Positions 1-64,000 of a stretch of DNA of 64,000 bases are shown piece after piece; positions within the stretch are counted from its first letter, which is position 1; every line of letters starts with the position of its first letter. The notes beneath the pieces are model-generated. The model was not told where the DNA came from and searched no databases. It saw only the letters and a program-made list of their open reading frames with translations. Made by a program: the position numbers and the translations under genes. The stretch is taken from positions 1 to 64,000 of IMG/VR virus record IMGVR_UViG_3300042454_000021; one strand, 5' to 3'. The stretch is from a virus.

Positions 1-296
1 TGAACGATTATCTCTACCTAACTGACCCATTGGTTCAGAAGGTTAGAATCGCTGCCTTATTCGAAGAGGATATCCCTAACGAAGTGAGATATTCAGGAGA
101 GTGTGGTGCACAAGTTACTGATGCAGAGTGGTGCTTAAATCCTTTAGATAGAGAATCGTTTTGCCCAGGGTATTTAGAAAAACAAGTATTAGAACTTACA
201 TCTCAGAAATTGTTGAGTACATACTTCAGACTTAAAGAAGACTTAACAGAAAATGGTATAGATGGTCAAGCTCCTAATGCACCAGCAGGAAGCTAA
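1..296 (+). CDS. C-terminal part of a crAss-like tail ring/structural protein (truncated by window start)
   Basis: Frame is open from base 3 (NDYLYLTDPLVQKVRIAALFEED...). It lies directly upstream of the IHF-like, ring and muzzle genes, and its stop overlaps the next ATG. Confidence 0.5.
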   Translation, partial: NDYLYLTDPLVQKVRIAALFEEDIPNEVRYSGECGAQVTDAEWCLNPLDRESFCPGYLEKQVLELTSQKLLSTYFRLKEDLTENGIDGQAPNAPAGS

Positions 297-772
297 TGAG
301 AGTAAAAATAGACTGGAGAAGTTCCAGTAAAGACAACTACAAAAACTTCTGTAAGAAGTACACATCAGTCAAAGTAACGTTTGATGAATGGAGAAACATC
401 ATCTATTCATTCAACGAACATTTCAAAAACTACATTCTTGAAACTGGAGAAAAAGCAAAGCTACCTTTTGGCTTTGGTGAATTCTCTATTAACAAGAAGA
501 AGCGTAAGAAGTTTAAGATGGTTGATGGAGAAGAAGTTATAAACCTACCTATTGATTGGCAGAAGAGCAAAGAGAAAGGTAAGAGGATATATAACTTTAA
601 CTATCACACAGAAGGTTATTTCTTTGGTTGGATGTGGTTTAGAGATACAGCAAGAATAAGAAATATTGATCTCTGGTATTTTAAACCTACTAGAACAACA
701 TCAAGACTCTTATCACATTATATTAAGACTGACGATAAGTATCAGCATATTTACAGAGAGTGGAAAAAATAA
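296..772 (+). CDS. IHF/HU-like DNA-binding protein of the crAss-like tail gene block
   Basis: Basic 158-aa protein with the HU/IHF-like segment GEKAKLPFGFGEFSINKKKR. Position before the tubular and stabilisation genes is typical of crAss-like phages. Confidence 0.65.
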   Translation: MRVKIDWRSSSKDNYKNFCKKYTSVKVTFDEWRNIIYSFNEHFKNYILETGEKAKLPFGFGEFSINKKKRKKFKMVDGEEVINLPIDWQKSKEKGKRIYNFNYHTEGYFFGWMWFRDTARIRNIDLWYFKPTRTTSRLLSHYIKTDDKYQHIYREWKK

Positions 773-778
773 AATAAA

Positions 779-1762
779 ATGGCATATTACTACAAATACA
801 ATTTCATTTCTCCTGAGCCTGTATACTCTACAGTGAAAGAAGAGCTTAAGAGCTACTTCGATACAGGAGCAGTTGATGACTTATTGTTCCCTACTTATCT
901 TGACAAATGTCTAAAGAAGTTAGGTAGAGCCACTTATGTTATTCAAGAAACAATCTTAGATGTATGTGACTTTGAAGCTAGACTTCCAGATAACTTTATA
1001 TCTGTAAGAGAAGCATGGATGTGTTCAGAAGATACATCTAACTATCCATATCAAACTCCTAACTCATTCTATTCTCAAGCAGCAACACAGACAACTATTC
1101 AAGTTAGTCCAATCATCTATGGAGGTCCTTCATGTCCTAGTACATGTTGTGGTAATATAGGATGTGATGGATCATGTATGCCTGAGATAATGCAGACAGT
1201 TTATAAAACTAATCAACAAGCTTATAGATCTATCACTAGACAAGCTTTAATGCAACCTGGAAATATCAATGGACGTAATAATTGTACATTAGATTATGGT
1301 GGTAATGCTTGGGAGTTTGGATATAATGCACCTCCAGTTGATTTAAGAAATACACCTTATTCGTCTGCAGCTAATTCATTTGACATTCGTGATAACAAGT
1401 TTGTCACTAATGTAAGAAATGCTGTCGTTCATTTAATATTTTATGTTACAGAATACGATACAATAGGTAATCAATTGATTCCTGATAACTATCGTGTTAG
1501 GGAATTTGTAGAAGCATTCCTTAAATATAAAGTTTTTGAAACCCTATCTAATCAATTAACAGATGAGACGTTTGAACAAATACAGAAAAAACTTGCTTAT
1601 TATAAAAGCCTTTATGATGAAGCATTCATTATGGCAGACATTGAAATAAAGAAACAAGATGGCTGGGCTAAACAACGCAGAATAAAGAACGATTTGAACA
1701 GATTCAATATGTACGAACTGCCAAATAGATCATATAGATATGGCTGGAGAAGAAACAACTAG
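779..1762 (+). CDS. Tail tubular/ring protein (crAss-like)
   Basis: 327 aa with ARLPDNF, YVTEYD..G..LIPDN and a helical C-terminus. Immediately upstream of the stabilisation protein. Confidence 0.6.
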   Translation: MAYYYKYNFISPEPVYSTVKEELKSYFDTGAVDDLLFPTYLDKCLKKLGRATYVIQETILDVCDFEARLPDNFISVREAWMCSEDTSNYPYQTPNSFYSQAATQTTIQVSPIIYGGPSCPSTCCGNIGCDGSCMPEIMQTVYKTNQQAYRSITRQALMQPGNINGRNNCTLDYGGNAWEFGYNAPPVDLRNTPYSSAANSFDIRDNKFVTNVRNAVVHLIFYVTEYDTIGNQLIPDNYRVREFVEAFLKYKVFETLSNQLTDETFEQIQKKLAYYKSLYDEAFIMADIEIKKQDGWAKQRRIKNDLNRFNMYELPNRSYRYGWRRNN

Positions 1763-4700
1763 TAAAGGAAACATAACCAACAATTACAATGCTGGCCAGA
1801 CTGGTTTGAACATGGATAATACCCTTGGTCAAATTAAGAAAGGTACACTTACGTATGCGTTGAATGCTAATGTTGAGAACTTTGATTCTAATTCTGTTAA
1901 CTATCAGAATGAGGAAGGGAACGTTCCATGCGTAAATGAAGATGGTATATTGTTTCCAGATAACACAATTGTTATTGGTACACACTTCATCAATGAGCAG
2001 AGCAAGCACATATTCTTTCTTGTAAATACTGAGACAGGTGGTTCAGAAATAGGACAGATTGTTAATAACAATTGCATCTATACAACTATTCTAGCTAATG
2101 ATTGTCTTGACTTTGATATAAATCATCCTATTCAAAAAGCTGTACACAGATTAACAAACTGTACAACAGAGATTTACTGGACTGATGGAAAGAATCCTAG
2201 ACGTTATCTTGATATAGATAATCCTCCTACTACAGACATTTGCAATAATTTAAAGATACAACCAAACTTTCCTGTACCTCAGTTAAGTATAATAGATGTA
2301 GTTACTGGTGGTGAATTACTTGCTGGTACATATCAGTTTGCTATTCAGTATTGTGACGCTGTAGGTTTTGGATATACATCCTACTATTCAGTTACTAATC
2401 CTGTACCTATTGCTAATATACAAGTTGAAACTTTAGAGTTTAACTATCCTGTTAATAGATCTATTGTTATAAACATTACCAATCTTGATGAGGCAGGACA
2501 TTTTGAATATTACAATCTTGCTGTAATCAAAACAATTAATGGAATAACTTCTGTTGAATTAATTGGTACATATAACATAGATGGAGCTACTAATGAAGTA
2601 ACCTACTCTGGACAAAATCAAACGCAAATAAGACTTGCTATTGAGGATATCTTTGAAAAGTTTCCTTATTACGATATAGCCCAAGACGTTACTGCTGTTC
2701 AAGATATATTAGTATGGGATCAACTTACTACTAATGAGCGTATAAACTATCAAACAATTGCAGCACAGATAAATTTGAAATGGCAGAGCTATAGAATTCC
2801 TGCTACAGAAAACTATGCTGATGAACTTAACTCTGCTAATCTTAGAGGTTATCTTCGTGATGAGGTTTATCCTTTCGAGATTGTATTCTTATTAAAGAAT
2901 GGTAAACAGACAGATGGTTTTCATATTCCTGGACGTGAGTTAATTGAAGGTTTTGATGATGTACCTATTTTTAAAAATGGTAATGCTGATTATATAGGAG
3001 AAGGAACTGTGGCTCCTAAATGGAAAATATACAATACTGCTTATGATAATAATGCTGGCATAGGAGATAATATAAATACAGCTATACCATATGAGTATGG
3101 TGAGTTTGCATACTGGGAATCAGAAGAAAACTATCCAGATAATGAGGTATTTACAGGAGCAGGATTAACTGGTCCTATTAGACATCATAAGTTTCCTGAT
3201 GTTCTTGCAAGTCCTATATTTGAATCTTCGTATTATAATCCAAATTCTACTATTACTCCTTTTATGAGTAAAGAGGGAGAGTCTGTGTATCCTTTAGGTG
3301 TACTGATTAATACACGTCAAGTGCAAGCATTGATTGAGAATTCTGAATTAACTGATGCTCAGAAAGCAGATATTGCTGGATTTAAAATTGTACGTGGTAA
3401 TAGATCAACTAATAAATCTATTGTAGCTAAAGGTATTCTTCGTAACGTTGGTAAATATCAACGTGAAGGAACTACATACTATTTCCCTAACTATCCATAT
3501 AACGATTTAAATGAAGATCCATTCTTATCAGAATTAAATGTTTCTGATAGAGATAGTAAATCATATGCTTATAACGCTCAATCAGTATTATATTATGTAT
3601 CAGCTGTATCTCTTCCAGGATCTGTAACAATCACTGATTGTAATACAGGAGATGTTAGAGATATACCATTGACAGTAGGCGCTCCTACACTTAGTGTATG
3701 TTCACTTAGCTATCCTAAATTAAATGGTGGTGCTTCAGCAAGTATTAGTAATCCAGTACCTAAAACTATCTGTGTAGGATTTACTTCAGATTCAAGTACT
3801 TCATTTAAATACTATAACGCATATACAGCAGCAATCGAATTTATCACTGTTAATGTAGCAGATGGTATTGTTTACAAATTAGTTAACTCTTTCTATCCTG
3901 TTACATATGAATATGGATCTAAGAATTACACAATTACTACAAGCGATACTATAAATCCATTAACTCTTCCTAATAAATTAGATGCTTTTGATACAGACGA
4001 GTCTAAATTTAGAATGGTGTTTAATTCACCTGAGACATCTTTTGGTCAACCATCGTTAGGAAGTGTTCTCAAGTTAGAGAACGTTATGTTTGGTGCAGGA
4101 ATAGCTCACTTTGCTGAGGTTAAAAACAATGCTAGATATAAATTTATTAATAGAACTATACAGCAACAAGCATTAAGATCTAGTTTTGATCTTGCTAATT
4201 CTGTATCTCCATTTGATCCTAATGCGATGTTTACAACGTATCAGGCATATTTACAGATATATATAAATGGTATTAGTAGAAGAAACTTTTCTTGGTCATT
4301 TAACTCTGTAGCACAATATGACTATTGGGCTAATGTTGGTAACTCTGGATTTAAACAACGTGAGTTAGAGATTTGTCAATATGCAACACCAGGCGTTCAG
4401 TCTGTATCAGATGTTCATGATTTAAATAACTTCCAAAGAGAGTCATCTATTTATGTAAAAACAAAACTCAATCGTCCAGGTGATTTACCTCTTCCTTATC
4501 CTAATGCTGTACCTGCTTTAAATGGTAACATTAGTGATATGTCTAGATATGTAGCATCTGAGAAGAATACTTGTGGTACTCCTGAAGATCTTAAAGATAT
4601 TAAAGTAGTTTCATACTATGGATCATTAAAGAATATTCTTCCTAGTCAATGGGGTCAGTTATATAGTTATCAAACTATTGATACAGGGTTTCAAGTTGAT

Positions 4701-6749
4701 TTTGATAGTCTTCCTATTGGAGGGGTAGTAACTATATTTGGTGGTGATACTTTTATATCTAGATTTGCATTTAAAACAAAACTTCCATTCTTTATTGATA
4801 ATAGAGTAGCAGCTCCTGATGATTCAGACATATTCTACGATGAGATTGGTAACGTTGCCTATCCTAGATATTGGCATTCATCAAGATCTATCTTGAGTAA
4901 TTACACCACTCCTAATAGAACAAATTTAAATAATGTTATATCAATTAAAGCTACAGCTTTAGATTGCCCTAACAATCCAATATATTCTTTTACACCAACT
5001 ACCACAACAACTACAACTGCTGTTCCTGGTAGTGTTACAACAGGATCTTTTAATTATGGATATACTGGTAAGATGTATCAATTTGCTTATGGTATACCAT
5101 ACTTCTATTGTGAAAGTTCTATTAATGTTGATTTACGTCAAGCCTTTAATAATAGAGAAGGAAACTTCTATCCACATGTAAGTTCAGGCATTCCAGATAA
5201 CTGGTTACAACAATCATTTGTACCAATTGCTCAAGACAATACATACTACTACAATGTAACTTACTCTAAACAGAATACAGAAAATAACTTTACACATCTT
5301 CCATTTAACTGGAGTGATAATCAATGTAATGTTGTATTTCCTTTTAGAACTATATATTCAGAACCACAGAGTTCTGATCCAACAGTAAAAGTTAATAACT
5401 GGCTCATCTATCGTCCTATATCATATTTTGATTTTCCTCAAAACTATGGTCCATTAGTATCTTTAGATGGTATACAGAATAAAGGAATCCTTGCTAGATT
5501 TGAGAACAAGTCATTATTGTACAATACAATGTTGACAATCAACACTAGCAATCCACAAGCTGCTTATATTGGTAATCCTACATTGTTTAGAAGTTCTCCT
5601 CCAATTGACTTTGCTGAGACAGATCTTGGATATGTAGGAACTCAAAATAAGTTCTTGTTAAAGATTCCTCAAGGACAAGTTACAGTTGATGCTAAGCGTG
5701 GACAGATATTCTTGATATCAGGAAGTCAAGCTGTAGATTTAACAGCATTTGGCTCAGGTGTCAATCGTTTCATGACTGACCACTTAGCATTTGAAATATT
5801 ACGTTTCTTCCCAGAAGCTGAGGTTGATAACAACTTTAGTAAGGTGGGATTACATGGTGTGTTTGATAGTAAGTATGATAGAGTTATTATATCTAAGCTT
5901 GATTATATTCCACAACCTAATTGGATAGGACAAATATTCTATGACAATACACCAACATTAACTGTTACATGTACAGGAGTAACTTGGTATTTTAGTAACA
6001 GTAGTGATATTGGATATCCTAATGAGACATTTACATACATGAATTGTGATGGAGTTGAGTCTGTAGTGGCTGTGCCTGCAGGTGAGATTTATGAAAAATG
6101 TGTACAGATAGGAACAACCCCATCTACAGGAAGTCAAGGAGATAATCCATTCACTGCTGATGAGGAATGTACTGTAATTAGAACTATACCAAATCCTAAT
6201 TACAAAGAGTATTATATATTAGTAGATGAGGTTCCTACAGTGATTCAGTTGTTAGATCCAGAATATTTCTGTAACAAATCATGGACTTTGTCATTCAACT
6301 TAAATACAAAGAGTTGGGTTAGTTTCCATAGTTATATTCCTAACTATTACATAGGAGAAAACAACTTCTTCTATTCTGGATTAAACCAAGGATGTAACCT
6401 AACAGCAATTGCTGCTATAGAAGTATCTGACTGTGCGTTAGCTGGAACAGCTGTTATACCAGGTACTACTACAACTACTTCTAGTAGTACATCTACAAGT
6501 ACGTCTACTAGCACAAGTACGTCTACATCTACTAGTAGTACTACTACAACTACCACTACAAATATTATAACCTCTTGTGAAGAGTGGAGAAATGATACAT
6601 TTGAAGAAGTTATTATAAATTACCTTCTTTGTAACACTAGTACTTATGTAACTAACTATGCTTTAGCAACTGGTTCTAGTGTATGTGCTTATTATGGTTC
6701 TATCAGTATTGTATCAGGTGGTCCATTGACAGCAGTTGGACCTTGTTAA
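1740..6749 (+). CDS. Tail stabilisation/muzzle protein (P22 gp10-like), N-terminal and major part, with inserted Cys-rich and Ser/Thr domains
   Basis: 1669 aa with GLNMD..ALNA, IYWTDGKNPRRYLDID, GYLRDEVYPF, IRHHKFPD, FGGDTFISRF and WTLSFNLNTKSWVSFHSYIP, motifs characteristic of crAss-like stabilisation proteins. Confidence 0.8.
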   Translation: MAGEETTSKGNITNNYNAGQTGLNMDNTLGQIKKGTLTYALNANVENFDSNSVNYQNEEGNVPCVNEDGILFPDNTIVIGTHFINEQSKHIFFLVNTETGGSEIGQIVNNNCIYTTILANDCLDFDINHPIQKAVHRLTNCTTEIYWTDGKNPRRYLDIDNPPTTDICNNLKIQPNFPVPQLSIIDVVTGGELLAGTYQFAIQYCDAVGFGYTSYYSVTNPVPIANIQVETLEFNYPVNRSIVINITNLDEAGHFEYYNLAVIKTINGITSVELIGTYNIDGATNEVTYSGQNQTQIRLAIEDIFEKFPYYDIAQDVTAVQDILVWDQLTTNERINYQTIAAQINLKWQSYRIPATENYADELNSANLRGYLRDEVYPFEIVFLLKNGKQTDGFHIPGRELIEGFDDVPIFKNGNADYIGEGTVAPKWKIYNTAYDNNAGIGDNINTAIPYEYGEFAYWESEENYPDNEVFTGAGLTGPIRHHKFPDVLASPIFESSYYNPNSTITPFMSKEGESVYPLGVLINTRQVQALIENSELTDAQKADIAGFKIVRGNRSTNKSIVAKGILRNVGKYQREGTTYYFPNYPYNDLNEDPFLSELNVSDRDSKSYAYNAQSVLYYVSAVSLPGSVTITDCNTGDVRDIPLTVGAPTLSVCSLSYPKLNGGASASISNPVPKTICVGFTSDSSTSFKYYNAYTAAIEFITVNVADGIVYKLVNSFYPVTYEYGSKNYTITTSDTINPLTLPNKLDAFDTDESKFRMVFNSPETSFGQPSLGSVLKLENVMFGAGIAHFAEVKNNARYKFINRTIQQQALRSSFDLANSVSPFDPNAMFTTYQAYLQIYINGISRRNFSWSFNSVAQYDYWANVGNSGFKQRELEICQYATPGVQSVSDVHDLNNFQRESSIYVKTKLNRPGDLPLPYPNAVPALNGNISDMSRYVASEKNTCGTPEDLKDIKVVSYYGSLKNILPSQWGQLYSYQTIDTGFQVDFDSLPIGGVVTIFGGDTFISRFAFKTKLPFFIDNRVAAPDDSDIFYDEIGNVAYPRYWHSSRSILSNYTTPNRTNLNNVISIKATALDCPNNPIYSFTPTTTTTTTAVPGSVTTGSFNYGYTGKMYQFAYGIPYFYCESSINVDLRQAFNNREGNFYPHVSSGIPDNWLQQSFVPIAQDNTYYYNVTYSKQNTENNFTHLPFNWSDNQCNVVFPFRTIYSEPQSSDPTVKVNNWLIYRPISYFDFPQNYGPLVSLDGIQNKGILARFENKSLLYNTMLTINTSNPQAAYIGNPTLFRSSPPIDFAETDLGYVGTQNKFLLKIPQGQVTVDAKRGQIFLISGSQAVDLTAFGSGVNRFMTDHLAFEILRFFPEAEVDNNFSKVGLHGVFDSKYDRVIISKLDYIPQPNWIGQIFYDNTPTLTVTCTGVTWYFSNSSDIGYPNETFTYMNCDGVESVVAVPAGEIYEKCVQIGTTPSTGSQGDNPFTADEECTVIRTIPNPNYKEYYILVDEVPTVIQLLDPEYFCNKSWTLSFNLNTKSWVSFHSYIPNYYIGENNFFYSGLNQGCNLTAIAAIEVSDCALAGTAVIPGTTTTTSSSTSTSTSTSTSTSTSTSSTTTTTTTNIITSCEEWRNDTFEEVIINYLLCNTSTYVTNYALATGSSVCAYYGSISIVSGGPLTAVGPC

Positions 6750-6761
6750 TAATTAAAAATT

Positions 6762-7631
6762 ATGTCTAGAAGTGTTATTATAAAGTTAGAGACTGCAGGA
6801 TTCAGAACAACATTATTAAATGTTTCTGATGATCAAGGAACTGTGTATGCCACTGGCGTACCCAAAGAAGACTTTATTGCAGGACAGACATATACTGTAG
6901 TAGATGATGATGTTGAAGAGATGGTTCTTGAATCAGTAGGTGTGTGTAACTTTGTGTTACATCTTCCTATTCAAGAACTAACTGCTCAAGAGATTGCTGA
7001 CATTACATACACTCCTAGTAACTCAGGAACATTGTGGAAACACTTAGTTGATGTTACAGTTAATAATAAGTATTATAATGTAATAGAACCTTACATTATT
7101 GAGTATCCATTCATGTATCAATTCCATGATGAGATTCTTCAAAATGTTAAGGACTACACTAGAGCATTTAAATATCTACCTATTGTTGATGGTGTATATA
7201 ATGACAATGCTAAGATACAAACAGACGATCAATACTTTAATAAAGTGATATTGTACAATGGTCAACAGTGTTCAGGATTACTAGAGTTAGTTCCTAAGCC
7301 TTATCATAACCTAAGTGCTTATTTAAACTATCCAATATATAATGCAGATAGTAAAACAATCATGTATACAAAGAGTGATAGTTTCTATCAATACAATACA
7401 TTCTGGAATGTGCTTATAGATAAAGCTGTACCAATGTTCTTTACAAGTTGTGAATCCCTATCAATAGATAAGGTGTTGAATCAAACCAATATGAACTATG
7501 GTGTGAAGTCGTTTAGGAAAGAACCTTTTCGTGCTAAGGGTGTCTTAGTTAGACACATCCTAGATGATAGATCAGATGCTCACTTAGTATCACAATTCGT
7601 AATTGCTCCATCTCAAATCTCTTACAAGTAA
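6762..7631 (+). CDS. Probable C-terminal portion of the muzzle/stabilisation protein, encoded as a separate ORF
   Basis: Contains LWKH...YYNVIEPYIIEY, FNKVILYNGQQCSGLLEL and a terminal FRAKGVLVRHI, which I recall continuing after WVSFHSY in single-ORF homologues. Confidence 0.55.
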   Translation: MSRSVIIKLETAGFRTTLLNVSDDQGTVYATGVPKEDFIAGQTYTVVDDDVEEMVLESVGVCNFVLHLPIQELTAQEIADITYTPSNSGTLWKHLVDVTVNNKYYNVIEPYIIEYPFMYQFHDEILQNVKDYTRAFKYLPIVDGVYNDNAKIQTDDQYFNKVILYNGQQCSGLLELVPKPYHNLSAYLNYPIYNADSKTIMYTKSDSFYQYNTFWNVLIDKAVPMFFTSCESLSIDKVLNQTNMNYGVKSFRKEPFRAKGVLVRHILDDRSDAHLVSQFVIAPSQISYK

Positions 7632-8635
7632 TGAAAGGCTGGCTAGATAAATATCAAGAAGGTGGTAATGTTGCTTATGCTGATAATACAAGAGTAGGTA
7701 ATGTACCAAGATATATAGCTCCAAAAAAAGGAGAAGATATGCCTGTTTCAAGAATGATTGAAATGACATTAGATGCTCCACAAAGATTAGCAGTTCAAGC
7801 AATTACAGGAAAAGAACAATATCTTTCAGAGGCACTGGATATTAAAAATCCATGGGAAGCTTTAGCTGCTGACGCTATATTAGATCCTACAAACTTAATA
7901 GGAGCAGGACTAGTAGGTAAAGCTGCAAAAGCTGCAAAAGCTAGTACAAAGAAAGGAGTTCTTTCTAAAGCTTATAAGATTAATCCTTTTGCAATAAAAG
8001 AAAATGGTGGATGGTTAGATAAATATAATGATGGTGGTCCAGTACAACCCAACTATAATGATGCGTCAGTTACCTTATCAGATAACTTTGTAGGAGAAGG
8101 AACATTTAATAAGGGTAGAGATTATTCTCCTGCATGGGGAGGACAGTTTGCAATGGGTGGATCTATTGGTGGAGCTACACAAGGTATACCAGGAGCTACA
8201 GGATTTATGTATGCACGTACAGGAAGCATTCCTAGTAATGGTAAGTATGCTAAGAAGACAAAAGCTTCTGCACAGAATGGAGCAGAGATGAGATACTATC
8301 AAGAGGGTTTAGATTTCAAGCCTAAATCAATAAGTAAGAATGGTTCTCAAATAATCAAAGATGATAGAGGGCAATGGGCCTATCCAGGAGAAATCACTGA
8401 GATTGGTTCTAACCAAATCACAATGCAAGGAGTTGATTATCCTGTACTGGGTATATCTGACACAGGAGACACTCAAATGATGTATCCTAATGAAGACTAT
8501 GTTTATGATGGAGAGTCTGTTACAGAGATTCCTATGATGGCACAAGGTGGACAGTTGACAAAGCTGGATCAATTATTTAACTTTACTAATTACAATACCA
8601 AACAACCAGGAGGCTGGTTAGACAAATACCAATAA
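7631..8635 (+). CDS. Putative virion cargo/internal protein with repeated GWLDKY and xxxGG motifs
   Basis: GWLDKY occurs three times. Also YQEGG, YNDGG, FAMGG, MAQGG and an ITMQGVDYPVLG domain. Located between the muzzle and cargo genes. Confidence 0.55.
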   Translation: MKGWLDKYQEGGNVAYADNTRVGNVPRYIAPKKGEDMPVSRMIEMTLDAPQRLAVQAITGKEQYLSEALDIKNPWEALAADAILDPTNLIGAGLVGKAAKAAKASTKKGVLSKAYKINPFAIKENGGWLDKYNDGGPVQPNYNDASVTLSDNFVGEGTFNKGRDYSPAWGGQFAMGGSIGGATQGIPGATGFMYARTGSIPSNGKYAKKTKASAQNGAEMRYYQEGLDFKPKSISKNGSQIIKDDRGQWAYPGEITEIGSNQITMQGVDYPVLGISDTGDTQMMYPNEDYVYDGESVTEIPMMAQGGQLTKLDQLFNFTNYNTKQPGGWLDKYQ

Positions 8636-8636
8636 T

Positions 8637-11600
8637 ATGAAAGCTCAAATTTTAAAAATTGCTGGCGTTAAGAACGAGAAAGAGTTCTACAAAAAGTTTC
8701 CTACAGAGAAAGCTTTTATGGCAAAGCATGGTAAAGAGTTAAAGAAAGCACAAGTAGGTACAATGATTGGTGGAGAAGAATCTCCTATGTATCAGCCTAT
8801 ATCTTACAATAACTTAGCATCAAATGCTCAAGCTTCTGTATATGGTATTAGTCCAGAAGAACAACAACGACAAGAAGCGTTAGCCTCTCAACAAGCTATT
8901 GCTGCTGCCTCAGGACAAAAGGGTGGAGGTCTTGGTGATATTCTTGGTAGTATTGATCCTGCTATGATTGCACAATTAGTAGGTGGTGCAAAGAATGGAA
9001 AGAAGTTGAAGAAAGCTCAAAGTGGTGCATGGGCTCCATCAGATATTCCATCAGATGCACTTAGTCCTCAAATGCCTTCAGATTATCAAGCAGGTAATCT
9101 TAATAACATTGGTCAAAATGCTTTTGGTGGTATTGGTAAATTTATCAATAGTGATATTGGTGGAACAGCATCAGTTGGTAATAAAGGTTTTGATTGGAAA
9201 GGTACACTTAAGAAAGTTAGTCCAGCATTAGCAATGCAAGCAGCTCCTCTTATTGGAGCATATGAAGATATAGTACAAGGTAAAAAAGATACAGCTAATG
9301 CTAAGAAGTATGGTAAGATAAGTGATCTTACATTACAAGCAGCATCATCAAGACCTGAGCAAGCTAAGAGACGTTACGTTCGTCCAGAGGATCAAGTGAT
9401 GCAAAACTTTAGACCTCTTGGTACAGGTACTAATTATCTTGCTGCAGCTAATGGAACAATGATTGGTGGTAATCCTACAGAGATTCAGAACATGTACACC
9501 ACTCCAAATACAATGTACACTGATCTTGAATTTGAACCATTGAACGATGCAAACAAAGTCAAGAACTTTAAAAAAGGTGGTAAGTTAAATAAAGCAGCAG
9601 GTGGTATTACATTAGATTCATTTTCTGGACAAGGGGGTGGTCTTGGTGGAATGTTAGGTTCTAAAGTAGGAGGAGGTAGTGGTAAAGGTGGACCTGGTTC
9701 TACAATTGGTTCTACTCTTGGTGGTATTGCTGGATCATTTATTCCTATTCCAGGAGTTGGTACATTCTTAGGATCTACAGTTGGTGGATTCTTAGGAGGG
9801 CTATTTGATGCAAAAGGACAGAACGAAGCACAAGCAGCTCAAGATAAACTTAATCAAAACTTACAAGCTTCTGCATTTCAATCAGGAACACAAAATCTAC
9901 AAACTCAGAATAAGGCATTTATGAAAGATGGTGGATGGGTGAGTCATGATTGGCAGCCACAAGTAATTGCTACATTTGGTGATTATAAAGTATCAGATTT
10001 ATTAAAGCCACCTCATGATGCAGATATGCTAAGAGCTGGTGGACATCTTAGAGAATACACTCCTCCTAGTGCAGAAGCTATGTATACAGGAAGAAGAGCT
10101 GAAGATGGTATACAGATGGCAATGGGTGGAGATCTACAAGTAGCTAGAGGATCTGCTGACACAATGTCTTATAATCCTTATCTTCCAGGAGATGGTGAAA
10201 CAGTTATGTTTAGAGGACCTTCTCATGATGATGGTGGTATGCCTATATCATTTGGACAGAATGGTGTAGAGGTTGAAGGTGGGGAGCCAGCTATCATTAT
10301 GGAAGATGGTGGTAAGCAAGAGAACCTTGTAGTTTATGGAAACATGAGAATTCCTGATTATGGTGTAAATGAAATAAATGATCCTAAGGCTAAGGGTAAG
10401 AAGTTTAAACACTACATTGCTGACTTATCTAAGCAAGAAGCTAAGGTAAATAAATCAGTAGATAAAGGTGTTGAATTAGTTAATACATACGATAGTGGTA
10501 ATGAGTTTGATCAATTAGCGTTCAACTCTGGTAAAGCTATGATGATGGGTGGTGATTTAAAACTTAAAACAATTGCTGAGAGAAAACTAGATGCAGCTGC
10601 TGTACAGAATGCAATTCTTGATACAGCAGAAGAGTTTGGTGTTAAGAGCGATGATTTAGCTAAAGGTAAAATTAAGATGGATAAAGATAACAATATGTAT
10701 GCTGAGTTTGGTAAAAAGGTTATGTTTCAAAAAGGTGGAAAAGCAAATAAAAAAGTTTTACAAAAAAAGAAAATAGGAACTCTTGATGAAGAGGATATCA
10801 TTATTGAGAATAAAAATGTAAGAAAACAAGCTCCAACACAATTACCAACTCCTCGTTACTCAGTAAGTAGTTCACAATTTCCTTCTCCTATTGATGAGGA
10901 AGGTAACTACTACATGCCAATAACTCAAGAATCATCATCACAAACTCCTACATATTATTCTGATGATTATGAATACAAAGGCGATGTTGCTAACGCTATT
11001 GATCAAGCTACTACTTCTAAAAATGTTAAAGATAATGATTGGTTGAAGTTAACTGCAATGGGATTAACATCAGCTCTTGGACAACTTCGTCCTAGTGATG
11101 TTGAGCAACTAGATGCTGCTCAATTATCACCAGAAATGATGTCATTAGCAATGAATCAATTAGAACCTGTACAGGCTCAAACATTCCAACCATTATTGTC
11201 TCAACCAACTTCATACAGTCTTCAAGATCAATTGAATGAGATAACTTCTGCAACTCGTGCTGCTGAGAAGATGTCTGCTTATAATCCTGAAGCTGCTGGC
11301 ATGATTGCTGCACAAGCATATAATGCTAAGAACAAAGTATTAGGAGAGCAATTCAGAATGAATCAAGCTGAGCAACAACGTGTAACTGAGCAGAATCGTA
11401 ATATTCTTAATGATGCTAATTTGAAAAACTTAGCAATATTAGATACACAATATCAACGCCAAGAACAAGCTAAGAGTGCAACTAAGCAACAAGCATTAGA
11501 AGCAATGAAGTCTATTGCAGACAAAATTGCTAAGAACAAACTTGAGAACAGACAGCTTGGAGTTATGGAGAATCTATACAACTATCGTTTCACTAAATCT

Positions 11601-11792
11601 GGACAAGCATATAATCTTAATGCTCCTCAGTTCTTTAATATGGAAGGAACTTTGACAAACAATAGTAACAAACTAGCAGAAGGATACGAAGACTACTATA
11701 ACAAAGCAGGTCAAAGAATTGGAACTAGAAAATCTAAAGATACTGACACAGGTAAAAATGGTGCAATTGTTAAAGCTATCAAGAATCTCTAA
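8637..11792 (+). CDS. Large virion cargo/ejection protein (crAss-like)
   Basis: 1051 aa with a Gly-zipper hydrophobic segment (GSTLGGIAGSFIPIPGVGTFLGSTVGGFLGG), the GPSHDDGG..VEVEGGE motif and a Q/A-rich coiled-coil C-terminus. Confidence 0.65.
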   Translation: MKAQILKIAGVKNEKEFYKKFPTEKAFMAKHGKELKKAQVGTMIGGEESPMYQPISYNNLASNAQASVYGISPEEQQRQEALASQQAIAAASGQKGGGLGDILGSIDPAMIAQLVGGAKNGKKLKKAQSGAWAPSDIPSDALSPQMPSDYQAGNLNNIGQNAFGGIGKFINSDIGGTASVGNKGFDWKGTLKKVSPALAMQAAPLIGAYEDIVQGKKDTANAKKYGKISDLTLQAASSRPEQAKRRYVRPEDQVMQNFRPLGTGTNYLAAANGTMIGGNPTEIQNMYTTPNTMYTDLEFEPLNDANKVKNFKKGGKLNKAAGGITLDSFSGQGGGLGGMLGSKVGGGSGKGGPGSTIGSTLGGIAGSFIPIPGVGTFLGSTVGGFLGGLFDAKGQNEAQAAQDKLNQNLQASAFQSGTQNLQTQNKAFMKDGGWVSHDWQPQVIATFGDYKVSDLLKPPHDADMLRAGGHLREYTPPSAEAMYTGRRAEDGIQMAMGGDLQVARGSADTMSYNPYLPGDGETVMFRGPSHDDGGMPISFGQNGVEVEGGEPAIIMEDGGKQENLVVYGNMRIPDYGVNEINDPKAKGKKFKHYIADLSKQEAKVNKSVDKGVELVNTYDSGNEFDQLAFNSGKAMMMGGDLKLKTIAERKLDAAAVQNAILDTAEEFGVKSDDLAKGKIKMDKDNNMYAEFGKKVMFQKGGKANKKVLQKKKIGTLDEEDIIIENKNVRKQAPTQLPTPRYSVSSSQFPSPIDEEGNYYMPITQESSSQTPTYYSDDYEYKGDVANAIDQATTSKNVKDNDWLKLTAMGLTSALGQLRPSDVEQLDAAQLSPEMMSLAMNQLEPVQAQTFQPLLSQPTSYSLQDQLNEITSATRAAEKMSAYNPEAAGMIAAQAYNAKNKVLGEQFRMNQAEQQRVTEQNRNILNDANLKNLAILDTQYQRQEQAKSATKQQALEAMKSIADKIAKNKLENRQLGVMENLYNYRFTKSGQAYNLNAPQFFNMEGTLTNNSNKLAEGYEDYYNKAGQRIGTRKSKDTDTGKNGAIVKAIKNL

Positions 11793-11833
11793 TTAGATTG
11801 ATTATACAAGATTACTAACTTTTGTTAGTAGTC

Positions 11834-11864
11834 ATTGTATATGTAATATTTTAAATTATATTTG
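11834..11864 (+). promoter_or_regulatory. Bacteroidota sigma-type promoter for the RNAP block
   Basis: TTG at 11835-11837, a 19-nt spacer, then TATATTTG at 11857-11864 (TAnnTTTG consensus), 16 nt before ATG 11881. Confidence 0.65.
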
Positions 11865-11880
11865 TTAATTATACTAACCC

Positions 11881-14334
11881 ATGGCTTCATTTACAGATAG
11901 CATAACGCAATTTAACCCTTACGTCTCTCAACTTCCTGTTGAGGCGATGGTGAAAGTGGGCATGCAAAAGCAAGCTCAGTATGATCAGGGTGTGCAAAAA
12001 ATCCAAAGTCAGATTGATAATGTGGCTGGAATGGATATCGCTAAAGATTCAGATAAACAGTATTTACAATCTAAGCTTAATCAATTAGGATCTAAGTTAA
12101 CAGCAGTTGCTGCTGGAGACTTCTCTAATCAACAATTGGTTAGTACTGTTGGAGGTATGGCTACACAAGTTGGTAGAGATGAGAATGTTCAGAATGCTGT
12201 AGCATCTACTGCGTGGTATAAAAAACAAAAACAAGAATTAGACAAACAATATAAAGAAGGTAAGTCTTCTGTTGCTAATGTTTATGACTTTACATCACAA
12301 GCAGATAAGTGGTTAAACAATGATGAAGTAGGACAAAGATTTAATGGTCGCTATAGTCCATATGTGGATATTGATAAAAAGTTTCTTGAAACATTTAAAG
12401 CATTGCATGCTAATGAGACAGGTAAAGATTTTATCTATGAACGTTATACAGATCCTATTACAGGAAAGTTATTATCTACAGATAAACTTGCTGTAGCAAT
12501 GGAACGTGAAGGAGTTGAAGGAATTGATGCAGGAAAGATTCAAAATGCTTTACGTGCTACGCTTACTCCAGATGATTTAAATCAAATGCGTATTAATGCC
12601 AACTATCAATTCAAAGATACAACTCCTGATGACTTAGCAAATAATGCAACAAAACAATATCAAAGCAGCCTGTCTACAGTAGATGAACAAATTAAAAGAT
12701 TAGAAAGTATTGCTGCTCTTAGTGATGCTCAACCTAAATTACAAAAAAGAGCATTAGATTCTATAGAACAATTAAAAGCTGACAAATCTAGAATAGCAGA
12801 AAATTATGTAGAAAATCTTAAGCTTGCTAATGATAATCCAGAACTTGCTAAGTTAAATATATACAAAGAAGGTGCGCTTAATCAATTTGCAAATGCATTC
12901 TCTTGGGAAAAAAGAACTACACAAGTTTTAGCCAATCCTCAATTTCAAGGACAGCTGGATGCTGATAGAGTTGCTTTACAAAAAGCTGAATATACACTTC
13001 GTGTACGCTCACAAGACTTTCAAGAGCTTAGTGAAACTAGAAAATACTTATTAGATGAAAAGAAATTCAATGCTGAGAATGCTCCAGGAATGCCTTTCTT
13101 AAATACATTAGGTGAAGGCACTGCATATCTTCCTACTGCTCTAACAGCATTGCATCAAGAAAATGCAATGGCAGCGAATGGTATTGAGAAAGATATGAAG
13201 GAAATGCTTATAAATAATCCACAATTGAAAGGTGATCGTTTAGAACTACAAAAGAAATTAGTAGAATTTCAAAATGGTAATCTTGAAGCAATCAGTGGTC
13301 CAATGAGAAAGACAGCTCAGAGAATTCTTGATAATAGAAAACTTATTCGTGAGAATGATTTTATAGAAAAGAAAATTACAGCAGAGGTTGAGAATGAGGA
13401 TCCAAGTTTAAGAATTAAAACAGGATTATCAATTATGCAGAATGGTAAAAAAGTTGTCTATTCACCAAGTGAATTATTTGAATTTGCTCAAAAAGCACCA
13501 TTGTTAATGAATCCTGGGGTAAGACAACCTGAACTTACAGATAAAGAAAGAATATTAGCAGAACGTGGATTTGTACCAGCAGGAAATAAACCTTTTAATA
13601 AAGAAGAGGCAAATCTGATTAAAGCTAAGTTAAAGAACGTATTAGATATTGGTAAACTTAGAGATCAAAAAATACAAGAAAGACTTGCTTCAATAAGTGG
13701 TAAGTTTGTAGGTATGGTAGAAAATCTAGATGCATCTAAACCAAAACTTCGTCAAGATTTAGAGGGTATGGCTGGAAGTATATTAACTCGTTATGCTCCT
13801 GGATATGGAGGTTTACCTGGAGGAAATGAGTTTTTATCAAATGCTGAAGCTGTAAAAGCGAAAGAGTGGTTTACAGGAGAAGGTAAAGGTGATATTCAAT
13901 ATAAGAGAGTTAAACAAGGTAGTGGTGATTATTTAATGTTAATGAAAGGAGGCGAAAGTGCTCTTCTTAAAATGACTCCTGATGAAGCTGCTCAAATTCC
14001 AACATCTGTTGATACATATGGTCGAACCATTCGTGAAAAACAAACACTACTTGGAGGTTCAACTAATGCAACAGGTAATGTTGAAGATGCAGAATACCAA
14101 AGAAATACTTTTAAGAATACAAGAAAATATGCTGTAGTTGCTGACTTAAAAAATGATCCTGCAAGTCCAGAAGAAAACTATATTAACTTAAAGATTAAAG
14201 TTAATGGTACATGGCAACCAGTTCAATTGGATAATAATCCTATGACAGCTATTAAAGCAAGAACACTTCTTTCAAATATGACTGATCAGGATATAGAGAA
14301 AGTTTTAACTAGTAAAGGAATTTCTTTTAAATAA
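11881..14334 (+). CDS. Virion protein preceding the RNAP (ejection/RNAP-associated)
   Basis: 817-aa helical protein starting with ...FNPYVSQLPVE...KQAQYDQG, typical of the gene upstream of the crAss-like virion RNAP. Confidence 0.55.
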   Translation: MASFTDSITQFNPYVSQLPVEAMVKVGMQKQAQYDQGVQKIQSQIDNVAGMDIAKDSDKQYLQSKLNQLGSKLTAVAAGDFSNQQLVSTVGGMATQVGRDENVQNAVASTAWYKKQKQELDKQYKEGKSSVANVYDFTSQADKWLNNDEVGQRFNGRYSPYVDIDKKFLETFKALHANETGKDFIYERYTDPITGKLLSTDKLAVAMEREGVEGIDAGKIQNALRATLTPDDLNQMRINANYQFKDTTPDDLANNATKQYQSSLSTVDEQIKRLESIAALSDAQPKLQKRALDSIEQLKADKSRIAENYVENLKLANDNPELAKLNIYKEGALNQFANAFSWEKRTTQVLANPQFQGQLDADRVALQKAEYTLRVRSQDFQELSETRKYLLDEKKFNAENAPGMPFLNTLGEGTAYLPTALTALHQENAMAANGIEKDMKEMLINNPQLKGDRLELQKKLVEFQNGNLEAISGPMRKTAQRILDNRKLIRENDFIEKKITAEVENEDPSLRIKTGLSIMQNGKKVVYSPSELFEFAQKAPLLMNPGVRQPELTDKERILAERGFVPAGNKPFNKEEANLIKAKLKNVLDIGKLRDQKIQERLASISGKFVGMVENLDASKPKLRQDLEGMAGSILTRYAPGYGGLPGGNEFLSNAEAVKAKEWFTGEGKGDIQYKRVKQGSGDYLMLMKGGESALLKMTPDEAAQIPTSVDTYGRTIREKQTLLGGSTNATGNVEDAEYQRNTFKNTRKYAVVADLKNDPASPEENYINLKIKVNGTWQPVQLDNNPMTAIKARTLLSNMTDQDIEKVLTSKGISFK

Positions 14335-14342
14335 ATTAACAC

Positions 14343-17300
14343 ATGCCAGATTTTGATAAAGACTTAATTGCTCCAGTTAATCTTCCAAATCAGATAGATA
14401 GAGAGCCTCAAGTTAAAGCATATGTACCAGCTGAATTATCAGCAGGTGGAACTAATTATGCTCAAACTGAGGATATCTTTGATAAATTAAATGCAGCAAC
14501 TAGAGAGTCTAAGTATGGTAGAATAGGTGCTTTTGCAACTTATGAAGAGTTAGCAGCAAATAGAAGATATGCTACATATAATCCTAACATTGAGAATCAA
14601 GAGGATTTTGCAGCGTATGGTCAAAGTGGGATTGAGAAAGCAGTTAATGGAACATTAAAAGGATTAGGGTTAGCAGCTACAACAGTGGCTGGTGGATTTG
14701 GTATGTTGTATGGTGTAGCTAAAGCTCCTTTCTCAGGAAGATTAGCTGATGTTTGGGATAATGAAATTATGAGAGGTTTGGATAATATCAATACCAAAGT
14801 TGATAATGAACTGCTTCCTAACTATTACACTGATAAAGAAAAAAATGCTAATTGGTATTCTACAGATAACTGGTTAAAGACTAACTTTATATTTGACAAG
14901 TTAATCAAGAACTCAGGATTTGCTGTAGGAGCAATGGTATCTGGTAATATCGCTAATGCTGCATTAAGAGGAATAGGTGCTGGTATTGGAACTCTTGCTG
15001 CTGAAGGAGCTGCTCTTTCTGAAGGTTCTCAAGCATTTAAAATCTTTACTCCACTCTTACGTAATACAGCTCGTGCATTTAGTGCTGGTAAAAACTTAGA
15101 AGCTGCTGCAATTTTAGAAGCAGGAGTTTCTGATATTGCTGATGTTACAGCTAAAAGTTCTAGACTAGCATCTCTTTCTAAACTTGAAAACACCTTTGCT
15201 AAATTTGGTGATTCAGGTAGACGTACAGCAATTGCATTTTATTCTTCTGCAGGGGAAGCTTCTTTTGAAGCACTTCAAACTGCTAAGGAATATAGGAATG
15301 CTTTAATAGAAGATCATAAGAAAAATTATGGTGAAGAACCATCAGGAGATGACTTAGCTAACATAGATAAAATGTCTGAGTCTGTAGGTAAAGCATCTTT
15401 CTTTGGTAATCTTGCTCTTCTTGGTGCAACAGAATTTACACAACTTCCTAAGTTATTAGGATCTAGTTATGCTGCTTCTCGTAATACTGCTAACAGCTTA
15501 GTTGGAGAAACTACTGATCTTGTTATAAAAAATGGTCAATACGTATCTGCAAAATCAGCACTAACAAAGTTTGGTAAGCTTTCTGATAAAGTTACTGGTA
15601 TAGGAAGATATATTTTTGATCCTAAAGAAGCTGCTCAAGAAAACTTACAATATGCTCTACAGATTGGTTCACAAAATTATTACAACAAAGCATTTCGTAC
15701 AGGAGAAGGTGGATCATTAGTTGATAGTATGCTTTATGGATTATTTGGTAAAAATGAAGAAGGAGAAGATGTAGGTTCATTTGTATCTAAAGAGGGTATA
15801 GAAGGAACCATCCTAGGTGGTATTACTGGTGGCTTGATGCAAGCACGTGGTAATTATGTTGGACAAAGAGAAATAAATAAAAATACAGAAGCATTTTTAC
15901 AAGAGATTGGACCTGCTACAGAATTTAGAGACGCATTCATCGACAAGATGAATAGTAACAATAGAGCTATTGTCTTACAAGAAGAAGAACAAAAAGCTAT
16001 CCTTCAAGGAGATAAGGTTGAGGCAATGGATCTTAGAACAGATCAAATGCATAACTATCTAACTACTCGTATTAAGTATGGTAGATTTGATATGGTTATG
16101 GATGATATTGAAAGTCTTCGTAAAGATGCAGCTACAGAACAAGGTCTTGCGTCTTTGAAAGAACAAGGTTATGCTAACGTTAATGACGATATTCAGTCTT
16201 ATGGACAACGTTTAAGTAAAATTGAACAAGTAGCTAAGAACACAGATCAACTATATCGTTCTATTAATATGCGTTATAGTGGTCAGACAAATGAGGATGG
16301 CTCAAAGAAATACAGCAAAGAGGCTATTGATAAAATGGTATATGCTGCATCTAAAGTTGCTGACTATGACTTACGTATACCACAAGTTAATGCAGCGCTT
16401 GTTGCTGCAGGTATTAATACACAAGAGATCTTAGATGAGATTCATGGATTAGGTAAAACTAATAGACAATCTACTAAGAAAGCATTACAACAACTTAACC
16501 AAAAAGCAGATCAACAGATTGATGATCTAGATACTATTGATACAGATGAATTAAAAAGTAGTTTATCTGATGTAATAGAAATGGCTTTGCGTAGAAAGTT
16601 ATATCTAAAAGACTATAACGATCTTAAAGAGAATCCTGAGAAGTATGATTTAGAAGGGGATCAACAAGAAGAGAAAGGTACAGTTAAAGTTAAACAATTT
16701 ACTGAAGTAGAGGGTAAGCAAAAAACTGTAGGTGTAGATGTAGAAGTTGGTAAAGAATATTCATTACGTTCACCTATTCGTCGTGAAGGCAATCAGTTAC
16801 AACTTGCTCCTAAACTTACTGTTCTATCTAAAACATTAGGTGGGGAGTATGAAGTTAAAACTCCTAATGGAGATGTCACTTTCCTTAAGCCAGAAGAGTT
16901 TAAACAATATGCACTTTCTAGTGTAAGTAATACATCAGAAGAACTAGCAAATATGCTAGATGATTCTATTGATAGTGTTCTTAAAAGAAAAGAATTTGCA
17001 GACATTGTTATTCCTGAGGGAATGTCTAAATTAGATTTCATCAACTCAACAAATAATGGAAAATTAGTTGATGCTATACAGAATCAGTTTAGTAAAAAGT
17101 CTGAGGAGTTTTTAAAGAAACAGGCAGAAGAATTAGTTAAGAAAGAAAAAGTACAAGCTATTGCTGGTAAGATAAAAGCATTTCAAACTAATGCTGAGAA
17201 GAACTCAGGAACTATTCCTACAGAAGCTCCATCATTAGAAGAAGAAGTTAGTACATCTGCTGTAACAATGAACAAGATATTTACACGCTTGTTCACATCT

Positions 17301-20300
17301 ACAACTGGTCCTGGAGAAGGTGCTGTATTAAAACCACATCAAGTTCGTTTTAATTCATTCTTAAACAATGCTAAGAACTTTAAGAATAGAGGAAAGTTAC
17401 AAGCAATCATGTTCACTTATAAGCAACAAAAAGCTTTAGGACTTGATGGTGTTATTGAAATGGCTTGGAATACTGAGCCTGGTAAACTAGATGAAACTAA
17501 ATTAGCTACTGTTACAAATCCTGTTAAAGGGAATGTAATGGTTGTATTTATACAAGTAGATAAGAATGGTGCGCAATCATTTATAGATGCTAATGGTAAT
17601 CTTATTGGTAAGGTTGGTGAGCAAGTTGATTTAAACAAAGTTGTATTCTCAACAATGCCTACATCAGAGACATACACTCAAAGTTCTGATGGTAAAAGAA
17701 CTAATAGATTCAGAGCTGGTGAAGAAGAACAAGCTACAGAAGTAGCTAAAGCATGGCAAACGTTTCGTGATACATTATTTGCTGATCCTGAGAACACTAA
17801 GCGTAGATATGGATTCAACATATCTAAAGGTGTTCCAATCATAAATAAAGCAGCTCCTGAGAAGAATGTTGTAGGAGAAGTATTGGTACCTGAGGATAAG
17901 ATCTCTACACAAGCTGAATTGATTCAAGTTCCTACAACAGGAACTATCTCACATGAAGATGGAGAAAACTATAAGTTTCCTAATGGTCGTCCTGTATTAG
18001 TTTATGGTGACACATTACAGTTTATTAATAACGCTCCATTAACTAGTAAGAAAGCTACAGTTGTATATAACTTGTTGAAAGAGTTATCTGATGTAATTAA
18101 TTCTTCTACTAGTTCTGATAATCCTATAGTATTTGATCCTAAGAAAATGGCATTCTTACAGAATGTATTATTTTGGGATTCAGCTAATAAAACTCCAGCT
18201 AGTAATAACAAAGTTTATATCAATGATGAGACTGGTGAATTACATATTGGTGAAAAGGTTTATGACTTTGCTAACATTGAGAAGTCTAAAGATGCCATCA
18301 TGGCACAGCTTCAAACTGTATACCATAGTGTAAACAATAAAACTCTTGCTCTAGGATTAGCTCAGAAGTTTTATGAATACACTGATACTGGTTCTGTAAT
18401 AGAATGGCCTAACTATCAAACATATTTATTATCTGGTAAAGGACGTTCAGTTAATGAAACTCCTTTAACAACATCTGTATCTAAACCTACAGATGCAGTT
18501 CCTTATTCTTACAATCAGAAGTATGCATACTTTGAAGGAATAGATCTTGAATATGAGATCATCAAACCTGCAACTGAAGAAGGTGTACAAGTCTATAAAG
18601 CACAAGCTGGTAATATTAATTACACTGTAGTTACAGGTGAGAATGGAGAATCTAATATTAATGTTAGTCCTACTGATCCTACAGTTCAAGCAATTGCTAA
18701 AGACGCTAAGAAAGTAGCTGCTGTAAATGAAGCATTGCAAGAAGCTGGTATATTTGATGATCTTGATACAGCTGAAGAAAGTGTTGCTAAATTATTAGCT
18801 AACCAAATCAAAGCTTCTATTTCTGCTAAGCCTGCTGAAGAAGCTGCTCCAGTAGAAGAGCCTAAAGAACAAAAACCTAAAGGTGGTAGAGATCAACCAG
18901 CATATAAAAGAGTAGGAAGATTTGGTGCTACAGCGATTAGTCCTGTAGACATGGAAGCATTTAGACAATGGGCTGCTGAGAAACTTCCTGTAATGCCTTA
19001 TGAGTTCTTGGACAATATGATCAGAACTTATGATGGTAAAGCTGCATGGGGAGCATTAGAAAAAGGTGTTGCTAAGATATTTAAAGGAGCTGCTCGTGGT
19101 ACAGAATACCATGAAGCATTTCACTTTGTATTTAGAGGGTTCTTATCTCCAGCTCAACAAGAAGCAATGTTTAATGAGTTTAGAGCTAAGACAGGATCAT
19201 TCTTAGATACTACTAGTGGTAAGAAGATTGACTATGCTGATGCTACAGACTTACAGATAGAAGAGAGGATTGCTGATGACTTTGCTGATTTTAGATTAGG
19301 TAAATTACCTGCTAGAAGTTTAAGTGAATCTATTAGAAGATTCTTTAAAGCTATTGTTGATTTCTTTAAAAGCTTTGTAAATAATCCTTCTTTAAAGGAT
19401 GATTTGTTTAACTCTATTGAAACTGGTGAGTTTAAAGAAAGAGCTTATCCAGATCTTGTTAAAGATAAAACAACTGCATATAAAGAGATTCCTGGATTTT
19501 CTAGTGAGAAAACAGTTAATGACTTTGTACAAGATATCACTGCTAATATCTTTCTTGAATTATTCAGTGAGAATAAATCTTTATTCAGACCAGAAGAGAT
19601 TACATCAAAAGAACTATTTGATAAGGTTAGAGAAAAGACACAAGACTACGATTACTACACTGATCTTACTGATGAAGCTTGGGATGCTTTAGTTGATAGA
19701 ACTAAAACTTTCCTTAAGAAATATAAGATTGAGTTTGATGAAGATAGTCGTATTACAATTAACGATGAAACTGCTGATAGAAACTCTTATGCTGCTGAAA
19801 CATTTAGCATAAACTATAAGAAGTCTTCTCCTTATGCTATCAAGTTATTGGTTGGAACATTAATTAAGACTAAGCGTCTTGATCAAAGATTTAGTACATC
19901 TTTAGAAGAACCAAATTACTTAGAAAGTAGTATTGATGGATTTCAACTTGTACCTTATGGTGAGGTTTACTCTACGTTGTTAAACGAACTAGAGAACACT
20001 AAAGATGTTAATCAGTTTGTAGATAAGTTAGTTGCTCTTACTAAAGAGAAATCTGAATACGTTCGTTTATTCAAACGTCTTGGTGGTAACTTAGAAACAG
20101 GTAAGATTAAGTTTGATCAATATGATGCAGATGATTGGAGATTATTTGCAAGCTTCTTCCAAGAGTTTACTAAACAAAAGCCTGGTGCTATTAAGCAATT
20201 CAGAGATGGATTACAGGTGTATAGTGGTTCAGCTAATCAAGCTGCAGCATCTAATCAATTAGAGAACGAATGGATTGAAGGAATGATTGCTCTTGCTGAC

Positions 20301-23300
20301 AATCCTACATCTTTAGTTTATCGTGATGGGGATACTAAAACATACAAGGTTGATAAAGTAACATTATCAGAAACTCCTATTAGAAACAAAGGTGAGATGA
20401 TTTACTTCCTAGAGAAACTAGGAATTGGATTCCCATTAGCTTCATATAACAAATTGCGTGGTACACAGATTAAAGATTTTGCTGATGCTGTTTCTAGTAT
20501 TAAGACTGGTCTTACTGGTGTTAAAGAAAACATTCGTACATTAAAAGGTGGTACTCTTGATATAAGTAAAGGTTTAGGAGAGCTAGCTAATTTATATACA
20601 ATTACTACTGGAACAAATATTAATACTACCTTCTACAATGCTGAGGGTAAACAACAACAAGAGTTTACAGATAACAATGCTCCTTCATACTTTGAATCAG
20701 TGTTTAACTCTGTAGAAACTTTTGATGAGTTGATGGCTAAGATGCCACAACTACAAGATGTATTTTCTAATAACTCACAGATTCTTAAGAAAGGTGGAGT
20801 GTTCTTTACTAAAGAAGGTGAAAGAACAGACGCTTCACTAAATGTAAACTTTATTGTTGGTGATCAAAATAAAGTGACTAACGAAGGTAAATCTACAGCA
20901 GCTCTATCTATTGGAGATCGTATGACTACTGAGATTAATCAGAACATAGATGGTAACTATTACATCTTGATTCCTGCTGATGGGTCTACAGAGTGGATGA
21001 TGAATATGGGTAATCAAGTTAGCTATATGCAGTTTGCTCTAGGAGAAGGTATGACTGATGTATATAAAATCTTTGAAGGATATTTAAAGGACGATATTGC
21101 GTTAGCTCAAGATTCCAAGAATAGAAGTAAGTTAAGAAACGTTGGAGATAAGGCTAAAGAATTACGTTTCTTTAAAGATATTCTTCCTGAAGGTTTATTA
21201 AAGAAAGTTAATGCATTGATTAATTCAAATGCTGACGTAGCTAAGATCGATGCATTTTTAGATACAAAAGTAAATAAGTTAGAAGATGGTGTAGTTCAAA
21301 AGTCTAATCGTGATCTTATCAACGAGGCTGTTAAAAACTTTATTGATAGCACTGTAGCAGAAACTAAAGATATACTATTATCTAACAATCAATTAGTTAA
21401 CATCAAGAATGGTAACTATAAGTATGAGAACTTAGATACTAACTTTACTAGAAGGAACAATATTTCTAACAATAACATTAGTGAGAACGAGTTAATGAAC
21501 ATCTTAACGTTTGTTAATTCTAACTATATTATTAATAACATTGAATACCACAAGGTATTGTTTGGTGATCCATATCAATTTAAGATTGATAAGGGTAAGT
21601 TAGATGAGACTAAGCGTATTAAATCATTCTTGTCTCCACGTAGATTTACATTTGATACTCCTGAATACAATACATTCTTGAATCAGGATATGAATAAAGC
21701 TGGTGGTATTCAGCTTACTAAAGATGACTATGGATTCCATGAATTCAAAAACTATCTTAAAACTTTTACTGCTAAAAATGTAGAGATTGTAGGAGCGATT
21801 AGTAATATGTTCCCAGCGTATTCTAATTTAGATGAGGCTGATGCTTCTTCTTGGATTAGTGCTGAAGCCTATCGTGAAGTTAAAATGAAGAATGCACAAT
21901 GGTCTGATGAGGCTGAAGCATTCTATCAATGGCAAATGGCTTACACAAGACAAGAGCTAGCTAAGAAAGGTGACTATACATATGGTAATGATGCATTGAG
22001 AAAGCATGATGCTAAGCTTATGAAGAACCAACCAACTTCACCACAATACTTTATTGAGGTGTTGAAGCCAATTGTTTCTGGTAATAAGTTTGGTAAGAAT
22101 AATATTGATCTTGTTTTAGATAAGTTCTCACAACTTCCTATCTTCTACAGTGCAGTGAAAGGAACTAATCTTGAGAACCTTTACATGCAAATGTTTAAGG
22201 GAGGATATGACTATGCTGTTGTAGAATCAGGTAGAAAAGTTGGTGCTGAGGAATTACATGATCTATACAAACCAAATGGTGAGTTTAATAAAGATGTATT
22301 CAATAACACTATTGATGTACCTTGGTCATCTTATGGTATTCAAGTGGAGAATAGTTATGAGAAAGATAAGTTACAAACTCGTGGATCTCAATTAACTAAA
22401 CTTGCTACTGTTGATTTATACAGCAATGGTAAAGCTCTTACTCCTGAGATTGATGCTGAGGTTAAATATAACACAGATATATTAAACAAGTTAACTCTTG
22501 CTGGATACAAAGAACTTCTTACTAAATTAGGAATTCAAGATTTAGGAGATGGTTATGAAGTGTTTGATAAAACTGCTGTATCTGAAACATTGAGACAACA
22601 AATGTTATCTCAAGAGTTATCTGATAACGCTATTGATAGTATTACAATAGACCCATTAACTGGACAATTTATTGTACCATTTGAAGCATCTACTAATTAT
22701 ATTCAAATTAAGAACATACTTTACTCTATAGTAAATAAATCCATCATTCGTACAAAGATGAGTGGATTTCCTGGAACGCAGGTATCTGCTTCTATGTGGG
22801 AGAATTCTGCTGATGGAAGAAGTCTTGTTGTTAAAGATGTTGATGGTAATTGGATAAATGTTTCTAGAGAAAAATTTGAGAACATGTCTCCTGAGGAGCA
22901 AGGTGAGGTTAAGTTAACTAGCAGCACTCTTAAGTTTTATACTAAAGAAGAACCATGGTGTGAAGTGTTACTTCCTAACTGGATGAAGAAACAGTTTGGT
23001 GACATGACTGAGGAAAAAATTCTAGAATATTTAGATACAGATGAAGGTAGAAAGATATTAAGTGGTATTGGATTTCGTATCCCTACACAAGCATTATCTT
23101 CTGTTGAGGTATTTAAAGTAAAAGGATTCTTACCTGAGTATATGGGTAGAACAGTTGTTGTTCCTTCTGAGATTACAAAGAAAGCAGGATCTGACTTTGA
23201 CATAGATAAGTTAAACATGTATTTAAAATCTGTATATACAGATACTAATGGTAACGTTCGTCTTGTTGAATATAAAGGTTCTGAAGAAGCTACTAAAGAG

Positions 23301-26087
23301 TTCTATGGTAAATTGTACGATGAGTTATACTCTAAGCCAGAAGCTTCTAGTGATATTGCTGAGAAGTATGGTGATTTATTAAAGTCATTATATGTAGAAG
23401 AACTAGTAGAAGAAGAGAAAGTAGATACATCTAAAGAGAACTTTGTAGAGAAAATGTACAAGAGATCTTTAGAAAATGAATACTATGATTCATTAGAAAA
23501 GATCTTAACAGCTCCTGAGAACTTTGATCGTTTATTAAGTCCTAACACTGATGCTACATTAAAAGCTCTTGCAGCTAAGATGGATGAGTTAGAAGGAATT
23601 GATGAGGCTGATGTACCTAATAGAATTCTTAACAGAAACTACATGACTCAGTTACGTCAAGCATTTATCACTGCTAAGAAGTGGGTGGGTATTGCTGCTG
23701 TAAATATTACAGGTAACTCGTTAGTACAGAAAGCTGAGACTTACTTTAAGACTGGAAGCATCTTCCTTGATCACAATACAGTTGATGTAGATGGTGTTGA
23801 AAGAATGAGTTTATCTAATAGTAAAGATAAAGCTGATCAATATATCTCTGATAAGTTATCTGAATATGCGAATGCTTTTGTGGATGTTGCTAAGGACCCA
23901 TATATCTTGAAGTTGATTTATAGCAATCGTGTTGTAGGATCATTCATGGTATTAGAAAGACTTGGTGTACCTACAGAAGATGTAGCATATTTCATGAATC
24001 AACCTATCATTAAGAAATACATTAAGTATCTAGATTCAATCAATGCTGGTGGTAGTTTAGAGAATAAAGATAACCTTAATTATATTAAGGCCCTATTCCC
24101 TGCTACTGATAAAGCTATTCTTAATTTTAAATTAGATTCAAGTAGACTTGCTGGAAACATTAAGGACTATGCTCAAGGTAAACAAGATGCTGAGTTCAAC
24201 GTTGAACAAAGAGCATTATTACTTGAGTTCTTAAAAATTGCTAATCTTGCATCAGATAGTTTTGAATTTACACAAGCTCTTAACTATGATACAACACAAT
24301 TTAGTAATGCTGATGAGTTAGATAGAAAAGGATTGAAGACAGACATTGCTGAAAGAAGTGGTAATATTTCTTCTCCTGTTAAGATATTAACAACATCACC
24401 TATTGGAGATCAGAAATATTATTTAAATAAAGCTAACGAAGCGTTAGGAACTATTCTTAAGTTTAATCAAGATGACTTTAGAGGCGTAATTAATGATGCT
24501 ATTGAAAGTTATGCTGGTAATAAGTATGTGAGTCCTGATAAATTTAGCAAGGTTGCAGCTAGAATGAATGCTTCATTCTTAGACTACATCATCCAAGCAA
24601 AAGGTAATATTGATGTAGTTGGATTAGCAACTGGACCTAACTCTGTTGCTGCACGTGTAGAAGCTGCTAAAGCTTTATATCCTGATATCAAAATCTTACA
24701 ACAGTTTGCTGTAGAGACTAGTGAGAATCTAGATGGTGGTGCTAAGACTATTAGATTGAAAGGTAATATTAAAGATGCATATGATGAGAACTTACACATC
24801 TCTTATATGAAAGAAATGCGTAGCTATCCTAATGAAGAGATTAGACAACTATATAAAGATATCGTTAAGCTGTCTATTGTACAAGGAACGTTTATGTCTT
24901 CTGTTTCTATTAAGAATATTGTTCCTTTACAAGATTATGCAGATGTTGTAGCTCCCATTATGAACACATTAATTGTTGATGAGGACATTCGTAACTTTGC
25001 TACGTTAGCTATGTTCGAAAGAAATAGTTGGAAAGGTTATGATGCTACAGTTGTTAAATACACTCCAACCTTCTGGGGAGCTAAAAGAAATGCTAATGGT
25101 GATATTATTGCATTAGCGTATGGCGAACCTCACAAATCTCTTGGAAAAGATTCAGCTGGTGTTGACGTTTACCAATGGTATTCTCCTGCTGTAATGTCTG
25201 ATGGTATATTACGTGTATTCAAATATGGTAAAGGTGCTGGAGATAATGTATTAGCAGTTGATAGAATTGTTCGTACAAAGACTCAAGGTTTAATTGATTT
25301 TGTTACAGGTAGAACAATCACACCTACACATTACAAAACTTTAAAAGAAGAACTTGGTAATGATATTAATAAGGTGTGGGGATATCAAAGGGTAGATGAT
25401 ATTAATGGTGATCCATTAATTGATGTTGATCCAAAAAATCCTAACAATCAATATTACATCTATAAACCTATTAACTTGCTAGGAGATGGTAAGATAGCTT
25501 ATGAATATAAAATTTTCCCTACAAAATCTGTATTCCAAAACAATACAGAAACTGTAGAGAATGAATTAGCTGAGCCAACATTATATGCTAAGTATGGTGA
25601 TCCTTATGTAAACATGGCGTATGCAGATAGTTTATTAGATAATAATCTACTTACTGTTGAGTTCTTGAAATTTAATAAAGAATTTCAAGGAACTATAGTT
25701 AACTTTGTTAATGAGATTGCTACAGAAAAAGAAACTCCTGTAGCTATGAGAAATATAGAAAAGGGTAAAGAGATACAAATTGTTGAAGGTTTAATAAAAG
25801 ATAAGTTTAATACAAAAGCTTGGACTAAACCAGCAACGCAATCTGATGGTAGTCAAGCTACAGCTTTACCTATTGATGCATTTGAATCATTCAATGAGTT
25901 CTTAACCTTTGCATTGTTACATGAGAAAGCTCACGAATATATTTTTAAAGGTGAGAACGAAACTATTGGACAATATGAAGATAGAATCAACGAAGAGGCA
26001 ATTGCTAAGCTAAGAGAAATTACTGGACCAAATGATAGTGATTTAGGATTAGACGATGATTTAACAACTGATGACTTTAAATGTTAA
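14343..26087 (+). CDS. Giant virion-packaged DNA-dependent RNA polymerase polyprotein (phi14:2 gp66-like) with zincin-like domains
   Basis: 3914 aa. Catalytic AGSDFDIDKL (DFDID at 23193-23207) is preceded by GFRIPTQ. Also KRIKS/DA..W, N-terminal hydrophobic segments, and HEAFH (19110-19124) and HEKAH (25920-25934). Confidence 0.9.
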   Translation: MPDFDKDLIAPVNLPNQIDREPQVKAYVPAELSAGGTNYAQTEDIFDKLNAATRESKYGRIGAFATYEELAANRRYATYNPNIENQEDFAAYGQSGIEKAVNGTLKGLGLAATTVAGGFGMLYGVAKAPFSGRLADVWDNEIMRGLDNINTKVDNELLPNYYTDKEKNANWYSTDNWLKTNFIFDKLIKNSGFAVGAMVSGNIANAALRGIGAGIGTLAAEGAALSEGSQAFKIFTPLLRNTARAFSAGKNLEAAAILEAGVSDIADVTAKSSRLASLSKLENTFAKFGDSGRRTAIAFYSSAGEASFEALQTAKEYRNALIEDHKKNYGEEPSGDDLANIDKMSESVGKASFFGNLALLGATEFTQLPKLLGSSYAASRNTANSLVGETTDLVIKNGQYVSAKSALTKFGKLSDKVTGIGRYIFDPKEAAQENLQYALQIGSQNYYNKAFRTGEGGSLVDSMLYGLFGKNEEGEDVGSFVSKEGIEGTILGGITGGLMQARGNYVGQREINKNTEAFLQEIGPATEFRDAFIDKMNSNNRAIVLQEEEQKAILQGDKVEAMDLRTDQMHNYLTTRIKYGRFDMVMDDIESLRKDAATEQGLASLKEQGYANVNDDIQSYGQRLSKIEQVAKNTDQLYRSINMRYSGQTNEDGSKKYSKEAIDKMVYAASKVADYDLRIPQVNAALVAAGINTQEILDEIHGLGKTNRQSTKKALQQLNQKADQQIDDLDTIDTDELKSSLSDVIEMALRRKLYLKDYNDLKENPEKYDLEGDQQEEKGTVKVKQFTEVEGKQKTVGVDVEVGKEYSLRSPIRREGNQLQLAPKLTVLSKTLGGEYEVKTPNGDVTFLKPEEFKQYALSSVSNTSEELANMLDDSIDSVLKRKEFADIVIPEGMSKLDFINSTNNGKLVDAIQNQFSKKSEEFLKKQAEELVKKEKVQAIAGKIKAFQTNAEKNSGTIPTEAPSLEEEVSTSAVTMNKIFTRLFTSTTGPGEGAVLKPHQVRFNSFLNNAKNFKNRGKLQAIMFTYKQQKALGLDGVIEMAWNTEPGKLDETKLATVTNPVKGNVMVVFIQVDKNGAQSFIDANGNLIGKVGEQVDLNKVVFSTMPTSETYTQSSDGKRTNRFRAGEEEQATEVAKAWQTFRDTLFADPENTKRRYGFNISKGVPIINKAAPEKNVVGEVLVPEDKISTQAELIQVPTTGTISHEDGENYKFPNGRPVLVYGDTLQFINNAPLTSKKATVVYNLLKELSDVINSSTSSDNPIVFDPKKMAFLQNVLFWDSANKTPASNNKVYINDETGELHIGEKVYDFANIEKSKDAIMAQLQTVYHSVNNKTLALGLAQKFYEYTDTGSVIEWPNYQTYLLSGKGRSVNETPLTTSVSKPTDAVPYSYNQKYAYFEGIDLEYEIIKPATEEGVQVYKAQAGNINYTVVTGENGESNINVSPTDPTVQAIAKDAKKVAAVNEALQEAGIFDDLDTAEESVAKLLANQIKASISAKPAEEAAPVEEPKEQKPKGGRDQPAYKRVGRFGATAISPVDMEAFRQWAAEKLPVMPYEFLDNMIRTYDGKAAWGALEKGVAKIFKGAARGTEYHEAFHFVFRGFLSPAQQEAMFNEFRAKTGSFLDTTSGKKIDYADATDLQIEERIADDFADFRLGKLPARSLSESIRRFFKAIVDFFKSFVNNPSLKDDLFNSIETGEFKERAYPDLVKDKTTAYKEIPGFSSEKTVNDFVQDITANIFLELFSENKSLFRPEEITSKELFDKVREKTQDYDYYTDLTDEAWDALVDRTKTFLKKYKIEFDEDSRITINDETADRNSYAAETFSINYKKSSPYAIKLLVGTLIKTKRLDQRFSTSLEEPNYLESSIDGFQLVPYGEVYSTLLNELENTKDVNQFVDKLVALTKEKSEYVRLFKRLGGNLETGKIKFDQYDADDWRLFASFFQEFTKQKPGAIKQFRDGLQVYSGSANQAAASNQLENEWIEGMIALADNPTSLVYRDGDTKTYKVDKVTLSETPIRNKGEMIYFLEKLGIGFPLASYNKLRGTQIKDFADAVSSIKTGLTGVKENIRTLKGGTLDISKGLGELANLYTITTGTNINTTFYNAEGKQQQEFTDNNAPSYFESVFNSVETFDELMAKMPQLQDVFSNNSQILKKGGVFFTKEGERTDASLNVNFIVGDQNKVTNEGKSTAALSIGDRMTTEINQNIDGNYYILIPADGSTEWMMNMGNQVSYMQFALGEGMTDVYKIFEGYLKDDIALAQDSKNRSKLRNVGDKAKELRFFKDILPEGLLKKVNALINSNADVAKIDAFLDTKVNKLEDGVVQKSNRDLINEAVKNFIDSTVAETKDILLSNNQLVNIKNGNYKYENLDTNFTRRNNISNNNISENELMNILTFVNSNYIINNIEYHKVLFGDPYQFKIDKGKLDETKRIKSFLSPRRFTFDTPEYNTFLNQDMNKAGGIQLTKDDYGFHEFKNYLKTFTAKNVEIVGAISNMFPAYSNLDEADASSWISAEAYREVKMKNAQWSDEAEAFYQWQMAYTRQELAKKGDYTYGNDALRKHDAKLMKNQPTSPQYFIEVLKPIVSGNKFGKNNIDLVLDKFSQLPIFYSAVKGTNLENLYMQMFKGGYDYAVVESGRKVGAEELHDLYKPNGEFNKDVFNNTIDVPWSSYGIQVENSYEKDKLQTRGSQLTKLATVDLYSNGKALTPEIDAEVKYNTDILNKLTLAGYKELLTKLGIQDLGDGYEVFDKTAVSETLRQQMLSQELSDNAIDSITIDPLTGQFIVPFEASTNYIQIKNILYSIVNKSIIRTKMSGFPGTQVSASMWENSADGRSLVVKDVDGNWINVSREKFENMSPEEQGEVKLTSSTLKFYTKEEPWCEVLLPNWMKKQFGDMTEEKILEYLDTDEGRKILSGIGFRIPTQALSSVEVFKVKGFLPEYMGRTVVVPSEITKKAGSDFDIDKLNMYLKSVYTDTNGNVRLVEYKGSEEATKEFYGKLYDELYSKPEASSDIAEKYGDLLKSLYVEELVEEEKVDTSKENFVEKMYKRSLENEYYDSLEKILTAPENFDRLLSPNTDATLKALAAKMDELEGIDEADVPNRILNRNYMTQLRQAFITAKKWVGIAAVNITGNSLVQKAETYFKTGSIFLDHNTVDVDGVERMSLSNSKDKADQYISDKLSEYANAFVDVAKDPYILKLIYSNRVVGSFMVLERLGVPTEDVAYFMNQPIIKKYIKYLDSINAGGSLENKDNLNYIKALFPATDKAILNFKLDSSRLAGNIKDYAQGKQDAEFNVEQRALLLEFLKIANLASDSFEFTQALNYDTTQFSNADELDRKGLKTDIAERSGNISSPVKILTTSPIGDQKYYLNKANEALGTILKFNQDDFRGVINDAIESYAGNKYVSPDKFSKVAARMNASFLDYIIQAKGNIDVVGLATGPNSVAARVEAAKALYPDIKILQQFAVETSENLDGGAKTIRLKGNIKDAYDENLHISYMKEMRSYPNEEIRQLYKDIVKLSIVQGTFMSSVSIKNIVPLQDYADVVAPIMNTLIVDEDIRNFATLAMFERNSWKGYDATVVKYTPTFWGAKRNANGDIIALAYGEPHKSLGKDSAGVDVYQWYSPAVMSDGILRVFKYGKGAGDNVLAVDRIVRTKTQGLIDFVTGRTITPTHYKTLKEELGNDINKVWGYQRVDDINGDPLIDVDPKNPNNQYYIYKPINLLGDGKIAYEYKIFPTKSVFQNNTETVENELAEPTLYAKYGDPYVNMAYADSLLDNNLLTVEFLKFNKEFQGTIVNFVNEIATEKETPVAMRNIEKGKEIQIVEGLIKDKFNTKAWTKPATQSDGSQATALPIDAFESFNEFLTFALLHEKAHEYIFKGENETIGQYEDRINEEAIAKLREITGPNDSDLGLDDDLTTDDFKC

Positions 26088-26092
26088 TATAG

Positions 26093-29000
26093 ATGGCACA
26101 AGTTTGTAGTGTAGGAATTGATAGAGTTGTAACACAGGTTACTCAAGATAAACCATGGTTTAAATACACCAGTGATAACAACTTTATAGAAGTCCTTGTT
26201 TCTCCAAAGAATAAGATTAATGAGAGTAACATTGCAGTAGTCTCTCGTAAGGTTGCAGCTAAGTTAAACTCTTCTATCAATTCTACTTTGGATATTGGTC
26301 AAGTGTTTTATCCATATAGACGTGATGGTAAAGATGGTGTATTAATTGCTCCTTCAAAAACTCAATTAGAATTATTGAATTCTGAAGATAGTAAAGAAAG
26401 AGAAGTATTACAAGCAAAAGTCATTGAAGAAGAATCTCGCAGTCTCCAACAAAAAGAGATGGAGCGTGGTGATTATACAGAGGATGATAGAGGAGAATTC
26501 TTCCAGTTTTCCCAAAGTGCAACTATAGGATCTACAGCTTCTAATGAGACTGTAGATTTAATGAAAGATTTCTTAAATCGTATTGGTGTTAAGATTCAAA
26601 CATTAGAAAAGTTACAAGTAAATGGTACAATGCAAGATGCTAATGGTGTTGCTAACATCATGCAAAGACTTGTTCAAGTTGTTCAAGGTAAAGAGAATGT
26701 AGCTCTTGTAGAAGAAGCTATGCACTTTGCTGTTGAGATTATTGAACAACGTAATCCAGCATTGTTTAATAAACTACTTAAAGAGATTAATAGCTATGCT
26801 ATCTTTAATGATGTTGTGGCTGAGTATGGTAACAATCCAAACTATCAAACAGCAGATGGTAAACCAGATATCAGGAAGCTAAAGAAAGAGGCTATTGGTA
26901 AAGTGTTAGCAGAAAGTGTTATCAATAAGAATGAAGGATTAACAGAGAAGCCTGAGCTATTAGCTAAGGTAGAATCATGGTGGCAGCAAATTATTAATGC
27001 TCTTAAGAGTATATTCTTAGAGAGTGGATTTGATCAAGCATCTATGCAAGTGTTATCTGGTGAGTTTGAAGGAACTGTAGATGACTTACGCGCAGAAGAA
27101 GGAGATATATATTTACAACAAGCCACAACTAAGCAAGATCAAATCATTAATAAGTTATTAGAGGTTAGTAACTCTATAGATGAGACTGATACTGGTTATG
27201 CTATTAATGGTGTAAAGGTTGCCAGACGTGTAACAGAACTTGTTAAGGATTGGTATTCAAATCGTTTTGCTGATAAAGATTTAACTAAGTCTGAATTCCA
27301 ACAAGCTGTTGATGATTTAAAAGCTGAGAAGGGAACTGCTGGTCATAATGATATTGAGTGGATGTTAAAGAATCATTTCTTAGCAGATGATCGTACATTG
27401 CTTCCAAAAGATCAAAGACCTAGTGATGCTGGATATGTTTCTCAATTAGATCCAAATAATAGAATACCATACAATTTACTTAAAGTTAATCTTGAAGAGC
27501 GTTTAAAATCATTTGGTCCAGGAACTAAGTTCTTAGCTGAGACTATTGTATATAATAATAAAGACTTAGCTGGTAAAGTTGATTTTATTGCTGTTACCCC
27601 TGAAGGTAAAGTAAGCATCCTTGACTGGAAGTTTATGGATTTAAATCTTCAGCAATACAAAGATGTACCTTGGTATAAAGTAAATGCTTGGAGACAACAA
27701 ATGAAGTTGTATAAGAATATTTTACAAAACACTTATGGTGTTGCTTCTGAAGACTTTGATCAAACACGTATGATTCCTATTAAGGCTATCTATACTGATA
27801 CTGATTATAAGAATGAAGTTAAGCCTAGACTTACAGGATTACAGATTGGTGATGTAGATGTTAAAGCTGAGGAGAATGCATATCTATTACCTGTAGGATT
27901 AGAAACAGAAAAGACTGGTATTAAAAAGTTAGATGCATTGATTGAGAAACTTAATAAAGTGTATCAAACTATATCAGAAAAGAAAGCTGCTCCAGGAATG
28001 AAAGCTGAGAAGGCTCGTCAACTGAATGCATTATATGATGCTATAAGACAGTTACAAGTTAGACAAAACATCAAGCCTTTATTACATCAAGCTAAAGTTC
28101 TTAATGTAGAGATTGAAAGAATCATCTCTGATTACAATAATATATTTAAAGGAAAGGATCCTAAATCATTTACAAGACAAGAGAAGAACGATTTTGCTGA
28201 TAGAATATTAGCATTCGAAGATTCATTAAAAGTATATGAAACATTATCTACTGACCTTAAGTCTGTTTTTAGAGGACAGCTTTCTGAAGAAGATGCAGAA
28301 ACTTTAAAAGATATTATCAAAACATCTGATTCTGCTAAAGACTTAGCTTCTGATTTAGAAGATGTAAGTAAAGAATTTGCTACTGATATTATTGCTAAAA
28401 GTCAAAACGTATTAGATTTCTTAAACCCTGAGAAAGTGGTTAGAGGATTTAGTAGATGGTTTGGTTCTACATCAACCATTCAATTAAAGGCTACAGAGTT
28501 ATTATATAAGCTTGCTAATACAGCTTTTGCTAACGCAGCACAAGATACTATAGAGCAAGGTAAGATATTACAGTCTTTAAAAACAGGATATGATAAGTGG
28601 GCTAAAGGTAAAGGATTAAACAATAAGAACTACTTTGATATTCTTAAGAAGAAAGGTAAGAATGAATTAATTGATGAATTCAATCCTGAGTTCTACTCTC
28701 AATTAAAAAGTAAAACTACTGGTGCAGCTAAAGAGAACAAAGATCATAAGTGGGTTATAGATAATATTGATGTAACTGAATACAACAAGTTCTTATCTGA
28801 GCAAAAAGAAAAAGAATATACTCGTATTAAAGATAAAGCTAGATTTGGTACACAAGAAGAAAATGATAAAGCAATTGCTAGAGAGATAAATGATATTAAT
28901 CAACTCTACAATACATCAACAACAACTTCTCCAGGATGGTTATTGTATGACTATGTTAAAAAATATCCTAAGCGTGAGAAATGGGAAAGTTCTGAATGGA

Positions 29001-31111
29001 AAGAACTTAACAAACCAGCTAACGCTCCAGCTTTAGAATTCTATAAGTACATTAAACAACGTAATGAAGCTTATGAGAAGTTAGGATATATTAACTCAGC
29101 TCAGGCTCGTACATTCTTACCATTTGTAAGAAAGAGTTTAATGGAGAAAATTGTAATGGGTGGACAGATTAGATTAGGTGAAGATCTAATGAGAGCTGTT
29201 ACAGTAAGTGAGAGTGATATTGGCTTTGGTCAAATTGATCCTATCACTAAGGAGCCTATATATAATATCCCTAAGTATTTTACTAGAGCTACTGATGAAG
29301 AAGCAAGTGAGGACTTATTTAGAAATATGACTCTTTTAAATGAGATGGCTATTCGTTATGAATATTTATCAAATATTGAGGATCAGATGAGACTTATTGT
29401 TCGTGTAGAATCTAATAAAGAAGCTATCAAGACATCATACTTTGGTAAAACTATTTATAAAGAAGATGGTGATCCTGCTACTGTAGCTGACAATAGTGAT
29501 AACACTAAGCTTGTCAGGGATATGATGGAGGCCATTGTGTATGGACATAGATTTGTAGAGAACGAAAACTTTGATCAGTTATTAGGTGGACTTTCTGGAT
29601 TTGGTAAGAGAGCTAATAAAGTATTAGGTGTAAAAGTATTCTCTGAGAATTATGACAATGCTCAAATCTCAATGAATAAAGCATTGGGTTCATTGAATAA
29701 CTATTTCCAATTAAAGACATTAGGACTGAACCCTATCTCTGCACTATCCAACTTATTAGGAGGTTCGTTCCAGAGTTATATTAATGCTGGTACATACTTT
29801 ACTAAGTCACAGTTCTTAGCTAATGAGTTCTTGATGGCTGGTAGAATGAATGGTGCTGATTCTACAAAGTATCTTGGAGCTCTAGAATATTTCTTACCTC
29901 TTACAGAAAACTATAATCAAGAGATTGCTAGAAAACTATCTGTAGGATTAAATCCTGAAGGTGTTCAAGAAATCTTAATGAGCTTGATGAGAAAGTCTGA
30001 TCAATATGTACAGACAGTTAACTTCTTTAGCTATTTAGATAATGCTATTGTAATTGATGGTGAGGTAACAAATGCTAGAGAGTATCTTAGAAAGACTGAT
30101 AAGTATGCTAACATCTATAAAGTTAGTGCTACTGAAAGAGCTGAGCTTGAAAAGAATTTTGATAGTGAAGTAGAGAAGTTGGTTAATGAGAAAGGTGTAA
30201 TGAAACTTGCTACTATGGAGAATGGTAGTATGGTTATCCCTGGTATAGAAAGAAAGTCTGATAGTGTTATAGAGTTACGTAGAAAAGTTCAAGCTATCAC
30301 TAAAGATGCATTAGGTAACTTATCTGATGATGATGTTAGAAAGATTAACTTAAACATCTATGGAAAGTCATTCATGATCTTTAAGAACTGGATACCTCGT
30401 CTTATTGATGTACGTCTAGGTAACTTGAAATATAATTCTGCTACAGAAGCATATGAGTGGGGAAGAAGTAGAATGGTAATGCGTGTTCTTAGTGATGGAT
30501 TAATTCCAGCAATGGGAAGATTCATGGACATTGTACAAGGTAATGAAGCAGGTATTGAATACATGCGTGAGATGTTTGAAAAGAAAGCTGCTGAATATAA
30601 GAAAGATACAGGTAAAGTTTTACAAATGACTGAAGCTGAGTTCATGGACTTAGTTAGAAAGAACATTAAAGATCAAGCAACTGACGTTGCATTCTATCTT
30701 ACATTAACTTCAATCTTCTTAGGACTTAAAGCTGCAGCACCAGATGACGATGATGATAAAGCTACACAGAACCAATATAAGTTTATGTTACGTGTTGTAG
30801 ATAAGGTGAAGGATGAGATTGCATACTTCTATAATCCTACATCATTAGTGAACTTAACTAAGTCTGGTATCTTCCCATCTTTATCATTGTATGATAACTT
30901 TATCAAGATGTTTAAGAACTTTGGTTTAGAGATGTATTATTTAGGTACAGATGACATTAAAGCAGCAGATAAAAATCAGGTGACTAAGTATTTCTTGAAA
31001 GGCTTCCCTGTATTATATGAGTTTGATATCCCTATATTATTATTCTTTCCTGATGTAGCTAAAGACTTAGGAATGAAAGCTCAGTCTGAAGCCAAACCAA
31101 TGGGACTATAA
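26093..31111 (+). CDS. Large virion protein following the RNAP, with a zincin-like EExxH segment and a PD-(D/E)XK nuclease-like domain
   Basis: 1672 aa with ALVEEAMHF and LAGKVDFIAVTPEGKVSILDWK...W..Q...Y, plus a helical C-terminus with FKNWIP. Confidence 0.65.
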   Translation: MAQVCSVGIDRVVTQVTQDKPWFKYTSDNNFIEVLVSPKNKINESNIAVVSRKVAAKLNSSINSTLDIGQVFYPYRRDGKDGVLIAPSKTQLELLNSEDSKEREVLQAKVIEEESRSLQQKEMERGDYTEDDRGEFFQFSQSATIGSTASNETVDLMKDFLNRIGVKIQTLEKLQVNGTMQDANGVANIMQRLVQVVQGKENVALVEEAMHFAVEIIEQRNPALFNKLLKEINSYAIFNDVVAEYGNNPNYQTADGKPDIRKLKKEAIGKVLAESVINKNEGLTEKPELLAKVESWWQQIINALKSIFLESGFDQASMQVLSGEFEGTVDDLRAEEGDIYLQQATTKQDQIINKLLEVSNSIDETDTGYAINGVKVARRVTELVKDWYSNRFADKDLTKSEFQQAVDDLKAEKGTAGHNDIEWMLKNHFLADDRTLLPKDQRPSDAGYVSQLDPNNRIPYNLLKVNLEERLKSFGPGTKFLAETIVYNNKDLAGKVDFIAVTPEGKVSILDWKFMDLNLQQYKDVPWYKVNAWRQQMKLYKNILQNTYGVASEDFDQTRMIPIKAIYTDTDYKNEVKPRLTGLQIGDVDVKAEENAYLLPVGLETEKTGIKKLDALIEKLNKVYQTISEKKAAPGMKAEKARQLNALYDAIRQLQVRQNIKPLLHQAKVLNVEIERIISDYNNIFKGKDPKSFTRQEKNDFADRILAFEDSLKVYETLSTDLKSVFRGQLSEEDAETLKDIIKTSDSAKDLASDLEDVSKEFATDIIAKSQNVLDFLNPEKVVRGFSRWFGSTSTIQLKATELLYKLANTAFANAAQDTIEQGKILQSLKTGYDKWAKGKGLNNKNYFDILKKKGKNELIDEFNPEFYSQLKSKTTGAAKENKDHKWVIDNIDVTEYNKFLSEQKEKEYTRIKDKARFGTQEENDKAIAREINDINQLYNTSTTTSPGWLLYDYVKKYPKREKWESSEWKELNKPANAPALEFYKYIKQRNEAYEKLGYINSAQARTFLPFVRKSLMEKIVMGGQIRLGEDLMRAVTVSESDIGFGQIDPITKEPIYNIPKYFTRATDEEASEDLFRNMTLLNEMAIRYEYLSNIEDQMRLIVRVESNKEAIKTSYFGKTIYKEDGDPATVADNSDNTKLVRDMMEAIVYGHRFVENENFDQLLGGLSGFGKRANKVLGVKVFSENYDNAQISMNKALGSLNNYFQLKTLGLNPISALSNLLGGSFQSYINAGTYFTKSQFLANEFLMAGRMNGADSTKYLGALEYFLPLTENYNQEIARKLSVGLNPEGVQEILMSLMRKSDQYVQTVNFFSYLDNAIVIDGEVTNAREYLRKTDKYANIYKVSATERAELEKNFDSEVEKLVNEKGVMKLATMENGSMVIPGIERKSDSVIELRRKVQAITKDALGNLSDDDVRKINLNIYGKSFMIFKNWIPRLIDVRLGNLKYNSATEAYEWGRSRMVMRVLSDGLIPAMGRFMDIVQGNEAGIEYMREMFEKKAAEYKKDTGKVLQMTEAEFMDLVRKNIKDQATDVAFYLTLTSIFLGLKAAAPDDDDDKATQNQYKFMLRVVDKVKDEIAYFYNPTSLVNLTKSGIFPSLSLYDNFIKMFKNFGLEMYYLGTDDIKAADKNQVTKYFLKGFPVLYEFDIPILLFFPDVAKDLGMKAQSEAKPMGL

Positions 31112-31168
31112 TTGCTATATTATGCAGTATAGTTTTATTACTGCATGTAACAACTAAAATTATTTAAC

Positions 31169-31176
31169 TATTTTTG
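31169..31176 (+). promoter_or_regulatory. Putative -7 promoter element for the fibre/modification operon
   Basis: TATTTTTG (TAnnTTTG) in the intergenic gap before ATG 31240. Confidence 0.5.
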
Positions 31177-31239
31177 CTAGTATGAGGTTATACCCTTTAA
31201 CCTCCTACTAGCTATAGACATTTATAACAATATCATATT

Positions 31240-34200
31240 ATGGACATAATTTGCTCCACTGGCGAATGCCCTGTTATATTAGATGCTCAATGCGTATTTT
31301 ACGAAGGAGCTAACCTGGTATGCACTGGTATTAATACTAACGATAATCTACAAACTGTAATACAGAAGTTAGATGCAAAAGTCTGTGAAGCCATAGGTGG
31401 AACAGGTACGTCTGGTACATCTGGTTCTAGTGGTTCTTCTGGATCTTCTGGTTCTAGTGGACAACGAGGTTCTACTGGTACAAATGGTACTTCAGGAAGC
31501 AATGGACGTAATGGAACTAATGGAACTTCAGGTTCTAGTGGACGTACAGGAACAGATGGAAGTAGTGGATCTAGTGGAACGTCAGGAAGTTCAGGTCGTG
31601 CTGGTTCTTCAGGTACCTCTGGATCTAGTGGTACTAGTGGAAGTAGTGGACGTAATGGTACGAAAGGTACATCTGGTAGCTCAGGAACAAGTGCTACATC
31701 AGGAACATCTGCAAGCTCAGGAAGCTCAGGAAGTTCTGGATCGTCTGGTAGTTCAGGAGCATCTGGAGATAGATATAGAGCATCTTCAACAAGTGAATTA
31801 ACATTAGGAGATGGTGGTACAATTACTGTTGAGCCTGGTTTATCATTTACAGAAGCACAACAAATTGTTATAACATACAATTATTTAAATTATCAAATTG
31901 CTCAGGTAATTAGTTATGTTCCAGCTACTGGAGAATTAACATTTAACGCTCCTTCTACTGTTGTAGGATCTGGAACATATTCAGTTTGGGCTGTAAACTT
32001 ACAAGGAGCAGCAGGAGGAGATGGTTCTTCAGGTACTAGTGGTTCAAGTGGTACGTCTGCTACAGCAGGTACATCAGGATCAAGTGGTTCAAGTGCTAGC
32101 TCAGGTACATCAGCTACAGCAGGAACAAATGGTACAGATGGTTCTAATGGAACATCTGGTACAGCTGGCACCAGTGGTACAGATGGATCAAATGGAACCT
32201 CAGCAACATCAGGCACAGCAGGAACTTCTGCCACTGCAGGTACATCTGGGTCTAGTGGTACATCAGGAACAGCTGGAACAGATGGTTCGAGTGGTACAAG
32301 CGCAGCAGATGGTACTATGGGTACATCAGGTACTTCTGGTAGAGATGCTACTGCTGGTACGTCAGGACGTGATGCAACGTCTGGTATTGATGGAACTAGT
32401 GGTACATCAGCTTCAAGTGGAACTTCTGGTTCTAATGGAACTAATGGATCTTCAGCTAGTTCTGGAGAAAGTGGAACATCAGGAACAAATGGTTCAAGTG
32501 GAACAACAGGAACTGATGGATCTAGTGGAACGAATGGTTCTTCTGGAACTGATGGGTCTTCAGGTACATCAGGTACGACAGGTACAGATGGATCTTCTGG
32601 CACTAGTGCAACATCTGGAACTACAGGAACTTCAGGTACATCTGCTTCTTCAGGAACTTCAGGAACCTCAGGAACAAATGGAACGTCTGGAACTACAGGA
32701 ACTGATGGTAGTTCTGGTACTTCAGCTAGTTCAGGTAGCTCAGGTACAACAGGAACTGATGGTTCAAGTGGCACAAGTGGACAAGATGCAACAGCAGGAA
32801 CATCAGGTTCTTCAGGTACTTCAGGTACTGCAGGAACATCAGCCACAGCTGGAACATCTGGATCTAGTGGAGCATCAGGTATATCAGGTGGACAGTTATA
32901 TTACTTAAATCTATCTGATACAACTATTAGCCCATTTGGATCTCCTACATATAAAGAATGGAGCCCAACCCCTTCAGGTGCTACTGAATCAACAGCAACA
33001 GTTACAGCTGGTAGTACTGCTACAGTTACTCTTGGAACCTTTGCTACAAATAGTGGAGTTCCTGGGATAACACAAATTCCTGGTGGTGTATGGGCATATT
33101 ATTTACATATAATGGCTAACCAAGCTTCAGCTAATGCTGAGGTGTATGTAGAGGTTTATAAATATACAATTGGTGCAGTATCAACATTATTGTTTACAAC
33201 AAACACAGCGTTCGTTAACTTTAATAATATTGTTCCTATACAAGTGTACACAGATGCATTCTATATAGGAGATGATGTAGTGGCTACAGATCGTTTATAT
33301 GCTATTGTTAAAATAGCTAATCTAGAAACATCATCTGTAGACTATACACTATATACAGAAGGAAGTGCTAACTATTCATATTCGCAAACTACATTCAATG
33401 CTCCTTCAGGAACATCTGGAACCTCTGGTGTAAATGCAACAGCAGGTACAAGTGGGCAAGATGCAACATCTGGTACTTCAGGAGTTAACGCAACTGCTGG
33501 TACAAGTGGTTCATCAGGTACATCAGGAGGAACAGGTGTTAATGGAACTAGTGGAACAACTGGTACTAGTGGATCAAGTGCTACTAGTGGAACTAGTGGT
33601 AGCAGCGCTTCTTCAGGAACGAGTGCATCTTCTGGAAGTTCTGGAACATCTGGTGCTACAGGAGCTAATGGTTCTTCAGGAACATCAGGAGCTAATGGCG
33701 CTTCAGGTGCTGTTGGATCTTCTGGAACTTCAGGATCTAGTGGTTTATCTAGAACAGCTGGTACATCAGGTGCCAATGGTGCTACAGGACCAACTGGACC
33801 TACTGGCCCAACAGGACCTTCAGGTACATCTAACGTGTACGCTACTGCAATGAACCAATACGTTAATACGAATAGTAACCCTACGTTTGGTACTATCTAT
33901 GCAACTGGTGAGGTGTATGCATATTATTCTGATGATCGTTTAAAGGATCGTGTTGGCGATATCAAGAACGCTACTGATAAGATTATGTCTCTAGATGCAT
34001 TCTATTATTTAGCTAATGAACTTGCTAAACAATTTGGATATAATGATAATAAGATTGAAGTAGGTTTATCTGCACAACAAATAAAAGCTGTAATGCCTGA
34101 GACTATAAACTTAGCTCCTTTTGATAGGAATCAAGATACAGGAGAATCTTTATCAGGTGAAAATTATATTACTGTTAATTACGCAAAATTAGTAACTTTG

Positions 34201-34257
34201 TTAGTAGCTGGTTTTAAAGAACAGCAAAAAGAAATTGAGGAATTAAAACGTAAATAG
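31240..34257 (+). CDS. Tail/head fibre with Gly-X-Y (GTS/GSS) repeats and a C-terminal intramolecular chaperone (peptidase S74)
   Basis: Cys-rich N-terminal anchor (CPVILDAQCVFYEG), three Gly-Thr/Ser-Ser tracts, then YSDDRLK...GLSAQ...VNYAKL and a terminal coiled coil. Confidence 0.85.
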   Translation: MDIICSTGECPVILDAQCVFYEGANLVCTGINTNDNLQTVIQKLDAKVCEAIGGTGTSGTSGSSGSSGSSGSSGQRGSTGTNGTSGSNGRNGTNGTSGSSGRTGTDGSSGSSGTSGSSGRAGSSGTSGSSGTSGSSGRNGTKGTSGSSGTSATSGTSASSGSSGSSGSSGSSGASGDRYRASSTSELTLGDGGTITVEPGLSFTEAQQIVITYNYLNYQIAQVISYVPATGELTFNAPSTVVGSGTYSVWAVNLQGAAGGDGSSGTSGSSGTSATAGTSGSSGSSASSGTSATAGTNGTDGSNGTSGTAGTSGTDGSNGTSATSGTAGTSATAGTSGSSGTSGTAGTDGSSGTSAADGTMGTSGTSGRDATAGTSGRDATSGIDGTSGTSASSGTSGSNGTNGSSASSGESGTSGTNGSSGTTGTDGSSGTNGSSGTDGSSGTSGTTGTDGSSGTSATSGTTGTSGTSASSGTSGTSGTNGTSGTTGTDGSSGTSASSGSSGTTGTDGSSGTSGQDATAGTSGSSGTSGTAGTSATAGTSGSSGASGISGGQLYYLNLSDTTISPFGSPTYKEWSPTPSGATESTATVTAGSTATVTLGTFATNSGVPGITQIPGGVWAYYLHIMANQASANAEVYVEVYKYTIGAVSTLLFTTNTAFVNFNNIVPIQVYTDAFYIGDDVVATDRLYAIVKIANLETSSVDYTLYTEGSANYSYSQTTFNAPSGTSGTSGVNATAGTSGQDATSGTSGVNATAGTSGSSGTSGGTGVNGTSGTTGTSGSSATSGTSGSSASSGTSASSGSSGTSGATGANGSSGTSGANGASGAVGSSGTSGSSGLSRTAGTSGANGATGPTGPTGPTGPSGTSNVYATAMNQYVNTNSNPTFGTIYATGEVYAYYSDDRLKDRVGDIKNATDKIMSLDAFYYLANELAKQFGYNDNKIEVGLSAQQIKAVMPETINLAPFDRNQDTGESLSGENYITVNYAKLVTLLVAGFKEQQKEIEELKRK

Positions 34258-34259
34258 TT

Positions 34260-35258
34260 ATGACAATACCAAGTTCAGGTACCTTATCTATAGGTATGAT
34301 ACGAAATGAGCTATCTGCAATCAATGGTAGTTATGCATTAGGATCATTAAGTGTAACTGCAGGAAAAGCTGCTCCACATGCTATGGGAGAATTCTATGGC
34401 TATCAATTTTTTTGGACAACCAATGTTGTCGCTATTGTTGCTGGTGGAGGTGGAGGTGGATTTTATGCTGGTGGTGGTGGAGGAGGTGGAGGAGTAATTA
34501 GAAATGTTAATGTAACTATGTATCGTAATGTTAACTATACATTTACTGTAGGTGGAGGTGGTGGAGGTGATAGTACTTATGGAGGCAATGGTGGTAATGG
34601 AGGTAACTCAAACGCATTAGGATATACAGCAACTGGTGGTGGTGGAGGTGGAAGTCGTATTTCAGGAACTCAAAGTAATCCAGATCCCACAAACGCAGGA
34701 CAACCTGGAGGTAGTGGTGGTGGGGGTGGAGGAGCTCCAGGCAATGCTTCAGGTGGTGGTACTGGGAATCAAGGATTTCCTGGTAGTACAGCAATTGAAC
34801 CATATGGAGGAGCAGGAGGAGGAGCAGGAGGAAATCCTATTGTTAATGCATGGGGTTGTCCTTTAAGAGGAGGAACATCAGTCTCTGTTCCTGGTAGATC
34901 ATATGCTGGAGGTGGTGGAGGTGGAACTTGGTTAAGTGAAGAACTTACTCCTGGAGTATTTCTTGAACAAGGTGGTGAAACTGGAGGTGGAAGAGGTGGT
35001 GGTGGTCAACCTGGTGTTAATCTTCAATTTGCTACTGCAGGATCAAACACAGAAGGTGGTGGTGGTGGAGGAGGTGGAAATTTCCTTTTTGGACCTGGTG
35101 GATCATATGGTTTTGGAGCTAGTGGAGGTTCAGGTCAAATTAGAATCAGATACCCACTTCCACAAAAGATGAATGCTGGAACTGGATGGAATGGTGGAGA
35201 TGGTTATTTCTATCATGAAGTAAATGGAACAACTAACTTTACAACTTACGCAGGATAA
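34260..35258 (+). CDS. Glycine-rich fibre tip/adhesin-like protein
   Basis: N-terminal MTIPSSGTLSIGMIRNEL (gp38-like fibre-binding start), VAGGGGGG...GGGGGGG repeats and GGSGQIRIRY. Confidence 0.7.
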   Translation: MTIPSSGTLSIGMIRNELSAINGSYALGSLSVTAGKAAPHAMGEFYGYQFFWTTNVVAIVAGGGGGGFYAGGGGGGGGVIRNVNVTMYRNVNYTFTVGGGGGGDSTYGGNGGNGGNSNALGYTATGGGGGGSRISGTQSNPDPTNAGQPGGSGGGGGGAPGNASGGGTGNQGFPGSTAIEPYGGAGGGAGGNPIVNAWGCPLRGGTSVSVPGRSYAGGGGGGTWLSEELTPGVFLEQGGETGGGRGGGGQPGVNLQFATAGSNTEGGGGGGGGNFLFGPGGSYGFGASGGSGQIRIRYPLPQKMNAGTGWNGGDGYFYHEVNGTTNFTTYAG

Positions 35259-35262
35259 CATT

Positions 35263-35748
35263 ATGGCACATTTTGCAGAAATTGACGAAGAAACATACAA
35301 GGTTTTAAATGTAATAGTTGTACCAGATGAACAAGAACATAGGGGACAAGAATATTTAGCTGAAGATTGTAGGTTAGGTGGTATGTGGGTTCAAACATCA
35401 TATAATACAAGGTGTGGAGTTCATTATAAACCTAACTCATTTGAGCCTAGTGGTAAACCAGCATTTAGAAAAAACTATGCTAAGATAGGAGGATACTATG
35501 ATCCAATAGCTGATGGATTTTATTCAGAAAAGCCTGTAGACAATCCATCATTTATATTGGATCCTGATACATTTATTTGGGTACCTCCTGTTCCCTTTCC
35601 AAAAAAATTACCTGAAGGTTTAGATCAATTTAGTAATTATGCTTATATTTGGGACGAATCTCAACTACAGTGGTTTTTAGTAAAATCAGAATCATTTGGA
35701 TTTGAAAATGAGTATCTTAAAAATAAATTTGAAAAATCAAATATATAA
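35263..35748 (+). CDS. Conserved phage fibre-associated protein (MAHFAE family)
   Basis: MAHFAEIDE...VIVV...WVQTSYN...FRKNYA.IG..YD...W..PVP.P, a family usually found next to glycine-rich fibre genes. Start placed at the internal ATG 35263. Confidence 0.65.
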   Translation: MAHFAEIDEETYKVLNVIVVPDEQEHRGQEYLAEDCRLGGMWVQTSYNTRCGVHYKPNSFEPSGKPAFRKNYAKIGGYYDPIADGFYSEKPVDNPSFILDPDTFIWVPPVPFPKKLPEGLDQFSNYAYIWDESQLQWFLVKSESFGFENEYLKNKFEKSNI

Positions 35749-35775
35749 GATAAATTAAACCAACAAACTAAATAT

Positions 35776-37401
35776 ATGGAAAATGAAGAACAAATTGGAC
35801 CTATGGGTCCATTAGATTCTTTACATGAACAAAGTAAAGAAACAACATTTAACTTTGTAATTGTAGGAGGAGGTACAGCAGGATGGATGACTGCATTGTT
35901 CTTAAAAAAATATTATCCTTGGACAAATGTTACAGTATTAGCTAGTGCTGAAATTGGCATTTTAGGAGCTGGAGAAGGAACGACTCCTCACTTTATCAGT
36001 TTTATGGATCACATAGGTATCCCTGCTTCTGATATTGTAAAGCATGCAAAAGGAACGATTAAGAGTGGTATTAAATTTACTAATTGGAATGGAGATGATT
36101 CCTCATACTTTCATCCATTTTTTGAAAATTTAAATATAAATGTATTTAGAACAAACGATGCAACTAATTCTAATGGTGGAGGTCCCTCTACTTTAGTTTT
36201 AGAAAATATTTCTAAAGGTGAATCATTAGATGATATTTTATTTAGTGCTAATTCATCAAAAAGAAATCTAGTTAACTTTTCTCCATCTATAAATATAGGC
36301 AATAAGGATAAAAATCCAATCAGCCATTTTGATTCATTATCTACTTTTGGTATGCACTTTGATGCTAGGCTATTAGCCAAACATCTAAAGAAGACTGCTA
36401 TGTATGCTGGAGTTAAATATGTTGAGTCTGAACTTGATGAAGTTATAACTAACGAAGAAGATGGATCGATAAAACAAATTAAAACAAAACGTGGTGATAC
36501 ATTGCCTTCTAATTTTGTATTTGATTGTAGTGGATTTAATAGACTGATTATTGGTAAGCATTTTAATAGTGAATGGGAATCCTATTCAGATAGTTTACCA
36601 ATGAAGCGAGCTCTTCCATTTGTTATTCCTAATGAAACTAGTGATGTACCTCCATACACTGAATCAATAGCATTGAAATATGGTTGGATGTGGAGGATAC
36701 CTGTCGATGGTCGTTTTGGTTGTGGGTATGTTTTTGATTCTGATTTTATTTCAGATGAACAAGCAATGGATGAGATCAAAGAACAGTTTGGAAATGATAT
36801 AGAGTTTGGAAAACCATTTACATATGAAGCTGGACGATATAAAGAAACATGGATTAAGAACTGTATAGCTATTGGATTATCATCTGGATTCATTGAACCA
36901 TTAGAAGCTACATCTATATGGACTATTATTACAGCATTGAATGAATACCTTGTTAATAATTTAGGAGCTATAGCTAAAAATAAGTTCTATATTGATAGAT
37001 TTAACAATCAGATTAATAAGTTTCATGATGATACTAAAGATTTTATTTATCTACATTATTTAACAAAACGAGAAGACTCTGAGTTTTGGAAAACATTTAA
37101 AGAGAAAAATAAAATCACTGATAATATTAAAAAATATTTAGAGGAGTGCAAAGAAACTATACCTAACTCTAAGTTCTTGTCAACAATAAACAGTGCATAC
37201 GATATAACTAGTTTTCATGTAATAACAAATGGACTAGGTTTATTCAATCGTCAAAAAGCATTTGAACTTTTAGAAGCTAGTAGAAGTGATATTCGTAGAG
37301 AAGAATTCTTTACAAATACCATTAGCTTTAAAAGAAACGTGTTGTTAAATCTAACAACATTGCAAGATCATAATGAATTCTTACAATATCTAAAGATGTA
37401 A
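35776..37401 (+). CDS. Flavin-dependent (tryptophan-halogenase family) halogenase
   Basis: GGGTAG FAD motif, GEGTTP, catalytic Lys in GTIKSGIKF, YFHPF, FVFDCSGF, WMWRIP (WxWxIP) and FIEPLEATSI. Confidence 0.9.
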   Translation: MENEEQIGPMGPLDSLHEQSKETTFNFVIVGGGTAGWMTALFLKKYYPWTNVTVLASAEIGILGAGEGTTPHFISFMDHIGIPASDIVKHAKGTIKSGIKFTNWNGDDSSYFHPFFENLNINVFRTNDATNSNGGGPSTLVLENISKGESLDDILFSANSSKRNLVNFSPSINIGNKDKNPISHFDSLSTFGMHFDARLLAKHLKKTAMYAGVKYVESELDEVITNEEDGSIKQIKTKRGDTLPSNFVFDCSGFNRLIIGKHFNSEWESYSDSLPMKRALPFVIPNETSDVPPYTESIALKYGWMWRIPVDGRFGCGYVFDSDFISDEQAMDEIKEQFGNDIEFGKPFTYEAGRYKETWIKNCIAIGLSSGFIEPLEATSIWTIITALNEYLVNNLGAIAKNKFYIDRFNNQINKFHDDTKDFIYLHYLTKREDSEFWKTFKEKNKITDNIKKYLEECKETIPNSKFLSTINSAYDITSFHVITNGLGLFNRQKAFELLEASRSDIRREEFFTNTISFKRNVLLNLTTLQDHNEFLQYLKM

Positions 37402-37404
37402 CTT

Positions 37405-37947
37405 ATGCTTGATAAAGTATATTTTGGAGGCACTTATGCATATAAGAATTTTATCAATGATGATGAGCGTTTAGAACTAGAGGAATGGATATTATCTAAA
37501 AAAGAATTAATGACTTTCTCTAGACCTATAAATTCTGAAGAAGATCAATATACCCCTGGATTAAAACGTCATTTCAAAGTGTTACATCCTGATGACGAGA
37601 AACCAGAAATATTTCATAGGGTAAGAAATAAATTATTAGATTTAGAAAACATAACAAACCCTCTTCCTGCACCTGGTAATCTTGATTGGATTGGTATTGT
37701 AGGAGAAGGCGCATACGTTGAGCCTCACTGCGACGCTAACTTTCCTAATTATTATACTGTCAGATATAATTTATTAGTATCTTTTCCAGATGCTGGTGGT
37801 AGACCTATATATGGTGATGAGATTCTTCCAGTAGAAGAAAAGATGTTATGGAGATGTGATGCTGGAATAGTTAAACATTCTTCAGAAATAGTTAAAGGTG
37901 ATAAGTTAAGGATTAATTTATCATATGGTTTTTCATTTGAATTTTAA
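37405..37947 (+). CDS. 2OG-Fe(II) oxygenase
   Basis: HCD...H facial triad (EPHCD; KHSS) and a distal R (LRINLSYG). Confidence 0.75.
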   Translation: MLDKVYFGGTYAYKNFINDDERLELEEWILSKKELMTFSRPINSEEDQYTPGLKRHFKVLHPDDEKPEIFHRVRNKLLDLENITNPLPAPGNLDWIGIVGEGAYVEPHCDANFPNYYTVRYNLLVSFPDAGGRPIYGDEILPVEEKMLWRCDAGIVKHSSEIVKGDKLRINLSYGFSFEF

Positions 37948-37955
37948 TAAACATA

Positions 37956-38543
37956 ATGGAATTAAAATTAGTATTTCCTGTACACAGTCAAAGTAATCCT
38001 TTAGGATTTTATGTATATAATGATTGTTTTACAGAAGAAGAATTAGGATGGATAGGTAACCTACAAAAATTATATGACGTACAGAAAGCATCAACTGGTT
38101 TTGGTGAGGATGAGGATGATATAAGGAAGTCAGATGTGAAATGGTTACATCATGATGATAAGACATATTGGTTATATAATCGTTTATCAAACGTTGCTAT
38201 GTTAGCTAATAAAGAAACATGGCAATTTGACATCCCTTCAATTTTAGATTCTATTCAATATACACAGTATTATGATGATGGGGGACATTACGATTGGCAT
38301 ATGGACAATGGTCCTTATCCTATGAATACAAGAAAGATTAGTATTACTGTTCAACTATCTGATCCTAACGATTATGAAGGTGGAGTGTTAGAATTAAATG
38401 TAGGGAATACAATAGTTCAAATGCCTAAAGAGAAAGGATGCGCTGTATTATTCCCTAGTTATATGTTACATAGAGTTACACCAGTAACAAAAGGGGTACG
38501 TAAAAGTCTTGTTCTTTGGGTGGGTGGTACAACTTTTAAATAA
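37956..38543 (+). CDS. 2OG-Fe(II) oxygenase (PKHD/prolyl-hydroxylase-like)
   Basis: YDWHMD, RKIS, DYEGG and FPSYMLHRVTPVTKGVRKSLV. Confidence 0.9.
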   Translation: MELKLVFPVHSQSNPLGFYVYNDCFTEEELGWIGNLQKLYDVQKASTGFGEDEDDIRKSDVKWLHHDDKTYWLYNRLSNVAMLANKETWQFDIPSILDSIQYTQYYDDGGHYDWHMDNGPYPMNTRKISITVQLSDPNDYEGGVLELNVGNTIVQMPKEKGCAVLFPSYMLHRVTPVTKGVRKSLVLWVGGTTFK

Positions 38544-38544
38544 T

Positions 38545-39132
38545 ATGGATTTTATATATAGAAAAAATAACTTCTTATCATCAGACATGTGTAATGATTT
38601 TATTACTATGTTTGAATCTTCTCCATTACGTAAGAGAGGATGTATTGCTACAAAAAATAAGATTGCTATTGAGGTTGATTATATAAAACAATCTACAGAC
38701 ATTACCTTTTGGCCTGACTTTTTAGATAACGAAGAGAATAAAAAAGAGTGGGGAGAACTAATATCTAAGTTTCAACGTAAGCTACAATTTGAAATTGATA
38801 ACTATGTTGAGAAATATGAGACTTTAGAAAACATGGATAGGTTTGTTTTAGAAGGTTATAATATGCAAAAATATGAACCTACTGAAGGCTTTCATCAATG
38901 GCATTGTGAAAGAGGAAATCCTAGTACAGCACAAAGGATGTTAGTCTTCATGGTGTATTTAAATGATCTTGATGATGGTGGAACTGAATTTAAATATCAA
39001 GAGCACACTGAGAAAGCAGAGGAAGGTAAATTATTAATATGGCCTACAGATTGGACTCACACACATCGTGGACAAATAAGTAAAACAGAAACTAAATATA
39101 TTTTAACAGGTTGGTATTCTTTTAAACCATAA
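38545..39132 (+). CDS. 2OG-Fe(II) oxygenase (prolyl 4-hydroxylase-like)
   Basis: WHCE, RMLVFMVYLND..GGTEF, WPTDWTHTHRG and KYILTGW. Start at ATG 38545. Confidence 0.9.
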   Translation: MDFIYRKNNFLSSDMCNDFITMFESSPLRKRGCIATKNKIAIEVDYIKQSTDITFWPDFLDNEENKKEWGELISKFQRKLQFEIDNYVEKYETLENMDRFVLEGYNMQKYEPTEGFHQWHCERGNPSTAQRMLVFMVYLNDLDDGGTEFKYQEHTEKAEEGKLLIWPTDWTHTHRGQISKTETKYILTGWYSFKP

Positions 39133-39133
39133 T

Positions 39134-39751
39134 ATGAAAGTTACAAGTAGCTTTAATAACTATTTAGTTATAGATGATTTTCTAAAAGAGGATGAATTAA
39201 AAAACGTTTGGTTAGAATTAGACTTCTTAACTAATAAATCTATAATGCTACCTCCTGAGAAATCTAGTAGTGCTAGGGATACATTAACTAACGTAATATT
39301 AAAAAAGAATAATGTTATATTTCTAGATGATGTATATCAAAACAGAGAGACATCACATATATTTAATGTATTTCAAAAATTACGTGGGGAAGAATTAACT
39401 GATATCATAGAAGATCTACCTCATGAATTTAAATATTTTAAATACATAGGACATGATCGTACATTTATTAGTTACTATGAGGATAGTGATTACTATAAAC
39501 CTCATGTTGATCAAGCAGTTTTAACATGTTTATATTGGTGTAATAAATCTCCAAAATCATTTGAAGGAGGTAATTTAACAATAGGTGATGAACAAACACA
39601 AATTGAATATAAGAATAACAGATTAGTTATATTCCCATCTTATAATATACATTCAGTAGATGTTATAAAGATGGCAGAAGATAACATACCATTTTCAGGA
39701 TGGGGAAGATATACAATAACTAAATTTTTATTTGTTAACCCTAAACCTTAA
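39134..39751 (+). CDS. 2OG-Fe(II) oxygenase
   Basis: YYKPHVD, FEGG, NNRLVIFPS..HSV and GRYTI. Confidence 0.88.
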   Translation: MKVTSSFNNYLVIDDFLKEDELKNVWLELDFLTNKSIMLPPEKSSSARDTLTNVILKKNNVIFLDDVYQNRETSHIFNVFQKLRGEELTDIIEDLPHEFKYFKYIGHDRTFISYYEDSDYYKPHVDQAVLTCLYWCNKSPKSFEGGNLTIGDEQTQIEYKNNRLVIFPSYNIHSVDVIKMAEDNIPFSGWGRYTITKFLFVNPKP

Positions 39752-40090
39752 ATGATGATCTATCCTATAGTATTTATAATTTACTTATTAGTTTTATATT
39801 ACTTAATAGGTAATGTAAAGATTATAGATAGATACAAGATGTATCTTTCAAAAGAATATTGGACAGACTACAATAGTATTGAGGCAGCTGCATGGTTGGC
39901 TAAAGCTGTCATCATTATCCCTGGACTTATATTTGGTGTAGAGATATGGTGGTTACACTTCTTGACATTAGCTACATCATCAGCTTTGATATGGGCTAGT
40001 ATGAGAAAGAGCCTACCTACATTGATTGCTTTTAACACTATCTGGATATGTATATCTTTAACAATTATAACTAGACACTTACTACTGTAA
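39752..40090 (+). CDS. Small integral membrane protein (about 4 TM) within the oxygenase cluster
   Basis: 112 aa, almost entirely hydrophobic segments, translationally coupled on both sides. Confidence 0.65.
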   Translation: MMIYPIVFIIYLLVLYYLIGNVKIIDRYKMYLSKEYWTDYNSIEAAAWLAKAVIIIPGLIFGVEIWWLHFLTLATSSALIWASMRKSLPTLIAFNTIWICISLTIITRHLLL

Positions 40091-40683
40091 TGCTAATTAG
40101 ACCAACATTTGAAGCCAACCCAGAGTTTCGTCAGATAACTCCATATCATATCGCTAATGCCTTTACACAAGAGGAGTTAGAGTGGATAGGTAATTTACAA
40201 CAACTATACCCTTATCAAGATGCTAGTATAGGTGGAGATGAAACATCCCAACTAGATGAGTCTATTAGAAAGTCTAGAATAAAATGGATACATCATGATG
40301 ATAAATCATGGTGGGTGTATGATAAGTTAGTTAAACACATAGAAGAGGCAAACAAAACATGGGGCTTTGCAATCAATTCTATCATTGATTCTATTCAATA
40401 TACAGAATACTATGAAGGTGGTGGTCACTATGACTGGCACATGGACGTAGGAAATCATCCAATGAACAATAGAAAGATTAGTGTAACAATACAACTATCT
40501 TCTCCTGATGATTATGAAGGAGGCGATCTTGAGTTTTGGGTGGGAAGAACTCCAGATAAAGCACCTAGAGAACATTTGTTAGCAATCCTATTCCCTAGTT
40601 ATCTAATGCACAGAGTGACACCAATAACTAAGGGAGTAAGAAAGTCTTTAGTTGTTTGGGTAGGAGGGGATACATTTAGATAG
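40090..40683 (+). CDS. 2OG-Fe(II) oxygenase, paralogue of 37956..38543
   Basis: YDWHMD, RKIS, DYEGG and FPSYLMHRVTPITKGVRKSLV. Confidence 0.9.
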   Translation: MLIRPTFEANPEFRQITPYHIANAFTQEELEWIGNLQQLYPYQDASIGGDETSQLDESIRKSRIKWIHHDDKSWWVYDKLVKHIEEANKTWGFAINSIIDSIQYTEYYEGGGHYDWHMDVGNHPMNNRKISVTIQLSSPDDYEGGDLEFWVGRTPDKAPREHLLAILFPSYLMHRVTPITKGVRKSLVVWVGGDTFR

Positions 40684-41736
40684 TACATCCTCTACAGAGA
40701 TTGTCTTATGACACTCATGTTGTCTAGGAGTATCTTCATGTTCAGGACACCAGTTCCAATCTCCCTTATTAAATCTAAACTTAGGATTGTTCCAACATCC
40801 ATTACATACGCTTCTGTTCTCTATACGTATACAATCAAACTCATGATTAGCTTCAGTGAAGTTTGCTATCATTGCTACCTTCACTTCCATAGCCCAAGCT
40901 AACCAGCTAAGCCCACTACTAAGTCCTATGTACACCTCACAGCTAGCAAGGATATCCATAATGTTTTCTAATGATTGATCTTGTGGTCTATGTACATTCT
41001 TTAAATCACAATCATCTTTAGAGAGTTCGTATACATCGTAGCCTAAAGTTATAAGTGTGTCTATAAGTTCTTGCCATTTGTCCCAAAGTTTTAGTTGTGC
41101 TGTAGACTTTACACTAATACATATATGTTTCTTGTCAGACTTAAAAGCCTTAGGTTTATAAGCTAACCTTGGTCTCATCTCTTTATATGAAAGATTCAAG
41201 ATATCTGTAGCTGATTGTTGTAATGGTATCGTGACAGGATTGTTAGGCTCCTTGTCTTTATCCCAGAACCATCCCAGCTGTGGCATAGCTATAATATTCT
41301 CAACTGTAGATCCTGGTTCAATAAACTCTAGTTCAGGATATGCATCTTTAAACAAAAAGTTTTTGAATGTTGACACAATAACTTTGCACTGGTAACGTTG
41401 TTGAAATTCTAATACGTAAGGCATCCATGCTATGGTGTCACCTAATGCTGCGCTATCAAAGCTAATGAATACACGTTTCCCTTTAAGATGATGTAAGAAA
41501 CTGATACGTTGTTTTAATACACCTTTATCATTTCTAATCTCTACAAAGAAGTTACCAATGTAACGTTTACTGCACTTCATCCACATGCCTTTCTTCAGGA
41601 CATCTTTATAGATTTCTGTACGTACGCCATTACGTTCTTCAACAAACGCACACTGATACTCTTTATCATCATAGCTATCTACTAATTCAAAGTAGAGACC
41701 ATCAATATTATATAGTTTAAAATCCATAATAGGCAT
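40648..41736 (-). CDS. Autotransporter strand-loop-strand O-heptosyltransferase (Aah/TibC, BAHT family)-like
   Basis: ALGDTIAWMPY, STFKN.LF...YPELEF, STAQLKLW, IGLSSGLSWLAW and the Fe-finger cysteines CNGCWN...DWNWCP.H....ECHKTI. Confidence 0.85.
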   Translation of the reverse strand: MPIMDFKLYNIDGLYFELVDSYDDKEYQCAFVEERNGVRTEIYKDVLKKGMWMKCSKRYIGNFFVEIRNDKGVLKQRISFLHHLKGKRVFISFDSAALGDTIAWMPYVLEFQQRYQCKVIVSTFKNFLFKDAYPELEFIEPGSTVENIIAMPQLGWFWDKDKEPNNPVTIPLQQSATDILNLSYKEMRPRLAYKPKAFKSDKKHICISVKSTAQLKLWDKWQELIDTLITLGYDVYELSKDDCDLKNVHRPQDQSLENIMDILASCEVYIGLSSGLSWLAWAMEVKVAMIANFTEANHEFDCIRIENRSVCNGCWNNPKFRFNKGDWNWCPEHEDTPRQHECHKTISVEDVLSKCIPSYPNN

Positions 41737-42727
41737 TTAGATATGCATTGGTTGTATCTTCACTAGTCCATTTCTGATTAATTATACTAACAGCATCATA
41801 GAATTTCTTTAATATCTTACATACTTGTAACCAGCTATGATCTTGACGTTTTATTAATTGTTCATTTCTCATAGCCCCATACTTATTACATACAGTTTGT
41901 ATACCTGTAACTACAGCTTGTGTTGTATTCTCTGGAAGATTATACATACCAGGTAGAGTGACATTAGATGTACCAACAATTGGTAACCCACAACTCATTG
42001 CTTCTAGTATAGAGAGATTAGGATGTCCATACTCTAAGAATGATGGAGCTAAGAAAAGTGTATGATCTTGATATAACTTAAGAGTTTCATCATCTGTAGG
42101 ATTTGTTAACTTTAAAGTTAACTTTTTATAATCCAAAAGATCTTTATGTCCTTCAAAGAATGCATTGTTATTCTCAGGACCAGCAATAGTTATAGGAAGA
42201 TTAAGTCTTTGAGCTGCCTCTATTCCCCATCTAAATCCTTTTCTATCAATTGTACAATCACCTGCTAATCCATTGTTAGCTATCATCAATAAACTATGAT
42301 CTGTAGTAGTTTCTATAGATGGTTTGAAGAAGTCTGTGTTAACGCCATGTGGAAGATAGAACAACTTATCTGTACCATCAAAGTAATCAATGATGTGTTT
42401 ACTATGACATATAGATATAACAGATCCTTTAATAGCTGCTAAGTTATCCTTATACACACCACTATCTTTACCATACCATTCAGCATGATGATCATGTAGT
42501 GAGTAGATGTATGGTATATCTTTGTCACGCATGTCAATAGCTGTGTTAGCCATGTGTACATGAGCTAACATGTTTGGTTCTTTAACTACTTCATTCCAGT
42601 TTTTAATCTCTACGTCTACATCTAATAGTTTTAAGTTAGTAGTGTATTCCCAGATGATACGTTCTACAGCACCCCAACCATTAGGTGGGATGGTGATAAG
42701 TCCTGTTGCTACTTGTACAATTTTCAT
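41717..42727 (-). CDS. GT-B glycosyltransferase (family 4)
   Basis: IPPNGWGAVE, PHGVNTDFF, RKGF and E.GHPNLSILEAMSCGLPIVGT. Confidence 0.88.
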   Translation of the reverse strand: MKIVQVATGLITIPPNGWGAVERIIWEYTTNLKLLDVDVEIKNWNEVVKEPNMLAHVHMANTAIDMRDKDIPYIYSLHDHHAEWYGKDSGVYKDNLAAIKGSVISICHSKHIIDYFDGTDKLFYLPHGVNTDFFKPSIETTTDHSLLMIANNGLAGDCTIDRKGFRWGIEAAQRLNLPITIAGPENNNAFFEGHKDLLDYKKLTLKLTNPTDDETLKLYQDHTLFLAPSFLEYGHPNLSILEAMSCGLPIVGTSNVTLPGMYNLPENTTQAVVTGIQTVCNKYGAMRNEQLIKRQDHSWLQVCKILKKFYDAVSIINQKWTSEDTTNAYLNAYYGF

Positions 42728-45366
42728 TTCTTTATGAATTCTTTATGTTGTTTGTCAATCAATGAATAACCATCTGCCTGTGTTGTAAGTCTTTTATGTA
42801 CAATTCCCATATCATAAGAACTGCTATAAAATATTTGGTTAAAATACATATCAGCTGCGTCCCATTTACTTAAACGCAGTTTTTCCTTTAAAAAGTTACT
42901 GACATAAGAAGGGAACATAATGCATTGTAATCCTATTAAATGATCTGTAACATACATATCTTCATCTACCTCTCTCACTACAGGACTCTGTGGCCATGCA
43001 AACTCTAATGTATCTTTGTCTCCAAAAGACATAAAGCCTATGTTGTTTTTTTCCAACATTAACGCACATTTTTCCACTTTGTGTATGAAATTTCCAACAT
43101 CTCCTTCAATTAAACAATCTCCCTCACAGACTATTATGTATTCGCAGTCATGCATTTCAGCCAATATGGCATTTTTGAATGCTTCATAGCAACCATAGTG
43201 TGCTGGCGTAAGCGCTGTGCTTCGCTCTCTGACTGTAGCCTCATCGAATAACTCCATTGAGATTGCTTGTGGTCTGTTACAGTTATGCTGGGGTGGAAGG
43301 CTGGCATAAGGGATATTCTGGTGGAGGATATACTCCCATCCATAAGCTTTGACTTCTTGTAATGAAGCTCTAGATAATCGTTCTCGTTCATCATTTAATG
43401 TAGTTTGAATGTGTACTAATTTAATTGTAGGTCTGTTCTTATTTGCATTTGCCATTTGCTTTAAAATAATAGTTCCATCATGTTCATATCCATCTAGGAT
43501 ATATAACTCTTCTTTTATTGTCGTCCATTGATCCACTATAAATAACTCTACTGTCTTGACATCATCAGGGATAGGTAACACTAATGTTTGTTTCTCTGAT
43601 AGAGTTATGGATGCAGCTGTAGTAGTATCACTATCATCAAATACAACTTCTATAACTCTATGATCATTATTGTATGAATGGAAATAGAATACATTCTGAC
43701 CAGATATTTGTTCCTTTAGTATTCCATAATACTCACTGTTAGAAGACGTACCATGCCCACTGTGCTCTAGAAAAGTTTCCATATTTGGATACTCTACCCA
43801 CACCCCATTAGTCTTCTGCACCTTCTTCATCATGTAATCTTCTAAGAAGTTCTGAGCTCCTATAGATTCACATAGTTTATTATACTCTTCTGGTGTACGT
43901 ACATCATCTAATAGCTTACCTACAAAGTCTGTATTGAAGAACATACCATTGGTTTGTATACCCTTACCAAATGGTGTATTCAATGTAGCTAGTACAGCTT
44001 GCCATTCACTAGTTAATTTACTAAACCCATTATAGATAGCAGGGAAGTCCTTTTCATCTAGCTCTATATCAAATGTTACATAGAACATCTTATTGAACCC
44101 AAATGCTTTGGCTGCCTTACCTGCATTAATCAAGTTAGTTAGAACAGTGAGAGACTGGTTACTATTTCCAGTTATCTTCATCTCCACCTTAGCTTGTTCA
44201 TCTTCACGATAGAATCTATTGTAGTAGCTATGATGTGTCAAAGGATTGTGTTGATCATAGATGTAATAGTCTACCATTTCCTGTATCTTCTTAGGTACAG
44301 GATAATGACTCACTAACATGATTGGTCTATCCAACTTCTTAGCGCTATTGATGCAATCTATAGTTAGCTTAATCCTGGCATCAGTGTTTGGATAGGTGCC
44401 TATAACAATAAGCTGGTTATTCTTCTCTTGTAGGTTTAATATTTTTCTCATATTTATACTATCAGTATAACTATCGCCACTTAAATAAACTACATCTCTA
44501 TAGTCATCATACTTATTACAATATACATCTAGATTAAACATCATCTTAGGGATGTGTGGATACTCTAGCGCTTCTTTAATAGCTATTGGATTGAGCTCTT
44601 TGTTACCTCTATCTCCTCTAGATGTAAACAAGAACATGTCACAATCTTTTATAAAACTACTAACCCTATCTGATTCTCCATGTACTATACAGTTCTCAGG
44701 AAGATCTTCCATTAATGGTTTCCAATAGCTCTCAAAGTTACCAGCTTGATTACCTAAGAAGTGAAACTTTATATTGTAGTTTATAAGATGTCTAGCTATC
44801 TCTATAGCATAGGCTTGATTCTTACGTGGTGTCCACAGTCCCACTATACAAACGTCAAGGTATTGCTTTACTTTTGGTTCCCTTTTGTCAAGCTTTAGAT
44901 TGACAGGATATTCAATAACTTCCATAGGTACATCCAAGTGAGCATACTTGAAGATGTTATAAGCACTAACAAATACAAAGCTATCAGGCATCCATCTTTT
45001 CTCACTAGGAGGAAATGAACTATCATGTGTAGTTTCTACAATACGATATGTTCTGTCTTCACTATATATTTCTCTAGTTAAATCATTATCCATAAACATC
45101 TCAGGAAACTCTTCCATAGAGATGACATCTGGATTGAAGGTATCGATAAAATCTAAAAGCTCTCTTTTGTTTTCTCCTAGAGATTTAAAGTTGTTTCCAA
45201 TCAAAGTTTGTACCTTCTTGCGCTGTACAACAAAGTTCCATGCAAGAAATGCATATTCCACCACCATGATTTCATAGTGGTCTCGTAACAATTTTACCTT
45301 ATTTAATGTTACCTGGGGTGCTCCTCCTGTACTAAAGTGTGGAGATATAATTAATAGCTTCTTCAT
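42724..45366 (-). CDS. Multidomain glycosyltransferase (N-terminal GT4-like, central GT-A-like, C-terminal GT25-like)
   Basis: PHFSTGGAPQ, VGLWTPRKNQ and ELNPIAIKEA; central LVSHYP...VDYYIYD...FDIE; C-terminal HYGCYEAF...CEGD. Confidence 0.75.
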   Translation of the reverse strand: MKKLLIISPHFSTGGAPQVTLNKVKLLRDHYEIMVVEYAFLAWNFVVQRKKVQTLIGNNFKSLGENKRELLDFIDTFNPDVISMEEFPEMFMDNDLTREIYSEDRTYRIVETTHDSSFPPSEKRWMPDSFVFVSAYNIFKYAHLDVPMEVIEYPVNLKLDKREPKVKQYLDVCIVGLWTPRKNQAYAIEIARHLINYNIKFHFLGNQAGNFESYWKPLMEDLPENCIVHGESDRVSSFIKDCDMFLFTSRGDRGNKELNPIAIKEALEYPHIPKMMFNLDVYCNKYDDYRDVVYLSGDSYTDSINMRKILNLQEKNNQLIVIGTYPNTDARIKLTIDCINSAKKLDRPIMLVSHYPVPKKIQEMVDYYIYDQHNPLTHHSYYNRFYREDEQAKVEMKITGNSNQSLTVLTNLINAGKAAKAFGFNKMFYVTFDIELDEKDFPAIYNGFSKLTSEWQAVLATLNTPFGKGIQTNGMFFNTDFVGKLLDDVRTPEEYNKLCESIGAQNFLEDYMMKKVQKTNGVWVEYPNMETFLEHSGHGTSSNSEYYGILKEQISGQNVFYFHSYNNDHRVIEVVFDDSDTTTAASITLSEKQTLVLPIPDDVKTVELFIVDQWTTIKEELYILDGYEHDGTIILKQMANANKNRPTIKLVHIQTTLNDERERLSRASLQEVKAYGWEYILHQNIPYASLPPQHNCNRPQAISMELFDEATVRERSTALTPAHYGCYEAFKNAILAEMHDCEYIIVCEGDCLIEGDVGNFIHKVEKCALMLEKNNIGFMSFGDKDTLEFAWPQSPVVREVDEDMYVTDHLIGLQCIMFPSYVSNFLKEKLRLSKWDAADMYFNQIFYSSSYDMGIVHKRLTTQADGYSLIDKQHKEFIKK

Positions 45367-46291
45367 AAACTTGATCTACTTCTGGATGACAATAAAACTT
45401 ATCTTTATTTTCAAGGCAACCTATTAAAGGTTGTACGCCTTGTACAGATCCCCACTCCTTAACTCCATATTTCATATCAGAACAACATTGTAGTGCGCAT
45501 GTACCAGCTACATACTTGTAGTTATGATACTGACCATGCACTGTTCTGTATGGAGCTCTGAAGTTAGGATTGAGTGACGAACCCAAGTGTATAATGGGAG
45601 TATTTGTAGTGCCAGCGAGATGTAACAATCCACTGTCCATAGTTATAAAACATGATGCATTATGTATAAGGTGATAACAATCTGATATAGATGTCTGATT
45701 CATTAGATTCATACCATGAGGTATGTCAAAATTAAATACAGGTTTGTCAACATTAAAGAAGCCAGTCTCACTGCTATCTTTACCAATACTAATGACATAA
45801 AACCCTGCATCATTAAGATGCTTAACAAGCTCCATCCATTTCTCAGCAGGCCATGTTCTATTAGGCCACGTACTTACAGGATGTATAAGTATATACTTAT
45901 GGGGTATATCAAATCTATTTGGTTCTATAGGACTGTATTCACAATACAACTCATATCTATCCAACATGAACCCTAATTGTATAGCATGATACTGACGTAT
46001 GTCGATAGTATTATGTTTCATTTCCACTCCTTTTTCATTCTTCTTACCTACATTGGTGAAGGAGTTATGCATAATGAAGTGTTCATTGAAATATTCCCAA
46101 TCGATTGACGTGGACTTGTAACTATTTTGTACGTATGGATTCTTTTTGAACAGCTCTGGTATAGGACTAACCACAGTTATATTCTGTTCATAGGCTCTAG
46201 ATAGTTTTCTTATAGTGGGCGTAGCACATATAAGATCTCCTAGAGCAGGACATTCACTAAGGTTTAGACAAATTGGTTTAGTAGTTGACAT
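45332..46291 (-). CDS. GT9 heptosyltransferase-like glycosyltransferase
   Basis: ALGDLICATP, LFKKNPYV, IHPVSTWPNRTW, MDSGLLHLAGTT and a Cys-rich C-terminus. Confidence 0.85.
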   Translation of the reverse strand: MSTTKPICLNLSECPALGDLICATPTIRKLSRAYEQNITVVSPIPELFKKNPYVQNSYKSTSIDWEYFNEHFIMHNSFTNVGKKNEKGVEMKHNTIDIRQYHAIQLGFMLDRYELYCEYSPIEPNRFDIPHKYILIHPVSTWPNRTWPAEKWMELVKHLNDAGFYVISIGKDSSETGFFNVDKPVFNFDIPHGMNLMNQTSISDCYHLIHNASCFITMDSGLLHLAGTTNTPIIHLGSSLNPNFRAPYRTVHGQYHNYKYVAGTCALQCCSDMKYGVKEWGSVQGVQPLIGCLENKDKFYCHPEVDQVYEEAINYISTL

Positions 46292-46775
46292 AGTATCCAT
46301 ATTTATCATCGCCATATAATAATTTCAATGATGGATATCTACTAGCCATCTTATTGTATGTTAGATCTGGTTGATGATGTGTTTCGTGAATATTACCATA
46401 CTCTTCACCTTGCTCATATAAATAAGGTACAGCAATCAAACACTTCTTACCCAATGCATTAATCTTATCAATTAATGGTATTGCATTATCTAGTGTTAGA
46501 TGTTCTAATACATCTCCTAAGATTAGGTAATTGTAGGGATGAATATCAAACTTACATATGTCTTCTAAGAATACATTATCATAAAGATCTTGTAAATTAA
46601 ACTGATGAATGTAAGGTTCGTAAATTTCAACAGCATCTAAATGACATAGACCTTTTAACATCCTACCATAAGTGCCTGATCCAGGACCTACATCTAAGAC
46701 TTTAAAATCTTTATTTACTACAGAGAGTAAATGCTGTTCTACCTCTTCTTTAAATAGTGAGTAACTATAAGGCAT
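46278..46775 (-). CDS. Class I SAM-dependent methyltransferase
   Basis: VLDVGPGSG, DAVEI and GDVLEH. Start at MPYSYS (46775). Confidence 0.85.
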   Translation of the reverse strand: MPYSYSLFKEEVEQHLLSVVNKDFKVLDVGPGSGTYGRMLKGLCHLDAVEIYEPYIHQFNLQDLYDNVFLEDICKFDIHPYNYLILGDVLEHLTLDNAIPLIDKINALGKKCLIAVPYLYEQGEEYGNIHETHHQPDLTYNKMASRYPSLKLLYGDDKYGYYVNY

Positions 46776-46792
46776 ACTTTTGTTGGTTTGGT

Positions 46793-46823
46793 CAAAGTTA
46801 ATTATATTTACACAAAAATACAA
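46793..46823 (-). promoter_or_regulatory. Bacteroidota sigma-type promoter of the glycosyltransferase operon
   Basis: On the minus strand: TTG (46823-46821), a 20-nt spacer, then TAACTTTG (46800-46793), 17 nt before ATG 46775. Confidence 0.7.
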
Positions 46824-46828
46824 GAGCT

Positions 46829-47197
46829 ATGTTAATAGATGTTAGTACAGGAGAAGTGGCTGATAAGATCAGCATTCTCGTTATTAAGAATGATAAGATC
46901 AAAGATACAACTCAGTTAGCTAATGTTCAAAAAGAACTTAGCGCATTAGTAGAATCATTCCCTGCAGAAATCTTAATTGATAAGTTGTACACTGAGTTAT
47001 GTAATATAAACTATCAGCTTTGGCGTATAGAAGATAACATCAGAGAGAAGGAACGATTGGGCGAGTTTGATGCTGAGTTTATACAGATGGCACGTGATGT
47101 CTACTTCACAAATGATAGAAGAGCATTCATTAAAAAAGAAATAAATATTAAGTATGGATCAGATATTATAGAAGAAAAATCATATAACCCATATTAG
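46829..47197 (+). CDS. DUF6165-like protein
   Basis: VSTGEVADKISILVIK...LWRIEDNIR...F..MARDVYFTNDRRAFIKKEIN..YGS.IIEEKSY. Confidence 0.8.
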   Translation: MLIDVSTGEVADKISILVIKNDKIKDTTQLANVQKELSALVESFPAEILIDKLYTELCNINYQLWRIEDNIREKERLGEFDAEFIQMARDVYFTNDRRAFIKKEINIKYGSDIIEEKSYNPY

Positions 47198-47333
47198 TTA
47201 AAAATTTATTTGGATAATTCATAGGAATTACAGATATTTGTTACAACATACCTATTCCCCTTCTCATTTGAACAGGGCGCTCAGATTTAGGTTTTTTCTT
47301 TTTTTACATTTCATCAATTTTTTTGTTAACTAC

Positions 47334-47377
47334 ATAGCGTCTCAGCCCTATTTGGGTAGGGACGCTATTGTTTTTTC
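47334..47377 (+). terminator. Intrinsic terminator-like hairpin upstream of the lysis genes
   Basis: ATAGCGTCTC-A-GCCC-TATTT-GGGT-A-GGGACGCTAT followed by TGTTTTTTC. Confidence 0.65.
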
Positions 47378-47386
47378 TATACTACT

Positions 47387-47683
47387 ATGGCTGTTCAACC
47401 AGATGCATTTAAAGATTATTTAGTCAAAGGACTAGCTACATTAGTTGTAGGAATGATGTGGTACGACATCAAGGATATAAAGACGCAGTTACATAGTTTA
47501 AATGATCGTACAGTGAGTAATACAATTAAAATTGAGAATATAGAACGTCAGTTCTACAAACAAACAACATATAAATCACCATTTCCTCCAAGTGAATATC
47601 CTAAAGGAATTATTAAAGCAGAGATGGTGGCAATATTAAGAGATAATGACCTAACGCCTAAAGAGTATGAAACATATAATTGA
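47387..47683 (+). CDS. Membrane-anchored coiled-coil protein (holin/lysis-region)
   Basis: N-terminal TM (LVKGLATLVVGMMWY) followed by a coiled coil; upstream of the endolysin. Confidence 0.45.
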   Translation: MAVQPDAFKDYLVKGLATLVVGMMWYDIKDIKTQLHSLNDRTVSNTIKIENIERQFYKQTTYKSPFPPSEYPKGIIKAEMVAILRDNDLTPKEYETYN

Positions 47684-47969
47684 AGATCCTAAAGATTCTT
47701 TTTGGACTATATTTAAAGATACAAATGATTGGAATGAAAAGGCAATTATTGGAGCTATTTCGTTTGTTATCATGGTGGCTGTTGTTGCTATAGATTTATT
47801 TACAGGATTCTTTGGCAAAGAGTTAGTGTTAAATGATTATGTATTTAATTCATTTGTGATTACAACCCTTGGCTGCTTTGGTATTTCTGGCGTAGAGAAC
47901 ATCATGGGTAAGAAAACTAAAACAAAAGAGCCAGAAGAACAACCTTTCCCTGAAGACTATGAAGGATAA
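47667..47969 (+). CDS. Holin-like two-TM protein
   Basis: Two hydrophobic helices and a charged C-terminus; in the lysis region. Confidence 0.5.
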   Translation: MKHIIEDPKDSFWTIFKDTNDWNEKAIIGAISFVIMVAVVAIDLFTGFFGKELVLNDYVFNSFVITTLGCFGISGVENIMGKKTKTKEPEEQPFPEDYEG

Positions 47970-48564
47970 ACTACTTATATTATTAATTGGAATCTTTGCT
48001 ACACTATCATTATATCAATGGAGAGGATCCAGCAAAGCTAAGGGCCCAGATACATTAGTCGTAAGAGATACAACCTGGTTGAAGCACGATAGTTTAATTG
48101 TCAAGAAGGTTCCTGTGATTAGAGAAATACCTATGCCATACGAAGTGTTAGTGAAAGAATACCAAGCTGATACATCTTATCCAAAACTAAAGAAACAATA
48201 CGAAGACTTAGCTAAAGACTATGCTGCTAAGCGTGTATATGTAGACTCAGTTAATGTAGGAAAGTTTGGACACATCCAGATAATAGATACAGTTTCAAAG
48301 AACAAACTTAGTAAGCGTACCACTAAAGATAATTTTAAAATCCCTGTAGTAAAAGAAACAGTAACAATAACCAAATATGCAGAACCTGAACGACAACTCT
48401 ATCTTGGTGGTGGTGTTAATGCTAATAGTAGCAGTGGTATCAGAAGTGTCGAGGGAGGACTATTATATAAGACTAAGAAAGATCAAATCTATGGAGTTAA
48501 AGCAACAACAACTATAGATGGAATAACAACCTTTGGTGTTTCTACATACTTTAAAATAAAATAA
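47959..48564 (+). CDS. Membrane-anchored lysis accessory (spanin-like) protein
   Basis: N-terminal TM, DT repeats, and a C-terminal beta-rich segment ending YFKIK, as in Bacteroidota phage lysis-region proteins. Confidence 0.45.
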   Translation: MKDKLLILLIGIFATLSLYQWRGSSKAKGPDTLVVRDTTWLKHDSLIVKKVPVIREIPMPYEVLVKEYQADTSYPKLKKQYEDLAKDYAAKRVYVDSVNVGKFGHIQIIDTVSKNKLSKRTTKDNFKIPVVKETVTITKYAEPERQLYLGGGVNANSSSGIRSVEGGLLYKTKKDQIYGVKATTTIDGITTFGVSTYFKIK

Positions 48565-48565
48565 T

Positions 48566-48685
48566 ATGAGGTTCTTAAACTTTTTACGTTCATTAATTTG
48601 GAAGCCTGAGCCTATATTAGAAGGTAAAGCAGAAGTTGTTAAAAAGAAAGTTGTTAGAAAAAAGAAAAATGTCAACGTTGCGTAA
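48566..48685 (+). CDS. Small basic 39-aa ORF
   Basis: MRFLNFLRSLIWKPEPILEGKAEVVKKKVVRKKKNVNVA; fills the gap between neighbours and overlaps the endolysin start. Confidence 0.45.
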   Translation: MRFLNFLRSLIWKPEPILEGKAEVVKKKVVRKKKNVNVA

Positions 48686-49493
48686 AGGTGATGAAGGTCC
48701 ACTAGTAACCAAGCTTCAAGAGAAGTTAGGCGTAGATCCTATTGGTAAGTTTGGACCTAAGACAGAAGCAGCTCTAATAGCATGGCAGTTAGCTAATGGC
48801 TTACAAGCTGATGGCATAGCTGGCCCTTTTACATTAGCTAAACTTGGTATAGAAGACCTGCCTAAAGCAGCTCCTGTAGAGATTCCTGAATCAGGATTTA
48901 AACTACACAAGTTAAAAGGACACATACCAGATGGTGTGATTGCACAGATCCCTGATACAGCTGCACGTTTTGGTATTACAAACAACTTACGTCTTGCGCA
49001 CTTCTTATCACAATGTGGTCATGAGAGTGGAGGCTTTAAAGCTGTACGTGAGAACTTAAACTATTCAGTTAAAGGATTAGTAGGTATCTTTAAGAAATAC
49101 TTTAGTCCTACATTAGCTGTAGCATATGAAAGACAACCTGATAAGATAGCTAACAGAGTTTATGCTGGTCGTATGGGTAATGGTGATGAGAATTCAGGTG
49201 ATGGATATAAGTTTAGAGGCAGAGGATATATACAATTAACAGGTAAAGAGAACTACACAAGGTTCGACGCCACAGTTCCTGAGAACATAATTGCAGATCC
49301 AGATTTAGTTGCTACTAAATACCCACTGGCATCAGCAGCTTTTTTCTTTAATAGTAATAAGTTGTGGTCTATATGTGATAGAGGTGCTACGCCTGAAGTA
49401 GTAACAGCAGTGACTAAGAGAGTTAATGGAGGAACTATTGGTCTTGCAGATAGAAATAAACATTTCAATGAATATTATAACCTCCTAAAATAA
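48669..49493 (+). CDS. Endolysin: peptidoglycan-binding domain plus GH19 chitinase/lysozyme-like domain
   Basis: TLRKGDEG..V.KLQ...DGIAGP.T; AHFLSQCGHESGGF, ENLNYS, FRGRGYIQLTGKENY and VNGGTIGLADR. Confidence 0.92.
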   Translation: MSTLRKGDEGPLVTKLQEKLGVDPIGKFGPKTEAALIAWQLANGLQADGIAGPFTLAKLGIEDLPKAAPVEIPESGFKLHKLKGHIPDGVIAQIPDTAARFGITNNLRLAHFLSQCGHESGGFKAVRENLNYSVKGLVGIFKKYFSPTLAVAYERQPDKIANRVYAGRMGNGDENSGDGYKFRGRGYIQLTGKENYTRFDATVPENIIADPDLVATKYPLASAAFFFNSNKLWSICDRGATPEVVTAVTKRVNGGTIGLADRNKHFNEYYNLLK

Positions 49494-49624
49494 TGGCTAA
49501 ACCATCAAAAAACGCTGAGAACAGAAAGATTGTCTTTGGTGTAAGACGTAAAGGCAAACATCAAAAGAACTTTGGACCTAAAGCTTCTCCTAGAAAAAAG
49601 AAGTATAGAGGACAAGGTAGATAA
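49493..49624 (+). CDS. Small basic protein ending KKYRGQGR
   Basis: 43 aa: MAKPSKNAENRKIVFGVRRKGKHQKNFGPKASPRKKKYRGQGR. Its ATG overlaps the endolysin stop (TAATG). Confidence 0.65.
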   Translation: MAKPSKNAENRKIVFGVRRKGKHQKNFGPKASPRKKKYRGQGR

Positions 49625-49635
49625 ATAACCAACCA

Positions 49636-49734
49636 ATGAAAACATTTAAACTAACTTTGTGGATTGTATCTACAATCGTTGCAGTATCATTAATGATTCA
49701 ACTATTGTACATATACAAACATTTTATAATGTAA
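49636..49734 (+). CDS. 32-aa single-TM peptide
   Basis: MKTFKLTLWIVSTIVAVSLMIQLLYIYKHFIM, preceded by AACCAACCA. Confidence 0.45.
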   Translation: MKTFKLTLWIVSTIVAVSLMIQLLYIYKHFIM

Positions 49735-49735
49735 A

Positions 49736-50137
49736 ATGATGCATACACAAGAAGAAAAAACAGCAGAGCTAGAAAAAATAATTGCAGTAGATAGAGGCAA
49801 GTCTGACTTAGTTGAGAAGCTAGTGTATATATTGTTTCCTATTTGTGTTTCTGCAATTGGATGGTTGTTAACGCAGGTTAGTGAGCTTGATTCAAAGGTG
49901 AGCGTGTTAGAAAATAAAATGGCTGTTGTTGTCAACGCTGAGAACAAAGCTATACCTCCACAAGGAACAACTATTGAACTAGAAGAACTAAGAGCTGCTG
50001 CTATGCAAGCAAGATCTGATTTAAAGTTTGAGATAAGTGATAAGATAAATAACATTAAAGAAGGTGCTATGACTGAAAGAGCTGATATAAAAGCAAGACT
50101 ATCAGTTATAGAAGATAGATTAAATCGTAGAAGATAA
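49736..50137 (+). CDS. TM plus coiled-coil protein
   Basis: TM (LVYILFPICVSAIGWLL) followed by heptad repeats. Confidence 0.55.
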   Translation: MMHTQEEKTAELEKIIAVDRGKSDLVEKLVYILFPICVSAIGWLLTQVSELDSKVSVLENKMAVVVNAENKAIPPQGTTIELEELRAAAMQARSDLKFEISDKINNIKEGAMTERADIKARLSVIEDRLNRRR

Positions 50138-50140
50138 AAA

Positions 50141-50425
50141 ATGACAGCTAGAAAAATATCCACAAACCCTTTACCTATTTCGTTTAAAGATTTTTCTAAA
50201 AATCCTATAGTGGGTACGTTATTTGTTGTTCTTATAGGAATATCTTATTTGTATATTGATGTACGTAATACATTCACTGATCAAATCTCTCGTCAGAATG
50301 AGAAGATAGATAAGATGGAGGTTAAAGTGGATGCTTGTACAAATCAATTAAGAAAGTCTGATAGTTTACTTTCAGCAAGTGCTAGTAAAATAATGGTGTT
50401 ACAACAACTAGGGAAGATAAAATGA
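50141..50425 (+). CDS. TM plus coiled-coil protein (i-spanin/holin candidate)
   Basis: TM (IVGTLFVVLIGISYLYI) followed by a coiled coil. Confidence 0.5.
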   Translation: MTARKISTNPLPISFKDFSKNPIVGTLFVVLIGISYLYIDVRNTFTDQISRQNEKIDKMEVKVDACTNQLRKSDSLLSASASKIMVLQQLGKIK

Positions 50426-50778
50426 GACTCTTAATTATTTTTTCAATTTTCTTGTATGGTTGTTCTACAACTATTGCAGAAACAAATACATCAATAAATG
50501 ATAAACCTAGAAATATACAAAAAGAAGATTTTGAAGCTATTATGGCCCAATCTCAGAAGACTGGAATCCAAGCTGATGCTGCTTCTAGAAAAGCTGATCA
50601 AGCAGTAGAGAAGAAAGTGGATGTTACGATCAATAAGATAGAAACATTAAAGGAAGAAATTAAAGACTTAGTTAAAGAAAATGAAACCTTACAAAAAACT
50701 ATTAATGTTAGTGGTGAGCCTTTTGTTATTTTCTCAATCAGCGATAGCACAATATCCAACAAAGAAAATAATAGGTAA
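50422..50778 (+). CDS. Lipoprotein with a coiled coil (o-spanin candidate)
   Basis: Signal peptide with lipobox MRLLIIFSIFLYG-C. Confidence 0.55.
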   Translation: MRLLIIFSIFLYGCSTTIAETNTSINDKPRNIQKEDFEAIMAQSQKTGIQADAASRKADQAVEKKVDVTINKIETLKEEIKDLVKENETLQKTINVSGEPFVIFSISDSTISNKENNR

Positions 50779-51106
50779 TGATACAGTGGTTATCATTACA
50801 GAGAAGCAAGCTAACGATATAAATAATATTTTTAAAAATATAAAGGGCGATAGGATTAAGTTTGATAGCTTAGTGGTTTCATTTGATAAAGCAAAAAAAC
50901 TAAATAAAGAACTAGACGCTAAGCAAGCTAACTATTATTCATTACTTGCTGAATCCAATAACAGGACTTCTGTTGTAGAAGAAAAAAATAAAAATTTAAC
51001 ACTAATAAATACATCATTAGGTAAAGCTAAGTTGTCAATTGATTTGTCAACACTTTCACTTATGTTTGCACTTGTTAGTATTTTAGCGATATCATTTAAA
51101 CCATAA
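50681..51106 (+). CDS. Secreted coiled-coil protein with a C-terminal TM
   Basis: Signal peptide ending SAIA-Q, a coiled coil, and C-terminal hydrophobic LSLMFALVSILAISF. Confidence 0.5.
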   Translation: MKPYKKLLMLVVSLLLFSQSAIAQYPTKKIIGNDTVVIITEKQANDINNIFKNIKGDRIKFDSLVVSFDKAKKLNKELDAKQANYYSLLAESNNRTSVVEEKNKNLTLINTSLGKAKLSIDLSTLSLMFALVSILAISFKP

Positions 51107-51110
51107 ATAT

Positions 51111-51449
51111 ATGTTAGAGAAAATAGCCATCTATGCAGGAATAGCAATAATGTTATCTGTATACCCAGCAATTAAGATTAGAAAAGCCAACGCACTATCT
51201 AGATACCAAAATAGAGTTAGTGTATTAGAACACAAGATTGATGAAATCAAAATCATAGAGCAAGATCCTGCTACAAGGTTTGTAAAGATTGGTAAGATAG
51301 AAGCCAAGATTGTAAAGGTGAGAGAGAAAGCTGATGAAACTATGAAGGTTTTAAAGCTACGTGCTAAGTGGGACTATCAGAAAGACCTAATAAAACTTAA
51401 GCGTAAACAGGTTTATCTTGATTCTACAATTGTATTACCTGCTAAATAA
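51111..51449 (+). CDS. N-terminally anchored basic protein
   Basis: TM (IAIYAGIAIMLSVY) followed by a basic helical region. Confidence 0.45.
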   Translation: MLEKIAIYAGIAIMLSVYPAIKIRKANALSRYQNRVSVLEHKIDEIKIIEQDPATRFVKIGKIEAKIVKVREKADETMKVLKLRAKWDYQKDLIKLKRKQVYLDSTIVLPAK

Positions 51450-51526
51450 TCAATTTGATTAGAGTTGCTAATACAAATCATTAAAGTAAATTTTAATACT
51501 AATAATATATATTGTTTAAACTAATA

Positions 51527-51534
51527 TATATTTG
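51527..51534 (+). promoter_or_regulatory. Putative -7 promoter element for the mucin-like/GT block
   Basis: TATATTTG in the intergenic region, 26 nt before ATG 51561. Confidence 0.6.
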
Positions 51535-51560
51535 TAACATTCTATAAAAATATTCATACA

Positions 51561-52772
51561 ATGGCTATACCATCTAGACAAATAGGTTGGGGAACAGAGG
51601 AAAATCTGTTATGGCAAATCTCTAAGCAATTAGAGTATTTGTCAGGCATTACATACAATAGTGGTGGAGGATCAGGTTCAGGAACAAGTGGTTCCTCAGG
51701 AACTAGTGGTGGATCAGGTACTTCAGGATCAGCAGGTACTGCTGGATTAAGTGGATCTTCAGGAAGCTCAGGCGTAGCAGGTACATCTGGTTTATCTGGT
51801 GATAGATATAAAACAGAATCTGTTACAGAGTTTACATTAGGAACTGGTGGAACTATAACTGTAGGTACAGGTTTATCATACACTACAGCCCAAGACATCA
51901 TTATATCATATGATTCTACTCATCATCAAGTATCGATGGTTACATCATATGATTCTGGTACAGGTATATTAGTATTTGGTGCACCTTCAGAAACTACAGG
52001 AACAGGAGCATACAGTGACTGGACAGTTAACCTTAATGGTGCTGCAGGTGGTAATGGAACTAATGGAACGTCTGGATCTGCTGGAACAAGTGGACTATCA
52101 GGAACATCAGGTGTTGCTGGTACGTCAGGCTCTGCTGGTACTTCAGGTGCTACAGGAACTAATGGGTCCTCAGGAACTTCTGCATCTAGTGGCACAGCTG
52201 GTACAGCTGGTGTAGCTGGAACTGCAGGTACGTCTGGCACAAGTAGTGGTCCTACTACATCTTATGGTTTATTTGCTCAAACAGCTGATAGTACACCTGT
52301 AACTGCTACTACTGTAGAAACAACAATAGTAGGACCAGGAGTGGGTGGATTATCTGTTCCTGCAAATGGATTCTCTATTGGAGATTCTTTTACTTGTTTA
52401 TTAGATGGTCAGATGTCTTGTACAAGTTCATCAACAGTACATATTCGTGTTAAAACATTATCAGGAGCACTTCTTGCTGATACTGGTATAATTGACTTGG
52501 CTGCTGCAACTAATAAAGCTTGGATAATGAATTTGTATTTTACAATTAGAACATTAGGAGGAGCTGGTACTGCATCACTTTCATCTGGAGGATTGTTTTC
52601 TTACATTAGAAATGGAGGAACTCAGTTTGAAGGATATAATTTAAGTACAGTTAATACCACTACGTTTGACACTACAATAAGTAACACATTGGTAATCACT
52701 GCACAATGGGATAGTAATAGTGTAGATAATTCAATAATTTCTCGAAACTTTACATTAACTAAAGTTTACTAA
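51561..52772 (+). CDS. Fibre/decoration protein with GTS repeats
   Basis: MAIPSRQIGW N-terminal anchor, Gly-X-Y Ser/Thr tracts, a ~90-aa module shared with the 31240 fibre, and a beta-rich C-terminal head. Confidence 0.65.
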   Translation: MAIPSRQIGWGTEENLLWQISKQLEYLSGITYNSGGGSGSGTSGSSGTSGGSGTSGSAGTAGLSGSSGSSGVAGTSGLSGDRYKTESVTEFTLGTGGTITVGTGLSYTTAQDIIISYDSTHHQVSMVTSYDSGTGILVFGAPSETTGTGAYSDWTVNLNGAAGGNGTNGTSGSAGTSGLSGTSGVAGTSGSAGTSGATGTNGSSGTSASSGTAGTAGVAGTAGTSGTSSGPTTSYGLFAQTADSTPVTATTVETTIVGPGVGGLSVPANGFSIGDSFTCLLDGQMSCTSSSTVHIRVKTLSGALLADTGIIDLAAATNKAWIMNLYFTIRTLGGAGTASLSSGGLFSYIRNGGTQFEGYNLSTVNTTTFDTTISNTLVITAQWDSNSVDNSIISRNFTLTKVY

Positions 52773-52773
52773 C

Positions 52774-53187
52774 ATGGCAATTCCATCAAGACAGATAGGC
52801 TGGAGTACAAAGAGTAATTTGCTTTGGCAGATTTCTAAGCAATTAGAAGCTTTATCAGGCATTATGTATGCTAGAGGTAATCCATCAGTTACTTACTATA
52901 ATGTAGCTGGTTGTGAAAGAATGGAATACCATGTAATTAAATACACTGGTGCTGGCACATTAGCAGAAGGTACCATTGTTAATAATGCTACTCCTGAATG
53001 TTGGACTATAATAGATGCAGCAACAGGTCCTGAAGATGTAGGAACTATTGCCTATGTGTGGAACACTCCTAGTGATTGTCAACCTTGTATAGATTCTCAT
53101 ACAACTACTACTACATCTACTAGCACATCGACTACAACATCCACCAGTACGTCGACAACAACAACTACGACTACTGCTGCACCTTAA
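52774..53187 (+). CDS. Putative decoration protein with a mucin-like Thr/Ser tail
   Basis: Same MAIPSRQIGW..NLLWQISKQLE.LSGI N-terminus as the upstream gene, a 4-Cys domain, then TTTTTSTSTSTTTSTSTSTTTTTTTAAP. Confidence 0.6.
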   Translation: MAIPSRQIGWSTKSNLLWQISKQLEALSGIMYARGNPSVTYYNVAGCERMEYHVIKYTGAGTLAEGTIVNNATPECWTIIDAATGPEDVGTIAYVWNTPSDCQPCIDSHTTTTTSTSTSTTTSTSTSTTTTTTTAAP

Positions 53188-53211
53188 GAATTAAATTAAA
53201 CCAACAACTAC

Positions 53212-54228
53212 ATGAAGGAATTAAAATTTATCTGTGCCCAACCAGATGACACCTACTACACTTGGCAGGTACATCTATGGTTAGAAAGCTTAAGAAACAT
53301 TGGACATTCAGATAAGGCTATTGTCCTCATCTTTATCCCATCGTTTAGAGATAAGAATGAGAAATGGCAACAGGTCGTAGACCTCTATCCAGAAGCAGAG
53401 TTTGCTTTCTATAAGGATCAAGATGGCGTAAGTGAAAAGTTAGGAATCTATATTCCTGTATTACGACCTTACTCATTGATGCGCTACTGGCAGGATCATC
53501 CAGACATGAAAGACAAAGCAGTGTTCTACTGCGACTCTGATGTCTTGTTTACAGATAAATTTAATGTTGATGCATATATTGATGACGATATAAACTATTT
53601 ATCAGACACCAATAGCTACATTAACGCTTCATACTTCGATAGTAAGATACACCAAGTGCTTCCTGAAAGGTTGCATGGATATAAAAAAATAGATGTTCTA
53701 GCTCAGGCTACAGAGATGTGTGGTATCACACGTAAAATAGCAGAGGAGAACAACGACCACTCAGGAGGCGCTCAATATTTGTTAAAGAATATTGATGTTA
53801 TGTTCTGGGAGAAGGTACTAAGAGATTGCATTACAATACGTAGTTATTTATTAAACATAAACAGACTATATTTCAAGGATGAATCTGCAGGCTTTCAAAG
53901 TTGGTGTGCTGACATGTGGGCTGTCCTCTGGGCTATTTGGTTTAGAGGTGGGGTCACTAAGAATTTACCTGAAATGGAATTCTCTTGGTCGTCAGATCCT
54001 ATTGACAAGGTCCACAGGTTAGGTATATTACATAACGCTGGTATTGTCAATAAAGATATGGGTGACTACCCAGCATTTTACAAAGGTGAGTATCATATGG
54101 GTAAAGATCCATTTCAAGATCCTCATTTAGAATTAGTATTCAATGATCCAAGAGCTCAACAAAAAGGTACACACTACTACGTTGAGCAAATGATGAAGTT
54201 AAAATATAAGTATAAATTAAATTATTAA
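53212..54228 (+). CDS. GT-A glycosyltransferase resembling plant peptidyl-Ser galactosyltransferase / Hyp arabinosyltransferase (GT96/GT95)
   Basis: YYTWQ near the N-terminus, LRPY, DxD motif (YCDSD), GGAQY and SWCADMWA. Confidence 0.6.
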   Translation: MKELKFICAQPDDTYYTWQVHLWLESLRNIGHSDKAIVLIFIPSFRDKNEKWQQVVDLYPEAEFAFYKDQDGVSEKLGIYIPVLRPYSLMRYWQDHPDMKDKAVFYCDSDVLFTDKFNVDAYIDDDINYLSDTNSYINASYFDSKIHQVLPERLHGYKKIDVLAQATEMCGITRKIAEENNDHSGGAQYLLKNIDVMFWEKVLRDCITIRSYLLNINRLYFKDESAGFQSWCADMWAVLWAIWFRGGVTKNLPEMEFSWSSDPIDKVHRLGILHNAGIVNKDMGDYPAFYKGEYHMGKDPFQDPHLELVFNDPRAQQKGTHYYVEQMMKLKYKYKLNY

Positions 54229-54232
54229 TAAC

Positions 54233-54505
54233 ATGGCAATTCAGAGAGATTTAAAAGCATTTGTTCGCTACGATGGTAGTGGAAGGGTTGTTGCAGGCAG
54301 CCTTATTCTGAGAAAGAACAAGCCAAAAGTGGGAAGATGGCAAGAGATTCCAGCATATGAGTGCTGTAATTACATTCCTACAACTACGACTACTACTACA
54401 GCTAGTCCAACAACAACGACTACTTCTACTAGCACGTCTACTTCTACGACTACGTCAACTAGTACATCTACGTCTACAACTACTACAACGACAACTATTG
54501 TATAA
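54233..54505 (+). CDS. Small protein with a conserved ~48-aa head and a mucin-like Thr/Ser tail
   Basis: LKAFVRYDGSGRVVAGSLILRKNKPKVGRWQEI..ECCN followed by a ~40-aa T/S tract. Confidence 0.7.
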   Translation: MAIQRDLKAFVRYDGSGRVVAGSLILRKNKPKVGRWQEIPAYECCNYIPTTTTTTTASPTTTTTSTSTSTSTTTSTSTSTSTTTTTTTIV

Positions 54506-54507
54506 TC

Positions 54508-54810
54508 ATGGCAAATAGCAATAATCAATTAAAAGCATACGTTCGTTTCGATGGAACAGGACGTATAGTACCAAGCAGCTTAATCTTACAAAGATTCAAG
54601 CCTAAGGATGGTAACTGGCAAGAGATAGATGCAAAAGAATGTTGTAATTTTGTTCCAACAACTACAACAACTACCACTGCAACTCCTACTACTACAACTA
54701 CGTCGTCTTCAACAAGTACGTCAACATCTACTAGTACTTCAACTAGTACAAGTACTTCAACGTCAACGTCTACTAGTACAACTACAACCACTACAACAGC
54801 AGCACCATAA
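54508..54810 (+). CDS. Paralogue of 54233..54505 with a mucin-like Thr/Ser tail
   Basis: LKAYVRFDGTGRIVPSSLILQRFKPKDGNWQEI..ECCN followed by a ~47-aa T/S tract ending AAP. Confidence 0.7.
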   Translation: MANSNNQLKAYVRFDGTGRIVPSSLILQRFKPKDGNWQEIDAKECCNFVPTTTTTTTATPTTTTTSSSTSTSTSTSTSTSTSTSTSTSTSTTTTTTTAAP

Positions 54811-55223
54811 TGGCTAAATCATTATTTCCACAAGAAATGTTAAGTAAAGCAAGTGATAGCGAGCTCTCGTTAGAGAGCATCGCTGCTAAGCTTACTTATT
54901 TTCATGAGCAATTACATTTGACTCATTGGCAAACAAAAAGTTATGCAGAACATCAAGCCACAGGGGCATTGTACGATTATGTACATGATTTCAAAGATGG
55001 ATTGATTGAGAAGCTTATGGGCTATACAGGTAAAAGACCTGGAGTTTATAAAATAGAACCTCTTACAGATTGTACAGCTGAAAAATGTGTAGCAGATATA
55101 ATGTCATTTGCATCATCATTAAAGATGTATGGAGAAAAGAATGCTTATCATGATGTATGTAACTTAGCTGATGCATTGTCTGGAGAGGCAGCAAAAACTA
55201 AATATCTATTAACCTTGTCTTAA
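54810..55223 (+). CDS. Ferritin/Dps-like protein (DUF5856-like)
   Basis: HLTHWQTKSYAEHQATGALYD...D.LIEKLMG...KYLLTLS. Confidence 0.75.
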   Translation: MAKSLFPQEMLSKASDSELSLESIAAKLTYFHEQLHLTHWQTKSYAEHQATGALYDYVHDFKDGLIEKLMGYTGKRPGVYKIEPLTDCTAEKCVADIMSFASSLKMYGEKNAYHDVCNLADALSGEAAKTKYLLTLS

Positions 55224-55507
55224 TGCAAGTAGAGAAGAGATTCTTTCCCAAAATAATGGCTGACAATGATGCAATATATTTCTCGCATCTAGAAGGCATT
55301 ATAGATTCAGTTGATGAATTATCTAGTATGGAAGTTGTAAAACATCCTAAGCACTATTCATTCAGGATTGCACCTTCTCTTCCTATGTATACAAACATGT
55401 TAATAGAGGAACTATTTAAGTTCCACAACAGATTCCAGATCAAACTAAATATGAGTAAAAGCATTAAAACAAATGCAGTTATTTCTTTTGAAATTGATTT
55501 GGGATGA
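55223..55507 (+). CDS. Hypothetical protein
   Basis: 94-aa ORF translationally coupled to the upstream gene. Confidence 0.55.
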   Translation: MQVEKRFFPKIMADNDAIYFSHLEGIIDSVDELSSMEVVKHPKHYSFRIAPSLPMYTNMLIEELFKFHNRFQIKLNMSKSIKTNAVISFEIDLG

Positions 55508-55508
55508 T

Positions 55509-55516
55509 TATATTTG
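55509..55516 (+). promoter_or_regulatory. Putative -7 promoter element
   Basis: TATATTTG with TTTG (55487-55490) 18 nt upstream; before ATG 55539. Confidence 0.55.
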
Positions 55517-55538
55517 TTCAAACTAAACCAAAAATAAA

Positions 55539-55799
55539 ATGCAAATAGTAAAAGACGATGAGACAGGCGCTTCAGAAGTTCCTGCATACGATCCTTCAAA
55601 GAAATACACTTGGCATCAAGATGCTCAATTCATTCTTTCAGGTAACGAATTTGGAATGCTTTTAAACTCATTACGTGGAATTGTTTCTACGCCAGAGGCT
55701 AGAGTTATATTACGTGCTGCTGATGCAGCTGACGCTATTGAAAGTATAATGGCTAGGGCTGTTGAATCAGGATTAGTTATTGAATATCAAGAACAATAA
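55539..55799 (+). CDS. Hypothetical protein
   Basis: 86-aa ORF downstream of a promoter motif. Confidence 0.55.
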   Translation: MQIVKDDETGASEVPAYDPSKKYTWHQDAQFILSGNEFGMLLNSLRGIVSTPEARVILRAADAADAIESIMARAVESGLVIEYQEQ

Positions 55800-56225
55800 A
55801 TGAACATTAAAGAATTCGATATGGGCAAGTACATCTTACTGATTGGTAAGGATGCTACTGACATATTCAATTACTATAAAGTTAAAGAAATGCATGGGCT
55901 AAATCTTAAAGATGCCCAAGCAGAAGAGGTTGATAAGACAAAAGGTAATGGTGTATACATCTATGGATTGACAAACTACGATCCTGCAGATAAAAAGCTA
56001 GTAGCTAAAGCTCCTTATAAACCTTTTCTTTTTTTAAACATGGGCACTTTTAAAAGATATAGTGCTGATGAACAGAAAACAGCTATAATGCATGAAACAA
56101 TGCACATGGCTCTTCTCCTATACAAATGGGATGCTGAGAAAAAATCAGAAGAAATAGTAACAATGGCTGAAGATGAGGCTAATAAAATCATCAAAAAACT
56201 CAAAGGTATTAAAGTTATAAAATAA
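55800..56225 (+). CDS. HExxH zincin-like protein
   Basis: IMHETMHMA followed by a downstream EE. Confidence 0.55.
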   Translation: MNIKEFDMGKYILLIGKDATDIFNYYKVKEMHGLNLKDAQAEEVDKTKGNGVYIYGLTNYDPADKKLVAKAPYKPFLFLNMGTFKRYSADEQKTAIMHETMHMALLLYKWDAEKKSEEIVTMAEDEANKIIKKLKGIKVIK

Positions 56226-56422
56226 TGGCAAAGGCAAACAAATCATTAGGTAGTCTTTCAGGACTAAAGGCTTCTAACAAACGTGTAGGACCTGTAGATC
56301 CTAAAGGTGCTTGGACAAAGGTTCAAGAGAAAACTTTAGCAGGAGCTAAAAGTGGTAAACCTTCATTGAAAAAAGATAAAGAACTTGGTGCTACCAAGAT
56401 GGGTGCTAAAAAGAAGAAGTAA
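56225..56422 (+). CDS. Small Lys-rich protein
   Basis: 65 aa with an MAK start; TAATG-coupled at both ends. Confidence 0.6.
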   Translation: MAKANKSLGSLSGLKASNKRVGPVDPKGAWTKVQEKTLAGAKSGKPSLKKDKELGATKMGAKKKK

Positions 56423-56658
56423 TGATCTTTGAACCTGTTAACAGAATAGATGTATCTACACCTAAAGGTGATGGAGTCATCTGGCTTGTTACAGAATATG
56501 GTCATGAAACTGATACAATGTATACAGTTATTATTAACGCCACAGGGGAGCTCTGGCAATTTATTCATAGAGATATTAGGGTAAAACCTAATGTAACATT
56601 TAGAAGATATGGCAAAGGCGAAAGACAAGAATTGGATTCAGAAGGCAGTAAATCCTAA
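56422..56658 (+). CDS. Hypothetical small beta-rich protein
   Basis: 78 aa, TPKGDG..W...YG.E; coupled to the upstream gene. Confidence 0.55.
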   Translation: MIFEPVNRIDVSTPKGDGVIWLVTEYGHETDTMYTVIINATGELWQFIHRDIRVKPNVTFRRYGKGERQELDSEGSKS

Positions 56659-56764
56659 ACATAAAGGTTTCTGCACCCCTATGACAAAAGCTACATGCAC
56701 TCCCAAGCGCAAAGCATTAGCTATGACATTTAAGAAAATGGCTGCAAAGCGTAAGGGTAAATAA
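56609..56764 (+). CDS. Small Lys-rich protein (not in the ORF track)
   Basis: 51 aa: MAKAKDKNWIQKAVNPKHKGFCTPMTKATCTPKRKALAMTFKKMAAKRKGK. Confidence 0.65.
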   Translation: MAKAKDKNWIQKAVNPKHKGFCTPMTKATCTPKRKALAMTFKKMAAKRKGK

Positions 56765-56766
56765 CT

Positions 56767-57090
56767 ATGGCTAAGTCATCACTAAAATCTATGGTGAAGT
56801 CTGGTCTTAGAGCTGGATTACGTAACACACAACCTCAGAATGTCACTAGAGGTAATGGTGTTAAGAATCCACAGAAGGCTACAGCTTATGTAGGTAAGGG
56901 TGTCCTTAGAAATGGTGATAGTATACCAGCAATCAAAGGAGCCATAACACCTGTACCTAATGGTCATCTTATAAAGAAAGATGGCACATCATTAAAGAAT
57001 GGTGGTAAGATAAAGTGCTGGACTGGCTATGTGAAGAAAGGTACCAAGAAGAAAGGTGGTAGAACAGTTAATAACTGCGTTAAGAAATAA
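56767..57090 (+). CDS. Small Lys-rich protein with a CWxGY...G.K.K.G..V.NCV motif
   Basis: C-terminal KCWTGYVKKGTKKKGGRTVNNCVKK; also LKNGG. Confidence 0.65.
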   Translation: MAKSSLKSMVKSGLRAGLRNTQPQNVTRGNGVKNPQKATAYVGKGVLRNGDSIPAIKGAITPVPNGHLIKKDGTSLKNGGKIKCWTGYVKKGTKKKGGRTVNNCVKK

Positions 57091-57218
57091 TGAGAAAGAC
57101 TACTAAACTAGATGCTTTCAGCAAGGTTAAGAAAGCCATGAAGCCTAAAAAAGAAAAGATGTGGATGGATAAGGTTAAGAAAAATTTATCTAAAGTTCAA
57201 TCTATTAAGAAAAGATAA
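57090..57218 (+). CDS. Small Lys-rich protein (not in the ORF track)
   Basis: 42 aa: MRKTTKLDAFSKVKKAMKPKKEKMWMDKVKKNLSKVQSIKKR. TAATG overlaps at both ends. Confidence 0.6.
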   Translation: MRKTTKLDAFSKVKKAMKPKKEKMWMDKVKKNLSKVQSIKKR

Positions 57219-57478
57219 TGGCAAATAAAGCTATTGTTAAAGCTGGTGGTCAAACTCATAAAGTTTTCAAAAAGAAAACTGATAAGGGTATAGGTGATAA
57301 GGGAGACATCGTTGTAGATCATACAGCTGGAATACCAGCAGGTAAATGGGATAAGATTAATCTCACTGCTAAATCTAGAGCTAAAACTGTTAAACAAGGT
57401 GTTGCTTCAGTTAAGAAGTGGCACAAAGACAATCCTGACTATGGCAAAAAGCGAAGCATGGCAAAGAAAGGAAGGTAA
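57218..57478 (+). CDS. Small Lys-rich protein
   Basis: 86-aa basic ORF, coupled to the upstream gene. Confidence 0.6.
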   Translation: MANKAIVKAGGQTHKVFKKKTDKGIGDKGDIVVDHTAGIPAGKWDKINLTAKSRAKTVKQGVASVKKWHKDNPDYGKKRSMAKKGR

Positions 57479-57695
57479 GAATCCTTCTGGTGGCCTAAAT
57501 GCAAAAGGTAGGGCTTCCTACAACAGAGCTAACCCAGGTAAACCTGGTCTTAAAGCTCCACAACCTGAAGGTGGTCCTCGCAAGAAATCATTCTGTGCTA
57601 GGATGTCAGGCATGAAAAAGAAACTAACGTCTGCAAAAACTGCAAACGATCCTAATTCTCGTATCAATAAATCTCTACGTAAGTGGAAGTGTTAA
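57441..57695 (+). CDS. DUF6321-like small basic phage protein
   Basis: AWQRKEGKNPSGGLNAKGRASYN...LKAP...RKKSFCARM...DPNSRINKSLRKWKC. Confidence 0.75.
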   Translation: MAKSEAWQRKEGKNPSGGLNAKGRASYNRANPGKPGLKAPQPEGGPRKKSFCARMSGMKKKLTSAKTANDPNSRINKSLRKWKC

Positions 57696-57696
57696 C

Positions 57697-58152
57697 ATGA
57701 AAAAATTAAAGAAAGCTCAAGTTGGAAGTTTAGTAAAAGGACTATTTAAAGGTGCAATTAAAGGCACTGGAAAAGCTGCAGCTAAAACAGCTCCTAAAGT
57801 ATTAACTTTAGCTGAAAAAGTAGAGGCTAAAAAATTTGCACAAACACCATTAGAAAAGAAAATAGGAAAAGATGCAGATAAAACTTTAAAAAAGTTAAAC
57901 ATTAATAAGTACAATGAAACTCCTCCACCAGCATTCAAATTAACAGCAGAACAAAAAGCTAATAATGATAGAATTCTTAAGAATGCTAACAATAATATGA
58001 AGTCTGGTGGTATGATTAAACGTGCTGATGGTTCTATGTCTAAGCGTGGTTTATGGGACAACATTCGTGCTAACAAAGGCTCAGGTAAGAAACCTACAGC
58101 TGCTATGTTAAAGCAGGAGAAAAAAATTAAAGCTCAAACTAAAAAGAAATAA
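57697..58152 (+). CDS. Lys-rich protein with KKAQVG and MKSGG motifs
   Basis: 151 aa; C-terminal GLWDNIRANKGSGKKPT. Confidence 0.65.
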   Translation: MKKLKKAQVGSLVKGLFKGAIKGTGKAAAKTAPKVLTLAEKVEAKKFAQTPLEKKIGKDADKTLKKLNINKYNETPPPAFKLTAEQKANNDRILKNANNNMKSGGMIKRADGSMSKRGLWDNIRANKGSGKKPTAAMLKQEKKIKAQTKKK

Positions 58153-58154
58153 CA

Positions 58155-58550
58155 ATGAAAACAATGAAAAAAGCACAAGCTGGTGCATCTGTTAAAATTA
58201 AAGTTAAAGCTAAACCATTACCTAAAGCAGGTAAACAAACTCCTGCAGACTTCCTTCCAGGATCTTATGATAAGTTACCACGTACAAAAAGTGGTGGAGC
58301 TAATTATGATGGACCTAAAGCTGGACCTCGTGAGATGAATCCTAAAGGTATGTCTAAAAATGGTAGTATGATGAAAAAAGCTAAAGTTGGTGGAGAATTT
58401 GGTATGTTATCAGTGAAAGCTGGTATCGATAAGAACCCTAATCCTACAGCTGCTGATCGTATTGCAGGTGCTACTAAAGGTAAGGCTAAATCAGGAGCTA
58501 TGATGAAAAAAGGTGGTGCTATGAAAAAATGTAAATATGGCTGTAAATAA
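58155..58550 (+). CDS. Lys/Gly/Met-rich protein with KKAQAG and MKKGG motifs
   Basis: 131 aa; FGMLSVKAGIDKNPNPTAADRIAGA. Confidence 0.65.
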   Translation: MKTMKKAQAGASVKIKVKAKPLPKAGKQTPADFLPGSYDKLPRTKSGGANYDGPKAGPREMNPKGMSKNGSMMKKAKVGGEFGMLSVKAGIDKNPNPTAADRIAGATKGKAKSGAMMKKGGAMKKCKYGCK

Positions 58551-58551
58551 T

Positions 58552-58734
58552 ATGAAAAAGAAAGCTCAATCAGGTGCAGCTGTTTCTAACAAGTTCACCA
58601 TCACTGCAAAACAAGCTCCAGATAAATTAGGTAAAAAACCTTCTAAGGTTGATACTACAAAATCATTTGAGAGTAATAAATTCACTATACCTAAGAAGAC
58701 TATGAAGTCTGGAGGTAAAATGAAAAAGAAATAA
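58552..58734 (+). CDS. Small Lys-rich protein with KKAQSG and MKSGG motifs
   Basis: 60 aa from ATG 58552; internal repeat SNKFTI x2. Confidence 0.6.
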   Translation: MKKKAQSGAAVSNKFTITAKQAPDKLGKKPSKVDTTKSFESNKFTIPKKTMKSGGKMKKK

Positions 58735-58901
58735 TGATTAAGAAAAAAACAAAGCCTGTGCTTAAAATGCACAAGCCTGCAAAGGCTCCTAAAGTGGCAC
58801 CTCCTAAACCAGTTGATGCTAACTATATGAAGGAGGCTGATACGCCATCACGTCTTAAGAGTAAGATGTGGCCTTTGAAACAAAAAAGACTTTCTAAATA
58901 G
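58734..58901 (+). CDS. Small Lys/Pro-rich protein (not in the ORF track)
   Basis: 55 aa: MIKKKTKPVLKMHKPAKAPKVAPPKP...KRLSK; TAATG-coupled. Confidence 0.55.
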   Translation: MIKKKTKPVLKMHKPAKAPKVAPPKPVDANYMKEADTPSRLKSKMWPLKQKRLSK

Positions 58902-58943
58902 ATTTTTGTTCGTTTCGATTAAATTTGTGATTTTGGGTTAAGT

Positions 58944-58976
58944 AAAAAGGGAACCATTTGGCTCCCTTTTTCTTTT
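58944..58976. terminator. Bidirectional intrinsic terminator
   Basis: AAAAAGGGA-A-CCA-TT-TGG-C-TCCCTTTTT between convergent gene blocks. Confidence 0.8.
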
Positions 58977-59511
58977 ATGGTTGTAGTGAATTATAGGTAG
59001 ATAGCACTTTATTAATGTAATATTTGTTCTTTGCTTTATTATAACAGTTTTCAGCAAATATACCATCTGCATCTCTTCTACTTAAAACAAATCTTTCATT
59101 ACCTACTAATGATGTATGTAAAATAAAGTTATGACTATCTACATAGCTTAATTTAACTATGTTTCCATACAATCTATGTACACCACTGGTCCATACTTGA
59201 TCAAATGATATAAAGTCATTATCTAAATCTTTGATATTATCCCATAAGTCTGGATGCATAGTTGTATCATCATCATTAAAGTATATCCAACCTTCTGTTA
59301 CTAGATCGATTGCTAAGTTTCTTTGTGCATTTCCACACACGCTGTTTATATCTTTAATGCAATAAGCTTCACATTCTGGGATGTTTTCTGGAATAGTCTC
59401 TGAATCAAAAACAACAATCCACCTGTAGTTATCTTTAGGGATATTGATGCTTTTTGAAACAGCATCTAAAAACTCTGGTCTACTACAAGGGGTGATAATA
59501 TTTAAGAACAT
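58975..59511 (-). CDS. GT2-like glycosyltransferase
   Basis: IITPCSRP, GNAQRN and YFNDDD. Confidence 0.8.
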   Translation of the reverse strand: MFLNIITPCSRPEFLDAVSKSINIPKDNYRWIVVFDSETIPENIPECEAYCIKDINSVCGNAQRNLAIDLVTEGWIYFNDDDTTMHPDLWDNIKDLDNDFISFDQVWTSGVHRLYGNIVKLSYVDSHNFILHTSLVGNERFVLSRRDADGIFAENCYNKAKNKYYINKVLSTYNSLQP

Positions 59512-60155
59512 TCTTTATCATTTCTATGTAACACCAATAACTTATCATTATCCCATCCTGGAGAAAACTTTAACTCATGATCAGCCATAATAAATGTAGC
59601 TGATGAGAAGTATTCTTTAATACCATCTATAGCTTCTATATATCTATTCTCATCTTCCTTAAGGAAAATGTCTTCGATAACAATTATACCTCCTGGTTTA
59701 ACACACTTATATGCTACGTTTAGAAATCTAATCTGATCCTCAAATACATGTGTAGAGTCTTCTATGATTATATCAAAGAAATCATTCTTGTTAAATACGC
59801 TCTTAATAGATTCTTCATTGGTAACATCTATATGAATGTATGTAGCATTTCTCAGATTATCACGTATTCCTTTTTGCAATTTATCATCATGATATTCATA
59901 TCCAAATAAAGCTGCATTAGGAAAGTATTCTCTCCAACATAACATTGAATGGTTGTCCAATATTCCCACTTCACCTATTGTAATTTCCTTATAACGAAGT
60001 TGCGAGAACAATAGGTTATATATAGATGTATAAGCATGTCTATGCAAATGAGATTCATTGTGATAAGGACACTTATCTGTAGGATACTTAACAGCAAGTT
60101 TACACAAATCTGTATTAGCATGTGTAGAGTCAATACTTATTCTATTTATTTGCAT
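59502..60155 (-). CDS. Class I SAM-dependent (sugar O-) methyltransferase
   Basis: TDK...HAY..IY, EVGI...S...WREYFPNA, DIIIEDSTH and KPGGIIVIED. Confidence 0.82.
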   Translation of the reverse strand: MQINRISIDSTHANTDLCKLAVKYPTDKCPYHNESHLHRHAYTSIYNLLFSQLRYKEITIGEVGILDNHSMLCWREYFPNAALFGYEYHDDKLQKGIRDNLRNATYIHIDVTNEESIKSVFNKNDFFDIIIEDSTHVFEDQIRFLNVAYKCVKPGGIIVIEDIFLKEDENRYIEAIDGIKEYFSSATFIMADHELKFSPGWDNDKLLVLHRNDKECS

Positions 60156-60894
60156 TGATGAAATCTTTTAACATTTGATTATAATCTTTATCCCAATGAG
60201 GATTAAGTGTGACTTCGCCTACAGGAACATTTCCTTTGCGTCTTTCTCTTTCTATATGAGCACTATGTCTTTGTATAGCGTTGAGTTTTCCAGAATGATC
60301 TGTACCCTCACCACTCATATGATATCCTCTACCACCCCACATATAGAACCAACTAGCTTCTTCTTTAGGTGGCTTAGCAAACAGCCTTCCCCCATAAGCA
60401 TTGATGTTTTCAATAAAAGTCATATCATATCCAGCATTCTCAAGAGGATGCCCTCCTATAGCTTTCCAAGCTGACTTTCTAAAAACAATACCAGAGTTAC
60501 CTATCCAACCAACTTGTTCAATACCTGTAATGTGACATAGTACACCTACTTCCCAATGAATAATGTTTACATCATTAGTCATGTATTTAACTACATTCTG
60601 TAAATGATTTGGTAGGGCTACATCATCATCATCCCATTGACATATAATTTCTCCTTGACACATCTCTGTTGCATAGTTTTCTTTTTCTCCTATGGTATCA
60701 AAAGTTTTGTCTAGGTTAACTATCTTAACTTGTGGATGATCAAATACAAGAGTTTGTAAAGGATAATCATTAACTATGATAAGCTCACACTTGTCAGCAG
60801 GATAGTCCTGCTTGAGGAAAGATTCTACACTCTCCTCAAGCGTGGACACTCTACCATAAGTTATACACTTACATGAAATGAAAGGTAGTTCCAT
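60142..60894 (-). CDS. GT2 glycosyltransferase
   Basis: CITYGR...ESFLKQDY...ELIIVND, IGEKEN and WDDDD. Confidence 0.88.
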   Translation of the reverse strand: MELPFISCKCITYGRVSTLEESVESFLKQDYPADKCELIIVNDYPLQTLVFDHPQVKIVNLDKTFDTIGEKENYATEMCQGEIICQWDDDDVALPNHLQNVVKYMTNDVNIIHWEVGVLCHITGIEQVGWIGNSGIVFRKSAWKAIGGHPLENAGYDMTFIENINAYGGRLFAKPPKEEASWFYMWGGRGYHMSGEGTDHSGKLNAIQRHSAHIERERRKGNVPVGEVTLNPHWDKDYNQMLKDFINANK

Positions 60895-60895
60895 A

Positions 60896-61183
60896 TTACC
60901 AAACTAAAATCACATCAAATGGTGTAACTAATAACTTATTCTCATCACCAATAGGAATCACTGGGGCTTTACCTAATGCTCCTGGATCAACTAAGATCTT
61001 ATCACCTATGTTAATGCTAGTAACAAGATCACCTACAGCATGTACTGTAAGCTTATTAAGTTTCTGCATCATCTCTCTTTCAAGAGCTTCTTTTGTGTTC
61101 TCGTCCACAATAAGTTTACCTTCATCTTTCTTAGGAAGGTCTAAAAGGATTCTATTTCCTAGTAATTTTTTAAAATCTGCCAT
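60896..61183 (-). CDS. groES: GroES-like co-chaperonin
   Basis: KLLGNRILL, VHAVGD.V..INIGDKILV and a terminal ..DVILVW. Confidence 0.7.
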   Translation of the reverse strand: MADFKKLLGNRILLDLPKKDEGKLIVDENTKEALEREMMQKLNKLTVHAVGDLVTSINIGDKILVDPGALGKAPVIPIGDENKLLVTPFDVILVW

Positions 61184-61458
61184 TATGCTTCAATGTTTGT
61201 TAGTTTTTTAAATCTTATAATGTCATCACCTTTCAAATGAATATCTGATTGGAAGATGTCACGCTTACGTTGTACACCTATCACCTTATTAGTCTTAGGA
61301 TTAAGTGTAGGAACCTCTTCAACACGCTCATGGATATCATCTAGTAATACTACTAGCTCATCATCAAATGCAATGCTGCGAATTACTTTATTCACATTGA
61401 AAGAGTCTGTAAACTCTTTGTCACCCTCTTTACGAGTGTAGAAAAATTGATTTGTCAT
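61183..61458 (-). CDS. Hypothetical protein
   Basis: 91-aa ORF coupled within the operon. Confidence 0.55.
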   Translation of the reverse strand: MTNQFFYTRKEGDKEFTDSFNVNKVIRSIAFDDELVVLLDDIHERVEEVPTLNPKTNKVIGVQRKRDIFQSDIHLKGDDIIRFKKLTNIEA

Positions 61459-61868
61459 TGGTTTATTTTGTTTAAAATTGCAATACGTCTTCTGTTAACT
61501 TCTTCAAATCTGTACATATCATTCTCTACAGATTCATGTTCTGGTAAAGTTAATAAAATAATATTAGATTTATCATATTGTAGTTCAGGATATTTACTCT
61601 TAGGGAGGATGTGATGAAAGAATGTTGATAATGCTTCTCCTCCTAGATAATCTCCACTCACTTCTGAGTAATGTTTGCGTTCTTTCCAGATTTCTAAGAA
61701 CAAGTTTCTCATTGTCTCTATCTTAGTCTTCTGCACAAACATGTCACGCTTAGCTGCTATCAGCCCACCTCGTTTAGGAGTGATGGGTTTACGCTTGATG
61801 TGACTCAAACATAAACCCTTACTCCATACAGGCTTATCACAATTTTCTACAGAACATGATTTTGCCAT
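61455..61868 (-). CDS. Zn-finger plus HNH-like endonuclease
   Basis: CSVENC...GLCLSH; SEVSG..L, HHILPKSKYP...NIILLT..EH. Confidence 0.65.
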   Translation of the reverse strand: MAKSCSVENCDKPVWSKGLCLSHIKRKPITPKRGGLIAAKRDMFVQKTKIETMRNLFLEIWKERKHYSEVSGDYLGGEALSTFFHHILPKSKYPELQYDKSNIILLTLPEHESVENDMYRFEEVNRRRIAILNKINQ

Positions 61869-62142
61869 CTTGTTTTTCTATTAGAAGATTGAGATAAGTT
61901 TGGGCCTTCTTTAAATCTTCCAGCCCATTCTTACGTCTCCATCTCAGTAAATACTTTAACACATTACCTTCCAGAAAGTCTAATCCATACTCATTAGCTA
62001 TATCGATTACATCAAAGGCATATCCTTTGTAATGATCTGGATGTACAGGTCTTTCCATCTGACCTATTTCATCCATTTCTAGTCTATTTTTTAATGTATT
62101 ACCTTGTAGCCTATGCTCAATTTCCTGTTGATCCATGTCCAT
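61837..62142 (-). CDS. DUF3310 (SaV-like) protein
   Basis: HPDHY...FLEGNVLKYLLRWRRKNGLEDLKKA. Confidence 0.8.
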   Translation of the reverse strand: MDMDQQEIEHRLQGNTLKNRLEMDEIGQMERPVHPDHYKGYAFDVIDIANEYGLDFLEGNVLKYLLRWRRKNGLEDLKKAQTYLNLLIEKQDGKIMFCRKL

Positions 62143-62542
62143 CTGTTCCTCTTTGTGTTTCTGATAGTTCTTCTACTTCTACATATTTTGCTAATGGTAC
62201 TGGTATAATTACTAGCTGAGCAATACGATCACCTATTTTATATAGTTCTCTAGTATTGTGGTTAGTTTTAATATTAAATGTTACCATTATCTCACCTCTA
62301 TATCCACTATCTATTACACCTACAGAGTTAGCCATACTTAGTGCGTAGTTACGTACAGAGGAACGTGGGAACACAAGTCCCACCATTCCTTCTGGTATCT
62401 CTACAGCAAGTCCTGTACCATATACTATTTGAGACTCTGTTGCCCAAGCAACTGTAGCTACAAGATCTGCACCTGCATCTCCTGGTTTGCCAAACTTAGG
62501 CTTCTGTGCCTCTGGATTCAACTTCTTGAAGTGTATCTTCAT
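62117..62542 (-). CDS. dut: Trimeric dUTPase
   Basis: DAGADL, PRSS, GVIDSGYRGEI, GDRIAQL and RGTDGHGSTG. Confidence 0.95.
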   Translation of the reverse strand: MKIHFKKLNPEAQKPKFGKPGDAGADLVATVAWATESQIVYGTGLAVEIPEGMVGLVFPRSSVRNYALSMANSVGVIDSGYRGEIMVTFNIKTNHNTRELYKIGDRIAQLVIIPVPLAKYVEVEELSETQRGTDGHGSTGN

Positions 62543-63563
62543 CTTCTGTTTCGTTTATTTCGTTTACGTTATTAATTTTATCCACAATATCCTGACGCAG
62601 TTTGTCAAAGAATTCTTCATTGTCTGTTAGTAGAGTTCTAAACTCGTCAAGCTCATACTTGATCTCATTGTATGTAATAGTCTTACCATACTTACGTAAG
62701 ATTGCAAGGTCACTAGCCATGTCCATGATCTCTAACATACGATCAATACCTACGCCAAACAATATCTCAAACTCTACACCCTTGAAAGGAGGAGCCATCT
62801 TGTTCTTGATAGTCTTAATCTTAGTTAGATTACCATAAGCTTCTGTACCTTCCTTAGCAAGAGTCTTACTAACTTCTACGCGCACATCACTATAGAACTT
62901 TAATGCATGACCACCTTGAGTTGTTCTAGGATCACCAAACATTACACCAATCTTCTCACGATATTGACTTACTACAATAACACATGTCTGGTGCTTAGAT
63001 AGAATACCCTTTAACTTAGGATAGACATCACTGTTAAGCTTAGCTTTTCTACCAATAGAACTATCACCCACCTCACCATCTAAGACTTTCTTAGGGATTA
63101 AAGATGAATCTGAGTCAATGATAACAAGATCAATCTCTCCAGTGTTAATCATATCCATAGCAATTTGGAAACCCTCCTCGCCACAAGTTGGCTGAGAGAT
63201 TAGCATACTTGCAATATCTACACCTAGAGCAGTGAAGTAGTTAGGATCAACAGCATGCTCGCCATCGATGTACAACACCTTACCACCATTAGATTGACAG
63301 TTAGCTACAGCATGTCCACAGATAGTAGATTTACCACTACCCTCCCAACCTACAAGTTCATAAAGTTTCCCTTTAACGAAACCTCCCACACCTAGAGCGA
63401 TGTGGTCAAATGCAATAGATCCTGTAGAAATAAGATCATATTCATTGTGGTTTTTATCACCTAAGGATAAGATAGTACCCACGCCATACTTTTTGTTGAG
63501 CGCATCTAATGCGTCATCCAGCTTAGATTTACCTGAAGCTGCTTCTGTTTGCTTTTTTGCCAT
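62496..63563 (-). CDS. recA: RecA recombinase
   Basis: GWEGSGKST Walker A, YIDGEHA, IDSDSSL, GGHALKFYSDVR and KNKMAPP. Start at MAKKQ (63563). Confidence 0.95.
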   Translation of the reverse strand: MAKKQTEAASGKSKLDDALDALNKKYGVGTILSLGDKNHNEYDLISTGSIAFDHIALGVGGFVKGKLYELVGWEGSGKSTICGHAVANCQSNGGKVLYIDGEHAVDPNYFTALGVDIASMLISQPTCGEEGFQIAMDMINTGEIDLVIIDSDSSLIPKKVLDGEVGDSSIGRKAKLNSDVYPKLKGILSKHQTCVIVVSQYREKIGVMFGDPRTTQGGHALKFYSDVRVEVSKTLAKEGTEAYGNLTKIKTIKNKMAPPFKGVEFEILFGVGIDRMLEIMDMASDLAILRKYGKTITYNEIKYELDEFRTLLTDNEEFFDKLRQDIVDKINNVNEINETEDEDTLQEVESRGTEA

Positions 63564-63603
63564 TTCGTTTATTTTTTTGTTATATAAAGTTACAAATAAT
63601 TCA

Positions 63604-63645
63604 TTAAAAAAGAAATAGCCTAGAAGCAAAACCTCTAGGCTATTT
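63604..63645 (-). terminator. Intrinsic terminator after the RNR operon
   Basis: 12-bp stem AAATAGCCTAGA/TCTAGGCTATTT (63613-63645) with a T-tract on the minus strand. Confidence 0.8.
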
Positions 63646-63667
63646 GGAACTCTACACAATCTAAATA

Positions 63668-63820
63668 CTAATCTTTAGAGCCCTTCACCCACTTAGGAGT
63701 GTAAGGACAATTTGAACATTTACTGCCACAGCAGGAGCCTCTACTTGCTAAGAACTCCTTAGACAAGCTCGCAGGCACCTCCACCACAGGCAACTGATTC
63801 GTTGAAGTTAACTGTATCAT
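63668..63820 (-). CDS. DUF5522-like small Cys-rich protein overlapping the RNR 3' end
   Basis: 50 aa: MIQLTSTNQLPVVEVPASLSKEFLASRGSCCGSKCSNCPYTPKWVKGSKD (RGxCCGxxCxxCPY). Confidence 0.65.
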   Translation of the reverse strand: MIQLTSTNQLPVVEVPASLSKEFLASRGSCCGSKCSNCPYTPKWVKGSKD

Positions 63821-64000
63821 CTATCTCTTTGATTTTAGTGATATCGATTTCTTTAAGTTCACCAATAAGTGAATTATATTTCTCTTCAGTGATGTCCTCA
63901 AAAGGAGCTTGCTGATAAGACCCACCCCAATAAGGTAGTACAGACAAACCATTATAGAACTCACGATTCTCCCACATCCAATCACCTACAGCTTCCCACT
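63759..64000 (-). CDS. nrdJ: Ribonucleotide reductase, class II (RTPR/NrdJ-like), C-terminus (truncated)
   Basis: WMWENR..YNGLSVLP..GGSYQQAPFEDI...ACGGGACE, with the C-terminal redox Cys pair. Confidence 0.8.
   Translation of the reverse strand, partial: WEAVGDWMWENREFYNGLSVLPYWGGSYQQAPFEDITEEKYNSLIGELKEIDITKIKEIDDTVNFNESVACGGGACELV

Follow-up and report, generated by a model that had tools for sequence, protein, structure and literature searches.

We propose that a five-gene operon of a phage probably serves to O-glycosylate the collagen-like tail fibres of that same phage, stepwise and in the cytoplasm, as judged from sequence comparison and predicted structures. The window analysed is a stretch of 64,000 nucleotides (positions 1–64,000 of IMG/VR record IMGVR_UViG_3300042454_000021) from the 112,925-bp (~113 kb) genome of an uncultured lake phage, whose probable host phylum is Bacteroidota. 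The operon consists of five overlapping minus-strand ORFs running from 46775 down to 40648, all of which a first-pass annotation had already recognized with the same limits (Table 1); successive genes overlap by 38, 35, 4 and 20 nt and therefore form a single translationally coupled operon. It is surrounded by a plus-strand structural block in the tail-fibre region, and the GC skew reverses its sign across it. The same annotation had assigned the operon its own promoter: a candidate box, TAACTTTG, does lie upstream of the first gene, and the 80 nt preceding the first cassette gene contain a TAnnTTTG box in 23 of 36 orthologous loci, compared with 5.4% of random 80-nt windows; by contrast, the count of TAACTTTG in the window is not by itself above chance (10 observed vs. 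5.1 expected), and no sigma-70 signal above chance was found.

Table 1. Position of the glycosylation operon, its candidate promoter and the fibres proposed as acceptors.
Feature	Length (aa)	Position	Strand	Evidence
Long tail fibre, proposed acceptor	1005	31240–34257	+	PF01391, PF13884
TibC/Aah-family protein O-glycosyltransferase	362	40648–41736	-	TIGR04414, fold
GT4-type GT-B glycosyltransferase	336	41717–42727	-	PF13692, PF00534, PHROG
Three-GT-domain enzyme	880	42724–45366	-	PF00534, AF2 model
GT9-family glycosyltransferase	327	45332–46315	-	PF01075
Small class-I SAM methyltransferase-like protein, gene 1	165	46278–46775 (ORF 46278–46823, ATG at 46775)	-	Motif, orthologue scores
TAACTTTG, candidate Bacteroidota-type -7 promoter box		46793–46800	-	Sequence, 17 nt upstream of first ATG
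DUF6165 protein, transcribed divergently from the operon	122	46829–47197	+	PF19662 at 1.2e-9
Short fibre, second proposed acceptor	403	51561–52772	+	PF01391 at 5.4e-11

The last gene of the operon encodes a member of the TibC/Aah family, all characterised members of which glycosylate proteins. The protein passes the TIGR04414 model (224.9 bits; curated cut-off 200) and matches TibC (4RAP) with an E value of 1.5e-38; its AF2 model (pLDDT 88) superimposes on TibC with a Z score of 34.2, 349 of its 362 residues being aligned, those of the barrel among them (rmsd 3.2), whereas the second-best structural match reaches only Z 19. The enzyme comprises an N-terminal β-barrel, a GT-B catalytic core and a four-Cys finger, and the cysteines earlier read as an Fe finger align, all four, to Cys-339, Cys-342, Cys-358 and Cys-370 of TibC. 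These four residues and the equivalents of the catalytic Asp-110 and of the donor contacts Thr-226, Lys-230 and Trp-305 of TibC do not vary among 60 distinct phage sequences. The earlier assignment to protein O-heptosyltransferases thus stands for the family but not for the sugar: the position of the adenine-contacting Arg-286 is occupied by Thr, Val, Ala or Ile across the phage clade, so the donor chemistry may differ; the ring-forming β-hairpin thumb is missing, so the dodecamer mechanism of TibC is unlikely to apply; and, because both are missing, ADP-heptose is only one candidate donor and an unproven one. The phage lineage contains no heptose-pathway genes, and its host is probably a member of the Bacteroidota. 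The sugar donor must come from the host. The first-pass annotation had seen no NDP-sugar synthesis gene in the window, and a search of the whole 112,925-bp genome for four such families (CTP_transf_like, SIS_2, NTP_transferase and Epimerase) gave the same result.

Both fibres that had been described as Ser-rich GTS fibres exist, but their collagen-like nature had been missed. The long fibre matches PF01391 at 7e-56 and ends in an intramolecular Peptidase_S74 chaperone (PF13884, 4.8e-8); it contains 131 Gly-X-Y triplets, with Thr (62) or Ser (40) at X and Ser (81) at Y, and its N-terminal ~47 aa are conserved throughout the lineage. The short fibre has 36 Gly-X-Y triplets in two blocks, with Thr/Ser at X and Ser/Ala at Y. 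Proline is nearly absent from the Ser/Thr collagen repeats of both.

Comparison within the lineage, which we defined by the portal protein and counted in near-complete genomes (at least 93% complete), points to these fibres as the acceptors. Ser/Thr-collagen repeats, scored as DNA matches to (GGN WSN WSN)x5, are present in 10/10 enzyme-bearing genomes (3–223 matches each) and in 0/3 enzyme-less genomes (Fisher p 0.0035); the latter represent two separately supported clades in the portal tree. The three enzyme-less genomes (G001, G004 and G005) lack the whole ~13-kb block 34260–47197, including the DUF6165 gene, a homologue of which adjoins the cassette in 44/80 related loci and whose product may be an accessory part of the cassette. 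Their similarity to the long fibre is restricted to 47–51 aa (tblastn) at the start of a replacement fibre ORF, and no Gly-X-Y runs occur in the long fibre of any of the three. A short-fibre orthologue exists in two of the three, G004 and G005, and carries Gly-Pro-Gln or Gly-Ile-Gln triplets instead; each orthologue retains only one terminal non-collagen segment similar to the fibre of the window (C-terminal 169 aa at 51% in G004, N-terminal 33 aa at 91% in G005). Since a second glycosyltransferase, at 53212, is kept in the enzyme-less relatives, the co-variation is specific to the TibC-like cassette. However, a stretch of ~20 kb holds both the fibres and the cassette, and a single recombination module, rather than function, could therefore explain part of it.

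The association extends beyond this lineage. Among IMG/VR records selected by collagen DNA only, the enzyme is found in 22 of 72 with Ser/Thr-type repeats and in none of 48 with Gly-Pro-X repeats (p 4e-6); of 50,697 GenBank phage records, only 4 contain it. Conversely, a collagen-like ORF, mostly Ser/Thr-rich, lies within 10 kb of the enzyme in 56/81 loci, examples including a 735-kb megaphage and Mel-JY01, a cultured phage of Microcystis; in megaphage LR756504, no such collagen ORF lies within 20 kb of the enzyme. The repeats do not strictly need a TibC-like enzyme, as 5 of 12 near-complete Ser/Thr-collagen records (~40%) have no TibC-like gene. We found no description of this pairing of enzyme and fibre in phages in the literature. 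Taken with the switch of the short fibre and the gene fusions described below, these counts lend strong comparative support to the earlier suggestion that the fibres are modified, and we infer from them that the fibres are the acceptors.

The GT9-like protein of the first-pass annotation is indeed a GT9 member (PF01075, 5.6e-19); it has a C-terminus rich in Cys as well as an LGD motif, lacks the N-terminal barrel, scores well under the cut-offs of TIGR02195 (47 bits) and TIGR04414 (46 bits), is 24% identical to the TibC-like enzyme across the C-lobe, and its gene occurs in 43/80 related loci. The GT4 assignment of the 336-aa protein is borne out by PF13692 (1.3e-9), PF00534 (3.2e-6) and PHROG glycosyltransferase families. 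The 880-aa protein, previously called multidomain, contains three glycosyltransferase domains, a count not given before: a GT4-like GT-B domain (~residues 1–290; PF00534 2.1e-7 over residues 160–268) and, in an AF2 model of residues 290–880 (pLDDT 75), two GT-A-fold domains (~315–543 and ~640–880) separated by a β-sandwich, the second with an invariant C-E-G-D-C motif. The predicted methyltransferase contains the motif VLDVGPGSG but itself scores below threshold against Methyltransf_23 (16 bits vs. GA 27); orthologues 50–53% identical to it, which other phages carry fused to the TibC-like enzyme, pass (31.9–33.8 bits), and its PDB match, the putative methyltransferase 3cc8, is weak. Its gene is not found in the closest relatives (L003 and L005), in keeping with an accessory, optional part. 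In other phages the TibC-like domain is fused to the methyltransferase, to the GT-B domain seen in the 880-aa protein, or to the GT4, this last fusion forming one 701-aa protein in loci L032–L040, and further phages add FkbM methyltransferases. On the basis of their domain types and of these fusions alone, the other glycosyltransferases and the methyltransferase may extend and cap the glycan, as had been proposed.

In the route that we envisage, the TibC-like enzyme would place the first sugar on Ser (perhaps also Thr) in Gly-Thr/Ser-Ser triplets of the long (31240) and short (51561) fibres, before or during fibre trimerisation; the GT9, GT4 and three-domain enzymes would then add further sugars; and the small methyltransferase would, optionally, methylate a sugar. 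The route would involve no lipid carrier, flippase or oligosaccharyltransferase, and Pfam/NCBIfam scans of ORFs within and near the cassette matched no flippase, lipid-carrier transferase or oligosaccharyltransferase. TibC itself targets Ser preceding Gly (QNS-GG), and is active on synthetic peptides. Against the proposed route, TibC does not modify Thr, and it recognises a β-helix via its ring and iron finger, whereas the phage enzyme has no thumb and a collagen chain differs greatly from such a substrate.

A folded β-helix being the natural substrate of TibC, the cassette might glycosylate virion proteins outside the collagen repeats, such as globular or β-structured parts of the fibres, the Gly-rich tip protein at 34260 or the poly-Thr/Ser tails of other structural proteins; as block 34260–47197 is gained or lost as a unit, non-collagen neighbours co-vary with the cassette too. 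We regard this as rather unlikely: Gly_rich_2 and halogenase genes each lie near the enzyme in only 3/80 loci, vs. 56/81 for Ser/Thr collagen; genes with poly-Thr tails persist in cassette-less relatives together with their own transferase at 53212; and it is the collagen composition of the short-fibre orthologues that shifts when the cassette is lost.

Action on the host (LPS, capsule or a surface protein), for instance to block superinfection or aid release, appears quite improbable. Although GT9 enzymes are classically heptosyltransferases of the LPS core, surface polysaccharides are common products of GT4 and GT-A enzymes, and the layout is moron-like (an operon inverted relative to its neighbours, with its own promoter), the family of the core enzyme is known solely for protein glycosyltransferases, no flippase, polyprenol-phosphate transferase, ligase or oligosaccharyltransferase was matched (Pfam/NCBIfam) among the ORFs scanned, and the tight link with Ser/Thr collagen in several phage lineages (vs. 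0/48 for Gly-Pro-X) would be left unexplained.

We see only a slight chance that the enzymes are inactive or that the association reflects hitch-hiking, the Ser/Thr fibres being unglycosylated and their composition reflecting something else, for example flexibility or low nitrogen cost. The absence of the enzyme from 5/12 near-complete Ser/Thr-collagen records fits this account, and the evidence for fibre glycosylation is comparative throughout; against it, the catalytic and donor-binding residues are invariant in 60 diverged sequences, independent fusions hold the domains together, and metagenomes contain >2,100 homologues at E<=1e-5, the best 120 listed all being 50–94% identical to the phage enzyme. 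Glycosylation of hypermodified phage DNA against restriction is very improbable: glycosylation of hydroxymethylated bases is a frequent activity of phage GT-B and GT-A enzymes (PMC12619734) and nucleotide genes, a dUTPase among them, occur farther along the window, but the operon sits in the fibre region rather than the replication module, DNA is not a known substrate of the TibC family, none of the ORFs scanned within or next to the cassette matched a base-hydroxymethylase, and the co-variation with fibre composition would go unexplained.

Fibre glycosylation by the cassette would have its closest known counterpart in the TibC-TibA and Aah-AIDA-I systems of E. coli (TIGR04414; 4RAP/4RB4; eLife 2014, PMC4358343), in which a cytoplasmic enzyme of the same whole-protein fold hyperglycosylates Ser residues of a long repetitive surface protein encoded nearby. 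Here the enzyme is phage-encoded, there is no autotransporter, and the acceptor is likely to be a collagen-like Gly-X-Y chain rather than a β-helix; furthermore, besides the differences at the thumb and Arg-286, the phage enzyme shares an operon with, or elsewhere is fused to, four more glycosyltransferase domains and a methyltransferase. Mycobacteriophages Che8, Corndog and Myrna, for which virion O-glycosylation was shown experimentally (Freeman et al. 2023, as cited in PMC12619734), likewise decorate their own structural proteins in the cytoplasm with phage-encoded glycosyltransferases; as described there, their acceptors are capsid and tail-tube subunit C-termini, not collagen-like fibres, and their glycosyltransferase families differ, none being TibC-like, whereas the present cassette is known from comparative evidence. 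The best whole-model matches to residues 290–880 of the 880-aa protein are tandem GT-A enzymes, human COLGALT1 and LH3 (Foldseek ~4e-10) and Mimivirus R699 (9EVJ, 6FXR and 9DYT); in VIA, COLGALT1 reaches Z 14.5 with both domains over 386 residues. Unrelated GT-A enzymes score equally as single domains (Z 13–14; GnT-I 14.4, PBCV-1 A64R 13.6); sequence identity is just 8–10%, the rmsd is 12–20 Å because the domain orientation differs, and hydroxylysine, their acceptor, is missing from the phage fibres.

A precedent on the acceptor side is collagen-like BclA of Bacillus and C. difficile spores, the glycan of which is thought to aid a hydration network (PMC8968730, PMC7157674). In BclA of Bacillus anthracis/cereus and BclA3-SgtA of Clostridioides difficile, dedicated cytoplasmic transferases O-glycosylate a collagen-like filament on triplet Thr/Ser, and the glycan can contain methylated sugars; these transferases belong to unrelated, non-TibC-like families, act on a spore surface rather than a virion, and meet triplets that are mostly Gly-Pro-Thr. 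Given that the collagen repeats of the phage fibres are nearly proline-free, their glycans would probably provide the stability and hydration which other collagens derive from Pro/Hyp or charge pairs, and would also cover the fibre surface.

The source record, an IMG/VR virus genome, is 112,925 bp long and was judged 98% complete, the window being its first 64 kb. Within a block of plus-strand structural genes at 40648–46823 lie five minus-strand ORFs; successive ORFs overlap by 38, 35, 4 and 20 nt, and we therefore treat them as one operon, the cassette (see the table). The 53-nt gap upstream of the cassette holds TAACTTTG, 17 nt ahead of the first ATG. TAACTTTG is not significantly over-represented in the window (10 copies vs. 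5.1 expected), and scans for sigma-70 promoters and for terminators returned fewer sites than in shuffles. Of 36 orthologous loci, 23 carry a TAnnTTTG box no more than 80 nt ahead of their first cassette gene, vs. 5.4% of random windows; this conservation speaks for a genuine Bacteroidota-type promoter. When the region was compared with GenBank phages by megablast, no match came up, and PHROGs holds no family for the TibC-like, GT9, 880-aa and methyltransferase proteins; the JGI pipeline already gives these TibC-like proteins the name of TIGR04414, the profile of the bacterial autotransporter heptosyltransferases TibC and Aah.

Genes of the minus-strand cassette in order of transcription
Product	Length (aa)	Order	Coordinates	Strand	Profile match
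Methyltransferase-like protein	165	first	ATG 46775	-	
GT9 enzyme	327	second	45332-46315	-	PF01075 5.6e-19
880-aa protein	880	third	42724-45366	-	
GT4 enzyme	336	fourth	41717-42727	-	
TibC-like enzyme	362	fifth	40648-41736	-	TIGR04414 224.9 bits

The first-pass annotation had placed the fifth gene product in the TibC/Aah family, and the profile search agrees: the enzyme scores 224.9 bits on TIGR04414 (223.8 bits in a genome-level search) vs. the curated equivalog cut-off of 200, with residues 42–354 covered, and TibC is its sole match among solved structures searched by sequence (4RAP, E 1.5e-38). An AlphaFold (AF2) model built with 24 homologues (pLDDT 88) superposes on TibC (4RB4/4RAP) with a Z score of 34.2 and an rmsd of 3.2 over 349 residues (model residues 3–361); the second-best structural match is a GT9 enzyme, at Z 19. 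Because the superposition begins at residue 3, the N-terminal beta-barrel is present, and the predicted fold matches the TibC architecture of an N-terminal flattened beta-barrel, a GT-B catalytic domain and a Cys finger. Residue roles established for TibC were transferred through the HMMER alignment (PMC4358343): the catalytic base Asp-110 and the phosphate and sugar contacts Thr-226, Lys-230 and Trp-305 correspond to Asp-100, Thr-212, Lys-216 and Trp-278, all invariant across 60 distinct phage sequences. The Fe-finger cysteines noted at first reading are likewise found, Cys-311, 314, 330 and 342 aligning with TibC Cys-339, 342, 358 and 370 as a predicted iron finger, and are invariant in the same 60 sequences.

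The further claim that the enzyme is a protein O-heptosyltransferase fared less well, its family part standing and its heptosyl- part being doubtful: TibC Arg-286, whose hydrogen bond to adenine N1 is said to underlie ADP-sugar specificity (PMC4358343), is replaced by Ile-259, and across the phage clade the position is Thr in 29, Val in 17, Ala in 6, Ile in 3, Arg in 2 and Lys in 1, a column that adjoins a gap and could be shifted by one or two residues, the segment itself containing no Arg or Lys. About ten residues are deleted across TibC 263–282 in the HMMER alignment, the region of the beta-hairpin thumb (Phe-265/Val-266) that joins TibC dimers into a dodecameric ring (PMC4358343), and the model (pLDDT 88) has no hairpin between residues 238 and 255. 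The position of Pro-300, which sets heptose stereoselectivity (PMC4358343), is Ser here, as in Aah and in 56 of the 60 phage sequences. We conclude that the enzyme is a true TibC homologue, to which the names “heptosyltransferase” and “dodecameric” should not carry over. To our knowledge, TibC/Aah enzymes have been described solely as accessory enzymes to proteobacterial adhesins; a partner autotransporter was not found in the window, where the neighbours of the cassette are phage fibre genes and other transferases. The enzyme nevertheless belongs to a large phage clade found in environmental DNA: metagenome homologues number more than 2,100 at E<=1e-5, the 120 best being 50–94% identical.

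The sugar donor is probably supplied by the host. No CTP_transf_like, SIS_2, NTP_transferase or Epimerase domain was found in the phage's own 112,925-bp genome, and no heptose-1-phosphate adenylyltransferase (TIGR02199) in any of nine genomes of the lineage, in the Microcystis phage Mel-JY01 or in the megaphages; given these absences, the donors would have to be host nucleotide sugars. Sub-threshold TIGR02199 matches occur in three unrelated large phages. The host is likely a member of the Bacteroidota, since the portal protein is ~25% identical to crAss-like phage portals in a database comparison and the named hosts of the crAss-like records so matched are nearly all Bacteroidota (Bacteroides, Flavobacterium, Cellulophaga, Azobacteroides); a scan of genome contigs with the TibC-like enzyme gave four distant matches only (Nitrosotalea, Trinickia) and no host clue. 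The missing Arg-286 and the probable Bacteroidota host make ADP-heptose at best a rather improbable donor.

The other cassette products also look like transferases. The 327-aa protein scores 68.9 bits on PF01075 (GT9) vs. a gathering score of 22, and reaches none of the LPS-heptosyltransferase equivalogs (best 47 bits vs. 134.6). Its C-terminus (45332–45500, minus strand) carries a Cys-rich tail, C-x4-CC ... C ... C, after the GT9 core; by analogy this could be a metal finger like that of TibC, though the protein has no N-terminal barrel. The 165-aa protein falls short on Methyltransf_23 (16 bits vs. 27); we call it methyltransferase-like (class I, SAM-dependent) because it contains VLDVGPGSG, a GxGxG-type SAM motif, and because orthologous domains 50–53% identical to it pass the Pfam threshold (31.9–33.8 bits). 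It is absent from the two closest relatives, and is thus an optional part of the cassette.

The N-terminal 290 residues of the 880-aa protein form a GT4-like GT-B unit. The protein has no PDB match by sequence, and its middle and C-terminal parts have no Pfam match at E<=5. A model of residues 290–880 (18 orthologues, pLDDT 75) predicts two GT-A-fold domains with a beta-sandwich between them, and the top Foldseek ranks are human LH3, COLGALT1 and Mimivirus R699, at about 1e-10 to 1e-8. In a second-look alignment COLGALT1 spans both GT-A domains (Z 14.5, 386 residues, rmsd 12), and single-domain matches tie with it (GnT-I, POMGNT1 and PBCV-1 A64R, Z 13.5–14.4). As generic GT-A enzymes score equally, we do not assign the modelled region to the GT25/COLGALT1 collagen glycosyltransferase family; we read it as generic GT-A domains in tandem, in a layout like that of collagen glycosyltransferases. 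Counting the three units of this protein and the GT9, GT4 and TibC-like enzymes, as many as six transferase domains are encoded in the operon, a number that suggests an oligosaccharide and not just one sugar.

The candidate acceptors are two collagen-like fibres encoded in the window, a long fibre of 1005 residues at 31240 and a short fibre of 403 residues at 51561. They match PF01391 at 7.1e-56 (seven matched stretches) and 5.4e-11 and contain 131 and 36 Gly-X-Y triplets, respectively, from which a triple helix may form. In the long fibre Thr (62) and Ser (40) fill the X position and Ser (81), Asn, Thr or Asp the Y position, and Pro accounts for only 19 of the 1005 residues. The chain ends in an S74 intramolecular chaperone domain, which is typical of trimeric fibres. 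One mapped site of TibC is a Ser before Gly (QNS-GG), a Ser-Gly context that the fibre triplets give too; TibC modifies Ser, not Thr, and accepts synthetic peptides.

Association of the enzyme with Ser/Thr-rich collagen extends well beyond this phage. At least 120 IMG/VR contigs hold a close TibC-like relative, and 56 of the 81 loci examined have a collagen-like ORF within 10 kb of the enzyme, as a rule in convergent orientation and immediately downstream; in most of these, Ser/Thr fill at least 65% of the X/Y positions. The pairing recurs in a 735-kb megaphage and in cultured Mel-JY01, where the repeat ORF is not annotated as collagen; in the 636-kb megaphage LR756504 the enzyme is present and no Ser/Thr collagen was found within 20 kb. 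In Mel-JY01 (PP395634.1), an open frame at 2–3049 (plus strand) encodes 1016 residues with ~200 Gly-X-Y triplets, 79% Ser/Thr, just upstream of a 1226-aa “methyltransferase FkbM” protein that ends in the TibC-like domain; the fibre looks mis-annotated, as GenBank gives other, shorter ORFs over the frame (739–2298, minus strand; 2519–3052, plus strand). Fusions elsewhere join a methyltransferase, an unknown region, the GT-B of the 880-aa protein and the TibC-like domain (~1140 aa), GT-B and TibC-like (~700 aa), or GT4 and TibC-like (701 aa), and some carry FkbM methyltransferases: all of them share the TibC-like domain, and the remaining domains are interchangeable.

The reverse search points the same way. 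Among 72 IMG/VR records chosen solely for a run of seven Gly-[S/T-type]-[S/T-type] codon triplets, 22 have a TIGR04414 match (20 above the cut-off), as do 7 of the 12 that are at least 80% complete; none of 48 records chosen by seven Gly-Pro-X triplets holds the enzyme (p 4e-6), and only 4 of 50,697 GenBank phage records do. Enzyme-bearing Ser/Thr-collagen genomes include ones of 66, 73, 166, 170, 249, 299 and 548 kb. Less probably, the cassette might instead act on other virion targets, host glycans or DNA, or have no activity. The case for the fibres as acceptors is comparative throughout, and it is weakened chiefly by the physical linkage of fibre and cassette genes in this lineage and by the Ser/Thr-collagen phages that have no TibC-like enzyme.

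With the portal protein as the query, 356 related contigs were found, and the 13 genomes at least 93% complete were compared. All ten enzyme-bearing genomes hold matches to (GGN WSN WSN)x5, 3 to 223 each, and none of the three enzyme-less genomes does (p 0.0035); the latter fall in two separately supported clades of the portal tree, and at least two events are therefore involved. In the enzyme-less relatives (G001, G004 and G005, fetched as whole genomes) everything from 34260 to 47197 is missing, a block comprising a Gly-rich protein, a halogenase-like gene, four 2OG oxygenases, the cassette and DUF6165. In these relatives the long fibre retains only a similar stretch of ~47–51 residues at its start and runs on as a protein of 1338–2550 aa with no Gly-X-Y run. 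Of the short-fibre orthologues, that of G004 keeps the C-terminal non-collagen part and that of G005 the N-terminal part, each similar to the window's fibre, and in the collagen blocks of both Gly-Pro-Gln, Gly-Ile-Gln and Gly-Glu-Gln stand in place of Gly-Thr-Ser. The shared start of the long fibre (31240–31380; 59–66% identical in the otherwise unrelated fibre ORFs) looks like a conserved adaptor for attachment to the tail, to which different distal parts can be joined.

Several other features of the window were noted. A tryptophan-halogenase-like gene (phrog_2928, 1e-106) and four paralogous 2OG-Fe(II) oxygenases of prolyl-hydroxylase type (PF13640; at 37956, 38509, 39134 and 40090) occupy 35776–40683 on the plus strand, the last overlapping the 3' end of the TibC-like gene; the set is missing along with the cassette from the three enzyme-less relatives, and few other lineages have it near the enzyme, an oxygenase lying there in 21 of 80 loci and a halogenase in 3 of 80. 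A second, unannotated glycosyltransferase (53212–54228, plus strand) persists at 67–70% identity in the cassette-less relatives, so the phage seems to have two independent glycosylation systems. A third sugar-related cluster (58975–60894, minus strand), on the early strand and adjoining dUTPase and RecA, encodes a GT2 (250 aa, PF00535 4.7e-12), a methyltransferase-like protein (217 aa, weak) and a short GT2-like ORF (178 aa, weak); G001 has only a weak match to the cluster, and G004 and G005 lack it. Within the structural block, a single ORF of 3914 aa (14343–26087, plus strand) has syntenic counterparts of 3720 aa in G004 and 5004 aa in G005.

The best-supported reading of these genomes is that the cassette encodes a putative cytoplasmic, carrier-free pathway that O-glycosylates the phage's own Ser/Thr collagen fibres: the TibC-like enzyme would start O-glycosylation on the collagen repeats; the other transferases and the methyltransferase would then build up the glycan; and the glycan could replace proline in stabilising or hydrating the helix. 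The last step is drawn by analogy with BclA, whose glycan is proposed to support hydration of its collagen-like helix (PMC8968730), and the phage glycan may substitute for proline in the same way. As the collagen composition switches when the cassette is absent, the glycan appears to be more than mere decoration. A stronger and more speculative version, which we think rather unlikely in full, is an obligate “glyco-collagen”: proline-free Gly-Thr/Ser-Ser chains would fold into a stable triple helix only once densely O-glycosylated, a process begun by a TibC relative that has no thumb, forms no dodecamer and uses a donor other than ADP-heptose, and lineages would swap it with ordinary Gly-Pro-Gln collagen by gain or loss of the cassette. 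If true, collagen would have a novel means of stabilisation and the TibC family a new class of acceptor.

In the literature searched we did not find a phage TibC relative or a glycosylated collagen-like phage fibre described; this window contributes a clean case of loss and replacement among close relatives, the control with Gly-Pro-X collagen, the division of the 880-aa protein into three domains and the conservation of the promoter box. In conclusion, if this clade is tied to proline-free collagen fibres, the TibC family would gain a second substrate class, virion glycosylation would be widespread outside the mycobacteriophages, and these phages would provide a natural test of collagen helix stability without proline; the fibre glycans would bear on host recognition, on protease protection and on the design of recombinant collagen materials.

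Follow-up and report, generated by a model that had tools for sequence, protein, structure and literature searches.

A crAss-like phage from lake water, with a whole genome of 112.9 kb, carries a glycosyltransferase-like gene set directly among genes for small proteins that end in tracts of threonine and serine. The gene lies within the 64,000-nucleotide stretch analyzed here (the window; positions 1 to 64,000 of IMG/VR record IMGVR_UViG_3300042454_000021). This arrangement raises the question of whether the phage attaches sugars to its own proteins and, if so, whether this enzyme adds the first of them. All open reading frames named in the first-pass annotation of the window were confirmed, and the locus consists of the following features.

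51527-51534, + strand: promoter-like motif TATATTTG, by direct reading, starting 34 nt (first base to ATG) 5' of the ATG at 51561
51561-52772, + strand: 403-aa collagen-like fibre (Pfam Collagen, E 5e-11; PHROG tail-fibre families)
52774-53187, + strand: 137-aa protein (fibre-type N-terminal module, small middle domain, 28-residue Thr/Ser tail with 89% S+T)
53212-54228, + strand: 338-aa soluble GT-A (GT8-like) glycosyltransferase, the proposed writer (phrog_4417; DxD motif D108-S-D110)
54233-54505, + strand: 90-aa protein with a basic N-terminal domain of ~48 aa and a 41-residue Thr/Ser tail (90% S+T)
54508-54810, + strand: 100-aa protein, a paralogue of the 90-aa protein, with a 50-residue Thr/Ser tail (90% S+T)
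54810-55507, + strand: DUF5856 gene (Pfam DUF5856, E 8e-14) and a 94-aa unknown gene, co-operonic

The collagen-like fibre, the 338-aa enzyme and the three small proteins with tails of 28 to 50 residues lie in a tight operon (51561-55507) with intergenic gaps of -1 to 24 nt. The TATATTTG motif, which we take to be of the Bacteroidota -7 type (TAnnTTTG), starts 21 to 34 nt 5' of four plus-strand ORF starts genome-wide, and its next copy is found at 55509, just past the operon end at 55507. No plus-strand terminator-like site was found between 51561 and 55509. Together, the motif, the small gaps and the lack of such a site make it plausible that 51561-55507 is transcribed as a single unit, in agreement with the single-promoter gene order of the first-pass annotation, in which the enzyme lies behind one promoter and between tail-bearing genes, with the fibre upstream. 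The DUF5856 and 94-aa genes keep their position 3' of the cassette in nine related loci inspected.

The fibre begins with a 'MAIPS..WQISKQLE' module at its N-terminus, continues with two Gly-x-y (GTS/GSS) regions and closes with a globular domain; its C-terminal residues 236-403 share 56% identity with a Flavobacterium podophage protein. The N-terminal module of the fibre recurs on the 137-aa protein (29 identical residues of 38). Proteins with this class of N-terminus number 117 in 80 related loci; 73 of them have S/T runs, 64 of which are C-terminal. The 90- and 100-aa paralogues (29/44 residues identical) share an N-terminal domain with the pattern 'KAFVRYDGSGR..KPKVG.WQEI..ECC', a class with 109 occurrences in the same 80 loci, 93 of which carry S/T runs. 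In the 100-aa protein, this domain is modelled as a 3-stranded beta-sheet (core pLDDT about 90), and its tail is laid out as T7-ATP-T5(S/T)nT7-AAP. Searches with the 'KAFVRYDGSGR' domain returned no recognisable PDB relative or fold and no annotated relative; attachment of the 90- and 100-aa proteins to the virion is for that reason only a suggestion. A virion location of all three small proteins is something we infer, and the description of them as virion-anchored in the first-pass annotation was overstated.

The 338-aa enzyme is present in a single copy in the genome and contains the motifs YYTWQ, CDSD and WCADMW. Residues 4-329 match positions 1-290 of the 293 in phrog_4417, a family of unknown function, at E 5.5e-50. 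Pfam and NCBIfam profile searches gave no match (Pfam none at E <= 1), nor did a PDB sequence search; Pfam Glyco_transf_8 (PF01501) did not match the enzyme and is absent from the families listed for its 72 relatives. Across these relatives (30-94% identity), D108, D110 and Q229 are invariant and D234 is nearly so; H274 and K291 are likewise invariant, and the order of Q229, H274 and K291 is compatible with GT8, a family of retaining enzymes with His as third metal ligand. An AF2 model of high confidence (pLDDT 97.3) displays a Rossmann-like alpha/beta/alpha GT-A fold in which the DxD motif follows strand E103-106. The confident model and the invariant DxD support the assignment of the protein as a glycosyltransferase, as had been claimed. 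Direct reading revealed neither a membrane segment nor a signal peptide. Fused relatives of the enzyme additionally carry GT2, GT25-like or GT32-like (Gly_transf_sug) and methyltransferase domains.

A fold search against the PDB yielded 102 representatives at Z >= 8, and the best 50 of the 102 were almost all GT-A glycosyltransferases or nucleotidyltransferases. GT8 structures (glycogenin, LgtC, Gat1, GlyE, 3tzt) filled most of the top ranks at Z 12.2-14.7, led by glycogenin (Z 14.7, rmsd 3.6 over 228 residues) and followed by LgtC (Z 14.1), the Skp1 alpha-GalT Gat1 (Z 13.6-13.7) and GlyE (Z 12.7-13.1); UGGT and XXYLT1 were also matched, as was the O-antigen enzyme WbbM, within the Z 13.2-14.1 group that includes LgtC. 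For glycogenin, LgtC, Gat1, XXYLT1 and GlyE, the resemblance spans ~215-240 residues at Z 12.7-14.7 and includes the DxD after a beta-strand, although identity in the structural alignments is 9-13% and the phage enzyme is ~80 residues longer, with extra helices. Several of these GT8 members are cytoplasmic enzymes whose acceptors are proteins or glycans already linked to them: glycogenin modifies its own Tyr, Gat1 acts on Skp1, and GlyE on the pneumococcal serine-rich-repeat adhesin PsrP. As anticipated in the first-pass annotation, the best matches are not DNA glycosyltransferases, but LgtC, a LOS enzyme of the kind that it had set apart, stands level with glycogenin. As less than 1 Z unit separates LgtC from glycogenin, a peptide acceptor cannot be read from the fold by itself.

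The enzyme had also been labelled plant-type, after GT95 and GT96. Its motifs stand in the same order as the YxxWQ, DxD and WxxEMY that the first-pass annotation gives for these families. The plant and algal hydroxyproline O-arabinosyltransferase HPAT (GT95) and the peptidyl-serine alpha-galactosyltransferase SGT1/SERGT1 (GT96) attach O-glycans to structural proteins with Ser/Hyp-rich repeats, an activity that would resemble the one proposed for the phage enzyme. The searches do not establish the label. Pfam HPAT (PF23452, cut-off 23.9 bits) did not match the enzyme at E <= 1 or its own genome at E <= 10, gave no match in the seven isolate-phage homologues, and exceeded the cut-off in none of 18 bacterial genomes; a second homologue search returned no protein labelled PF23452. 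The profile appeared sub-threshold in 3 of the 72 relatives (best E 0.012), where it was the commonest sub-threshold Pfam match. Otherwise, only proximity in a protein-language-model atlas was seen: of the 30 named clusters that lie nearest in the ESM Atlas, 22 have 10-58% of their members labelled PF23452, at scores of 0.96-0.97 that come without alignment or E-value. Plant HPAT and SGT1 enzymes are Golgi membrane proteins, whereas the phage enzyme reads as soluble, without a hydrophobic N-terminal segment. HPAT acts on hydroxyproline, whereas the acceptor proposed here is Thr/Ser, and most of the tails in Gram-positive phages lack Pro.

Thr/Ser tracts occur in the genome far above chance expectation. 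Throughout the 112.9 kb, S/T runs of at least 7 residues are confined to the three small proteins and four proteins of the structural block, among them the following.

1740-6749, + strand: 1669-aa virion structural protein (phrog_37948/15100 'virion structural protein', E 1e-97)

Two tracts lie inside this protein, one of T7 near residue 1087 and one of T5(S/T)nT7 near residues 1576-1607; it is a likely further acceptor. Tract codons are scrambled among synonyms and almost no 15-mers are common to different tracts; the tracts are therefore not microsatellites. Even so, a T5(S/T)nT7 core underlies the similar tracts of four proteins. The tracts thus appear to be selected at the amino-acid level, which we counted in favour of the proposal.

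All 80 related IMG/VR loci contain an ORF with an S/T run of at least 6 residues within 1.5 kb of the enzyme gene and on the same strand. Such ORFs numbered 188 near the gene and 21 elsewhere (0.84 versus 0.041 per kb, a local enrichment of ~20-fold). The 80 loci form one clade, so that their synteny is partly inheritance. A tblastn search with the enzyme (E <= 1e-5) matched 77 of 50,697 isolate phage records. In all seven distant isolates examined (phiFL1A, Lactococcus 1706, phiCTP1, Staphylococcus PMBT8, iLp84, ENFP1 and Chryseobacterium MA9V-3), the homologue, at 27-33% identity, lies directly 3' of genes for poly-Thr-bearing proteins. The co-occurrence of homologues with S/T tracts anticipated in the first-pass annotation was thus found both among close relatives and at a distance. 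Among the seven, the five small phages of Gram-positive hosts have the runs as C-terminal tails of capsid or tail-tube-type proteins; when T7-coding sites were mapped onto annotated genes, they fell at capsid or tail-tube gene ends in four of the five, and a reversed control pattern gave 0 matches. The converse association is looser. Five of 38 sampled poly-Thr viral records (13%) carry the enzyme, compared with 77 of the 50,697 isolate genomes, and the enzyme-tract distance was 9-141 bp in the four cases with both in one locus. The remaining 87%, including two records at least 95% complete, are without it; poly-Thr is much commoner than the enzyme and so can be unmodified or served by other enzymes. 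No S/T run of at least 6 residues was found near three of eight short phage-type homologues on bacterial-MAG contigs.

Because the pairing of enzyme and tail is found again in unrelated phages, next to their head and tail proteins, this phage probably sugar-coats its own proteins, and O-glycosylation of phage protein by the 338-aa enzyme is probable. That the soluble GT-A enzyme places the first sugar on Thr/Ser tracts is the reading we favour, and we hold it to be likely, with appreciable doubt. The enzyme would act in the cytoplasm of the infected Bacteroidota cell in a metal-dependent manner, transferring the sugar to Thr/Ser hydroxyls of the poly-Thr/Ser tracts during protein production. 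Its substrates would be the three adjoining small proteins and the 1669-aa virion protein, probably together with the three more tract-bearing proteins of the structural block and possibly the Gly-Thr-Ser collagen-like fibres. A poly-Thr tract may work as a portable acceptor tag that forms the C-terminal tail of some proteins and in others links an N-terminal attachment domain to small globular modules. A nucleotide sugar would be the donor, and glycosylation would make the tract stiff, hydrophilic and resistant to proteases, in the manner of a mucin-like stalk or brush, whose glycan may be lengthened by other glycosyltransferases and a methyltransferase of the phage. The genome holds about six further glycosyltransferase-like genes, in two groups.

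40648-46315, - strand: accessory glycosyltransferase block (Pfam and genome search)
40648-41736, - strand: GT9-like
41717-42727, - strand: GT1/GT4-like
42724-45366, - strand: 880-aa protein with a GT1 domain
45332-46315, - strand: GT9-like
58975-60894, - strand: GT2 (60142-60894), methyltransferase (59502-60155) and weak GT2 (58975-59511)

The 40648-46315 block may encode glycan extenders or host-envelope modifiers, and its link to the S/T system is conjectural. With at least six such genes at hand, the 338-aa enzyme could extend rather than prime in this phage: a GT2 or GT4 enzyme would add the first sugar and the GT8-like enzyme a later alpha-linked one, much as its close fold neighbours Gat1, XXYLT1, GlyE and UGGT extend protein-linked glycans that are already present. 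We consider this unlikely. The enzyme gene is the only glycosyltransferase gene among the tail-bearing genes, a position kept in 80 of 80 relatives, and GT9 genes, present in 12 of 16 large relatives that retain the enzyme, are absent from the other 4. Moreover, no Pfam GT1- or GT2-type domain was found in the five small phages of Gram-positive hosts that show this pairing; any glycosylation there would have to be primed by the enzyme, which fits the priming role first proposed.

Somewhat less likely again is a non-protein acceptor, such as LOS/LPS core, capsule, a teichoic-acid-like polymer or a lipid-linked intermediate, modified for example in superinfection exclusion, with the tracts serving as unmodified flexible linkers. 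The LOS galactosyltransferase LgtC and WbbM among the top fold matches (Z 13.2-14.1), the GT9 heptosyltransferase-like genes of the phage and the lack of the enzyme in most poly-Thr viral records would agree with such an acceptor. However, the gene adjoins genes for poly-Thr-bearing capsid, tail-tube or virion-module proteins in phages that are unrelated to one another and infect hosts with different envelopes, Firmicutes and Bacteroidota, and the enzyme shows no membrane segment or signal peptide. Cellular homologues also speak against it, as they reside in RiPP peptide clusters and not in polysaccharide loci. In 36 two-domain homologue loci (Sphingobacterium, Pedobacter, Chitinophaga and others), the neighbours include a LanC-like gene in 31 and a C39-peptidase ABC exporter in 22, and GG-leader precursor peptides were detected in homologue clusters (TIGR04149 at 27.5 and 30.1 bits; cut-off 25). 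This setting points to polypeptide acceptors for the enzyme family, although poly-Thr neighbours were not found for chromosomal Bacteroidota homologues.

The same clusters, with their GG-leader precursors, could suggest that the enzyme tailors the small tail-bearing proteins as glyco-peptide effectors, kept in the cell or released, and that these are not virion parts; the small size of the 90- and 100-aa proteins and an N-domain without a known virion fold would be compatible with this. We regard it as improbable, since the GG leader, the C39 exporter and the LanC-like gene are absent from the phage locus, the 137-aa protein bears the N-terminal module of the fibre, the same N-domains occur in relatives on multi-module proteins with poly-Thr linkers, and the tagged proteins of distant phages are capsid and tail-tube subunits. 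That the enzyme glycosylates modified DNA bases, like TET/JBP-associated and J-base enzymes (Fringe-like GT-A, GREB1-related), is highly improbable: phage GT-A enzymes of this kind exist (PMC7968844) and Manic Fringe appeared at Z 10.8 in a wide fold search, but GT8 structures head the fold matches, 3 Z units above Fringe, the gene belongs to a late/structural-type operon with fibres and is not placed among nucleotide-metabolism genes, no hydroxymethylase or TET/JBP gene was noticed in the window in the course of the other analyses, and the poly-Thr pairing and RiPP setting would be left unexplained.

Priming of phage Thr/Ser tracts by the 338-aa enzyme, the reading preferred here, has partial counterparts. 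Serine-rich-repeat adhesins of Gram-positive bacteria are O-glycosylated in the cytoplasm on long Ser/Thr tracts to give a mucin-like stalk, and the adhesin enzyme GlyE is itself among the fold matches. In that system, the GT-B pair GtfA/GtfB primes, a GT8 enzyme such as GlyE extends, and accessory Sec exports the substrate, whereas the phage lacks GtfA/B, its substrates would be phage proteins, and its tracts are Thr-dominated. Chloroviruses and giant viruses glycosylate capsids with virus-encoded, host-independent cytoplasmic machinery that includes several glycosyltransferases and methyltransferases, and domain 1 of PBCV-1 A064R matched the fold of the 338-aa enzyme at Z 10.9. These viruses, however, have eukaryotic hosts and place atypical N-linked glycans on their major capsid protein, in contrast to the poly-Thr tags of the phage.

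The closest parallel is found in mycobacteriophages, the only phages for which, to our knowledge, glycosylation of their own proteins has been proved experimentally, reportedly with C-terminal glycan attachment. According to the summaries in PMC12363180 and PMC12582341 of Freeman et al. (2023, Cell Host Microbe 31:1216), phages Che8, Corndog and Myrna encode glycosyltransferases that O-glycosylate their own virion proteins; the statement of the first-pass annotation that no phage system of this type was described is therefore wrong. Both systems would involve cytoplasmic phage enzymes and the phage's own structural proteins, and in the distant homologue phages the poly-Thr tags stand at the C-termini of capsid and tail-tube subunits. 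The mycobacteriophage type of layout, a glycosyltransferase gene together with proteins bearing a dedicated acceptor extension, is seen in the gene order of the present phage, its 80 relatives and the 7 isolates. The enzymes belong to another family, as no Mycobacterium phage was among the 77 tblastn records (E <= 1e-5; 50,697 searched), and here the acceptor signature is pure poly-Thr/Ser and the hosts are Bacteroidota and Firmicutes. The present phage further differs from mycobacteriophages in having dedicated small mucin-like proteins and modular poly-Thr linkers.

All of the open reading frames (ORFs) listed in the first-pass annotation were recovered, and the observation was confirmed. 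The features on which the analysis turns are as follows:

51527-51534 (+): promoter-like octamer TATATTTG
51561-55507 (+): putative operon encoding a 403-aa fibre, a 137-aa protein, the enzyme, 90-aa and 100-aa proteins, a DUF5856 protein and a 94-aa protein
53212-54228 (+): 338-aa enzyme, the proposed writer
54810-55223 (+): DUF5856 protein (phrog_858, annotated as a starvation-inducible regulator), directly 3' of the cassette in the related loci inspected

Intergenic gaps across 51561-55507 range from -1 to 24 nt. The octamer starts 34 nt upstream of the first ATG, and its next copy lies at 55509, immediately before the following gene. The 403-aa protein is a collagen-like fibre with which the 137-aa protein has 29 of 38 N-terminal residues in common. 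The 90- and 100-aa proteins are related to each other as paralogues, with a basic domain of ~48 aa in which 29 of 44 residues are identical. Each of the three small proteins ends in a Thr/Ser tail (28, 41 or 50 residues long) with a Ser+Thr content of 89-90%. Similar tracts with a T5(S/T)nT7 core occur in four proteins, the fourth being a 1669-aa virion structural protein (1740-6749); in the two paralogues, this core follows T7 and three spacer residues. Codon usage within the tracts is mixed (ACA/ACT/ACG/ACC with TCT/TCA/TCG/AGT/AGC) and almost no 15-mers are held in common, which rules out DNA microsatellites. As the tracts are similar despite scrambled codons, selection on the amino acids is indicated. 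Related sequences were also present in RNA libraries: in one lake metatranscriptome a 7.9-kb contig from a relative ~92% identical spans the operon collinearly, and another contains two exact 151-nt contigs within the enzyme and 90-aa genes. Since DNA carry-over is possible, these contigs were not counted as evidence of expression.

The enzyme falls in no Pfam or NCBIfam family and belongs to phrog_4417 (function not named; E 5.5e-50), within a large family without a name that comprises 2,655 clusters when grouped at 90% identity; at 50%, it has 748 representatives. A PDB sequence-profile search gave no meaningful match. An AlphaFold2 model built with a 72-sequence alignment as input reached a pLDDT of 97.3, and three structure searches concordantly placed it in the GT-A fold, closest to GT8. 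In the same alignment D108 and D110, which form the DxD motif, are invariant, as are Y80, Y136, Q229, F257, H274, K291 and Y323. The model and the invariant DxD residues uphold the identification of the protein as a glycosyltransferase. Relatives that are fused to other domains bear GT2, GT25-like or GT32-like (Gly_transf_sug) and methyltransferase domains.

Fold matches of the enzyme model
Glycogenin: Z 14.1-14.7, rmsd 3.6-3.9 over 228-237 residues
LgtC: Z 13.6-14.1
Skp1 alpha-galactosyltransferase Gat1: Z 13.6-13.7
WbbM: Z 13.2
UGGT: Z 12.7-13.5
GlyE: Z 12.7-13.1
PBCV-1 A064R: Z 10.9

No DNA glycosyltransferase fold is among the matches listed. LgtC, a lipooligosaccharide enzyme, ties with glycogenin, and therefore the fold by itself cannot separate a protein from a lipooligosaccharide acceptor.

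The first-pass annotation had also described the enzyme as plant-type, akin to GT95 and GT96. The GT95 label was not established, as PF23452, the Pfam HPAT family, matches only below threshold. No match over the cut-off was obtained for the enzyme, 72 relatives, seven isolate homologues, the phage's own genome or 18 bacterial genomes. Starting from a Myxococcales member, another large search for homologues yielded no PF23452-labelled relative. PF23452 is the commonest sub-threshold Pfam match among the relatives (3/72, best E 0.012). The sole pointer toward HPAT came from a protein-language-model atlas, in which the enzyme lies near bacterial and viral clusters with PF23452 on 10-58% of members. 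These signals offer a lead toward distant kinship, short of membership.

Gene neighborhoods were tested for an association of the enzyme with S/T tracts. In 80 related IMG/VR loci of one clade (65-97% identity), we counted ORFs with a run of at least six S/T residues that lie no more than 1.5 kb from the enzyme gene on the same strand. At least one such ORF was present in 80/80 loci, and 188 S/T-run ORFs were found near the enzyme gene versus 21 in the other 512 kb, an enrichment of ~20-fold. A stricter criterion (at least 87% S/T in 15 residues) misses tails broken by A, P or V, such as T7-VAP-T7, and gave a falsely low 36/80. The association extends to seven isolate phages, whose homologues (27-33% identity) lie directly 3' of poly-Thr-bearing proteins, the tract being a C-terminal tail in the Gram-positive isolates. 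Thus, the predicted co-occurrence of enzyme homologues with S/T-tract ORFs across phages was borne out.

S/T tracts in isolate phages encoding an enzyme homologue
Enterococcus phiFL1A: C-terminal poly-Thr tail on the major tail protein
Lactococcus 1706: C-terminal poly-Thr tail on the major structural protein
Clostridium phiCTP1: C-terminal poly-Thr tail on gp18
Staphylococcus PMBT8: C-terminal poly-Thr tail on the major tail protein
Lactobacillus iLp84: C-terminal poly-Thr tails on the capsid protein, gp8 and tail protein
Levilactobacillus ENFP1: C-terminal tail on a TTVAP-repeat protein
Chryseobacterium MA9V-3: long internal S/T tracts in proteins adjoining the homologue

In four of five small Gram-positive phages, the mapped T7-coding sites coincide with the 3' ends of capsid/tail-tube-type genes, counting sites within annotated genes (a few others fell outside the mapping). 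phiCTP1, which has shorter tails, contained no T7-coding sites, and a reversed control pattern gave no match. None of the five encodes a Pfam GT1- or GT2-type enzyme; the homologue must therefore be the priming enzyme if glycosylation occurs there. The reverse test started from 59 viral loci sampled solely for Thr8 or longer encoded inside an ORF. In four of these the locus also encoded the enzyme, and its distance from the tract-bearing ORF was 9-141 bp in every case. At the level of whole records, the enzyme was found in 5/38 poly-Thr records (13%) versus 77/50,697 isolate genomes (0.15%). Two records at least 95% complete (G040 and G067, the sources of loci L097 and L160) encode Thr8 or longer and lack the enzyme family; their poly-Thr either carries no modification or is acted on by a different enzyme. 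Together, the forward and reverse tests demonstrate that the pairing is strongly enriched yet asymmetric: the enzyme implies poly-Thr, and poly-Thr does not imply the enzyme.

Across the 80 loci, the 'KAFVRYDGSGR' N-domain of the 90- and 100-aa proteins was found in 109 proteins, 93 of which carry S/T runs; the runs form C-terminal tails in 71 and precede additional modules in 22. The 'MAIPS..WQISKQLE' N-module of the fibre and 137-aa protein was found in 117, with S/T runs in 73 and terminal runs in 64. Some relatives place T7-T10 runs between up to five small Cys-containing globular modules. Given this terminal and inter-module placement, poly-Thr serves as both a tail and an inter-domain linker, comparable to the Pro/Thr linkers that are O-glycosylated in cellulases and to the stalks seen in mucins and in serine-rich-repeat adhesins. 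The payload modules of the relatives match no Pfam family. The 'KAFVRYDGSGR' domain has no PHROG, Pfam or NCBIfam family and no tblastn match in isolate phages; it was modeled confidently as a small three-stranded beta-sheet without a PDB relative (best E 2.6). From the shared fibre N-module, the same tract in the 1669-aa virion protein and the distant phages, we infer that the small tail-bearing proteins are virion associated.

One related protein (L011:2825-3415) joins the 'KAFVRYDGSGR' domain to four poly-Thr linkers and a C-terminal module with His..Cys..His..Met spacing that appears cupredoxin-like by eye, with no match in Pfam. Three further S/T-run proteins lie in the structural block outside the window (103307-104446, 108249-110066 and 110085-110912 of the whole record G000; 8308-9447, 13250-15067 and 15086-15913 of locus L088) and have no PHROG or Pfam family. 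One of them, of 379 aa, is encoded three genes past the major capsid gene and ends in an S/T-rich tail. The structural block also holds a 3914-aa ORF (14343-26087, +), the first 2000 residues of which match no PHROG family; the adjoining ORFs of 1669 and 1672 aa also encode giant proteins of virion type.

As a natural control, homologues encoded on the chromosomes of bacteria (Sphingobacterium, Pedobacter, Chitinophaga, Mucilaginibacter, Elizabethkingia and others) consist of two domains and span 450-711 aa; save for one small ORF in 36 loci, they are without poly-Thr neighbors. They sit in peptide-modification clusters (L207-L251; e.g., L215:102-8603 and L227:497-7634) beside a LanC-like gene (31/36 loci), a C39-peptidase ABC exporter (22/36) and thioredoxin-like proteins (15/36), with HlyD also present. 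Precursor peptides have a ..LSRxQLKNVLGG leader and Cys/Ser/Thr-rich cores, scoring 27.5 and 30.1 bits against TIGR04149 (cut-off 25). Thus, the family keeps company with polypeptide substrates in cells as well, which argues against DNA or envelope-glycan acceptors. These RiPP-like clusters of Sphingobacteriia and Chitinophagia may represent an undescribed class of glycosylated peptides, suggesting a new such family in Bacteroidota.

The most likely reading, which we consider probable, is that poly-Thr/Ser tracts of the phage's proteins are O-glycosylated in the cytoplasm by a GT8-like GT-A enzyme. The first-pass interpretation is supported in part; its plant-type label is not established and its claim that no such phage system had been described is contradicted by precedent. 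Phage-encoded O-glycosylation of virions is known in mycobacteriophages (Freeman 2023, via PMC12363180; PMC12582341), and therefore the kind of system is not new; according to PMC12363180, these are the only phages in which enzymes of phage origin have been shown to glycosylate virions, and the modification shields particles from antibodies. The present system differs in its enzyme family (no Mycobacterium phage was among the tblastn matches of the enzyme), bare poly-Thr tag, host range, dedicated small mucin-like proteins and link to RiPP clusters. A full-text literature search returned no description of the enzyme family or of poly-Thr-tag glycosylation in Firmicutes or Bacteroidota phages. 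More tentatively, the family could constitute a portable 'writer plus tag' system, in which an undescribed GT8/HPAT-like family recognizes bare poly-Thr across Firmicutes and Bacteroidota phages, including abundant freshwater crAss-like phages, and has common ancestry with tailoring enzymes of undescribed glycosylated Bacteroidota RiPPs; here, with about six further glycosyltransferases, it would build a mucin-like brush from dedicated small scaffolds and modular poly-Thr-linked fibres.

Among Gram-positive phages, the family is represented in dairy and clinical ones (Lactococcus, Lactobacillus, Enterococcus, Staphylococcus); crAss-like phages that are abundant in lakes also carry it. If the family does add sugars to poly-Thr tags, particles bearing glycans would be widespread, and particle glycosylation would be common among phages rather than exceptional. 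This would matter for phage stability, for adsorption and for adherence to mucus or biofilms, as well as for immune recognition in phage therapy and the reading of cryo-EM maps. For biotechnology, Thr7 or longer together with one enzyme would make a very simple glycosylation tag that can be genetically encoded.

The virus record (112,925 bp, 98% complete, of which the window is the first 64 kb) derives from lake water, and the locus was found in runs of many lake and freshwater metagenome studies. The phage is crAss-like: outside the window it encodes a P22-like portal and a major capsid protein of the Crassvirus type (Pfam Crass_capsid, E 5e-26). A megablast against isolate phages with 10 kb returned zero matches. 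Four sequence comparisons make a Bacteroidota host very probable for the phage. With a 13-sequence alignment as query, the nearest enzyme relatives in bacterial assemblies were on contigs binned with Sediminibacterium, Cytophagales and Saprospiraceae (65-56% identity); the best isolate-phage match to the enzyme is a Chryseobacterium phage; the fibre C-terminal domain is 56% identical to a Flavobacterium phage protein; and TATATTTG agrees with TAnnTTTG, the -7 consensus of Bacteroidota. A scan for sigma-70 promoters showed no enrichment (16 found versus 21 expected), as expected for a Bacteroidota-type promoter.

The window encodes other candidate modification enzymes:

35776-37401 (+): flavin-dependent tryptophan halogenase, 541 aa (Pfam Trp_halogenase, E 6e-103; phrog_2928), just after the structural block
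40090-40683 (+): prolyl-4-hydroxylase-type 2OG-Fe(II) oxygenase (PF13640, E 2e-13), divergent from the GT9/GT4 block
40648-46315 (-): glycosyltransferase block, two GT9-like proteins and two with GT1/GT4 domains, including an 880-aa protein
58975-60894 (-): GT2, weak GT2 and methyltransferase

GT9 genes recur in 12 of 16 large relatives. The additional glycosyltransferases and methyltransferase could either elongate the glycan or target the host envelope. Because the phage has three collagen-like fibres and the tails of many relatives have conserved xAP spacers, protein hydroxylation is conceivable. Downstream of the cassette, 56225-58152 (+) encodes at least six small, very lysine-rich proteins of 42-151 aa, several with 'KGAWTKVQEKTL' or 'RGLWDNIRA'-like motifs, which may be packaged DNA-binding or internal proteins.
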